64,000 nucleotides of DNA from Azolla caroliniana. Lineage: Eukaryota; Plantae; Polypodiophyta. Below are positions 1-64,000 of the stretch, one piece after another (position 1 is the first letter of the stretch; the number at the start of each line of letters is the position of its first letter). The stretch spans positions 13,268,001 to 13,332,000 of the forward strand of contig JBHGNT010000001.1 of the NCBI GenBank assembly GCA_043228905.1, in the 5' to 3' direction. A program made the position numbers and the translations under genes. The notes below the pieces were generated by a model. That model searched no databases. It was not told the origin of the DNA and was given only the letters and a program-made list of their open reading frames with translations.

Positions 1-649
1 TTGACAAAGTTAAGTAGGACAGTATTTATTCTACTCTTCAAAATCCATAATAAGGGTTTTTGTGAATAGTCCTTTTGGGGGAGGGGGGGAGGATGATAAT
101 TGTTATGACCTAGCTTAATGAAGATCGAGAGATTTCAATCCTGAATCAATTTTGATTCTCCCCAAGTCAACAATTCTCAAGTTGTATCATTGTGTGTAAT
201 CTCTTCCTCTCAATATAATTGGCATAAAATTGATATGGAGTTTCTATAGTGAATTCCGTCTCAATCAATAATGAAAACTGTGAATCTTTCAACAAGAGGT
301 GCCTCTCAAGTAGTTTCAAATACTCACTTTCAATGCTTATTTGCTTTATGGGGTCGTTCTTCTAGATTTTATATTAGTATCTACACGTCTCATGGAGAGG
401 GTATCTCAGAGAGACTAATGTAAGCAAGGCCTGGCACAATTTATCCATCCAGAAACTCATTTGTCATACAAGGAAAGAAAGATGGCTAGCTCTATTTTAT
501 TAACATGTTTTTATTAGTTGCACTTACAAAAGTTCATTTATTGTACAAAGTATGGCAAATGGGCTCTATCTTCTTCAAAATGTTTTAATTAGCTGTACTT
601 GCAAAAATTCATTTATTGTACAAGAATAGCAAAATGACTGGTATCCTCT

Positions 650-5288
<4,639 letters not shown>

Positions 5289-7256
5289 GACGAGGATAGC
5301 GTTTGGATCTAGAAAACGTTTCTAGATGTTACATTGTAAATGAAAAGTGTGATTTCCTTGACGGGGATTTTTTCTCCTTCGAATGATGGTTGAGAAGGTT
5401 GCACAGTGAGAAGAATTCAAGGAAAAAACAAGCAAAGAGAAAGAATTCAAGCTGTGGAAAGAAACGATGAAACGACTGTGGAAAGAATCTAATCAAATTG
5501 CAATCCTGTGAATAAGAGAAGTAGGGACATTGTGAGAGGAATAAGACGAAGTTTTGTAGTTGCGATGTCCAAGTCTGTCAATTTCTGTCCAACTGAAGTC
5601 TAGACATGCTTTTCTCAAAAGAATAAAAGGTTGAGATAAAGCAGAAGAATATAGAAGGTTTGGAGTAATTTGCAGAGATCATCAGCTACAGGCAAGATAA
5701 TCAGAGAACCAGTCAGAAAATTCTGGAAAGATGTGAAAAAATGGTAAAGTAGGCTTAAAATGTCTAATTCTCTGCAGAGATTCAATGCTTGGAAAGATTT
5801 GAAGGAGAGAAGAGATAAGCAATCGATATTATCCTGCAAAGACGATGCAGACAGGAGAAAAACATGAAAAGAAAGCTTCTCGTCATTTCTGTCTCGCAGA
5901 GATCATTGATGCATAAAGAAGGAAATGGGAAACATTAGATATGATAAAAAGGAAGAAAAATGAATCTAATAAATTAGAGATACAAAAAGAGCAAGAACTT
6001 AATATTGTTTCTGTGGTGATCTCTTCAAACAGGAGAAAACAAGATCAGAGATGAGAATTACAGTAGCAATCTGCAGAGATTCGTGTAGACATTGTGGCTC
6101 TGAGACAAAGAGTAAATAGAAATGCTGAGGTAAATTTGCAAGGAAACAGTAAAATGATCAGAGAAACCAGAGATTTATTTCCAGAGACAATGAAGGAGAC
6201 CGGAGCTGAGATGTATACTATGTCTAGAGAGATAACTGCAGAAAGCAGAGAAGTTCTGAAAGACGATAAAAGAGAATAGGAAATCAGACCTGAAATTTTT
6301 ATGCTATATCTGTAGAGATGACGACAAAGGAAGAAGAACTCTTGAGAAAACAGTGAAAGGATGAGGAACAACCAATGGCAAAGAACGAAATTATACTATT
6401 TCTGCAGAGAGAGGGACAGTAAGGATAGAGGGTAGAGCTAGATAATGGGGTGATCAAAAGCCCTAAATTCCTGGCCAAACAGTGAATCCAAACCACGGAA
6501 TTCAATGAGGATTATGAGAAACCTTTTTACACGTCGATAATCAGTGTCTGTCTTCTTGCCATACGTGGAAAAGGAGGAGGATGATGATGAAGCCTTTCTG
6601 ACAAGACGAAGCTATGGTGAAAAAAGGAAACATGAAGTCTGGACAGCGACTAAAAAGAACTCTCCATAATTACAATGCGTAATGTATCTATTACGTTGTT
6701 TTAACTGGAATCCTTCGTTTTCGCCGTCTTCATTGCGAAAGAAAAGAAGAGGAAAGCAAAGTTTAAAGTTGAGAGACCCTTCCAGCTATGGCGATGCAGA
6801 TGGGAAAGCGACTAGAATAAACAGGCTTCTGTTTTTTCTGTCTTCCATCGAAACGAAAAACGAGAACTAGAGAAACAAAGACGTGCTCGATTCTTGGAAC
6901 ATGAATTTCGAGATGGAAAAGAGCATTAAAAAGCTCAAACCTTTTGTCTGCAACCTTTTGTCTGACAGAGACATTAGAAGACATACGGATCCATTAACAG
7001 ACAGAAAAAGAGCGCGCAAATTGGTCAGTGATCCTGTCTTATCTGGATACGTAGAACACCCGATCTTGATGGCGATTACCCTAATTCCTCTTCACGCGGT
7101 AACAATCTGATTACGAAAACCCTACCCTACCGTCCGTCTTAACCCTACTGTCTTTGGGGGCCACAAAGGTCTGCGAAAAGAAATGAACCTAACTGTTGCT
7201 TCAAGTGAGAATTTTGTGTACAGAAGAGCTCCTACTCTGTGCTGCAAGGGCAATAG

Positions 7257-7470
7257 AAACCCTAATTGCTACTGTAATGGATATGTAAATCTAATCATTG
7301 CGGTTAGGGAGAAATTTGGTGGTGGAATCCCTAATCGTTGCTGTACGGGCGGGAGAAATTTGAGTGCTGCAGCAGGTGAGGCCCTAACCAGACGACGGTG
7401 TGGGGAGGATTCGTGTGCCTGTGGTGCTACAAAGAAAAGAAAAATGGTGGAGGCCTGCAGGAAACCCTAA
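7257..7470 (+). promoter_or_regulatory. Telo-box motifs (AAACCCTAA) in the putative NEK 5' leader/promoter region
   Basis: AAACCCTAA at 7257-7265 and 7462-7470, with several near-matches between 7075 and 7390, ~2 kb upstream of the NEK start. Function is inferred only. Confidence 0.35.
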
Positions 7471-7665
7471 TTTGTGTTGATGGAGGACAAAAACATGAAT
7501 TCTACAAAGAATAGGATTAGGAATGAACTAGAAATCAAGTCATTAATTAGTTATCTGTACATATATAATACCCTGTCTCTTGTCTCTGTCTTTGTCTCTC
7601 TTTCCATCATGGCTGTTGAAAAAACAAAACAAAAAAAAGGGGCGAATAATAAATCGAGAAACTCG

Positions 7666-7877
7666 AAGTCAGTTAATTATTTATCTAGTAATGAGTCATG
7701 ACTCATGAGGAAGAAATCAATTGAATTTTGTAAGGGGTACTCACACTCTATTGGGGTGGGGAAGAGCCCAACCAAAGTCAGTTAATTATTTATCTAGTAA
7801 TGAGTCATGACTCATGAGGAAGAAATCAATTGAATTTGTAAGCTACTCACTCTACTGGGGTGGGGGAGAGCCCAACC
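7666..7877. repeat. Imperfect ~109-bp tandem duplication
   Basis: aagtcagttaattatttatctagtaatgagtcatgactcatgaggaagaaatcaattgaattt...gagcccaacc occurs at 7666-7773 and 7775-7877. Confidence 0.9.
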
Positions 7878-8579
7878 GCATAGCACTTGTAACCCGTCCA
7901 CAAGATGGGCTCGATGAAACTTTACCACCACAAGTTCTCGTATAGCTTGCCCACCAGATGGGCAAGTCACTTTTGAGTCATCGATACCAATAACATATTG
8001 GCAGTTGTAATGGCATCCATGTGAAGTTCCCTCTAGCATGGATATTCGGCCATTGTTTTCACCTCTCCCACCATTGAGAGATGAGTGTACGTATGAAGCA
8101 AGCATTCACTAACAAAGGCATGTTATGATAAGTATGCAATGTCTTACTCCCTCTATGTCAAGTTGCAAACATTCCAAATTATGGCTTGTGACTTCAAAGC
8201 TACAACCCTATGTGTGCTTTTATGACACTTCAAGTCAAGTTCCAAATGATTAGTGATCAATCAAGTTACCATTAGAGCGAATAGCTTAAAAGTACAACAC
8301 ATTGAGAAGTAAGGAGGGCTTGTGAGAGAAAGGAATTGATGGTAAAGTTGGTTCGTATGATGGATACTCGCTTGTTGGGCCCAATGCTTGTTGGGCCTAA
8401 TGCTATATACACACTATTATACTTTCTAGTGCTAAAATATAAATCCTAATGCTTGAGTAATCACCTTTTCTCTCTCTAGAACATAATGTGGCATTTATAC
8501 CTACATTAATATAAGACCGTGAAACCCTTACTATTCCTTATCCAATGGCTAAATACTCACTTTTTCATGACTACTTTTA

Positions 8580-11500
8580 TTTTTATTTTTCAAAATGAAG
8601 CTACTTTCCCATTAGTTAGGAAGGATTATTACAAGGAGACTATACAAGGAAGCTTATACACAAAACGGGGAATCTCCCTCTGATCAAGATCAAGAAAATG
8701 AGACTACTTACATAGTCTTTCAAACCGACTACCTAAAGTAAGTAGATACCTATAACTAAAAGCAGCGGCATTTAGTGTCAGTCAGTATGAGCCGACTCCT
8801 GGGGCCTACAACGAAGGGAGGGTGGCATGTGAGAAGGAAACAACCAGTGTGTTCTGCCATTTCTGCCAAAAGCGCAAATGGGCAGTGGCCACATCATTGG
8901 AGTGGTTGCAAACCTCGTCCAATTGCCCTCGTAGGCAGCTGATAAGCGTGAACCATATATCCATGATCACTTCCGTTGGGGGCTATACCAGATCTTGGAA
9001 AACCTTTAGGCATCGTGCTTTCCAGACATACCACAAGGTGAAGCCTGCGATCAACCTCCAAATTTCTAGGAACCTAGGGGATGCGGACAACAAGTCTCTC
9101 TCAAAACGGATCTTCTCGATTTTGCCTCTCGTGCATACATAGCACCAACTATCCGCATTGGAGGCGTCCGTCCACATATCAACTGAGTGATCAATCCATG
9201 CCGCAACACTCCACAATGTTGTTCCTTCCACTTCACATGCCGCAAGGAGGCGAGTGACTTTGTCCCATACCTTTTGAGCTTGAGGGCAATCCCAAAGATA
9301 GTGTCTCAAAGACTCAATAGGTGAAGAGCAAAGTGGGCAACCTATAGGGCCGCCACTTTTACCTAGCCATTCACCAACGGACCACGTTATGACCAATTTG
9401 CCACCAAAAGAGATTGATTTTTTCAGGCATGTGGAGACGCCAGAGACCCTTCCAAAAGGTAATGAGCACCTCGTTAGGGATGCCCAATGTTCGCTAGCCA
9501 TTACGAAGGGGACCATCAAGCTGCAGTGGTAAAGTCTACCCAAATTTAGTGCTATATTCGAAGAAGTGGCGGAGTTTGCCATCATGTTTCCACATGAAAT
9601 CCCCTAGGTCCCATTCTAGTTCGACGAGGGGATGAGAACCATATGCCCATAACTTCCAATGGGGTTCCACGGTCTACCTTAGTAACATCCGGGTCTGTCT
9701 TCCAGATGTTATCAACCTGTGCCACCACTCGAACTTGGTGCCAAGTGCCCCTACTCTGCCTCTCCCCAAAAAATGTATCTCTTCCCAATCCACTCATGCC
9801 CTTCAACAACTTAACCATTCTAGCCTCATCAAAGAGACCGAACCATGCATCTTCTCGCACTTCCCCCATCGAAACCCTATCAACTGCCTCAGTTGTCAAT
9901 CTCCGCATTTTCATACCTCCCTTGAGGGGAGGGAATGGGTCCTCATGGGCTCCCCTTGGAGAAACCATGCGTCTCCAATCGTCTATACAATGAAGCCCTG
10001 TCTCCGCCAACTTTCCCCATGCTAGGCCCTTAAGTTGCCCTAACATCATGTCATCACTTGTTCGCACCGAGGATTCCAAAATAAAGGTTGTCTAGTCCAC
10101 TCGATTAGTGTCTTTGGGGTGTGCTTGACCAAATGTTGTCGCACATGACACCATGCCCGCAAGATGGAGTTCGTTACCCTGTCCTCTGGTTGACAAGCCA
10201 TCTAGGGTGGGACTCCACTCGCGCAACACCAATTCAAGGAGTTAGGCCAAGGCCTACCATACTTGGGAGTCCTTGCTTGCAACCTGTTGCAAAGTAGTAC
10301 CTTCCAAAACCCCTTGCTTGGTAGAAGGCAACGAACCACCAATTTGGCCAGCAATGCACGACTCTGCGTTAAGAGGTCTATGAGACCAAGCCCCCCTTTG
10401 GCCCGTGGTTACGTTAACAAACGCCATGACACTCTGGCAGCAGCCATTGGGTTGTCCTTACCGGACCATATAAACTCCCTGATGGCAGCCTTAATCATAT
10501 GCAAACCTACTCCATTGGTTCAACTTCCTACTTATTTTGGCTTGCACATGGGACAATTGCGTTCCCTTGGGAATTGCCCTCCCCATCGTAAATCCTAGGT
10601 ACTTGAACGTCGTCCCGTCAGGGACCCATGTAAAATCGGCATGGGGATGCCACCTTGGTTTCTCTTGTTTGTTGAACCAGGGGCCTTGGGTTTTATCCCA
10701 ATTTACCTTGGCACCAACGGCATGACAAAAGTCCTCGACTAGATGTTCAGCCCGCGGCAAATTCTCCTCATCACCCTACAAGAAGAGGACCATATCATCG
10801 ACATATTCAGATAAAAGAAGATCTTCACTCGCATTAGGGATGGGCAATTCCCTCAATCTGTTGCTTAGTGCTTGTAAGTAGGCAGAGAAAGCCTCAGTTA
10901 CGAATAGATAAAGATATGGGGCTAGGGGACAACCTTGCCTCACAGAGCGTTGTAGTTGGAAGGAGGGCCCCCTAACACCCGCTATTAGCACACTACTGGT
11001 AGCAGTCTGATAGAGTGCAGAAGTGCATTTCCTCCATTTTTGGGGTAGGCCCATAACTCTCATCACGTTTTCCAAGAAGGGCCATAATACCCTGTTGTAG
11101 GCATTCTCAAAGTCTAGCATCAGAATAGCTGAGCTTGAGACGAAGTGATCTGCCAATGCCATTGCTTCCCAGAGAAGCAACACATTATCAAAGATACACA
11201 TGCTCCTGATAAACCTTGTTTGATTCTCATGTATATATGTTCGGTAAGAAGCTTGCTAACCGCCGAGCGAGAACTTTTGCGAGTATCTTGTAAATCGTGT
11301 TAAGGATCATTATTGGACGCCACTGGCGCAACTCTAGGCTTCGCTCTGCCGCTTTGGGAATGAGATAGATCATCCCCTCAGCCAGCCTGGTCGGCATCGT
11401 TCCCGAGGACCAGATCTCCTGAACCCCGGCTTCCAATGACGGGATAACACTATCCCAATGGATCTCAAAAAAATTTCGTGAGAGACCATCGGGGCCGGGG

Positions 11501-13680
11501 CATGCTCCTCTCCGCAAATCCCTGAGTGCCTCCGAGAGTTCTATTCGAGAAATGGGGCTATCGAGCACCATTTCTATCTCTTGGGTTACCTTGGGGTGAA
11601 TGCAAGTCATCACCCTATCAACCAACTCTATGTTTTGTCTCATATGCATAGGTGCAAGTAGGTCTTGATAGTATTGTGTTGCCATATGCAGAATCTCATC
11701 CTTGTCCTCCGTAATTGAGCCGTCAGGTTTGCGCAACCCTTGTATACGTCCACCACCACCCTTTGGAGCCCTATAATGAAAGAAATGTCGGTTGACCCTA
11801 TCGTCTATTCTAGCCCACCATGTCGCGGTTCTTCTAAATAGCATTTGGTTCCTCTCCTCTGTCCTTTCCCGCACCTTCATCTTGGCTTCCTCTAGCTTAG
11901 ACCTAGACCAATTGCAACCAGGGTTTGCCTGTAGCAACCGTTGCGCTACCACAACAGACTTCCTTAATTTTATTTCAATGGCTCTGACTTGCTGGAGGGC
12001 TCGCTTGGTCTCATGTTGTAAAAAGGAGGAGGAGAGGGCCAGTTTTTTCTGCAAATCCTCACTGGCTTATTCTCTTACAATGGTCTCCCGCCATATACTC
12101 TGTAGACCAGCCTTCACCTCTTCACTCTTCATGATCTTTGTGCACATTAAGACTCCCCTTTCTGCCATTGGGTGGGTTAAGGTCTAGTCTCATCGGGTGG
12201 TGACCAGAGAAGGTAAGACTTGCCAAGATAGCGAAGGAGCCCCCTAGCTCTTCAAGGGACGAGCTGATGCATATGTGGTCTAATTGTGCAAGGCTACCAC
12301 CCCTAATATTTACGGCGTCTCTAGAGAAGTGCATCGATTGTGAGCATCTCCTAAGGGAAGAGCCCCATGTATCTTTCACCCCCGATTTTGTCATTTAAGA
12401 AAGCCCATGAATCTAGCTCCGCACCATGAATTGGTCTTTGGGTCCCCCCTTTCCTATCTCCTAGGTGCTTAGTCATGTTGAAATCACCAGCCATTATCCA
12501 TGCCTCTGCATCAGGTAATGTGGTTGCTAACATCCTCTAGAAGATTGCTCTCTCGAGGATGAGTTAGGGGCATAAATGTTTAGCACCCCAATTTGTAGGC
12601 GATTCCATTTCAGAAGCACATATAAGGCTCTATTTGCGACCAACGTGCCATGTGATGTTACTTCATATCAGTCCTTATCGCTGATCGAGATGCATACCCC
12701 TCCTCTTCGGTGGAGGTTACCCTGTGCCGCCGACCACCACGTGGTCCATCCACCCGACAAGGGGTTTACTAGGCTCTGAGCTCTCTCTTTCAAAGAGGTG
12801 GTGTTCTTGCAAAAGCAATATGTCGATATTGCCCCCAATGTTAGGGGGATTCAACTCCTCCCAAAGTCTTTTGCACTCTTGGTGTTGTCGGCCTCCACCA
12901 AGGCCCTGTACATTCCACGTTAATATCCTCATCTGAAAACGGTGAGGTTGACGCCCATGTTTGGGCTGACCCCCATGTTGTGGGGCAAACTAACAACTGT
13001 TTCTGGGGCTATGGGCTCCAGCGAGGACTGAAGAGCCCCTAAGGGATTCTCAGCTTGTCGATCCTAGCCCAGTTCAAATAGTTCTCGCGATACGTTTTGG
13101 CTCCTAAGTGGCTTCCCAACCTGCATCCCTTTATCCCAAATAGTCCTCACCAAACTAGGTGATGGTTTGCCTGTATTTCCCTTCCCTTTGCCCTTGATCT
13201 TGCTCGTTTGGATCCAAGATTTCAGTAATCTGAGGTCACCGCCACATTCACGTTCCATCATGAGGGGGGCCTTTGCCAACATCTCCTCTAGGGTGGATAG
13301 TACAAGATGTGGTTGCAACTCCATCGGGGTGGGGAACACGAGCTAAGGATCTTGTGGGGGAAGGGACAAGGAGTCACATGGGGACAGTTGCTGGCAACGC
13401 TTCTGGGTCGTCATCCCCTAACCCTTGGAGCAATGTAAATCTGTTGGTAGCTCTCACATATAGGTCGTGTGCTTCCGCACTCCCTGAGAGGATCTTCACC
13501 TGTTTCAAGGGTTGCTCGTCCACACTTGCTGGTGACAAGGTAGTGGAACTTTTTTCTAAGGGAAGGCATTGAGAGGGGGGGGAGGCTGCACCTAAGCTTC
13601 CAAGTTTCCCCTTCTTCTTGACGGGCTGCCAAGGAGCCTCGTCACCCTTAGTTGACGCGGTCTTCCTAGAGGCTAAACCC
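8580..13680 (-). mobile_element. L1-type LINE (LINE-1 here), 5'-truncated within ORF1, degenerate
   Basis: 18-bp TSD ttttcatgactactttta at 8562-8579 and 13681-13698, with an A-rich tail (T-rich on +) at 8580-8590. ORF2 fragments: endonuclease (MRILTWNVQGLG, LQEHH, AGDFN), RT (PGPDG, QWRPI, LDFENAY, RQGCPLAPYLY, YVDD) and a C-terminal zinc finger (CPLC...HYLWDC). Confidence 0.92.
8983..12932 (-). pseudogene. LINE-1 ORF2 (endonuclease-RT-zinc finger), fragmented
   Basis: Collinear ORF pieces 12717-12932, 12351-12533, 11227-12054, 10776-11201, 10491-10760, 9582-10079 and 8983-9585, separated by stops and frameshifts. Confidence 0.88.
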
Positions 13681-15330
13681 TTTTCATGACTACTTTTACT
13701 TGGAAACCTTATATATGCATAAATACCTAGAATGGATGTGTTCACATTGTGTTCATTGATCATCCATTCCTACCCAATCTATATTCATGGTTCATTTTTA
13801 CTTTAGCATTATGAGAAGTATTTAACATTACCTACCCCTTGAAAAGTGTTAAAAACTAGTATGAAAATTGAACTTTTAGGTTAGAAACATGTTTGTCCAA
13901 TAATCTACATGCTACGATATTCACAATATTTTGTGAATGATACATAAAGCTATCTATCAAAGAACTATGAAATTTATTGTTCTTGATGACATTTGGGTCG
14001 TGGGTTCAAGCCAAACTTGGAACAACACACAAATAGTTGTTTATGTTTACACATGTTGTGCATGTGGTCTAGGCAACCTTCCTAAATAGACCACTCAAGG
14101 ACACTCAAGTGAATCCGTCCATGGTTTGAACTTGCTCGAGGAGAATTTTAGTTTCATAAACTCTATTGAACACTTGGCTTGTAAATTATCCTTGGTGATC
14201 ATAGATTGATGCTGAATATGTTGGTTTTACCAATGATTTGTTGGTGACAGTGGTAATCCTATTGTTGAGCATTTGGGAGGTTCAATTTCTTCAAAAAACA
14301 AAGTAGTTTATCATTTACATCAATCTCATTTGATGAACCTTGCAATATAAATACCTTAAGCTCTACATACCATTACTTCAATCGACATAATAGCCACATG
14401 CATTGAGATAGCATGTACTATCTAATGTGGTGTTGTCAGCTATGTTGGTAGGAGGACTGAGTTAATTATGCTTGGAAATTATATGTTCCCTTCATACATT
14501 GATATGCTATATCAATGACGAACAATTTACCTAGTCTACCTAATCAAAGACCGTGGCGTTTCTTGCCTTATCTTTGATATTCAATATGTACATTAGGAGA
14601 ATGTAGCTCCATTTCTTCCTCGGCTTCACTTGACTCTATTATATCTGCATGGACTCTCTCTTGAACTTGAACTAGGTGCAGCTTTCCTTCAAGGGAATGC
14701 AAATTACTTTTGATTTTCAATACCTCATTTCAAAGATTTCTTTTGTGGCTCTTGTTAGGGGTGGAACCCAAGAAAATTTGTTCAGGAACAATGGCTCTAA
14801 TAAACTGAGCTCATTTTCATGATGTCATGTACTGCCCAATGTGGTGGTTGACTAGATGGTAAGGCAAGGAAGGAATCATAGGAGCAGATGCTGGAAAGAC
14901 AGGTAAAAATGCTTGAGTACATAATAGAGCTATGTAATATTACTCATAGGTCGTCAAGAATGGGTAGTCCAGCTTTATCGATCATCATCTATATTGAAAA
15001 TGGCAAGCATAAATGACATGGTCTCCTATCCCCAAACAACTCTAATTTACAGATTAGATAGAACCAACAAATACTTTAGCAGCAGAATATCCACATAGCT
15101 TAATGGACAAACCTCAATTAAGCACAAAAAGCAAACTTCAGCTAGTGCTAATAACTTTTTGGCACTAGCTATTAGTACAAGAGCATTAATGTAATGTCTC
15201 TAAGATTCAAAAGAATACGCATGTTACCTATTCTTACTTTTAAGTGTCAAATGTTCATGTAAAGTATCCAGAGCTTCAAATCCTGTAAAGATGGAGTGCA
15301 ATCTCTCCATGAATTCTTTTTTCAAAATTG

Positions 15331-16648
15331 CTATTCTCCAGGGGGTACAATGCCCTGCCTGAGTTTCTCCCTCTTTAGTTTTTTTTTAGATACAGGCTTC
15401 TTCTTCTTGGGAGGTAGTGTTCTCCTTGCATACTCATACAAAGCATAATTGCCAACAACAAAAATCAGCACAACACTTATGACCACCAAAAGTACAATAA
15501 GTGCAGGGTTGAAGCCCCCAGAATGATTTGCTGATTTAAAGAACTCCTGCAAAATAAGCAAAAATTATTGTCAGGGATTTTCTATGCTTAAAAAGCTCCT
15601 TGGTGTAGATGGTGTGGAGTTCATCCATGGTGGCATTAACTCAGGTATCATTTCATTTGAATCAAGTTGCTTTTTTTTTTCTACCGATGAAGCGAATACT
15701 CGAGCAAGATGGTATTGATGCATGTATGCCCCTGCATTTTTGACTAATTCTTATCCTCTTGTTATGAAGCAAATTCTCAAGGAGATGACACTATATTTTC
15801 ATCATTTCATTGAAATAAGCGAGAAAATACCACACAAGCATGTCATGAAATATTTGCAAACATTAAACACCAACTTTCCTTCAGACGCATACACAGTAGA
15901 TCAAGAACAGAAAATGCCAACTAGCCATCTCATTAGGCTTCTCTATACATCCTAGATCTTTATGCAATAACCACGAAGTTCGGGTCTTGAATTTACAGTT
16001 ATCATTCCACAGTACAGATGAGGAAGGCACGGAAATGTCTCTCATACACATTCAATCATATTCTACATTCCCCACCACAATCACAATCTATATGCAAAAA
16101 ATGCAAATATTGTGCAAGCCAGATCTGTTGTTATCTGGTTAAGTGTCTAAATTTTGGCATATCTTCTTCACATCAGGACTTACTCTAATATTGTGCAAGC
16201 CAGATCTGCTGTTATCTGGATAAGTGTCTAGATTTTGACATATTTTCACATCAGGACTTATTCTCACAGTTTCTATCACAATCATGCTTCTGTATGTATG
16301 CAACAAATCTAGTGTGTAATTCTACACCTGTCAAATATTAAGACTGAAATCAGCATGTTCACGCCACAACTACGAGCAAAAGCTGCACCTCATCTTGCAC
16401 GTCCGATCTGTTAATCTACTTACCTGAATAAATCTTTATCTTGGCAAATAGTTCTACAGCAGAAGAGAGGATATAATTGAATGAGAAACGATGAATGCAC
16501 AGAGAAATCACAGATAACGCTCCTCGTGATCATATCAGAGAGACGATTTCCGGGTGGAGGACCCAAGAAATGGAGGGCGACAAGATCAAAGGGAAGAAGA
16601 GAGAACAGATCTAACCTCGTTATCGAAATCTATCTCCTCCTCGGACAT
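15331..16648 (-). CDS. S1FA: S1FA-like small basic DNA-binding/membrane protein, 2 exons (16648-16616, 15546-15331), 82 aa
   Basis: [11 protein letters not shown]|[22 protein letters not shown]...[39 protein letters not shown] matches the S1FA family signature (NPGLIVLLV...[26 protein letters not shown]). GT-AG intron 16615-15547 is in phase 0. Confidence 0.9.
16107..16264. repeat. ~80-bp imperfect tandem duplication in the S1FA intron
   Basis: aatattgtgcaagccagatctg...cacatcaggactta occurs twice in tandem. Confidence 0.85.
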
Positions 16649-17376
16649 GGCGTCTCCTGGTTTCCTGCAGCAGGATTTCTCTCGCTCGATGTAGATGTAG
16701 ATGTAGATGTAGATGTGGATGTGGCGGGGCTCTAAATTGGAAGACGGCTGGCTTTTTATATGTACATTGTACATACATAAAACATGGGGTGGATTGATTC
16801 TATTCTATTTGATACATATGTAATATGTAATATACATGGGGGTGGATTCAATTCTATTTAGTATTGAATTCATAAATAGAGAAGTTCGTTCATTCCTAGG
16901 TAGAGGAAGTTTTGGTGGCGGGCGGGCGGACGGGCCATCCCCATCCCTTTGCCCGCCCATCTACACCATCGCCTTCCTCCTTCATGACTCTTAACTCACA
17001 TTCTCTATAGTGAGGAGACTTGTCCGACCACCCACTATTTGTATTTCCCCCGTCTTAACAAGAGTCGGAGAGCCTTGAGCCATCAATCAGATCACACGCA
17101 CTTCGATATACTATTGCTTTGCCTTCAACTTCAACCACTTTCAAATTTGCTTCCCACACATTGTCTGACAGGGTCCGATGTACTCTCTCAACTGCAATAA
17201 TGATTGTCAGTAACATTTTGATCAATTCAAAGTTGCCACTATCAGTTTCACTTTCGGGCTCATACATCCTATTCGACCTTAGAGGCGGATAATAATACCC
17301 CATCATATCTTTCGAAATTCTATTTCCCACCTCGTTTGGATATATGCACATTCCAAAATATATTTCCACTCATCGC

Positions 17377-17652
17377 TGTTGAGAATCAAACTCAACTTCC
17401 CGTGTGTGGGAACACACTCTAAGGTACTCAAGTGTGTGACCACCCCACCTCCTTGTATAGTAACTAGTGTGTCATAGAAGTTAATATCCTATGACGCATA
17501 TTCTTTAAGTAGTTAAGACGAGAGAACTAAGAGAGAAGGTGACTACATAAGCACCTTCTCGTTCTCTTTGTAACTATTGGTAATTCTTGCTTCCTTTGTA
17601 ATACATTTTTCTTGTTTTTCTGTAATCTTGAGCTCTCTCACTCTCTCACTCA

Positions 17653-17683
<31 letters not shown>

Positions 17684-17765
17684 CCCCCCCACCCCCCCCC
17701 CACCCCCCCCAATACACACACACACAGAGTTCTTCCGATGCATAGAATCCATCCGATTCTTTACA
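17377..17765 (+). repeat. 5' LTR of Copia A
   Basis: TG...CA termini, homology to the LTRs of B and G, internal (CT)n/(CA)n tracts, immediately followed by the PBS. Confidence 0.88.
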
Positions 17766-20012
17766 TGGTATCAGAACGCGTGGTTGCTTGATCCAAGACC
17801 ATCACATTTACGTGTGTTGTGCCCAAGCCCCTGTTTGGAAAGAACTGGCTGATCACTATAGCAGCAATATGCATAGTTTGTATAAGGAGAAGAAGAATAA
17901 GAAGAAGTTCGACAATGAACACTAAGATGGGAAGTGCTCTTCCTACCGAGAAGCTCGACAGAAACAACTTTGCATCTTGGGAGTACAAGATGCACCAATA
18001 CCTTGTCGGCCAAGGCTATTGGAGTTATATTGAGGGAGCACAAGAATTGCAACCCAACCCAACACATGCTGACTACCCAACTTGGGAGCAAGCAGCAAGT
18101 CATGTGTTGTATTGCCTTGCATCATGCGTCCATGATCACATGCTTGGCTACATCCAAGAGGCCAAAACGTCGAAGGAGGCGTGGGGGAACCCCAAGAAGA
18201 TTTTCGCGGCCAACATGATTGCAAGAAAGCTTCAACTCCATCAAGAGTTGAACGGTATACAACAGAGGGACATGTCAATCGGCAGCTACACCTTGAGATC
18301 AAGGAATTGTGCGATGCCCTCGGGTTTGATCAATGTTAGCATTGATGACGATGGAATGGTGCAGATTTGCCTCGAAGGCTTAACACCTCGGTTCGGAGCC
18401 ATTAGGTCGACAATCCTCGCGAGGGAGAATTCTCCCTCCTTCTTCGATCTCCAGTCGATGTTGTTGATCGAGGAGAATCATGTTCGAACAAGAAGCAATG
18501 TGTAGGAAGGACACATGCTCTATTCAAACTTTGATGGAGGAAGAGGACAAGGTCGTGGGAGAAGAGGCTGATTCGGCCAAGGCCGACACAACCAAGAGCA
18601 ACCCTGAGAACATAACTTCTACTACCACAAGATGCTTCGAACGTGCGAGGTGGAGCGTCCAGAAGAAGGGGGAGCAATAATATCGGACCCAACCGAAAAA
18701 ACAATTCCGGCCAGTGTGGATATTGTGGTAAATTCGGCCACTATGAGGCAGAGTGTCGGAAAAAGAAGAGTGAGTCGGCCTCCACAAGCCGACAACTCAT
18801 AAACTATGCCTCCAACTCTAACTACGACAATCGTGGCGGAATATTTGTGATGAGGCATAGAGTGAACTCGATGACAACTTCCAACCTAACCAACACCTCC
18901 AAACTAGAAGATGTATGGTTTGTCGACTCGAGTGCATCCAACCACATGACATCCCATGAGGATTGGTTCAAAGATCTACAAATGCCCGAACCACCCGACT
19001 ATGTAGAAACTAGGGATGACACAACTCACCCCATTCAACATGTCGGCAATGTCCCATTTGGGGAAGAAGGCAACCAAACCTACATTAAGAACGTTCTGGA
19101 TGTTCCTACAATAACCCACAAAGTGGAAACCTCAAAGTGAGTTGAAAACCCACAAAGAATAAAGAAAAATATAGAAGTGTCAATCAGACGTCAAAGAGCT
19201 TAAAAGCACTCAAAGTAAAGATTGTAAATTTGGAGTGTGATGTCTCTAAGTTGCAGACAATCAAATAGAGATTGCCTGAGGGATTGCTTAAAGAAGCTAA
19301 CTTCATGTAGTTGGTTTCAATCAAAGACCTTATTATTGCGGGTTGTCCAAATGGCCCAGAGTGCCCAAAATCATGTCCATTGGAGAAAACAAGCATTGTT
19401 GGATAGGGCGCACGGAATTTGTCCAAATATCCAAAAGTGTTTACCAAACCTTCGGCTAGGAAATATGTGATAAAGAGATGCACTAAGTCTTTGTACAAAT
19501 GTTGTAGTGAATGAGCAAGTCCAAAATAAGTGTGGGACCGTTTCCAATCGTCCTCCACATTTTGCACAATGCGACGAGGCTATCGATCTCTTTTGAAGAT
19601 TTGACCCAGTCGGGAGCACACCCAATAGGCATCTCCATAGGAATACCCGTTGCTTCAGTGGAAGACTAGAGCTCCATAAGCTTGTAAGCATGTTTTTCCA
19701 CCAGGACTGCATTTTGTGTAGGTACCATAATGCATTTGCATGTTCGTGAAACCATGGGTCAGGTTGCAACAACATGTACAATGAATGTGTTGTAATGTTA
19801 TGCATTGGAATAACAATGTTCCCTTTTTGTAACATCCAATCCTGAATCCTATGATCTCCATTTAGAGGTGGCATAGGTACTAAGGAAAGTACCAACTCTG
19901 TGACTTGATTCCAGATAACATGATGATGTGCCCCAAGACTATAATCACATGTCATGTCATTGAAGTGCAATAAGTGACCTGGGTCATTTACCACATATGC
20001 AATTGATTTCAG

Positions 20013-23000
20013 CCCCGTCTTTGCTAAAAAATAAGTTTTCCTAGGTTCTTGTTCAGTTAGTGACTGTAGGAATATAGCACTCCAGTGTAAGCTTTCGGGG
20101 CGTAAAGAGTTCCATGATTTTGAGTTCCTACCTCTCCATTTTATGTGTTGCAATACTTCCTTCTAGTGCTTTCGAAGCTTTGAGCTAAACGGACAACCTT
20201 TGATATTCCCGTCAAGCTTTCCAAACACTACATCCCAATGGTTAGTATCACATGAGCGCCCCGTCTTTGCTAAAAAATAAGTTTTCCTAGGTTCTTGTTC
20301 AGTTAGTGACTGTAGGAATATAGCACTCCAGTGTAAGCTTTCGGGGCGTAAAGAGTTCCATGATTTTGAGTTCCTACCTCTCCATTTTATGTGTTGCAAT
20401 ACTTCCTTCTAGTGCTTTCGAAGCTTTGAGCTAAACGGACAACCTTTGATATTCCCGTCAAGCTTTCCAAACACTACATCCCAATGGTTAGTATCACATG
20501 AGCGCCCCGTCTTTGCTAAAAAATAAGTTTTCCTAGGTTCTTGTTCAGTTAGTGACTGTAGGAATATAGCACTCCAGTGTAAGCTTTCGGGGCGTAAAGA
20601 GTTCCATGATTTTGAGTTCCTACCTCTCCATTTTATGTGTTGCAATACTTCCTTCTAGTGCTTTCGAAGCTTTGAGCTAAACGGACAACCTTTGATATTC
20701 CCGTCAAGCTTTCCAAACACTACATCCCAATGGTTAGTATCACATGAGCGCCCCGTCTTTGCTAAAAAATAAGTTTTCCTAGGTTCTTGTTCAGTTAGTG
20801 ACTGTAGGAATATAGCACTCCAGTGTAAGCTTTCGGGGCGTAAAGAGTTCCATGATTTTGAGTTCCTACCTCTCCATTTTATGTGTTGCAATACTTCCTT
20901 CTAGTGCTTTCGAAGCTTTGAGCTAAACGGACAACCTTTGATATTCCCGTCAAGCTTTCCAAACACTACATCCCAATGGTTAGTATCACATGAGCGCCCC
21001 GTCTTTGCTAAAAAATAAGTTTTCCTAGGTTCTTGTTCAGTTAGTGACTGTAGGAATATAGCACTCCAGTGTAAGCTTTCGGGGCGTAAAGAGTTCCATG
21101 ATTTTGAGTTCCTACCTCTCCATTTTATGTGTTGCAATACTTCCTTCTAGTGCTTTCGAAGCTTTGAGCTAAACGGACAACCTTTGATATTCCCGTCAAG
21201 CTTTCCAAACACTACATCCCAATGGTTAGTATCACATGAGCGCCCCGTCTTTGCTAAAAAATAAGTTTTCCTAGGTTCTTGTTCAGTTAGTGACTGTAGG
21301 AATATAGCACTCCAGTGTAAGCTTTCGGGGCGTAAAGAGTTCCATGATTTTGAGTTCCTACCTCTCCATTTTATGTGTTGCAATACTTCCTTCTAGTGCT
21401 TTCGAAGCTTTGAGCTAAACGGACAACCTTTGATATTCCCGTCAAGCTTTCCAAACACTACATCCCAATGGTTAGTATCACATGAGCGCCCCGTCTTTGC
21501 TAAAAAATAAGTTTTCCTAGGTTCTTGTTCAGTTAGTGACTGTAGGAATATAGCACTCCAGTGTAAGCTTTCGGGGCGTAAAGAGTTCCATGATTTTGAG
21601 TTCCTACCTCTCCATTTTATGTGTTGCAATACTTCCTTCTAGTGCTTTCGAAGCTTTGAGCTAAACGGACAACCTTTGATATTCCCGTCAAGCTTTCCAA
21701 ACACTACATCCCAATGGTTAGTATCACATGAGCGCCCCGTCTTTGCTAAAAAATAAGTTTTCCTAGGTTCTTGTTCAGTTAGTGACTGTAGGAATATAGC
21801 ACTCCAGTGTAAGCTTTCGGGGCGTAAAGAGTTCCATGATTTTGAGTTCCTACCTCTCCATTTTATGTGTTGCAATACTTCCTTCTAGTGCTTTCGAAGC
21901 TTTGAGCTAAACGGACAACCTTTGATATTCCCGTCAAGCTTTCCAAACACTACATCCCAATGGTTAGTATCACATGAGCGCCCCGTCTTTGCTAAAAAAT
22001 AAGTTTTCCTAGGTTCTTGTTCAGTTAGTGACTGTAGGAATATAGCACTCCAGTGTAAGCTTTCGGGGCGTAAAGAGTTCCATGATTTTGAGTTCCTACC
22101 TCTCCATTTTATGTGTTGCAATACTTCCTTCTAGTGCTTTCGAAGCTTTGAGCTAAACGGACAACCTTTGATATTCCCGTCAAGCTTTCCAAACACTACA
22201 TCCCAATGGTTAGTATCACATGAGCGCCCCGTCTTTGCTAAAAAATAAGTTTTCCTAGGTTCTTGTTCAGTTAGTGACTGTAGGAATATAGCACTCCAGT
22301 GTAAGCTTTCGGGGCGTAAAGAGTTCCATGATTTTGAGTTCCTACCTCTCCATTTTATGTGTTGCAATACTTCCTTCTAGTGCTTTCGAAGCTTTGAGCT
22401 AAACGGACAACCTTTGATATTCCCGTCAAGCTTTCCAAACACTACATCCCAATGGTTAGTATCACATGAGCGCCCCGTCTTTGCTAAAAAATAAGTTTTC
22501 CTAGGTTCTTGTTCAGTTAGTGACTGTAGGAATATAGCACTCCAGTGTAAGCTTTCGGGGCGTAAAGAGTTCCATGATTTTGAGTTCCTACCTCTCCATT
22601 TTATGTGTTGCAATACTTCCTTCTAGTGCTTTCGAAGCTTTGAGCTAAACGGACAACCTTTGATATTCCCGTCAAGCTTTCCAAACACTACATCCCAATG
22701 GTTAGTATCACATGAGCGCCCCGTCTTTGCTAAAAAATAAGTTTTCCTAGGTTCTTGTTCAGTTAGTGACTGTAGGAATATAGCACTCCAGTGTAAGCTT
22801 TCGGGGCGTAAAGAGTTCCATGATTTTGAGTTCCTACCTCTCCATTTTATGTGTTGCAATACTTCCTTCTAGTGCTTTCGAAGCTTTGAGCTAAACGGAC
22901 AACCTTTGATATTCCCGTCAAGCTTTCCAAACACTACATCCCAATGGTTAGTATCACATGAGCGCCCCGTCTTTGCTAAAAAATAAGTTTTCCTAGGTTC

Positions 23001-26000
23001 TTGTTCAGTTAGTGACTGTAGGAATATAGCACTCCAGTGTAAGCTTTCGGGGCGTAAAGAGTTCCATGATTTTGAGTTCCTACCTCTCCATTTTATGTGT
23101 TGCAATACTTCCTTCTAGTGCTTTCGAAGCTTTGAGCTAAACGGACAACCTTTGATATTCCCGTCAAGCTTTCCAAACACTACATCCCAATGGTTAGTAT
23201 CACATGAGCGCCCCGTCTTTGCTAAAAAATAAGTTTTCCTAGGTTCTTGTTCAGTTAGTGACTGTAGGAATATAGCACTCCAGTGTAAGCTTTCGGGGCG
23301 TAAAGAGTTCCATGATTTTGAGTTCCTACCTCTCCATTTTATGTGTTGCAATACTTCCTTCTAGTGCTTTCGAAGCTTTGAGCTAAACGGACAACCTTTG
23401 ATATTCCCGTCAAGCTTTCCAAACACTACATCCCAATGGTTAGTATCACATGAGCGCCCCGTCTTTGCTAAAAAATAAGTTTTCCTAGGTTCTTGTTCAG
23501 TTAGTGACTGTAGGAATATAGCACTCCAGTGTAAGCTTTCGGGGCGTAAAGAGTTCCATGATTTTGAGTTCCTACCTCTCCATTTTATGTGTTGCAATAC
23601 TTCCTTCTAGTGCTTTCGAAGCTTTGAGCTAAACGGACAACCTTTGATATTCCCGTCAAGCTTTCCAAACACTACATCCCAATGGTTAGTATCACATGAG
23701 CGCCCCGTCTTTGCTAAAAAATAAGTTTTCCTAGGTTCTTGTTCAGTTAGTGACTGTAGGAATATAGCACTCCAGTGTAAGCTTTCGGGGCGTAAAGAGT
23801 TCCATGATTTTGAGTTCCTACCTCTCCATTTTATGTGTTGCAATACTTCCTTCTAGTGCTTTCGAAGCTTTGAGCTAAACGGACAACCTTTGATATTCCC
23901 GTCAAGCTTTCCAAACACTACATCCCAATGGTTAGTATCACATGAGCGCCCCGTCTTTGCTAAAAAATAAGTTTTCCTAGGTTCTTGTTCAGTTAGTGAC
24001 TGTAGGAATATAGCACTCCAGTGTAAGCTTTCGGGGCGTAAAGAGTTCCATGATTTTGAGTTCCTACCTCTCCATTTTATGTGTTGCAATACTTCCTTCT
24101 AGTGCTTTCGAAGCTTTGAGCTAAACGGACAACCTTTGATATTCCCGTCAAGCTTTCCAAACACTACATCCCAATGGTTAGTATCACATGAGCGCCCCGT
24201 CTTTGCTAAAAAATAAGTTTTCCTAGGTTCTTGTTCAGTTAGTGACTGTAGGAATATAGCACTCCAGTGTAAGCTTTCGGGGCGTAAAGAGTTCCATGAT
24301 TTTGAGTTCCTACCTCTCCATTTTATGTGTTGCAATACTTCCTTCTAGTGCTTTCGAAGCTTTGAGCTAAACGGACAACCTTTGATATTCCCGTCAAGCT
24401 TTCCAAACACTACATCCCAATGGTTAGTATCACATGAGCGCCCCGTCTTTGCTAAAAAATAAGTTTTCCTAGGTTCTTGTTCAGTTAGTGACTGTAGGAA
24501 TATAGCACTCCAGTGTAAGCTTTCGGGGCGTAAAGAGTTCCATGATTTTGAGTTCCTACCTCTCCATTTTATGTGTTGCAATACTTCCTTCTAGTGCTTT
24601 CGAAGCTTTGAGCTAAACGGACAACCTTTGATATTCCCGTCAAGCTTTCCAAACACTACATCCCAATGGTTAGTATCACATGAGCGCCCCGTCTTTGCTA
24701 AAAAATAAGTTTTCCTAGGTTCTTGTTCAGTTAGTGACTGTAGGAATATAGCACTCCAGTGTAAGCTTTCGGGGCGTAAAGAGTTCCATGATTTTGAGTT
24801 CCTACCTCTCCATTTTATGTGTTGCAATACTTCCTTCTAGTGCTTTCGAAGCTTTGAGCTAAACGGACAACCTTTGATATTCCCGTCAAGCTTTCCAAAC
24901 ACTACATCCCAATGGTTAGTATCACATGAGCGCCCCGTCTTTGCTAAAAAATAAGTTTTCCTAGGTTCTTGTTCAGTTAGTGACTGTAGGAATATAGCAC
25001 TCCAGTGTAAGCTTTCGGGGCGTAAAGAGTTCCATGATTTTGAGTTCCTACCTCTCCATTTTATGTGTTGCAATACTTCCTTCTAGTGCTTTCGAAGCTT
25101 TGAGCTAAACGGACAACCTTTGATATTCCCGTCAAGCTTTCCAAACACTACATCCCAATGGTTAGTATCACATGAGCGCCCCGTCTTTGCTAAAAAATAA
25201 GTTTTCCTAGGTTCTTGTTCAGTTAGTGACTGTAGGAATATAGCACTCCAGTGTAAGCTTTCGGGGCGTAAAGAGTTCCATGATTTTGAGTTCCTACCTC
25301 TCCATTTTATGTGTTGCAATACTTCCTTCTAGTGCTTTCGAAGCTTTGAGCTAAACGGACAACCTTTGATATTCCCGTCAAGCTTTCCAAACACTACATC
25401 CCAATGGTTAGTATCACATGAGCGCCCCGTCTTTGCTAAAAAATAAGTTTTCCTAGGTTCTTGTTCAGTTAGTGACTGTAGGAATATAGCACTCCAGTGT
25501 AAGCTTTCGGGGCGTAAAGAGTTCCATGATTTTGAGTTCCTACCTCTCCATTTTATGTGTTGCAATACTTCCTTCTAGTGCTTTCGAAGCTTTGAGCTAA
25601 ACGGACAACCTTTGATATTCCCGTCAAGCTTTCCAAACACTACATCCCAATGGTTAGTATCACATGAGCGCCCCGTCTTTGCTAAAAAATAAGTTTTCCT
25701 AGGTTCTTGTTCAGTTAGTGACTGTAGGAATATAGCACTCCAGTGTAAGCTTTCGGGGCGTAAAGAGTTCCATGATTTTGAGTTCCTACCTCTCCATTTT
25801 ATGTGTTGCAATACTTCCTTCTAGTGCTTTCGAAGCTTTGAGCTAAACGGACAACCTTTGATATTCCCGTCAAGCTTTCCAAACACTACATCCCAATGGT
25901 TAGTATCACATGAGCGCCCCGTCTTTGCTAAAAAATAAGTTTTCCTAGGTTCTTGTTCAGTTAGTGACTGTAGGAATATAGCACTCCAGTGTAAGCTTTC

Positions 26001-26900
26001 GGGGCGTAAAGAGTTCCATGATTTTGAGTTCCTACCTCTCCATTTTATGTGTTGCAATACTTCCTTCTAGTGCTTTCGAAGCTTTGAGCTAAACGGAAAA
26101 CCTTTGATATTCCCGTCAAGCTTTCCAAACACTACATCCCAATGGTTAGTATCACATGAGCGCCCCGTCTTTGCTAAAAAATAAGTTTTCCTAGGTTCTT
26201 GTTCAGTTAGTGACTGTAGGAATATAGCACTCCAGTGTAAGCTTTCGGGGCGTAAAGAGTTCCATGATTTTGAGTTCCTACCTCTCCATTTTATGTGTTG
26301 CAATACTTCCTTCTAGTGCTTTCGAAGCTTTGAGCTAAACGGACAACCTTTGATATTCCCGTCAAGCTTTCCAAACACTACATCCCAATGGTTAGTATCA
26401 CATGAGCGCCCCGTCTTTGCTAAAAAATAAGTTTTCCTAGGTTCTTGTTCAGTTAGTGACTGTAGGAATATAGCACTCCAGTGTAAGCTTTCGGGGCGTA
26501 AAGAGTTCCATGATTTTGAGTTCCTACCTCTCCATTTTATGTGTTGCAATACTTCCTTCTAGTGCTTTCGAAGCTTTGAGCTAAACGGACAACCTTTGAT
26601 ATTCCCGTCAAGCTTTCCAAACACTACATCCCAATGGTTAGTATCACATGAGCGCCCCGTCTTTGCTAAAAAATAAGTTTTCCTAGGTTCTTGTTCAGTT
26701 AGTGACTGTAGGAATATAGCACTCCAGTGTAAGCTTTCGGGGCGTAAAGAGTTCCATGATTTTGAGTTCCTACCTCTCCATTTTATGTGTTGCAATACTT
26801 CCTTCTAGTGCTTTCGAAGCTTTGAGCTAAACGGAAAACCTTTGATATTCCCGTCAAGCTTTCCAAACACTACATCCCAATGGTTAGTATCACATGAGCG
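20013..26900. repeat. Tandem array of 28 x 246 bp derived from LINE-2 ORF2
   Basis: Identical ORF translations recur every 246 bp, and 6888 bp = 28 units. Both flanks continue as unique LINE ORF2 sequence in frame. The only variant seen is C>A at 26098 and 26836. Each unit has three AAGCTT sites. Confidence 0.97.
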
Positions 26901-27142
26901 AAATGACTTGGTTTTCAAACGATCAAACATATCAAATAGCATTCTTGGCCAAGGCAATGTGTTTTCAGCAATCTTTGGCAATAAAGTAGCTTTTCTAGCC
27001 AACATATGCAAATGCAAATTAAGAAAATTTAGCCCTCCACTTAATCGTGGAATGCATATATTCTCTAGTGATAGGAGTCTGTAAAGAATCAAGAGATGGA
27101 TTCTTGTGAAGCGGAATAGGTGTGAACTGTGTGTGTGTGTGT

Positions 27143-27202
<60 letters not shown>

Positions 27203-27615
27203 ACCCAAGGTTAAAAGTCTATTAACAAAGGAGAAAGACTCAATGTTATACAAGGTGGGAGGAGTGTCATGAACAGTACTGAGATAGAGAAGGAATTAGT
27301 ACTAAACGAAGGATTAGTACTATGAGAGGTGTGGAACTTCTTCGAGAGAAGGAAGAAGTGAGCGAGACAGAGAGAAAGAGAGAGAGAGAGAGAGTGATGA
27401 TAAGAAAGATATTTATTATATGAAGAGAATATACAACGGTGGCTAAAAGGCTTAAGACTGGCGTTGAACCAATTTGGTTCAACATAATGCCTAGTGCCCT
27501 CTTTTATAGTGTTTTCAGGAGTAATCCTGAAGCTTCTAGAATGTTCCAGAGAAATCTGGAATATACACTAATTTCCTATAATAAAATGTAAATGAAAATA
27601 ATATCCTACGTATTA

Positions 27616-27688
27616 CAATAGATGGTCTAATGGTCAAGAGCTCGACCCATATAACCTAAGGTCATGGGTTCGAGTCTTGCCATATCAT
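27616..27688 (+). promoter_or_regulatory. tRNA-like A-box/B-box module (Pol III type-2 promoter-like) within the chromovirus LTR, antisense to the element
   Basis: TGGTCTAATGG (27623) ... AGGTC-ATGGG-TTCGAGT-C (27659-27676) with tRNA spacing. Repeated at ~32845-32917 (+), ~53957-54028 (-) and ~63316-63386 (-). The cloverleaf is not intact, so this is not a tRNA gene. Confidence 0.55.
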
Positions 27689-30600
27689 GACACTATCCCC
27701 CCTTTAAAACGACGAGTGTCACGAGTCGTCTTGGATTGAGGACCCGGTTTGTGTGGATATTGACGATGGAAGTCTTCAAGAAGAGCACGAGCATTGGTTA
27801 CATTCTCGATCGGTTCCCAAGTACGTTCGCTGGGACTATAGCCTAGCCAATCGACTAGATAGTAGAGCTTGTTGCGAACAATCTTGGAATCAAGAATGGC
27901 AGCAACCTCGTACTCCGGCCCATCTTCAAGCTCGATCGGGGGTGGAGGTTGGATAAGACGTTCTGGGATGGTGCTCTCGTGGTAGGGTTCGAAGAGAGGA
28001 CTATGAAACACCGGATGTATCCGAAGTTGAGGAGGTAGATCGAGACGAAAAGCAACATCATTAATCTTTCCAATAATACGGAAAGGACCTAATCGCCGAT
28101 AATCCAACTTCTCACATGGGCGAGTAGTCTTGATGTGTCGTCGTAGCAACCACACCCGATCTCCAATATTAAAACTAGATGGAAGTCGATGACGATCCGC
28201 GTAGACCTTGTGTGTTTGTTGAGCTTGCTGGAGATGAGTAGATAAATCCGCTTGTATCTTGCGTAACCGCTCCAAACGATCCTCCGCGCACGGATTTGTG
28301 GACACCTCTGGGGTTTCAAGTACGCTCCACCGGGGGTGACATCCCGTATAAGCATAAAATGGCGTAACTTTAGTGGATGCGTGGATAGAGTTGTTATAGG
28401 CAAATTCGGCGAAGTGGAGAATATCTGCCCAGTCGTCCTGATGATAGCTGAGAAAGCACCGCAGATACTGCTCCAACGTTTGATTTGTTCGTTCAGCTTG
28501 GCCGTCAGTTTGTGGGTGGTAGCCGGAAGAGAGGTTACAAGTGACCTTGAGCATGTTAAAAAGGTGCTTCCAGAATTTTGACACGAACTGGGGTCCACGG
28601 TCGCTGATGATACTATCGGGGAGTCCATGATGCCGACATACTTCACGCATGACAATTTCGGCAGTGTCTTCACTGGAGATCTCCTTAGTACATGGCAAGA
28701 AATGAGCCATCTTCGTATATCGATCGACCACCGTTATAATCGCATTGAACCCCTTAGAGACTGGAAGATCTGTGATGAAGTCTAGAGCAATGGATTGCCA
28801 CGGCTTGCTTGGAATTGATAATGGTTCTAATAAACCATATGGATGATGCCTTGGCATTTTCGCTCTGCAACATGTATCACAAGTCCGAACAAAATCCTCG
28901 ACCAATTGTCGCATACAGGGCCACCAGAATGATCGTTGTACTAAATGTAATGTTTTAGTACTACCAAAATGCCCAGCTGTATACGTGTCATGACAGTTTT
29001 GTACTACTCGAAGGCGGCAAGAACCATTAGGAACATACAAAAGTTCTTTAAAGAAGAGTAATCCATCATGGTATTTGAATTGCCGATAGTCCGTACCTGG
29101 TGGTTGCGACTGTGAACACGACGCTCGAGAGGGATCAATTTGTGCTAGTATAGCTTGGGCGAACGCATCTGTCTTCAAGTCTTCACGTATGGTATCGATA
29201 ACGCGGGAATCCATAGGCATGTCAAAGATTTGTGTTGCTTGTAATCGTGCCGGTCCCAAGATGACTTGTTTTTGGTTATCGAAAGCTGGCTCGCCGGGAC
29301 GGGGTGCTAGATACGAACGCCGTGATAATGCATCTGCCTTCCCTTGGTGCCTCCCCGGACGATATGTAATTTTGAAGTCGAAACGCGTGAGGAAGTGGGC
29401 CCACCGAGCTTGACGTCGATTCAACACACGAGCATCCTGAAAGTAGGCAAGATTCTTGTGGTCACTAAATACGGTGACTGGATGAGAGGATCCCTCCAGA
29501 AAATGCCTCCATTGCATAAAAGAATCCACTATTGCCAATAGCTCCTTATCATGGATTTCGTAGTTGATTTCGGCGGCATCAAACTTGTGTGAGTGAAAAG
29601 CCACAGGATGTAGCTTTTCATCATTCCCCTGTTGTGACAGAATGCTCCCCAATGCAAAATCCGATGCGTCAGCTTCGATAATGAATGGTTTCTCCGGATC
29701 GACATGAGCTAGAATTGGAGCCGATGTAAATGCTTTTTTAAGACTCTCGAAAGCCATGTCCGTTTCTTCAGACCAGGTGAACGGTTGTCCCTTCCTGGTA
29801 AGTTGTGTGAGAGGTAGAACGATCTTTGAGTAATCCTGTATGAACTTCCGGTAAAAATTGGCAAAGCCTAAGAAGCATTGCACATCTCGTACCGAACGCG
29901 GAGTCTGCCATTCTACCACCGTTCTGACCTTAGCTGGGTCCATGGAGATGCCTTCTGACGAAATGATGTAGCCGAGAAATTCCACTTGGTTGCACCCGAA
30001 ACTACATTTTTCTAGCTTTGCATACAGACCATGTTCTCGAAGTCGTTTTAGTACTAATAGTACATGAGAATCATGTTCTTCTTGGGTCTTTGAATAAACC
30101 AGTAGATCATCCAAATAGATGATCAAACAATCATCCAATAGATCTCGGAATATGTCATTAGCCATGTGCTGGAAGACTGCCGGCGCATTAGTGAGGCCGA
30201 ACGGCATGACAGTATACTCGAAGTGCCCATATCTGGTGCGAAACGCGGTCTTCCATTCGTCTCCTGGTCGGATCCGTACGAGGTTATATGCTCCCCGTAA
30301 GTCGATCTTCGTGAAGAACCTGGCACCATTGATCCGTTCTAAAAGACTTGAGATAAGGGGAAGAGCATACCTATTCCTGATTGTAACCTTATTCAAGCCA
30401 CGGTAATCTACAACGAGACGAAGCGATCCATCTTTTTTCTTGACGAAGAAAATGGGCGCACCGGCTGGAGATTTCGAATGCCGAATGAAACCATTTTCCA
30501 AATTTTCCTCTATATAGGCCCGAAGGACTTCCAGCTCGGTTGGTGACAAATTGTAGATCGGTCCCCATGGCGGCTCTTTTCCCGGTTGTAAATCGATGGG

Positions 30601-31281
30601 GCAATCGTACGGTCGATGATGAGGAAGTGTGTTGGCTTGTACTTTATCGAACACATCGGTGTAATGGCGATACTTCTCGGGAAGTTGAACGGTGGATTCT
30701 TCTTTAGTGGTGTTGGAGGGGTTTACTGATATTGCAAAGAGGAACATTTCCTCCTTGTGCCCTTCTTTACGCAACTGACGTAGCGAAATGGTTGCCATCT
30801 TCTGAGTTGACCCTTGGGTTTGTCGACACCAGATTTCTCTTGTTTTCCAATCTATGTCAGGGTTATGTAACTCGAACCACGGTAGTCCTAAAACTATAGG
30901 ATGTTCTGGGATACTAATAATATTAAATGATACTACACATACTAAGTTATCTAGGACAATATTAATGGGCTCTGACTCTTCTAGGATATTTCCGGAAGCA
31001 ATGGGACGTCCATCAATGACTACTACAGAGGCTGGACACTGGAGTTTTCTTAGGGATATCTTATGAGCTTGAGCAAATTTCTTATCCATAAAGCAAGAGT
31101 TAGCTCCGGAATCTAGGAGTGCTAGGACATGTACTGGAGGGGTACTTTTAGTACTAACTATTACTTGGGCTACGAACACATCACTAACTTGCTTAGAGGG
31201 AATGGAACCACTAATGGGCTGCACAGATCTAGGGCTGTCCAACCAAACGGCTCCTATTTTGGCTGGACTTAGTCGTTTAAC
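27685..31281 (-). CDS. pol: Pol of chromovirus C (PR-RT-RNaseH-INT-chromodomain), -1 frame relative to gag
   Basis: LLDSGA, YLDD, EADASDF, INT HHCC and DDE core, GPF, and C-terminal chromodomain [35 protein letters not shown]. There is no ATG at the start of the frame. The stop lies inside the 3' LTR. Confidence 0.93.
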   Translation of the reverse strand, partial: [1198 protein letters not shown]

Positions 31282-32420
31282 TCTTCTTCTAACTGACTAA
31301 GGACATCAAATTTGTTTGCTAGATCTGGGATATTAGTACTATTAGGACTATCAGATATCCCTACTGAAATAGGTTCGGATTTAGTACAATTAGAACTAGC
31401 GACTATTTGGTTTACCTGTCTTCTTGGCCTATGGGGGCAATTTATTGCGATATGTCCTGGTCCACCGCAGTAAAGACATAGTCGATTTGTACGGCGTCGC
31501 TGCTTTTCTTCTTCGGATAATGGCCCTCGACGACGTGTAGTGTCAATCTCCATCGGAGTCGGAGTATTCGCTGGAGACGCATTATATGACTCCCTCGGAA
31601 AAGGTCTTGCTACCACTGAGGCGTAGGTGGGCTCTGATCTTGCCCTCGGCATCTGTAGCTGTCGTTCCGAACGTCGCTCAAAGAGGCGGTTGTCACATCT
31701 CACCGCGCGACTGATTGCTTCTGTTAAGGACTTTGGCTCTTCGGGGAAGGTCAAGAGTAAATCCTTGACGTCGTTGCGTAAACCATAACGGAATTGCTCC
31801 ATCAACGCTTGATCATCCCAAGGGATATCGGCGGCGAGTAGGCGAAAATCTGCAGCGTATGCGGAGGCTGGACGGTCACCTTGGCGTAATCGCCGGATTT
31901 TGTTGATTGCGGTCCTGATGCTGTCAGTATCTCCGAAACATGCTTTAAACTCACCTAGAAACCCTTCAAAATTGTTGAGTAACGGAGATTCCTTTTCTAA
32001 TAGTGGAGCGAACCATGACAACGCTGAGCCACTTAACAAAGTGCCTACTAAACCCACTCGTGATGCATCGGTGGGATATCGGGAAGGATGCATTTGAATA
32101 ACTAATCGTACCTGGTTAAGGAACCCTCTAAACTGCGATCGCGTTCCATCGAACTTCGTGGGAAGGCCAATCTTAGGTTCTTTATGAATCCCTTGTGTTC
32201 CGGGCCCATGTTGTTGCATCGCTACGATGGTGGCTTCGAGTTGTTGCACGCGTAACGCAAGTTCCCCATGTTGTTGTTGCGTTTGCTGATTTTCTAAGGA
32301 GATTTGCTGAAGATCCCCCAGCAACCGTTGGTTTTCTTGTTCCAAAGCATGGAACTTCTCCTTCAAGCATTGGAATTCCGAGAAAACAGATTGATATTCT
32401 TCAGCGCTAACAGTGGCCAT
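31269..32420 (-). CDS. gag: Gag of chromovirus C (coiled coil, capsid, CCHC zinc knuckle)
   Basis: 383-aa ORF with KFDGTRSQFRGFL, LRQGDRPASAYAADF, PTPMEID and CLYCGGPGHIAINC. Confidence 0.93.
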   Translation of the reverse strand: MATVSAEEYQSVFSEFQCLKEKFHALEQENQRLLGDLQQISLENQQTQQQHGELALRVQQLEATIVAMQQHGPGTQGIHKEPKIGLPTKFDGTRSQFRGFLNQVRLVIQMHPSRYPTDASRVGLVGTLLSGSALSWFAPLLEKESPLLNNFEGFLGEFKACFGDTDSIRTAINKIRRLRQGDRPASAYAADFRLLAADIPWDDQALMEQFRYGLRNDVKDLLLTFPEEPKSLTEAISRAVRCDNRLFERRSERQLQMPRARSEPTYASVVARPFPRESYNASPANTPTPMEIDTTRRRGPLSEEEKQRRRTNRLCLYCGGPGHIAINCPHRPRRQVNQIVASSNCTKSEPISVGISDSPNSTNIPDLANKFDVLSQLEEELND

Positions 32421-34362
32421 GGGATGAAAGAAAAGAGGAATAAAAGATTAGTAGGAAATGAGAGAGGCAGAAGGTAGGCAAATTGGTTCAAACTGTCATG
32501 AACAGTACTGAGACAGAGAAGGAATTAGTACTAAACGAAGAATTAGTACTATGAGAGGTGTGGAACTTCTTCGAGAGAAGGAAGAAGTGAGCGAGACAGA
32601 GAGAAAGAGAGAGAGAGAGAGAGTGATGATAAGAAAGATATTTATTATATGAAGAGAATATACAACGGTGGCTAAAAGGCTTAAGACTGGCGTTGAACCA
32701 ATTTGGTTCAACATAATGCCTAGTGCCCTCTTTTATAGTGTTTTCAGGAGTAATCCTGAAGCTTCTAGAATGTTCCAGAGAAATCTGGAATATACACTAA
32801 TTTCCTATAATAAAATGTAAATGAAAATAATATCCTACGTATTACAATAGATGGTCTAATGGTCAAGAGCTCGACCCATATAACCTAAGGTCATGGGTTC
32901 GAGTCTTGCCATATCATGACAAGGAGGGTGCTTTATGTAGTCACCCTCTCCCTTCATTAACTACAAGACTCATGGAGCATGGGGAATGTGAAAGCTCATA
33001 AGTTATGTGTCATAGAATATGATTCTATGACTCATACTAAATGCTAGAATACAAAGTGGTGACTTAATGGGGACTCTTGACCGTTGGAGTGTCTATTCAC
33101 TCTCAAGGTGAGTTCACACACTAGACCAAGTTGAGCTTGATTCTCAACACGCCCCCTCAAGCTCAAGTTGGGTCGGTTTCAGACGGTATTCGAAATCCGC
33201 TTTGACTCGCATTCCGGTGTCCGCGTTGACTCGTATCGACTTGCTTTATGCGGAGTTGCGGAATCCGTGTTCCAGCTTGCGTTGTGCGTAGTTGCGAAGT
33301 TTGTGCTTTGACTTGTGTCTTTCTTCGCGGCTTTGAGCGGTAGATCGGCTCTTCGCAGCTTCGTTGCATGGTTTCGAAATCCACACATTATTGCGTAATG
33401 CGCGGTTGTGGAATCTACACGTTATTGTGTAGTGTCTTGCGTACTCCCCCTCAAGCTTGGTAGGTCAGGGATCGTCAATCCGAGATTGGTCATGAATTGC
33501 CATAGCTTGTCGGCTCCTAAAGCCTTAGTGAAGATGTCGGCCGTTTGAAGATTTGTGCTAATGTGTTGTAGGTCAACATCGCCAGCTAGAACGCGCTCTC
33601 GGATGAAGTGATAGTGCACTTCGATGTGCTTTGTCCGCGTGTGGAACACCGGGTTCCGAGTCAGATATATATTGCTCATGTTGTCATAGTAAAGGGAAGT
33701 CGGATCCTTGATGGGTACGCCCAGATCCTTCAAAATCCTCTTGAGCCATACGGCTTCACACGCAGCTACGGCTGCGCCCCTGTATTCCGCCTCCGTACTC
33801 GAAAGAGCGACGGTATGCTGCTTCTTGCTACTCCAGGATATTGCTCCGCTGCCGAGGGAGAAAAAAAATCCAGAGGTTGATCTTCTATCGGCTTTGTAGC
33901 CGGCCCAATCGGCATCTGTGTACCCCTCGAGTCATATTGGCATCGCGGTCTTGTAGAGGATGCCGCAATCCATTGTGCCGCTCACGTAGCGTAGAACTCG
34001 ATTAGCGCAATCCAAGTGAGTATCACGCAGTGTTTGCATTAATTGGCTAAGGAGACCGACCGGATATTTGAGATCGGGTCGTGTGATCGTGACGTAGATG
34101 AGACTCTCGATGAGTTGCCGATACTGAGTCAGCTCACGCGCTTTGGTGCCGGAGTTCGCATCTAGTTTGAGAATACGATAGAGCGGGGTTGCCACGGATT
34201 TGCACTCAGCCATCCCGAACTTCTACAGTAAGTTGAGGATGTAGTGCCGTTGAGAGATCATGATTCCGGTCGGAGTCTGAATTACCTCGATGCTGAGGAA
34301 GTAGTGGAGCTCCTGCATGTCCGTCATCTCGAACTTGTCGGAAAGGAGGGATTTGACCTTAT

Positions 34363-37300
34363 TGTTGGGATTACGGTCCCTCCGGATGGGATGGTCAGAT
34401 GTCCGGGAATCGGGAATGAAGACCCGAATGAGGAGTACCCGGTATCGGAACCGGATGATGAAGACCCGGTTTCGGATCCGGATGATGAAGACCCGGTTTC
34501 GGATCCGGATGATGAAGACCCCGGCTACAGAGCCGGATGACGAATGTACCCGGAGAGAGATCTGGATGCGGGGACATATTTGTGAATATGTTTGCCAAGG
34601 GCCCTCTAGGCTGTATTTGTAAATAGCCCGAAAGTCATATGTGTATAAATATGACTTAGGGCAAACAGTTTTGTCGTTGCTGCTCATTTTTCTGTTTTCC
34701 ACTTAGAGGGAGCGAAGTGAGAGCAGCCGAGAGAGAGAGTGAGAGAGAGAGAGAAAGGAAGAGGTCGACGCCTCTGTGTAATACCGCCGCCTGTGGCGAG
34801 GACAGCGAGCTCAAGGTCGTCGCCTTGCAGCTCGCCACTGTACATTCCCTGCGTATAGTGATAGTTGGAGTCTTGCACTCCCGTGGTTTTTCCCGTCTAG
34901 GGTTTTCCACGCTAAACCCTGTGCATTCGAGTCTCTCTCTGTGTTTTTTCGATTTACTGCTGCATTGACTCGTGTTTCCTCGGTTGTGGCCGAGAGGCGA
35001 AGGTTTCGAACCGTCAATTTCTAACAATCTGGTATCAGAGCGACTGCAGTGCAGAAAATGGAAGGCGGCAGCAGCGGGCAGCCGGGGATGATGGTGCTGA
35101 ATGCGCAGAACTACGCCGACTGGAAGATAAAGATGGAGGATCTGCTCATTGTTCGGGACCTGTATGAACCGATCGACAGGTCGGAAATACCCAAGGGGGT
35201 ACTTGAGACAGAATGGAGGCTTCTGAACCGGAAAGCCGTTGCAACCATTCGGCAATACGTCGACGTGAGCGTTCTACAACATGTGGCGATCGACACCAAC
35301 GCATATGAGATGTGGCAGAAGCTGTCGGGCCTCTACGAGAGGAAGAATGCGTTGAATCGGACCTCCCTGATGAGGAAGATAGTGAACCTCAAGTACCGGG
35401 ACGGCGAGAGTATGGTGGAACACGTAAGCACGTTCATGGGATTCGTGAACCAGCTTGCGGCGATCAAGTTCCCGTTGGAGGATGCAATGCAAGCCATCAT
35501 GCTGATGTGTACATTGCCGGAAAGCTGGGAGAACTTGGTGGTGACTCTCAACACCTCCTGCACCGAAGATAACTTGTCCCTACAAACGGTAAAGACAAGC
35601 ATTCTGAACGAAGAAGCGCGTCGGAGAGATAAAGAACCGGCCTCCGATCCGAAGATGCTGCTTACCGAATCGGATCGGGGAAGACAACGGAACCGGAGTC
35701 CGCAAAGACGGGAGAAGTCGGGGACCCGGTCGCAGTCAAGAGGAAGGCCCACATGCTTCCACTATGGGAAGCCGGGGCACTTCCGAAAGAATTGTCGGCA
35801 TTACCGAAAAGACAACGGAGCCGACGACACCGATTTGAAGAAGTCTTCGGAACGGAACGGTGCTTACCGGGGAGCCACGGACCGAAATGGTTCGGATCGG
35901 CGAGGGCAGGACCGGAAAGGAACGACGGCACTCGCGGCAAGTGAAGAGGAGATCATGCTCATCACCGAAGAAGGTGAACTAAACATTGCCGGCGATGAGA
36001 CTACCTGGGTGGTCGATTCCGGAGCGTCGTTCCACCTGACCCCGGAAAGAAGATACTTCTCATCCTACACAGCCGGTGAGCATGGCTGTGTTCGGATGGG
36101 AAATGAAGGTACGTGCTGGATTGCCGGCATAGGAGACGTGTGGTTGACAACCTCAACCGGATGCAAAATGTTGCTGAAGGATGTCCGACACGTTCCGGAG
36201 GTTCGATTGAACCTGATTTCGGCCGGGAGGCTAGACGATGAAGGCTACACAGGTAGCATCCGGAACTGCGTAATGAAGTTCAGCAAGGGGAGCCTGATAG
36301 TGGCTCGGGCCCGGAAAGTCAACACACTGTACCTTATGAATGCCCGGTTGTGTCCGGAGGAGTTGAACGTGGCAGCCGACACTGCCGGTGAGCTGTGGCA
36401 CAAGAGACTGTGCCACATGAGTGAGAAGGGGATGAAGAGGCTTGCAGAAGACAACCTTATTCCAGTGAAGCATGTGCACCTGGAGAAGTGCACCGATTGC
36501 CTGGCCGGTAAGCAGAACCAAACCTCCTTCCACTCAAGGCCACCGACGAGACGTAGCGCACCATTGGAGTTGGTGCACACTGACATGTGTCAAGTAGAAA
36601 CGAAGTCACATGGCGGAGCCCAGTACTTCGTGACATTCATTGATGACCACAGCCGGAAGCTGTGGACGGCACCGTTGAAGACAAAGGACCAAGTGTTGTG
36701 CGTCTTCAAAGAACTCCACGCGAGAGTGGAAAGGGAATCCGACAAGAAGCTGAAAGCGATACGAGCGGATAACGGAGGGGAATACCGGGGGCAGTTCAAG
36801 GAGTACTGTCGCTCGAAGGGAATCCGGCTCGAGTTTACTGTGCCGAAGACGCCGGAACTGAACGGGCTGGCCGAGAGGATGAACCGGACCATAATGGAGA
36901 GGGTCCGGAGTATGCTGGCGCATGCGAAATTACCCAAGGGGTTTTGGGCTGAGGCAATGTCGACGGCGACATACGTGATAAACAGATCACCCTCAGTACC
37001 TTTGGACGGAGACACGCCGCAGAGAGTGTGGACCGGTAGGGAAGTATCCTACCGGCATCTGAAGGTGTTCGGGTGTCTCGCATATGTGCATGTGGCAAAG
37101 GACCGGAGAGGAAAGCTAGATCCAAAGACCCGGCCATGCATATTCCTCGGTTACGGCGATGACGAGTTCGGCTATCGAGTATGGGACCCGGTCGACAAAA
37201 AGATATTCCGGAGTCGTGATATCATCTTCATGGAGGACAAGACACTCGCCGACTGGGAGTCGGAGAAGAAGATGAAGAGCTCCAAGTCGACCGGTGAGGA

Positions 37301-39778
37301 TCAACTCTACGAGGAGCAGTCCCGACCGGCAAGGGACCGGTTAGCACTCGAGGATCCGGCCGAAGACGGTGAAGAAACAGAACCGGCCGAGGAAGATGAA
37401 ACTGATACCGGAACCGGCCCCGATCCCGAAATGGATTCGGATGAAGAGGAAACGGAGGAGCCGGTTACCGAAGCTCCGGAACGGAGATATCCTCTAAGAG
37501 AGAGAAGGGCCCCCCGGAGATTTCCGGAACCAGAGCACGTGCTGCTAACCGACGAGGGGGAGCCGGAGAGTTTTGAAGAAGCAAAGCTTGACACCCATAG
37601 CCGCAGGTGGTTAAGTGCCATGCAGGAGGAGATGGATTCCCTGCATGAGAACCACACATATGAACTTGTGGAGTTGCCGAAAGGAAAACGGGCACTTCGA
37701 AACAAGTGGGTGTTCAAGCTGAAACCGGGAGATGCCGGAAACCCCCCGAGATACAAAGCCAAGATCGTGGTGAAGGGGTTCCAACAGAAGAAGGGCGTCG
37801 ACTTCGACGAGATATTTGCCCCGGTAGTGAAGATGACCTCCATCCGGACGGTGCTGAGCATAGCGGCAAGCATGGACCTCGAGGTAGAACAGATGGACGT
37901 GAAGACGGCATTCCTTCACGGTGACCTCGAAGAAGAGATCTACATGCAGCAACCGGAAGGATTCGAGAAGAAAGGGAAGGAGCACCTGGTATGCCGGTTG
38001 AAGAAGAGCCTTTACGGACTGAAGCAGGCTCCCCGGCAATGGTACCGGAAGTTCGACTCTTTCATGACCGACGAAGGGTACCACAAAACGTAGTCCGATC
38101 ACTGCGTGTTTGTGAAGAAGTTCGAAGGAGGAGACTTTCTAATACTCCTCCGGTACGTGGACGACATGTTGATCGTCGGACGGGACCAGGTCAAGATACG
38201 GATGCTGAAGAAAGCGCTTCACCGAACCTTCTCAATGAAGGACCTGGGTCCGGCGAGGCAAATACTAGGGATGCACATCATCCGGGACCGGAAGAAGAAT
38301 CAGTTGTGGCTGTCACAAGAGAAGTACGTGACAAAGGTGCTTCACCGGTTCAACATGTCGGAAGCAAGACCGGTCGGGTCAACCCTCCCGGCAAACTGCA
38401 AGTTGTCCAGCAAGCAAAGCCCCAAGACAAAGGCTGAGAAGGAGGACATGATGAAAGTACCATATGCCTCTGCCGTCGGAAGCTTGATGTACGCAATGGT
38501 GTGTACAAGACCGGACATAGGATATGCAGTCGGAGTGGTGAGCCGGTACATGAGCAATCCCGGCAAAGAGCACTGGAACGCGGCCAAGTGGATACTCCGA
38601 TACCTGAAGGGCACGACAAACGTGTGCCTCCGATTTGGCTCCGGTAAGCCCGAACTCGACGGCTTTACCGATTCGGATATGTCGGCTGATGCAGATACCA
38701 GCCGGTCCACATCAGGGTATGTGATGACGTATGCAGGGGGAGCTGTTTCGTGGCAGTCGAGGCTGCAGAAGACGGTTGCGTTGTCAACCACGGAGGCGGA
38801 GTACATGGAGGCTGTTGAAGCCGGCAAGGAAATAATATGGATGAAGGACTTCATTAGAGAGCTCGGTATCCGGCAGGAGGAGTACCGACTCTACTGCGAC
38901 AGTCAGAGTGCCATCCACCTTGCGAAGAATGCGGCCTATCACTCCCGGACGAAGCACATCCAGCGAAGATATCACTGGATCCGGGAAAGGATAGAAGACC
39001 AGGAGTTCGTGCTGACGAAGATCCACACGGACGAGAACGGGTCAGATATGCTGACCAAAGTGCTCACACCCGACAAGCTGGAAGCGTGCCGGAAGAGGGT
39101 CGGACTGGAAAGACATCCCATGCCGAAGTGAGGGGGGAGTTTGTTGGGATTACGGTCCCTCCGGATGGGATGGTCAGATGTCCGGGAATCGGGAATGAAG
39201 ACCCGAATGAGGAGTACCCGGTATCAGAACCGGATGATGAAGACCCGGTTTCGGATCCGGATGATGAAGACCCCGGCTACGGAGCCGGATGACGAATGTA
39301 CCCGGAGAGAGATCTGGATGCGGGGACATATTTGTGAATATGTTTGCCAAGGGCCCTCTAGGCTGTATTTGTAAATAGCCCGAAAGTCATATGTGTATAA
39401 ATATGACTTAGGGCAAACAGTTTTGTCGTTGCTGCTCATTTTTCTGTTTTCCACTTAGAGGGAGCGAAGTGAGAGCAGCCGAGAGAGAGAGTGAGAGAGA
39501 GAGAGAAAGGAAGAGGTCGACGCCTTTGTGTAATACCGCCGCCTGTGGCGAGGACAGCGAGCTCAAGGTCGTCGCCTTGCAGCTCGCCACTGTACATTCC
39601 CTGCGTATAGTGATAGTTGGAGTCTTGCACTCCCGTGGTTTTTCCCGTCTAGGGTTTTCCACGCTAAACCCTGTGCATTCGAGTCTCTCTCTGTGTTTTT
39701 TCGATTTACTGCTGCATTGACTCGTGTTTCCTCGGTTGTGGCCGAGAGGCGAAGGTTTCGAACCGTCAATTTCTAACA
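34363..39778 (+). mobile_element. Ty1/copia element D (Tnt1/Tork-like), nearly intact, inserted in the RT of Copia B
   Basis: TSD CTTAT at 34358-34362 and 39779-39783. LTRs 34363-35026 (664 bp) and 39142-39778 (637 bp). PBS TGGTATCAGAGC at 35030-35041; PPT gaggggggag. Lineage is inferred from similarity to Tnt1 motifs. Confidence 0.96.
35058..39131 (+). pseudogene. Copia D gag-pol polyprotein with one in-frame stop (TAG 38091-38093)
   Basis: ORFs 35049-38093 and 38106-39131 are in the same frame. Motifs: VVDSGASFH, WHKRLCHM...CTDC, DNGGEY, QMDVKTAFLHG, YVDD, FTDSD. The knuckle is altered to CFHYGKPGHFRKNC. Confidence 0.92.
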
Positions 39779-42700
39779 CTTATTGATTTCGACGAGATGC
39801 TCACCTCCAATGACTAGGTCATCCACATATAAGATGATGACGATCGGACTTGCGGAATCGCTTCGTATGTAGAGGGAGTTGTCCGATTTTGACATACGGA
39901 AGCCGATTTGATGAAGATACTACGTTATCTTCGAATGCGAAGCACGTGGTGCTTGCTTGAGGCCGTAGAGTGGCTTCTTGAGTCGGCAAATAGCTTTCGG
40001 ATGGGTGCTCGAGTTGAAGCCGGGTGGTTGGATAATGTACACCTCCTCTTCTAATTCGCCTTGTAGAAAGGCGTTCTTGACGTCCATTTGATGGAGGTGC
40101 CACCCTTTTGCCGCGGCAATCGCAATTACGGCCCGCACCGTCGTCATCTTTGCCACCAGGGCAAAGGTCTCTTCGTAGTCAACGCCATGCGTCTGAGCAT
40201 ATCCTTTCGCTACGAGTCGAGCTTTGTAGCGGTTCACGGAGCCATCGGTGTTATACTTCACCTTGTAGATCCATCTGCATCCGATCGCCTTTTTATGTGG
40301 TGAGGTGGGAACGAGATCCCACGTCTTGTTCTTCCGTAGTGCCTGCATCTCCTCGTTTATTGCTTCGATCCATTGCGGGTCCTTCACAGCTTCCGAAAAG
40401 GTTTCCGGCTCCCGTACTGTCGCTACCTTCATCATAAAGGCGTAATGGTACGCCATATAATCGTTGTAGCCAAATCGGCTTACGGGGTTCTTTTCACGGG
40501 TGGATCGGCGGAGCTTTTCATTTGCAGAGATGAGGGCTTTCTTAGCTCCAATTGGTACCTCGAAACAGCCGAACTCACTGTCGAGTGAGTGAGTCGACTC
40601 ATCGTCGTTGAAGCGATCGTCTTTATATTTCGACATTTTCGCCTTGCCTTTGTCCATCTTCGGGCTAGGCCGTGATGTGCTTTGATCGCTCAAAGGCTCT
40701 TGTGGTCCGCTCAATCGGGTCGTGATCGGACTTTCTTTGAATATGCGCTTAAGGCGATCTTCATCCTCGATCTCTTGTTCGGTGAATTCCGGGTCGAGCG
40801 GAGTCGGAGTTGGAGTTGTCTCTAGTGTGTACCAGGATGCGGACTCGTCAAAAACGACGTCTCGACTTACTCGAGATTTTCGAGTTGAGGGGTTGTAGCA
40901 CTTGTACCCCTTTTGCTCCAGTGAGTATCCTACGAGGATACATTTCTTCGACTTCGGGTCGAGCTTTTGACGCTTCTCGTCGGGGATGTGCACGTACACA
41001 ATGGAGCCAATTATCCGAACATGTGATAGGTTCGGCTTCTTTACGAAGAATTTTTAGTGCGGAGTGACCTTGTGCACGCCGGATGTTGTGCACCGGTTCA
41101 TTAGGTAGATGGCCGTATTTGCAGCTTCGGCCCAATATGACTTGGGCATATGCCTCTCGTTCATCATGGCCCACGCTACTTCGAGGATGTGCCGATTTTT
41201 GCGCTCGGCTACTCCGTTTTGTTGCGAAGTGTGTCGGCAAGTGAAATCTCGCTGAATTCCTTCCTTTCAGAGATATGCCATGAAATCGTCCGAGAAGTAC
41301 TCCTTGCCGCCATCCGATCGAAGGCATCGTACATGTCGGCCCGTGGTTTTCTCGACTTCATTCTTGAAATTTTGGAAGTGTCCGAACACTTTTCTCTTTT
41401 GCCGCATCGGGTAGATCCAAGTGTGCCTAGAGAAGTTGTCGATGAAGAGCACGTAATATCGGAATCCGCCGAATGTAGCCGTCTGCGCCGGTTCCCATAC
41501 GTCGGAATGGACTATGTCGAGTAGACCTTTGCTCACGTTCCGCTCTTTCGGGAATGGGTGTCAGTGTTGCTTGCCGAATTGGCACGCTTCGCATACACCT
41601 TCAATCTCCTTCTCTTTGAATGTCGGGAGTCCGATGACGACTCCTTTCGATTTCATTGCTTTGAGTTTGTTGAGATTGATGTGGCTGATTTGCTTGTGCC
41701 ATAGCTCTATATCAGAGTCGGCTTTCGTGTTTTTCGTGAAAATGGCGGATTTCATCTCGCGTGAATCGAGAATGAACATCCGGCCCTCTCTTCGTCTGTG
41801 TGCGATGAGTTGGCCGTCTTTTTCGATGAAGCAACCGCCTTGATTAAATCGAACTTGCATCCGTTGCTCTACAATTTGGCCGACGGAGACTAAATTCTTC
41901 GTAATGGTCGGTACATGCAAGACATTTTTAATGTAATTTTGCTTACCTTCTTTTCTGAACGGAACATGGCCAATGTGCCGAATCGGGTGCGTAGTGTCGT
42001 CTCTGGTTTCGACATAGCCGGGTCGGTCCGGCTCTCAAAGTTCTCGGAACCATTCTTGATGCGATGTATTATGGTTCGAGGCACCGGAATCGACGAACCA
42101 TACGTCTTCCGGACCGGAGGCACTAGTTGAGGTAGCGGCTGACATAGAGTTTGCTCTATGTTTCATCATGAACATTTCGCCACGGTTGGAGTTGTGGGCA
42201 TACATTCCACCACGATCTTCGTAGTCGGAGTTGTGCCCGTACATTTCGCCACGGTCGGAGTTGGGTGCATACATTCCGCCACGATCTTCGTAGTCGGAGT
42301 TGTGTGCGTAATTCGTGAGTTGTCGGCTTGTGGAAGCCCATTCACGCATCTTCTTTCGGCACTCTTCTTCATGATGGCCGAGCTTTCCGCAATATCTGCA
42401 TTCGGTTGCGTTTTGACGGCTCGGGCCGGAGTGGAAGCTCCCCCTTCTTGCGAAGGTTCCTCGTTGGCCTCCGTTTTGCGGCCGAAATTAGGAGTTGTTG
42501 TCGTAGGTCGGACCTCGTCCGCCTTGTCCTTGGCCGAATCGACCTCTCGCTCGTCCGCGTCCTCTTCCTCCATTAGAATGCGTGTAGAGCATGTGGCCTT
42601 CCGACTCATTGCTCCTTGTACGCACGTGGTTTTCTTCGACCAATAACATTGATTGGAACTCGAAGAAGGAGGGAGATTTCTCCCGTGCTAGAACGGCGGT

Positions 42701-43412
42701 TCGCATTGTGCCGAACCGTGGTGCGTGGCCGCCGAGGCATATTTGCACCATCTCATCATCATCTATACTTACGCTTATTGAGCCGAGCAAGTCGCAGAGC
42801 TCCTTGATCTTCAAGGTGTATGTCGTGATGGACATGTCCCTTTGTTGAATGTTGTTCAACTCTTGGCGGAGTTGAAGCTTCCTCGCGCTTGTGTTGGCGG
42901 CAAAAATCTTTCGTAGATTTTCCCATGCTTCCTTCGACGTCTTGGCTTCTTGAATGTAACCGAGCATGTGGTCGTGAACACATGTCGCCAAACAATACAT
43001 CACGCGGCTTGCCGCTTGCTCCCATGTCGCGTATCCGGGAGCCGCTTCGGCGGGTCGGTGTTCATGCGCTCCTTTGATGTAGCTCCAATAGCCTTGTCCG
43101 ACAAGGTATTGGTGCATCTTGTACTCCCAAGATGTGAAGTTGTTTCGATCCAACTTCTCGGTAGGGAGAGCACTCCCCATTTGAGTATTCATTATGTCGA
43201 TTCTTCTTCTTCTTCTTCTCTCTTCGAATGCGAGCTATGTAGCGAAGCTACGATAGCTATGAGCCGGTTCTTTGTCGTCGGCGTAGAGCACAACACACGA
43301 TCATGATGAGGCGAATGGGCTAGATCGAGCTACCAAATCGCTCTGATACCATGTAAAGAATCAAGAGATGGATTCTTGTGAAGCGGAACAGGTGTGAACT
43401 GTGTGTGTGTGT

Positions 43413-43460
<48 letters not shown>

Positions 43461-45016
43461 ACACAAGGTTAAAAGTCTATTAACAAAGGAGAAAGACTCA
43501 ACGTTATACAAGGTGGGAGGAGGGTGCTTTATGTAGTCACCCTCTCCCTTCATTAACTACAAGACTCATGGAGCATGGGGAATGTGAAAGCTCATAAGTT
43601 ATGTGTCATAGAATATGATTCTATGACTCATACTAAATGCTAGAATACAAAGTGGTGACTTAATGGTGACTCTTGACCGTTGGAGTGTCTATTCACTCTC
43701 AAGGTGAGTTCACACACTAGACCAAGTTGAGCTTGATTCTCAACAGAGTCGTATACCTCTATGTGACTGCTTAGAGCACCAAAAGCTGCTTATGATTTCA
43801 GAGTTAATCTTTTGTATCATGTGTTTTGGCCAATAAATCATAATTAAGTAATATTGCATGTAAGCCATGAATATAGATTGCACTATCCTCAATCTAACAT
43901 GGAGTGGCCATGTTGCAATCTTCCAATAACTTAGTTTTTGTCTCTTTGCAGAACCCATTCAGTCTTTCTTTTCCCTATTGCATTCCATTCCAATGGATAG
44001 CCAAGATGTCTAACCATTTCATTTGGTCTAACAACTTGACCTAGCCATAGAAGTTGATGCCAACTATATGGCATCAATAGTAGAAGTTTAGTCTTATTGA
44101 AGTTAACATGTAATCCAACAACTAATCCATACAATTTGAGGGCATCCATAATCACCGTCATATCATTTGGATTGTTTTGTGATAGGAATGATGTATCATT
44201 TGCATATGCTTGAGCCACGAAATCATGTCCGTCTTTCATTTGCAAACCGTTGTCGTGTTATTACGCAAGTGCGTGTGGAAACGAGGCGGGACCGCGGGGG
44301 TCTCGAACCAAAGAGCAAGCGAGGGAGGAGAAAGAGAGAGAACCGGCTACGCAGGACCGGGGATACACAGGGACACGGCCCTTCAGCACGGAGAACGCGA
44401 ACGAACACCGACACAGACAGATGCGAATGACTAAATATATATATTAAGAATGGCTAACACGACTACAACCCTCGATGGGGCACAGGTTGGTTACAACCGA
44501 GCAGGCCGGCGAACAGATGCCGATGCCTGTTCGCTTCGACGCACGAAGGGGGTAGCCGGTCGGAGGTGCTGCCGGAAGCACTCGGGCGTTCCTCGAAACA
44601 GCGCGAGCCTCCTCGGAACCCTGCACAGAAAGCTATGGAGCTCAAGAAGGAAGGAAACAGAGAGCGAAGCGCCCAGAAACGGTCCGACAGCACTTCCTCC
44701 TCTCTGCGCGAGCTCCCTGCAATAGCTCTTTCCTGCTCCTTATATAGGCCGACGAGCAGGCCGTCATGTCAGCTTTATTCCCTGTCCCTTTTGGACAGGG
44801 ATTCGCTTCGTCCTTCACGCATCCGGGTAGTTACGCCGCCGACTCGTACAGTTCCTTCGCTCGCGCGCACGACCGAAAAGACTGTTCGCGCGGTCTTTGT
44901 CTCCACTTGTGTTAGGGCCCGTTCCCGCCGATTATCCTCCTAATTCGCTTCTATGTACAACTCAGAGCGTGCGCGCGTGAAGAACCTGTTCCCACGCCTT
45001 GGTGCGCCGATTCCGC

Positions 45017-48000
45017 CTATGGACGGTTTTCTTCACGACATCCGCCCCCACCTAACCGTGCATCCTCCGGTATGCACCAAGAGAGCTGGGACGGAGAAAA
45101 CCGGCCCGTCTTCATTTCTTCGCCCGTCGGTTCTTCCTCGTTTTCGGATCTTTCGTCACTGCTGACTAGGAGAGCTGGGTCTGGCTCGTCGTCGTGTCGC
45201 TTCTTGAACGCTTTGATCCGCTTCCCTGCAACCGGTATCGCCATTCTCGTGCCGTCTAGTTCCGCCAGGTGATATGTCCCGTTGTCGTTGGCGCTCCGTA
45301 CCACGTAAGGCCTGAACCACCTTCGTGCGAACTTCCGTGTAGCTCGGTGCTGGTTGTCGAGGCTGCTGTCGTAGACGAGCACCCAGTCACCTTCTTCGAT
45401 TTTCTTCGGTCGGAGCCGGTGCGTTCGGTCGAACCGGGCTTTGTTCTTTGTCCTCGCCACCCGGAGCTTCTCCGCAGCCAGTGCCACGTCCTCCGGTCTC
45501 CGCTCGAGCTGTCGTATACGTGCGGCCAACAACTCCTCCCGGCTCATCTCGTCCCTCCAGTCGACCGTTGCCCACGAGGAGATCGTCCGTTCTATCGGCA
45601 TGATCGGCTTCTGGCCGAACATGAGCTCCGTCGGCATGTACCCGGTTACCGAACTGTGCGTGGTCCGGTCTGCCCACAAAGCATAAGGTAGCAGCCGCGG
45701 CCAGTTTCCGACTTGGCCTCCGCATGCTCGAACCAGCGCCTTGACGATCGGTCCGTGTCCGCGCTCCACCTTTCCATTCGCCTCCGGATTGTACGCAGTG
45801 GTGAGCGAGAGCTTGACCCCCAGCCGGTCGAACAGCTCCGCGGCTTCTTCGGCGTCCAACTCCCCTCGGTCAGCCACAATCTTCCCGACGCACCCGTACC
45901 GGCATATCACGTCCTCGATTAGGAACCGACATACGGCCGCGGTCGTTTTGTTCGGAAGGGCCCGGCCTTCCACCTGGTTCGTCAGATCCTCCCGTGCTAG
46001 GACCAGGTACCGCATCTGTCCTACCCCCATTGGCATCGTCACCAGATCTACCATCCATTTGAAGTGGATGGTCGGAGGGTACGTAGGGTGAAGCTCGTCC
46101 CGGTGCCGGACCACGGAGTGCATCTGACAGCTCTCGCAAGTCGTCACTAATCGGTGCACGTCCTGGTACAGTCCCGGCCACCAGTACTTCTCCTTTATCT
46201 TCTCGAACGTGGCCCAAGTTCCACGGTGTCCGGCCCAAGGGCTGTCGTGGTAGGCCGTCAGCAGCTCCTCCTGTTCTTCCTTCATCGCCACCACCCGGGG
46301 CGGAGCGCCGTCCCTCTTCTTCGGGTGTTTCCATAGATAGCCATCCCGGAGAAAGAACCGGTACGCTTTCTTCCGGATCCGGTTGGCCTCGTCCTTCGTC
46401 CATGACGCATCGGGCGTCATTGTCTTCAAAAACCCACCGATCTGCAGCCACTCCCCGTCGTACTTGCTCGCGTCGAAGTCGTTAAGCGCCGAAGTGCTTG
46501 TTCCGTCGGTTGTTACATACGCCGTCTCGAAGAAGTCCACGCCGACCTCTTCGTCCTCCGAAACCATGCCGCCCTCGTCATCGAATCTCGCCCTTGAAAG
46601 CATGTCGGCCATGGCGTTGTCTTTCCCGGAAATGTGTCGTATTTCCGGGTCCAGGGACTTGATGTACGCTATCCACCTGAGCATTGCCAGGTCCGGCGTC
46701 GCGCATCCGGAAACCATGCCGAGAATCGGCATGCAATCCGTCTCTATGATTACCTCTGTCCCGATCAGATAGTCCTTGTCAGCCTTCACCGCCGAAACGA
46801 TACCCCAGAGTTCGCGTTTAACCTGGGCGTATCCTCGCTGCCGTTCGCTGAGGACCTTCGCGCCGAATCGGATCGGAAACCGATCGCCGTCCTCGTCTTC
46901 TTGGTTGACGACCCACCCGATTCCGGTCGGACTCGTGTCAACCGTTATGTACACTGGGGTGCCCTTCCTGTAGACGGCCTTTCGGAGCGCCGGTGCTGCC
47001 GAAAGAGCCTCCTTCAGCTTCCGGACCGACTCCGTGTGCTTGTCTAGCCATTCGAATCTTCGCCCTTTCTTCAATAATCCGTACAGCGGCTCCGCGACGT
47101 GCGCGTAATGCGGGATCCATATGTGGTAGAAGGCGCATGCTCCCAAGAATCTTCGTACTTCCGTGACCGAGCTGCAATCAGGCTTCATCGCGGAGATGGC
47201 TTCTATCTTTGCCGGAGACGGTTTCCGGCCATATGGTCCACATAAATGTCCGACCACCATGATTTCCGACTGCCCGAACGCTGACTTCTCCCCCGAGAAG
47301 GTGAGCCTCGCATCCTCTAGCCTTTGCAGCACCTTCTCGCAGTCGTCGATGTGCGTCACCACGAATCGCCGGCATCCGTCCGGCCCGATCGTCTCGTCCT
47401 TCTCTTCTACCGGGCATCCCTTGATCGGGATGTCGTCTAGAAACGGCATGGTGATGTCCGGGATGCAGTCCCTCAGCACCTTGTTCATTGCATTCACCAT
47501 GTGGGCCACCGAGTTGGTCCCTCCTTGCGGCAGCGTACACATCCGCACTAGGCCGAGGGGAGTTCGCATCGTCGTAATGTCCCTGCTCTCCACGGCTAGC
47601 TGGAACTGGTCGTACCCTGAGTATAGATCACCGACCGAGTAAATCGACCTTCCGGCGAAGGCCTCCGCGAACTCGTCTATGGTTGGTCCGATCCCTGCGT
47701 TCCGAATGGTCACCCTGTTGACCGGTTGCAGGTCCTGAATGAAGCGCAATGATCCGTTTTTCTTTGGTACCGTAAACCACCGGTTCGAGTACGGGGCGTT
47801 CGACGGCTCGAGAATGCCCATATCAACTTTCTGCTTCAACAGCTCCATCAACTTCGGGATGTGAGCTCTCGGAACCGGAATTGGCTTGAGATTCCACGGT
47901 ACATGCGGTACCGTGAATATCACCATCGGCTCTACGATCGTCGGGTCTACGCACCCGATTTCCTCCGGTGAGAATGCGAAGGCTTTCCCGTGCCTTCCGA

Positions 48001-48601
48001 GCATCCTCCGAAATCGGTCTTCCTCCGCCGGTAGTAGGAACCCGCCCCCACCGATCTTCAGCTCGCGGAGCGTCTCGTTGGTGAAGGTGTGTCCTATGCA
48101 GGCCGGATCTCGTAAGCTGGGGTCCGATGCAACCCCTTTGATTCGGGATTCGCCGCCCTCCGGTAAGGGCGCCGCAACTGGCCTCACCTTCCGGTCCACA
48201 GTCTTGTACTTGGTGCTAACTCGGGCCGTCCGTCCCGACTCGAGCCATCGACCGAAGTCCGCGATGACTTCGTACATTTCTTCGGAACATACCGGTATCG
48301 TCCGGTCTTCGTTAAGGTCTTCTTCGACTACCTTCCCCAGCATTCCCAAGGTGTCGTCGAAGGAGACTGCCTCCACGGCTCCGTTGATTTCTTCGTCAGG
48401 GCCGAGAACTCCGCACGCTCGAAGTCTCCCCTCCGTCTTTGTTTTCTCTCGGCCGGCGATGCCGACCATCGCACATGCTCCGCTGCCGGAGAAGCAAAAT
48501 TTCCTACCTATTGTACACGGTTTTATCGTACAGATGTGGGGTCTTCCCGGAGCATCCGGACTGTCGCGGCCCCACGCCTTGGCAGTCCTTTCTAAAAATC
48601 C
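45017..48601 (-). CDS. pol: RT-RNaseH-integrase ORF2 of Gypsy E, -1 frame relative to ORF1
   Basis: RFIQDLQPVN, DLYSGYDQ, LPQGGTNS, PFLDD, VDTSPTG, H-x6-H...CESC, VADRG, NGKVER. The frame is open back to the ORF1 stop region, and the stop lies in the 3' LTR. Confidence 0.9.
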   Translation of the reverse strand, partial: GFLERTAKAWGRDSPDAPGRPHICTIKPCTIGRKFCFSGSGACAMVGIAGREKTKTEGRLRACGVLGPDEEINGAVEAVSFDDTLGMLGKVVEEDLNEDRTIPVCSEEMYEVIADFGRWLESGRTARVSTKYKTVDRKVRPVAAPLPEGGESRIKGVASDPSLRDPACIGHTFTNETLRELKIGGGGFLLPAEEDRFRRMLGRHGKAFAFSPEEIGCVDPTIVEPMVIFTVPHVPWNLKPIPVPRAHIPKLMELLKQKVDMGILEPSNAPYSNRWFTVPKKNGSLRFIQDLQPVNRVTIRNAGIGPTIDEFAEAFAGRSIYSVGDLYSGYDQFQLAVESRDITTMRTPLGLVRMCTLPQGGTNSVAHMVNAMNKVLRDCIPDITMPFLDDIPIKGCPVEEKDETIGPDGCRRFVVTHIDDCEKVLQRLEDARLTFSGEKSAFGQSEIMVVGHLCGPYGRKPSPAKIEAISAMKPDCSSVTEVRRFLGACAFYHIWIPHYAHVAEPLYGLLKKGRRFEWLDKHTESVRKLKEALSAAPALRKAVYRKGTPVYITVDTSPTGIGWVVNQEDEDGDRFPIRFGAKVLSERQRGYAQVKRELWGIVSAVKADKDYLIGTEVIIETDCMPILGMVSGCATPDLAMLRWIAYIKSLDPEIRHISGKDNAMADMLSRARFDDEGGMVSEDEEVGVDFFETAYVTTDGTSTSALNDFDASKYDGEWLQIGGFLKTMTPDASWTKDEANRIRKKAYRFFLRDGYLWKHPKKRDGAPPRVVAMKEEQEELLTAYHDSPWAGHRGTWATFEKIKEKYWWPGLYQDVHRLVTTCESCQMHSVVRHRDELHPTYPPTIHFKWMVDLVTMPMGVGQMRYLVLAREDLTNQVEGRALPNKTTAAVCRFLIEDVICRYGCVGKIVADRGELDAEEAAELFDRLGVKLSLTTAYNPEANGKVERGHGPIVKALVRACGGQVGNWPRLLPYALWADRTTHSSVTGYMPTELMFGQKPIMPIERTISSWATVDWRDEMSREELLAARIRQLERRPEDVALAAEKLRVARTKNKARFDRTHRLRPKKIEEGDWVLVYDSSLDNQHRATRKFARRWFRPYVVRSANDNGTYHLAELDGTRMAIPVAGKRIKAFKKRHDDEPDPALLVSSDERSENEEEPTGEEMKTGRFSPSQLSWCIPEDARLGGGGCREENRP

Positions 48602-50718
48602 TCTCGGTTTTCGGAACCGAGGGAGTCGCAGTTACGTTCGTGGTTCGGCCGTACCGTCAGAAACTGGACCGAATGGCGCCCGTCTTGGCTTTTGACCCTC
48701 GCGTAGGCCGAACCATTGTCCAGCACCTTGGTCTCCATTCGCGCCGCCGTGATGTACGGCTCTCCCAGTATGACCGGATGCGAAGACGTCTCCTGCACGA
48801 AGAAGTGCTGGTCAATCTCGACGTCGCCGATCTTGACTCGCACATTCGGACAGGCCCCGTGCAGTTCCTCGGTGGCGCGCGTTGCTGCCCTTATTTTCCA
48901 CCCGTGCTTGGTGTTGATCGGCCATTTGCCCTTCTTATAGAAGTCCATGGACATCAAATTGATCTCCGATCCGTGGTCCACCAAAGCTACCACCGGTTCC
49001 TGGACATCGCCGATCTTTACCGGGGTTTCCGTGGTCGCTCGGGCCCAGTGTGGTCTCGAATAGTGGCTTTCCGCCCACTCGTCTCCCAACGCCATGTCGT
49101 CTAGGTGCGTCGTCCGCACTTCCACCGGTCTTTCCGGTTCTGTCTCCGTCGACAGCCTCTTCCGTTTCACTAAGTCCACGATGGAGTCATGGAACTCCTT
49201 CTTGGCGATTCCCAGCACCTCTCGTAACGACAGCTCCACCTTGCTGTCGAGGATCCGTTCCTCCAGGACCTTTCGTAAGTCCGTGGCTCTTTCTATCTCC
49301 GTCCCCAGACGGTACCCGCCCTTCTGGGGTTTATCTTGCGTACCGGCCCCGCCGGCTTCGTCCCGTCGTGGCCCGGACCGGGTCTCGTATCGTTGTGAGG
49401 GCCCGGTCGTCCCGGGTTTCCCCGCCCGCTTCTCTTCTACCAGAGCCTCGTAGTTCCGGCAAGCGGCTTCCACGAAGCCCGTCTTTTCCTCGACCGGGTC
49501 GCTCCACCCGGTCATCTCCCGTACCCGTTTCTCCGCACGGTCCGATTCCTCCCTTTTAAGCCCTGCACCGGCAAGGCCTTCCAGCATCGTCGGCCAGAAT
49601 CCGGCTTTGCTTTCCCTTCGGGCCTCGCCGCCCCCGACTCGAATGCCGGCTGACGCCGAGTAGTGGACGGTTTCCGCGTGTCGGGCCGCCGCCTCTTCCA
49701 TCAACCTTTTCATACCACCTCGCCCGTCGTTTCGGCTCAGGGCCCTTCGGGTGTCGCTGGCATGCACCCGTCCTTCCCACAGGTACACCACCCTGTCCCT
49801 CAGCGCCTCCGCGAAGTCGCCGCAGTCCTTCCGAATGTGGCCGACTTCATCACACCACATGCACCTGTTTCCTGCCGCCGGCCGTCGGTCACGAGCCGGT
49901 TCGCCACCTTCCCTTCGGGCTTGCGCGATTTGGAGGTCCTTTACCGCCCTCGTCAATTCCTCCAGCGCCGCTCCCCCGGTTGAGCCTCTGACCTCGCCGG
50001 TCGAAGCCGAACCGGTTTCCAACCGCTCTCGGGTCTCTTCCTTTCGCACCTGTGGCGCTGGTTCGAGCTTCCTTGCTGCGACCGAGCCCGGCCCGGTTAC
50101 CCCGTTATCCGCCCATTCTCGCCGTTTGTCGAAACGGCCACAGGCTTTCTTGACAGCCGCCCAGTCGGTAGTGAGCCCGTCTTCGGTTTCCAGCAAGAGG
50201 CCCACTTGCTCCCGATCCCGCTCGTCGACCGACTTGACAAACAGCAAGACCCGGCTCGTGTCCAGGATGGATCGGTCGAGCGCCGAAAGGCGCGCAAAGT
50301 TTTCCTCGAACTCCCGGAGGAGTGCCGACGCGTTTCTTCCCTTCCCCGGGGACTCCACCCATTCCATGAACCTTCGCTTCGAAAGCCGGAGCGCGTCGTC
50401 CAGCCCGTATTTCTCTAGGAGCCGACCTTCGAACTCCTCCCAGGTACGGCTCTCCGCCCGCACCTCGAGCACCTCCGCATGGATGCTCGGCATTGCTACT
50501 CGGGGAAATCCGGCAAGACGCCTTTCTTCCGGAATGTCCCGCATCAGCATTTCTGCACCGTAGGACGCCAGATACTTCGTGGCATCCCTCCCATCGAACC
50601 GGCCGATCGTGCCGACGACCGCCTCGATAGCTCTGTCGAGGGCACCGGTGCCCTCGCGCGCATTTACAATCCGATCCACGGCCGAAGCCATGGCCTCTGC
50701 AAGATCCGACCCCCTCAT
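48592..50718 (-). CDS. gag: Gag-protease ORF1 of Gypsy E
   Basis: CMWCDEVGHIRKDC knuckle followed by an aspartic-protease fold (ALVDHGSEINLM...VILGEPY). First ATG at 50718. Confidence 0.88.
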   Translation of the reverse strand: MRGSDLAEAMASAVDRIVNAREGTGALDRAIEAVVGTIGRFDGRDATKYLASYGAEMLMRDIPEERRLAGFPRVAMPSIHAEVLEVRAESRTWEEFEGRLLEKYGLDDALRLSKRRFMEWVESPGKGRNASALLREFEENFARLSALDRSILDTSRVLLFVKSVDERDREQVGLLLETEDGLTTDWAAVKKACGRFDKRREWADNGVTGPGSVAARKLEPAPQVRKEETRERLETGSASTGEVRGSTGGAALEELTRAVKDLQIAQARREGGEPARDRRPAAGNRCMWCDEVGHIRKDCGDFAEALRDRVVYLWEGRVHASDTRRALSRNDGRGGMKRLMEEAAARHAETVHYSASAGIRVGGGEARRESKAGFWPTMLEGLAGAGLKREESDRAEKRVREMTGWSDPVEEKTGFVEAACRNYEALVEEKRAGKPGTTGPSQRYETRSGPRRDEAGGAGTQDKPQKGGYRLGTEIERATDLRKVLEERILDSKVELSLREVLGIAKKEFHDSIVDLVKRKRLSTETEPERPVEVRTTHLDDMALGDEWAESHYSRPHWARATTETPVKIGDVQEPVVALVDHGSEINLMSMDFYKKGKWPINTKHGWKIRAATRATEELHGACPNVRVKIGDVEIDQHFFVQETSSHPVILGEPYITAARMETKVLDNGSAYARVKSQDGRHSVQFLTVRPNHERNCDSLGSENREDF

Positions 50719-53700
50719 CTTCTGCTCTTCTGCCGCCTCTTTCACATCGGGTTCACCAAAGATGTCGTGTTATTACGCAAGTGCGTGTGGAAACGAGGCG
50801 GGACCGCGGGGGTCTCGAACCAAAGAGCAAGCGAGGGAGGAGAAAGAGAGAGAACCGGCTACGCAGGACCGGGGATACACAGGGACACGGCCCTTCAGCA
50901 CGGAGAACGCGAACGAACACCGACACAGACAGATGCGAATGACTAAATATATATATTAAGAATGGCTAACACGACTACAACCCTCGATGGGGCACAGGTT
51001 GGTTACAACCGAGCAGGCCGGCGAACAGATGCCGATGCCTGTTCGCTTCGACGCACGAAGGGGGTAGCCGGTCGGAGGTGCTGCCGGAAGCACTCGGGCG
51101 TTCCTCGAAACAGCGCGAGCCTCCTCGGAACCCTGCATAGAAAGCTATGGAGCTCAAGAAGGAAGGAAACAGAGAGCGAAGCGCCCAGAAACGGTCTGAC
51201 AGCACTTCCTCCTCTCTGCGCGAGCTCCCTGCAATAGCTCTTTCCTGCTCCTTATATAGGCCGACGAGCAGGCCGTCATGTCAGCTTTATTCCCTGTCCC
51301 TTTTGGACAGGGATTCGCTTCGTCCTTCACGCATCCGGGTAGTTACGCCGCCGACTCGTACAGTTCCTTCGCTCGCGCGCGCGACCGAAAAGACTGTTCG
51401 CGCGGTCTTTGTCTCCACTTGTGTTAGGGCCCGTTCCCGCCGATTATCCTCCTAATTCGCTTCTATGTACAACTCGGAGCGTGCGCGCGTGAAGAACCTG
51501 TTCCCACGCCTTGGTGCGCCGATTCCGCCTATGGACGGTTTTCTTCACGACACCGTGAAGTTGACCAATTGATACTAGATGATCCATATACAATAGTGGT
51601 GGATGAGTTGCGATTGCATACAACAATGCACTTACACGACAACCTTGTCGTACTGATTTGGCTAAGCTCCATGAATCTGTCAATTCACCCTCAATAATGC
51701 ATGAAGATGTGCTAGACCCATAAAGCCAATAGATTTACTTGAGACATTTTCGGACCAAATCCTAGTTTGACCATTATGGCTGCCACAAAATCCCATTAGA
51801 TGGTGTCAAAGGCCTTTTCAATGTCAATTTGCATGAGAAATACATCTTGTTTGGTGTAATTGGCATACTCCATTCCAATATAAGCATTAGCAATATTATC
51901 TGTAATTTGCCTTCGGGGAATGAACCTGTACTGGTTTACGTGTATGCCTCCCAACAAAGTGTCCTTAATACGATTAGCAATTATTTTTGCAATAAGTTTA
52001 TAGATCACTGGCATGAGAGTGATTGGTTGCCAATCCAAAAAAGATTCACACAGTTTCTTTTTGGGTATTAATTTGACCAAACCTTCTTTCCATGAGATTG
52101 ACATATCCCATTGTTGCCAAACATTATTTGCCATAGATAGGATTAAATCCTTAAGGACATCCCAAAATTCTGCAATGAACTCTAAGGTAATACCATCCCA
52201 ACCAAGCACTTTGCCTTTCCCGAGGCCCTTCCGAGCCTCCAAGAGCAGCTCCATTGTGAATGTTGCATCCAAAGCAATAGCTTTATCAACACAAATAGTG
52301 GGTTGAACTAGTGACAAGAATGTATCTCTAGCCTGTTTAACTGCATCTGTAACAACTGCATTGTTCTCAAAGATGTGAGAGAAGTGAGTTACACATTCCT
52401 TGGCTAGTTCAAGTCGGTTTGTAGTCCACAAACCATCACCAGTTTTGATGAATTTAATGGATTCCTTTTGGCGTATTAGATGCAACCTTTTGAAGAAGGA
52501 TTTAGAAGAGCATCCTTTGTCTTTCAATGGAAACTGTCTTGACCTAACTTGCCATTTTTCCAATTTATTTTTGTCATGTAGCATCAATGTGTGTTTGGCC
52601 ATACACAATGCATCCTCTTCATGTAAAAGTCAAAGACCTTCTATGTGCTAACTCCGTTAGGGCTTGACAATTAAATTTGGCTTGTTGAGTGTAATCTCTC
52701 TGTCTTGAGACATATCACTTCCCATACTCTCGTATTATTGTTTGTAAGCTATGTACAAAATGTACCCATGCTATATCAACATCTATGTTGACTTCTACAT
52801 AAAGAGGAGGTATTATGTCATAGACCATCCTCTTGAAGAGTTCATGCTTGAGGTAGTTGTTGTTAATGAGCATAAGTCTCTTTCTTTGGAGATGCACTTC
52901 ATTGGAATGATTCCCAAAATGACGATCTAACCAAACAGGAGCATGATTTAACAACTGCAAAACATGATATATATGTATTGTACATGTGAAATTTTCATAC
53001 TGACTAGCATGCAACAAATACCATCTATCAAGCCTTGCATAGTATGCGGAGTGGGTGGTGTGATGAAAGGTAAAACCAGGAACATGTGGATGTGTCATTT
53101 GCCATAAATCAACCCAATCCAATGAGCTTTGCACATTATACCACTGACCTTGTTCCTCTCTCAACATATGTGAGTGCCCACTAGTGTTATCACCTGCATT
53201 TGGAGAGTTGTTGAAATCTCCACATATAAATGAATTTTGTGGCCATGGATAAGCACAAATGTCTCGCCAAGGTAAAGCTCTATCCCTCGAGGCGTTTGGG
53301 CCATATATTCCACCAAAATCATATGTCTCGCCATCGGACGGCGGCAAAGTGTACTTCTCCGATGCCTTTACCGCATACCTTCGACAAGAAGGAATCCGGC
53401 GGGAGTTTACTTGCCAACACACACCTCATCAGAACGGAGTAGCCGAACGCAAGAACCGGCACATACTCGAGCTGGCAAGGGCAACGATGAACGAGAAACA
53501 TCTGCCAAAATCATACTGGGATGAAGCAGTGAATACGGCCTTCTATCTAATGAATCACTGCACAACATCAAGAGTGAATGATGTTACCCCTTGCAAAAAG
53601 TTCTATGGGAAGAAATTGGATCTATCCCATGTCAAGATATTTGGTTTAATAGCATATGTACATATTCCCGATGAGAAGCAGTAGAAGCTCAATCCCAAGT

Positions 53701-53952
53701 CGGAGAAATGTATACTCGTAAGATACTCACTTGAGCAAAAAGGGTATAAGTGCTTCAATCCTTCCACCAAGAAAGTACGAGTGAGTCGGGATGTCGCATT
53801 CGACGAGTCGGCATCTTGGTATATAGTTGAATTAGCCCTAGCCGACATAGTCGAAACCGAGTTCGACATAGATGCGGAGGAGGATGATCGACTGAGGCTC
53901 ACATTAGAGGAAAGTCCAATTTGAAACAGGTAGAGTGAACCACAAGAGCCTG

Positions 53953-56821
53953 TGTCATGATATGGAAAGACTCGAACCCATGACCTTATGCTACATGGGT
54001 CGAGCTCTTACCATTAGACTATGTATTGTAATACGAAAGATATTATTTTCATTATATTCTCGAGTTCTTTGGAACATTCTAGAAACTTCAAGAGTACTCC
54101 TGACAACACTATAAAAGGAGGCACAAGGAATTATTTCGAACCAAATCGGTTCAACGCTAGTCTTAAGCCTCCTAGCTACTATTGTACATTCTCTTCACAT
54201 AATATATATCTTTTCTTATCATCACTCTCTCTCTCTCTCTCTCCCTCTCTCTCTCCCTCCCTCTCACTCACTCTTTCCTTCTCTTGAGAGTTCTTCACCT
54301 CTCTTAGTACTAATACTTCTTTTAGTACTAATTCCTTCTCTGTCTTAGTACTGTTCCTGACAGTTTGAACCGATTTGGTCGTTCTTCCTTCCTCCTCTTC
54401 CTTTCCTCCTCTTCCTTTTATCTTCTTATTAATCCTCTTATCCTCCCTAGTAAAATGGAAATTGTTAACGCTCAGGAATACGAATCTGTTTTCTCGGAGC
54501 TCCAATGCTTAAAAGAGAAATTTGTAGCACTAGAACAAGAAAATCTTCGTTTGTTGGGGGATCTTCAACAAATAGTGCTGGAAAAACAACAACAACATGG
54601 GGAGCTGACGTTATGTGTACGAAAACTCAAAGCGACTATCATATCATTACAACAACAAGGATCAAGCACTCAAGGGATTCACAAAGAACCCAAGATCGGT
54701 CTTCCTGCAAAATTTGATGGGACCCGATCACAGTTTAGAGGGTTTTTGAATCAGGTACGTTTAGTGATACAAATGCATCCTTCTCGATATCCCACCGATG
54801 CATCACGAGTGGGACTAGTAGGCACTCTCCTTAGTGGCTCAACGTTAGCACGGTTTGCTCCATTGTTGGAAAAGGAATCTCCATTACTAAACAATTTTGA
54901 AGAATTTATAAGTGAGTTTAAGGCCTGTTTTGGAGATACTGACAGCATAAGGATTGCAATCAACAAAATCTGGCGATTACGCAAAGGTGATCATCTAGCC
55001 TCCGCATACGCTGCAGATTTCTGCCTACTCATTGCCGATATCCCTTGGGATGATCACGCATTGATGGAGCAATTTTGTTATGGCTTACGCAACGATGTCA
55101 TTAACAGAAGCAATTAGTCGCACAGTGAGATGCAACAACCGCCTCTTCAAACGACATTCGGAACGACAATTCCAGATTCCAAGGGCAAGGATTTACTCTT
55201 GACCTTCCTCGAAGAGACAAAGTCATTAACAGAAGCAATCAGTCACACAGTGAGATGCAACAACCGCCTCTTCGAACGACGTTCGGAACGACAATTCCAG
55301 ATTCCAAGGGCAAGATCAGAGCCTACCTATGCCTCAATGGTAGCAAAACCTTTTCCGAGGGAGTCATATAATGCGCCTCCAGTAAGTACTCCAACTCCGA
55401 TGGAAATTGACACCACACGTCGTCGTGGACCGCTATTGGAAGAAGAAAAGCAACGATGCCGAGCAAACCGACTATGTCTTTATTGCGATGGACCAGGGCA
55501 TATCACGGTAAACTGTCCCCATAGGCCAAGAAGGCAGGTAAACCAAATAGTTGCTAGTTCTAATTGTACTAAACCCGAGTCTATTTCAGTAGGGATATCT
55601 GATAGTCCTAATAGTACTAATAGCCCAAATCTAGCGAACAAATTTGATGTCCTTACTCAGTTAGAAGAAGAGTTAAACGACTAAGTCCAGCCAAAATAGG
55701 AGCCGTTTGGTTGGACAGCCCTAGATCTGTGCAGCCCATTAGTGGTTCCATTCCCTCTAAGCAAGTTAGCAATGTGTTCGTAGCCCAAGTAGCAGTTAGT
55801 ACTAAAAGAACTCCTCCAGTACATGTCTTAGCACTTCTAGATTCCGGAGCTAATTCTTGCTTCATGGATAGGAAATTTGCCCAAGCTCATCAGATATCTC
55901 TTAGAAAACTCCCGTGTCCTGCCTCTATAGTAGTCATTGATGGTCGTCCCATTGCTTCCGGAAATATCATGGAAGAGTCAGAGCCCGTTAATATTTTCCT
56001 AGATAATCTAGCATGTGTCGTATCATTAAATATAATTGGCATCCTAGAACACCCCATTGTCTTAGGATTACTATGGTTCGAATTACATAACCTAGACATA
56101 GATTGGCGGACAAGAGAAATCCGGCATCGAAAAGCCCGAGGGTTTACTCATGAGATTGCAACGATTTCACTACATCAGTTGCGTGAGGAAGGATGCAAGG
56201 AAGAAATGTTCCTCTTCGCAATATCAGTAAAACCCTCCAGCACCACTAAAGAGGAATCCACCATTCAACCTCCAGAGAAGTATCGTCATTATGCCGATGT
56301 GTTTGATAAAGTACAAGCCAATACACTTCCTCACCATCGACCATATGATTGCCCCATCGATTTACAATCGGGGAAAGAGCCACCATGGGGACCGATCTAC
56401 AATCTGTCACCAACCAAACTGGAAGTCCTTCGAGCTTATATAGAGGAGAATTTGGAGAATGGTTTCATACAACATTCGAAATCTCCACCCTGCGCACCCA
56501 TTTTCTTCGTCAAGAAAAAGGATGGCTAACTTCGTCTCTGTTGAGAATCAAGCTCAACTTGGTCTAGTGTGTGAACTCACCTTGAGAGTGAATAGACAAT
56601 CCAACGGTCAAGAGTCACCATTAAGTCACCTCTTTGTATTCTAGCATTTAGTATGAGTCATAGAATCATATTCTATGACACATAATTTATGAGCTTTCAC
56701 ATTCCCCATGCTCCATGAGCCTTATAGTTAATGAAGAGAGAGGGTGACTATATAAAGCACCCTTCTCCCACCTTGTTTTGTGTCGACTCTTTCTCCTTTG
56801 TTAATACACTTAACCTTGCGT

Positions 56822-56900
<79 letters not shown>

Positions 56901-59900
56901 TCACACCTATTCCGTTTCACAAGAATCTATCTCTTGATTCTTTACATGGTATCAGAGCGATTTGGTAGCTCGATCTAGCCCATTCGCCTCATCGTGATCG
57001 TGTGTTGTGCTCTATGCTGACGACCAAGAACCGGCTCATAGCTATCGTAGCTTCGCTACATAGCTCGCACTCGACAAGAGAAGAAGAAGAAGAAGAATCG
57101 ACATAATGAATACTGAAATGGGGAGCGTTCTCCCTACCGAGAAGTTGGATCGAAACAAATTCGCATCTTGGGAGTACAAGATGCACCAATACCTTGTCAG
57201 ACAAGGCTATTGGAGCTACATCAAAGGAGCGCATGAAGACCGACCCGCCGAAGTGGCTCCCGGATACGCGACATGGGAGCAAGCGGCAAGCCACGTGATG
57301 TATTGTTTGGCGACATGTGTTCACGACCACATGCTCGGTTACATTCGAGAAGCCAAGACGCCGAAGGAAGCGTGGGAAAATCTACGAAAGATTTTCGCCG
57401 CCAACACAACCGCGAGGAAGCTTCAACTCCGCCAAGAGTTGAACAACATTCAACAAAGGGACATGTCCATCACGACATACACCTTGAAGATCAAGAATGA
57501 AGTCGAGAAAGCCACGGGCCGACATGTACGATGCCTTCGATTGGATGGCGGCAAGGAGTACTTCTCGGACGATTTCACGGCGTATCTCCGAAAGCAAGGA
57601 ATTCGGCAAGAATTCACTTGCCGACACACTCTGCAACAAAACGGAGTAGCCAAGCGCAAAAATCGGCACATCCTCGAAGTAGCGCGGGCCATGATGAACG
57701 AGAAGCATATGCCCAAGTCATATTGGGCCGAAGCTGCAAATACGGCCGTCTACCTAATGAACCGGTGCACAACATCCGGCGTGCACGAGGTCACCCCGCA
57801 CGGAAAATACTACGGAAAGAAGCCGGACTTATCGCACATCCGGATATTTGGCCCCATTGTGTACATGCACATTCCCGAAGAGAAGCGTCAAAAGCTTGAC
57901 CCGAAGTCGGAGAAATGTATCCTCGTAGGATACTCATTGGAGCAAAAGGGGTACAAGTGCTACAACCCCTCAACTCGAAAATCTCGAGTAAGTCGAGACG
58001 TCATTTTTGACGAGTCCGCATCCTGGTACGCACCAGAGACAACTCCAACTCCGACTTCGCTCGACCCGGAATTCGCCGAACAAGAGATCGAGGATGAAGA
58101 TCGCCTTATGCGCATATTCGAAGAAAGTCCGATCACGACCCGATTGAGCGGACCACAAGAGCCTTTGAGCGATCAAAGCACATCACGGCATAGCCCGAAG
58201 ATGGATAAAGGCAAGGCAAAAATGTCGGAATACGAAGACGATTGCTTCAACGACGATGAGTCGACTCACTCACTCGATAGTGAGTTCGGCGGTTTCGAGG
58301 TACCAATCGGAGCTAAAAAAGCCCTCATCTCTGCAAATGAAAAGCTTCGCTGATCCACCCATGAAAAGAACCCCTTAAGCCGATTCGGCTACAATGATTA
58401 TATGGCGTACCATTATGCCTTTATGGTGAAGGTAGCGACAGTACGGGAGCCGGAAACCTTTTCGGAAGCCGCGAAGGACCCGCGATGGATCGAAGCAATG
58501 AATGAGGAGATGCAAGCACTACGGAAGAACAAGACGTGGGATCTCGTTCCCACCTCACCGCACAAAAAGGCGATCGGATGCAGATGGATCTACAAAGTGA
58601 AGCACAACGCCGACGGTTCCGTCAACCGCTACAAAGCGCGACTTGTAGCGAAAGGCTACACCCAAATGCACCGAGTTGACTATGAGGACACCTTTGCCCC
58701 GGTGGCAAAGATGACGACGGTATGGACCGTAATTGCACTTGCCGCGGCGAAAGGGTGGCACCTCCATCAAATGGATGTCAAGAACGCCTTTCTACAAGGT
58801 GAATTAGAAGAGGAGGTGTACATGATACAACCACCCGACTTCAACTCGAGCACCCATCCGAAAGCTGTATGCCGACTCAAGAGGCCACTCTACGGCCTCA
58901 AGCAAGCATCATGTGCTTCGCATTCGAAGATAACGCAATATCTTCATCAAATCGGCTTCCGTATGTCAAAATCGGACAACTCCCTCTACATACGAAACGA
59001 TTCCGCAAGTCCGATCATCATCATCTTATATGTGGATGACCTAGTCATTGGAGGTGAGCATCTCGTCGAAATCACTAAGGTCAAATCCCTCCTTTCCGAC
59101 AAGTTCGAGATCACGGACATGAAGGAGCTCCACTACTTCCTCGGCATCGAGGTAATTTGGACTCCGTCCGGAATCATGATCTCTCAACGGCACTACATCC
59201 TCAACTTGTTATACAAGTTCAGGATGACTGAGTGCAAATCCGTGGCAACCCCGCTCGATCGTAATCTCAAACTAGATGCGAACTCCGGCACCAAAGCGTG
59301 TGAGCCGACTCAGTATCGAAAACTCATCGGGAGTCTCATCTACCTCACGATCACTCGACCCGATCTCAAATATCCGGTCGGTCTCCTTAGTCAATTCATG
59401 CAAACACCGCATGATACTCACTTGGATTGCGCTAATCAAGTTCTACGCTACGTGAGCGGCACAATGGATTGCGGCATCCTCTACAAGACCGCGATGCCAA
59501 TACGACTCGAGGGGTACACCGACGCCGATTGGGCCAGCTACAAAGCCGATGGAAGATCAACCTCCAGATTTGTTTTCTCCCTCGGCAACGGAGCAATATC
59601 CTGGAGTAGCAAGAAGCAACCTGCTGTCGCTCTTTCGAGTACGGAGGCGGAATACAGGTGCACAGCCGTAGCTGCATGTGAAGCCGTATGGCTCAAGAGG
59701 ATTTTGAAGGATTTGGGCGTTCCCATCAAGGATCCGACTCCCCTTTACTGCGACAACATGAGCAGTATTTATTTGGCTCGGAACCCGGTGTTCCACACGC
59801 GGACAAAGCACATTGAAGTGCACTATCACTTCATTCGAGAGCGCATTCTAGCTGTCGATGTCGACCTACAACACATTAGCACCAATCTCCAAACGGCCGA

Positions 59901-60514
59901 CATCTTCACTAAAGCTTTAGGAGCCGACAAGCTATGGCAATTCATGACCGATCTCGGATTGACGATCCCTGACTTGCCAAGCTTGAGGGGGAGTACGCAA
60001 GACACTACACAATCGCAATAACGCGTAGATTCCGCAACCGCGCAACGAAGCCGCGAAGAAAGACGCAAGCCGAAGCATAGACTTCGCAACTACGCACAAC
60101 GCAAGCTGGAGCACGGATTCCGCAACTCCGCATAAATGCGAGTCGAAGCAGATTTCGAATACCGTCTAAAACTGACCCGACTTGAGCTTGAGGGGGCGTG
60201 TTGAGAATCAAGCTCAACTTGGTCTAGTGTGTGAACTCACCTTGAGAGTGAATAGACACTCCAACGGTCAAGAGTCACCATTAAGTCACCTCTTTGTATT
60301 CTAGCATTTAGTATGAGTCATAGAATCATATTCTATGACACATAACTTATGAGCTTTCACATTCCCCATGCTCCATGAGCCTTGTAGTTAATGAAGAGAG
60401 AGGGTGACTATATAAAGCACCCTTCTCCCACCTTGTATTGTGTCGACTCTTTCTCCTTTGTTAATACACTTAACGTTGCATATACTCTCTGTCTCTGTCT
60501 CTCTCTATCTATCT

Positions 60515-60561
<47 letters not shown>

Positions 60562-63500
60562 ACACAGTTCACACCTATTCCGCTTCACAAGAATCCATCT
60601 CTTGATTCTTTACAGTCTCGTTGTAGATTATTGTGGCTTGAATAAGGTTACAATCCAAAATAGGTATGCACTCCCCCTTATCTCAAGTCTTTTAGAACGG
60701 ATCAATGGTGCCAAGTTCTTCACGAAGATCGACTTACGGGGAGCCTATAACCTCTTACGGATTCGACCAGGAGATGAATGGAAGACCGCGTTCCGCACCA
60801 GATATGGGCACTTTGAGTATACGGTCATGCTGTTCGGCCTCATAAATGCACCAACAGTCTTCTAGCACATGGCAAATGATATTTTCCTAGATCTCTTGGA
60901 TGTGTGTCTAATCATCTATTTGGATGATCTACTGGTTTACTCAAAGACCCAAGAAGAGCATGATTCTCATGTACTTTTAGTACTAAAACGACTTCGAGAA
61001 CATTGTCTTTATGCAAAGCTGGAAAAATGTAGTTTCGGGTGCAACCAGGTGGAATTTCTTGGCTATGTCATTTACTCAGAAGGCATCTCCATGGACCCAG
61101 CTAAGGTCAAAACGGTGGTAGACTGGCAGACTCCGCGTTCGGTGCGGGATGTGCAATGCTTTTTAGGCTTTGCCAATTTTTACCGGAAGTTTATAAAGGA
61201 TTACTTAAAGCTCGTTTTGACTCTTACATAACTTACTAGGAAGGGACAATCGTTCGTTTGGTCTGAAGAAGCGGACATGGCTTCTGAGAATCTTAAAAAG
61301 GCATTTACATCAGCTCCGATTCTAGCTCACGTTGATCCAGAAAAACCATTCATCATCGAAGTGGATGCATCGGATTTTGCATTGGGGAGCATTCTATCAC
61401 AACGAGGTAATGATGAGAAGCTACATCCTATGGCTTTTCACTCACGCAAGTTTGACGCTGCCGAAATCAACTACGAAATTCATGATAAAGAGCTATTGGC
61501 TATAGTGGACTCTTTTATGCAATGGAGGCATTTTCTAGAGGGATCTTCTCATCAAGTCACTGTATTCAGTGACCACAAAAACCTCGCCTATTTTCAAGAC
61601 GCTTGTGTGTTAAATCGACATCAAGCTCAGTGGGCCCATTTTCTCACACGTTTCGACTTCAAGATTACATATCGACCTGGGAAGCATCAAGGGAAAGCAG
61701 ATGCATTATCACGGCGTTCATACCTAGCACCGCGTCCCGACGAGCCATCTTTCGATAACCAAAAGCAAGTAATCTTGGGACCAGCACGACTGCAAGCAAC
61801 ATAGGTCTTTGGCATCCCCATGGATTCCCATGTTATCAATATCATACGTGCGGACTTGAAGACAGATGCTTTCACCCAAGCTATACTAGCACAAATTGAT
61901 CCCTCTCGAGCGTCGTGTTTACAGTCGCAACCACTAGGTACGGACTATCGGCAATTCAAATACCATGATGGATTACTCTTCTTTAAAGAACTTTTGTATG
62001 TTCCTAATGGTTCTTGCCGCCTTCGAGTAGTACAAAACTGTCATGACACATATACAGCTAGGCATTTTGGTAGTACTAAAACATTAGATTTAGTACAACG
62101 ATCATTCTGGTGGCCCCGTATGCGACAATTTGTCGAAGATTTTGTTCAGACTTGTGATACATGCTGCAGAGCGAAAATGCCAAGGCATCATCCAAGCAAG
62201 CCATGGCAATCCATTGCTCTAGACTTCATCACAGATCTTCCAGTCTCTAAGGGGTTCAATGCGATTCTAACAGTGGTAGATCGATATACGAAGATGGCTC
62301 ATTTCTTGCCATGTACTAAGGAAATCTCCAGTGAAGACACCGCCGAAATTGTCATGCATGAAGTATGTCGGCATCATGGACTTCCCGATAGTATCATCAG
62401 CGATCGTGGACCCCAGTTCGTGTCAAAATTCTGGAAGCACCTTTTTAAAATGCTCAAGGTCACTTGTAACCTCTCCTCTGGCTACCACCCACAAACTAAT
62501 GGCCAAGCCGAACGAACAAATCAAACGTTGGAGCAATATCTACGGTGCTTTCTTAGCTATCATCAGGATGATTGGGTAGATATTCTCCACTTCGCCGAAT
62601 TTGCCTATAATAACTCTATCCACGCATCGACTAAAGTTACGCCATTTTATGCTTATACGGGATATCACCCCCGGTGGTGTGTACTTGAAACCCTAGAGGT
62701 GTCCACAAATCCTTGCGCGGAGGATCGTTTGGAGCGGTTACACAAGATACAAGCGGATTTATCTACTCATCTCCAGCAAGCTCAACAAACACACAAGGTC
62801 TATGCGGATCATCATCGACTTCCATCCAGTTTTAACATTGGAGATCGGGTGTGGCTGCTACAACGACACATCAAGACTACTCGCCCATGTGAGAAGTTGG
62901 ATTATCGGCGATTAGGTCCTTTCCGTATTATCGGAAAGATTAATGATGTCGCTTTTCGTCTCAATCTACCTCCGCAACTTCAGATACATCTGGTGTTTCA
63001 TAGTTCTCTCCTCGAACCCTATCATGAGAGCACCATCCCAGGACGTATTATTCAACCACCACCCCCGATCGAGCTTGAAGATGAACCGGAGTACGAGGTT
63101 GCCGCCATCCTTGATTCCAAGATTGTTCGCAACAAGCTCCACTATCTAGTCGATTGGATAGGATATAGTCCCAACGAACGTACTTGGGAACTGATCGAGA
63201 ATTTGACCAATGCTCATGCTCTTCTTGAAGACTTCCATCGTCAATATCCACACAAACTGGGTCCTCAATCCAAAACGACTCGTGACACTCGTCGTTTTAA
63301 AGGGGGGATAGTGTCAGATATGGCAAGACTCGAACCCATGACCTTATGCTACATAGGTTGAGCTCTTACCATTAGACTATGTATTGTAATACGAAAGATA
63401 TTATTTTCATTTAAGTTTTATTATAGGAAATTGATGTATATTCTAGAGTTCTCTGGAACATTCTAGAAACTTCAGGAGTACTCCTAACAACACTATAAAA

Positions 63501-63722
63501 GGAGGCACAAGGCATTATTTCGAACCAAATCGGTTCAACGTCAGTCTTAAGCCTCCTAAGTACTATTGTACATTCTCTTCACATAATATATATCTTTTCT
63601 TATCATCACTCTCTCTCTCTCTCTCCATCCCTCTCACTCACTCTTTCCTTCTCTCGAGAGTTCAGTTCTTCACCTCTCTTAGTACTAATTCCTTCTCGAG
63701 AGAATTAGTACTGTTCTTGACA
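53953..63722 (+). mobile_element. Ty3/gypsy chromovirus F (same family as C, older, degenerate), carrying nested G
   Basis: LTRs 53953-54362 and 63312-63722; decayed TSD GCCTG/ACCTC (ancestral GCCTC of Copia A). Gag 54455-55684 has a stop; pol 55672-56538 + 60620-63320 has stops and ends in a chromodomain. Confidence 0.93.
56539..60614 (+). mobile_element. Ty1/copia element G (same family as B), internally deleted
   Basis: TSD GTCTC at 56534-56538 and 60615-60619. LTRs 56539-56946 and 60199-60614; PBS TGGTATCAGAGC at 56947-56958. Gag is fused to the integrase core at 57491-57495. RT-RH ORF 58402-60021. Confidence 0.95.
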
Positions 63723-64000
63723 ACCTCCAAGCGACCAAAGCACGTCGCGGACGAGTCCGAAACATGACAAAGGAAAGGCCAAAATGCCAGAGTACGAAGA
63801 CTTAGATGGAAATGAATCGACTCACTCACCCGACAGTGAGTATGGTGGACTAGATATGCCCATCATGAGGACACCAGGAGAACCACTTCGCTCCACCCGA
63901 ATAAAGAACGTAGTCAGTCGATTAAGCTACAATGACTATATGGCATATCATTATGCATTCATGATGAAGGTGACGATAGTCTGAGAACCGGAAACCTTTT

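What the first reader, a model, noticed from the sequence alone, without database searches (positions are those of the whole stretch)
32479..32737. tRNA-independent self-priming site in chromovirus C/F, with a compensatory base-pair change between the two copies
Seen: C has no TGG-type tRNA PBS after its 5' LTR. Instead the sense strand reads CA-gt-TTGAACCAATTTG (32491-32479), the exact reverse complement of CAAATTGGTTCAA (32705-32693) in its own LTR, ~32 nt downstream of a TATAAAA box (32737). In copy F both partners changed together: LTR ACCAAATCGGTTCAA (54140-54154, TATA at 54110) and PBS TTGAACCGATTTGGT (54365-54379), so a U-A pair became C-G. Established: S. pombe Tf1 primes reverse transcription with the cleaved 5' end of its own transcript annealed to the PBS. 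Inference: this plant family does the same, and the covariation suggests the pairing is functionally maintained.
Basis: partly seen in the sequence, partly recalled or inferred. Interest (0 to 1): 0.8.

Follow-up and report, generated by a model that had tools for sequence, protein, structure and literature searches.

The report
Self-priming plant chromovirus, 12-base primer
This plant jumping gene has no tRNA primer site but a 12-base site that pairs with a stretch of its own terminal repeat and changes in step with it across dozens of relatives, so it likely starts copying itself with the first 12 bases of its own RNA, a trick known from yeast Tf1 and already predicted in print for this group of plant elements.

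Summary
C (27265-32921, minus) is a young, intact Ty3/gypsy chromovirus, probably of the Tcn1 (Tf1/sushi) group, in a land plant. Its primer-binding site (PBS) pairs with its own LTR 33 nt below TATA.

In 38 relatives plus C and F the helix is 12 bp, not 13 or 15. It occurs as 8 perfectly matched variants. Covariation exceeds all 500 shuffles, and pairing collapses at position 13. Self-priming is therefore well supported, but it is not new: it was predicted for 83% of 1500 plant Tcn1 elements (PMC6317226), and this scan noted it before on other moss DNA.

Corrections: the predicted RNA start is 32704/54143; C-G is probably ancestral; and the paired change is likely written by reverse transcription copying the primer into the PBS, not by two selected mutations. 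RNA start and cleavage remain untested.

Side finding: U3 carries a back-to-front tRNA-type A-box/B-box cassette (32852-32905, plus strand) whose boxes are conserved across the family while the stems are not. My searches did not find this described for an autonomous element.

The parts
27265..32921 (-). Element C, intact Ty3/gypsy chromovirus, 5657 bp, 5-bp target duplication, inserted in the 3' LTR of a copia element
   Evidence: LTRs 426 of 428 identical; the same 5 bases flank both ends
32494..32921 (-). C 5' LTR (TG...CA, 428 bp)
32852..32905 (+). tRNA-type A-box (32852-32862) and B-box (32896-32905) cassette in U3, antisense to the element
   Evidence: box consensus recalled; no tRNA called by ARAGORN or Rfam
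32731..32737 (-). TATA box, 33 nt above the predicted RNA start
   Evidence: 32-33 nt in all 32 close-family loci anchored by TATA
32693..32704 (-). Predicted 12-nt self-primer (start of R)
   Evidence: being the RNA 5' end is inferred
32692..32692 (-). Invariant unpaired C at +13; predicted RNase H cut lies between +12 and +13
   Evidence: invariant in 30 of 30 rows, unpaired in the consensus fold; cut inferred from Tf1
32685..32691 (-). R +14 to +20, predicted to pair with the GT spacer and the GAC of the LTR end (weak flanking duplex)
   Evidence: in the best fold of 10 of 17 close rows, not of C or F
32692..32712 (.). Local 21-nt palindrome across the U3/R border, perfect in C, not conserved in the family
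32492..32493 (-). GT spacer between LTR end and PBS
32480..32491 (-). C primer-binding site, 12 nt, no TGG
31269..32420 (-). gag (383 aa; Ty3 capsid, zinc knuckle)
27685..31296 (-). pol in an overlapping frame: PR, RT, RNase H, IN, chromodomain with aromatic cage residues
27693..27705 (-). Polypurine tract
27265..27692 (-). C 3' LTR, with the second copy of the cassette (27615-27683, plus strand) and of the primer sequence
53953..54362 (+). F 5' LTR (cassette 53962-54029 on the minus strand; TATA 54110)
54143..54154 (+). F predicted 12-nt self-primer
54365..54379 (+). F PBS (54365-54376) plus a 3-nt private extension of the pairing
63312..63722 (+). F 3' LTR, same primer variant (63527-63538); F is older (LTRs 354 of 381 identical) and interrupted by a copia insertion

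Best explanation
C and F are copies of a plant chromovirus whose 12-base primer-binding site is complementary to, and covaries with, a segment of its own LTR 33 bases below the TATA box, so the element likely primes reverse transcription with the first 12 bases of its own RNA, as yeast Tf1 does. Shown: the pairing, its 12-bp length and sharp outer edge, its maintenance in 8 sequence variants, and the absence of a tRNA-type TGG site. Inferred: (1) Pol II starts at the A at 32704 (54143 in F). (2) The RNA folds so that bases 1-12 pair with the PBS, helped in some subfamilies by a short duplex between R +14 to +20 and the LTR end. (3) The element's RNase H cuts between base 12 and the unpaired C13. 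(4) RT extends the freed 3' end across the GT spacer into U5. (5) During plus-strand synthesis the primer is copied back into the PBS, so one mutation at the R start is carried into the PBS without a second mutation (about 0.65). The extra pairs in C and F would then be imprints of slightly longer primers from upstream starts (about 0.35).
For: 30 rows: 346 of 360 cells of the 12 core pairs are standard pairs and 8 pairs change on both sides. The next two pairs outward hold in only 4 and 3 of 30 rows. The covariation score of the 16 pairs tested is 0.33 against 0.11 (0 of 500 shuffles), and slid registers score 0.10 or less; 12 of 12 Watson-Crick pairs in 23 of 27 high-coverage contigs (26 of 27 allowing G-U), 2 of 2 window copies and 3 of 9 low-coverage, decayed-looking copies. 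At positions 2, 3, 4, 6, 7 and 8 the gag tree needs 17 changes in R, 17 in the PBS and 17 jointly (31 rows). Many are A-T swaps with no G-U intermediate. Position 5 changes once in R and three times in the PBS, so R leads and the PBS follows. C differs from its 98%-identical relatives L011 and L012 by having the matched base and an altered PBS edge. Folding gives a mean pair probability of 0.85-0.97 in 17 of 18 RNAs. Relatives: nearest named Pol proteins are from a chytrid, a mucoralean and a smut fungus and from fish. Literature: PMC6317226, PMC7175516, PMC11042837.
Against: No RNA start, cleavage product or primed cDNA was observed. Host tRNAs could not be searched. 4 of 27 high-coverage contigs are imperfect: three carry one G-U and L083 has two mismatches. 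The persistence of G-U in high-coverage contigs fits poorly with fast overwriting. The two distant rows pair only 10-11 of 12, and L080 does not form the helix in its best fold. Tf1's third duplex, downstream of the PBS, is not seen. The contigs are collapsed assemblies, nearly all from one accession series, and can be chimeric. Open forks in the tree can inflate the change counts. Related sequences can beat shuffles without structure, so the tree count and the slid controls carry more weight than the shuffle count.
Confidence: 0.9

Rival explanations
1. Self-priming is right, but the paired changes are classical compensation: two separate mutations, the second selected to restore the helix. 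This competes only with step 5.
For: G-U intermediates persist in three high-coverage contigs (L011, L012, L016). High-coverage families pair better than decayed copies (23 of 27 against 3 of 9), which shows selection on the helix.
Against: A-T swaps and multi-position changes arrive already matched (17/17/17). At position 5 the PBS catches up repeatedly after a single R change. Tf1 cDNA carries the PBS as a DNA copy at its 3' end (PMC11042837 passages).
Confidence: 0.3
2. The helix is a real long-range RNA structure for packaging, dimer formation or translation control, and priming uses something else.
For: Sequence alone cannot show priming. PMC2864245 (section 6) found no evidence of either priming mode in the lycophyte element SM-Tcn1.
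Against: The helix starts exactly 2 nt after the LTR end, where a primer must end, and stops exactly at a pyrimidine/A initiator position 32-33 nt below TATA. No other primer site exists there.
Confidence: 0.05
3. A host tRNA fragment ending in the T-loop primes the element; the C variant does resemble the complement of a tRNA T-loop (recalled consensus).
For: The 3' half of the primer in C and several subfamilies reads like a B-box. The host tRNA set could not be searched.
Against: No TGG. Eight PBS variants each follow their own R sequence. The B-box-like words fall in different registers in different subfamilies, so no single tRNA cut fits.
Confidence: 0.03
4. The match is chance, or a by-product of the local U3/R palindrome.
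For: C's segment lies in a perfect 21-nt palindrome whose left arm repeats the PBS start.
Against: 1 of 20000 shuffles. The palindrome register is fully paired in only 3 of 19 distinct rows, while the long-range helix is fully paired in 15 of those 19.
Confidence: 0.01

Closest known systems
Plant chromovirus Tcn1 clade (REXdb; Neumann et al. 2019, PMC6317226: passages and Additional file 5 read; Novikova et al. 2010, PMC2864245: passages and section 6 read)
   Same: Chromodomain with aromatic cage, gag and pol in overlapping frames, 5-bp target duplication, size within 5466-9444 bp, PBS complementary to the LTR; self-priming predicted for 83% of 1500 elements. SM-Tcn1 is 5704 bp with 440-bp LTRs; C is 5657 bp with 428-bp LTRs.
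   Different: Their prediction rests on a match of at least 10 nt per element. The passages I read give no covariation, primer length or order of change. Their per-element table and sequences (Additional files 1 and 3) were too large to read and may include this family.
Tf1/Tf2 of Schizosaccharomyces pombe, Tj1, Tosmo1-3 (PMC7175516, PMC4600332, PMC5341516, PMC11042837, bioRxiv 10.1101/2022.12.06.519325: passages only; the original Levin papers were not held)
   Same: RNA 5' end complementary to the PBS; a flanking duplex between sequence after the primer and the LTR end.
   Different: 12 nt rather than 11; a 2-nt spacer before the PBS; no conserved duplex downstream of the PBS; cleavage is proven for Tf1 and untested here.
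Helenus and Cassandra, TRIMp3 (Kojima 2024, PMC10886601: abstract, passages, section 3.5 and Discussion read); for the U3 cassette only
   Same: tRNA-derived sequence inside the LTR, conserved at boxes A and B and not as a tRNA fold.
   Different: Those are short, non-coding, tRNA-primed elements whose Pol III promoter is thought to make the element's own RNA. Here the element is autonomous, has a TATA promoter, and the cassette points backwards, out of the LTR's 5' end.

Membership tests
chromovirus Tcn1 | Ty3/gypsy order PR-RT-RH-IN with C-terminal chromodomain | tested here: met
chromovirus Tcn1 | Aromatic cage in the chromodomain (95% of Tcn1; also Chlamyvir and Galadriel of non-seed plants) | tested here: met
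   Tyr, Trp, Tyr at the cage positions in C and relatives; cage positions recalled
chromovirus Tcn1 | gag and pol in overlapping frames, 5-bp target duplication, 5.5-9.4 kb | tested here: met
chromovirus Tcn1 | At least 10 nt starting 0-5 nt after the LTR complementary to the LTR; no tRNA PBS | tested here: met
chromovirus Tcn1 | RT-RH-IN tree groups it with labelled Tcn1 references | tested here: inconclusive
   no labelled Tcn1 reference was available; nearest named cores are chytrid 58%, mucoralean 55%, smut 50%, fish 47%, and no seed-plant name is among the 120 listed hits
chromovirus Tcn1 | Host is a moss or Selaginella | tested here: inconclusive
   land-plant NEK kinase in the window, best named hits ferns at 42-44%; neighbour element has a Phygy-type 4-bp duplication and a Trp-type PBS (tRNA end recalled)
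Tf1-type self-priming | Complementary segment is the 5' end of the RNA | tested here: inconclusive
   fixed 32-33 nt below TATA; RNA reads too few to show starts
Tf1-type self-priming | Primer-PBS helix kept through sequence change | tested here: met
Tf1-type self-priming | RNase H cleavage releases the primer | not testable with these tools
   RNase H domain present
Tf1-type self-priming | Duplex between sequence after the primer and the LTR end | tested here: inconclusive
   4 consensus pairs; 10 of 17 close rows, not C or F
Tf1-type self-priming | Third duplex downstream of the PBS (three-duplex pretzel) | tested here: not met
   absent from the consensus fold and not a shared feature of the single folds
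Helenus (TRIMp3) | tRNA-derived A and B boxes in the LTR | tested here: met
Helenus (TRIMp3) | Short non-coding element with a tRNA PBS | tested here: not met
Helenus (TRIMp3) | Pol III promoter faces into the element | tested here: not met
   antisense in 20 of 31 LTRs, sense in 0 of 31

The most novel reading that the evidence does not exclude
This autonomous, self-priming chromovirus lineage keeps a captured tRNA gene back to front in U3 as a working TFIIIC / RNA polymerase III element. It would act as a chromatin barrier that shields the LTR promoter inside silenced repeat islands, or as an antisense promoter. Its PBS is rewritten from the primer at each cycle, so genomic copies record the RNA start of their parent.
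Probability: 0.4. Interest if true: 0.6.

Novelty: new member of a known kind. Interest (0 to 1): 0.36.

Why it matters
Self-priming has been proven only in fission yeast; in plants it is a per-element prediction. The covariation here makes that prediction much firmer and gives exact positions to test: a start at 32704, a 12-nt primer and a cut before C13, in a young intact copy. It also warns that primer-PBS covariation in self-priming elements can be made by the copying itself and need not mean two selected mutations. The conserved backward Pol III-type cassette would, if functional, be a new LTR component for autonomous retrotransposons and a candidate for how they stay transcribable in heterochromatin.

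Tried and rejected
No host genome was held, so other genomic copies and host tRNAs could not be searched. ARAGORN found 0 tRNAs in the window.

No RNA holder was listed. Three poly(A) runs of a related species label gave 61, 38 and 55 reads and no pile-up of starts, which is uninformative on the start site and on antisense RNA. A second lay of four DNA runs on 32450-32730 listed neither covarying site, also uninformative.

The viral collection gave 10 distant elements at 31-43% identity. A quick inverted-repeat scan suggested a similar 10-11 nt pairing in about 4 of the 10; I did not follow it up. The gag scan there found nothing. Cluster look-ups named no host.

The local U3/R hairpin, as a mask for the 3' copy of the primer, was rejected because it is not conserved and does not covary. 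The B-box look of the primer was rejected because the register varies. A tRNA cloverleaf for the U3 cassette was rejected: 64.6% paired against 63.9% in shuffles, 191 of 500 as high; Rfam gave no tRNA match, and ARAGORN at a lowered threshold gave only scattered calls. Host placement from the NEK exon stayed open. Five primary Tf1 papers were not held.

Full report
Observation. Element C spans 27265-32921 on the minus strand, with 428-bp LTRs that are 426 of 428 identical and a 5-bp target duplication. It has an open gag and an overlapping open pol with protease, RT, RNase H, integrase and a chromodomain. F (53953-63722, plus) is an older copy, with LTRs 354 of 381 identical, split by a copia insertion. 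In both, the LTR end is followed by GT and then a tract without TGG that is complementary to the LTR just below TATA. The 12-nt complement arose in 1 of 20000 shuffles of the LTR.

Relatives. No host genome was held. I aligned the window's gag with 29 of the 120 listed homologues and scanned the metagenome collection; 282 stretches encoded a relative and the best 80 gave 79 loci. 57 loci had the gag start within reach. Of these, 4 had no LTR-PBS junction, 19 had a PBS but no TATA-anchored R start in the contig, and 34 had both. Both sides were anchored on motifs that do not use the eight variable positions. I added 4 of the 19 in which R could be placed by its flanking motif alone, plus C and F, giving 40 rows. 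The DNA alignment A2 has 30 rows: those 40 minus 6 near-duplicates, 4 with only a 3' LTR and 1 truncated, plus L017. These contigs are collapsed assemblies, nearly all from one accession series, so they sample element lineages rather than independent hosts.

Covariation. In A2 the 12 core pairs hold in 346 of 360 cells, and 8 of them change on both sides. The next four pairs outward hold in 4, 3, 14 and 11 of 30 rows, the last two through A/T-rich composition. The score for all 16 pairs is 0.33 against 0.11 in shuffles (0 of 500), and no slid register exceeds 0.10. RNAalifold predicts the same 12 pairs without being told. All 12 pairs are Watson-Crick in 23 of 27 contigs with coverage of 8 or more (26 of 27 allowing G-U), in both window copies, in 3 of 9 low-coverage contigs and in neither of the 2 distant rows, which pair 10-11. 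Eight different primer sequences occur with a perfect partner. On the gag tree, restricted to 31 rows (9 low-coverage rows dropped), positions 2, 3, 4, 6, 7 and 8 need 17 changes in R, 17 in the PBS and 17 jointly; open forks may inflate these numbers. The helix begins at an A 32-33 nt below TATA in the close family, which predicts the RNA start at 32704 in C and 54143 in F.

Mechanism. In Tf1 the first 11 bases pair with the PBS and RNase H cuts between bases 11 and 12 (PMC7175516, passage). The same anatomy here gives a 12-nt primer, a cut before an invariant unpaired C, and extension across the GT spacer. Folding from the predicted start gives the helix a mean pair probability of 0.85-0.97 in 17 of 18 RNAs; the distant L080 fails. 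A short second duplex with the LTR end appears in the consensus fold and in 10 of 17 close rows but not in C or F. The third duplex of Tf1's three-duplex structure (bioRxiv 10.1101/2022.12.06.519325, passage) is not seen. Start, cleavage and priming are inferred; RNA reads were too few to test the start.

How the paired change arises. Plus-strand synthesis copies the primer into the PBS (established for LTR elements; Tf1 cDNA carries the PBS as DNA at its 3' end, PMC11042837, passages). A mutation at the R start can therefore be carried into the PBS in one cycle. C-G is the common state; R changes once to T on the branch to C's group, and the PBS needs three changes. L011 and L012 are about 98% identical to C but keep the old PBS base as a U-G pair, whereas C has the matched base and a changed base just past the PBS. 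C and F are the only 2 of 40 rows with G there, extending the pairing by 1 and 3 bases, which may record longer primers; this is a post-hoc reading. Against fast overwriting, the U-G state persists in three high-coverage contigs.

What it is. The nearest named relatives of the RT-RH-IN core are from a chytrid, a mucoralean and a smut fungus and from fish. The chromodomain keeps the aromatic cage, and the layout matches Tcn1 in REXdb and SM-Tcn1. No labelled Tcn1 reference was available, so membership is probable, not shown. The host is a land plant (NEK kinase exon), probably non-seed. The best named NEK hits are ferns, but a neighbouring element has Phygy-type features known from moss.

Novelty of the finding. 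Neumann et al. predicted self-priming for most Tcn1 elements, 83% of 1500 (PMC6317226, passages and Additional file 5). Novikova et al. saw no such evidence in SM-Tcn1. A search for self-priming with LTR retrotransposon and covariation returned no paper; the library lacks most subscription journals, and two supplements of PMC6317226 could not be read. This scan has already reported self-priming in two moss elements on other DNA. The finding is a well-supported new member of a known kind.

Side finding in the same LTR. On the antisense strand U3 carries an A-box and a B-box 43-44 nt apart in 19 of 20 hits (32852-32905 in C). A fixed pattern from the recalled consensus found it in 20 of 31 distinct LTRs, in 0 of 31 on the sense strand and in 13 of 6200 shuffles. 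A profile built from 18 of the hits found it at the same place in 8 of the 9 close-family misses with E of 0.008 or better and in the ninth only at E 0.91; it found nothing in the 2 distant LTRs or the 10 viral-collection loci. In 27 rows chosen with that profile, the ten tRNA-invariant positions average 0.90 pairwise identity against 0.43 in the arm between and 0.37-0.45 in the flanks. A plain alignment of 15 whole U3 regions shows the two boxes, the LTR end and TATA as the only conserved islands. The stems are not conserved, and neither ARAGORN nor Rfam calls a tRNA. This is the signature of a retained Pol III-type promoter or TFIIIC site; function is untested. The closest known case is Helenus, which is non-autonomous and tRNA-primed (PMC10886601). 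Three searches showed no report for an autonomous chromovirus; I read 2 of the listed papers.

Verdict. Observation confirmed; self-priming likely (0.9); already predicted for this clade; interest 0.36, raised a little by the defined primer length, the order of change and the U3 cassette.

Noticed in passing
window 32852-32905 (+), 27615-27683 (+), 53962-54029 (-), 63320-63387 (-); loci such as L018:5045-5111, L035:534-600, L039:2448-2512: Antisense tRNA-type A-box/B-box cassette near the LTR 5' end, boxes conserved across the family, stems not; possible TFIIIC or Pol III element.
   Followed up: yes
window 32479 and 54377-54381: C and F are the only 2 of 40 rows with G right after the PBS; the extra bases complement sequence just above the predicted start, possibly imprints of longer primers.
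   Followed up: partly
window 20012-26953: Tandem array of a 246-bp unit, 27 copies 100% identical to the reference and a partial last copy; origin not examined, could be young or an assembly collapse.
   Followed up: no
window 44251-51552 (-): Young non-chromovirus gypsy element, 790-bp LTRs 99.5% identical, 4-bp NCGN-type duplication and Trp-type PBS, like Phygy of mosses.
   Followed up: partly
window 27075-43745 (-), 34362-39778 (+), 56533-60614 (+): Nested island: C sits in the 3' LTR of a copia element that also holds a second copia; a relative of the first copia interrupts F.
   Followed up: partly
window 650-3400 (-): 3' exons of a land-plant NEK kinase gene; best named hits are ferns at 42-44%.
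   Followed up: partly
L080:258-402 and L087:2166-2313: Distant elements (50% gag identity) with a 10-11 nt self-complementary PBS, the same motif after the primer, and a matching change in the flanking duplex and LTR end; no U3 cassette.
   Followed up: partly
L040:5975-5986; L033:719, L034:1311, L037:91: One subfamily may use an 11-nt primer; the R and PBS come from different contigs about 79% alike, so this is only a lead.
   Followed up: partly
L002, L003, L007, L008 (first 500 nt): Distant gypsy elements from the viral collection show 10-11 nt inverted matches in the LTR region, possibly self-priming sites.
   Followed up: no
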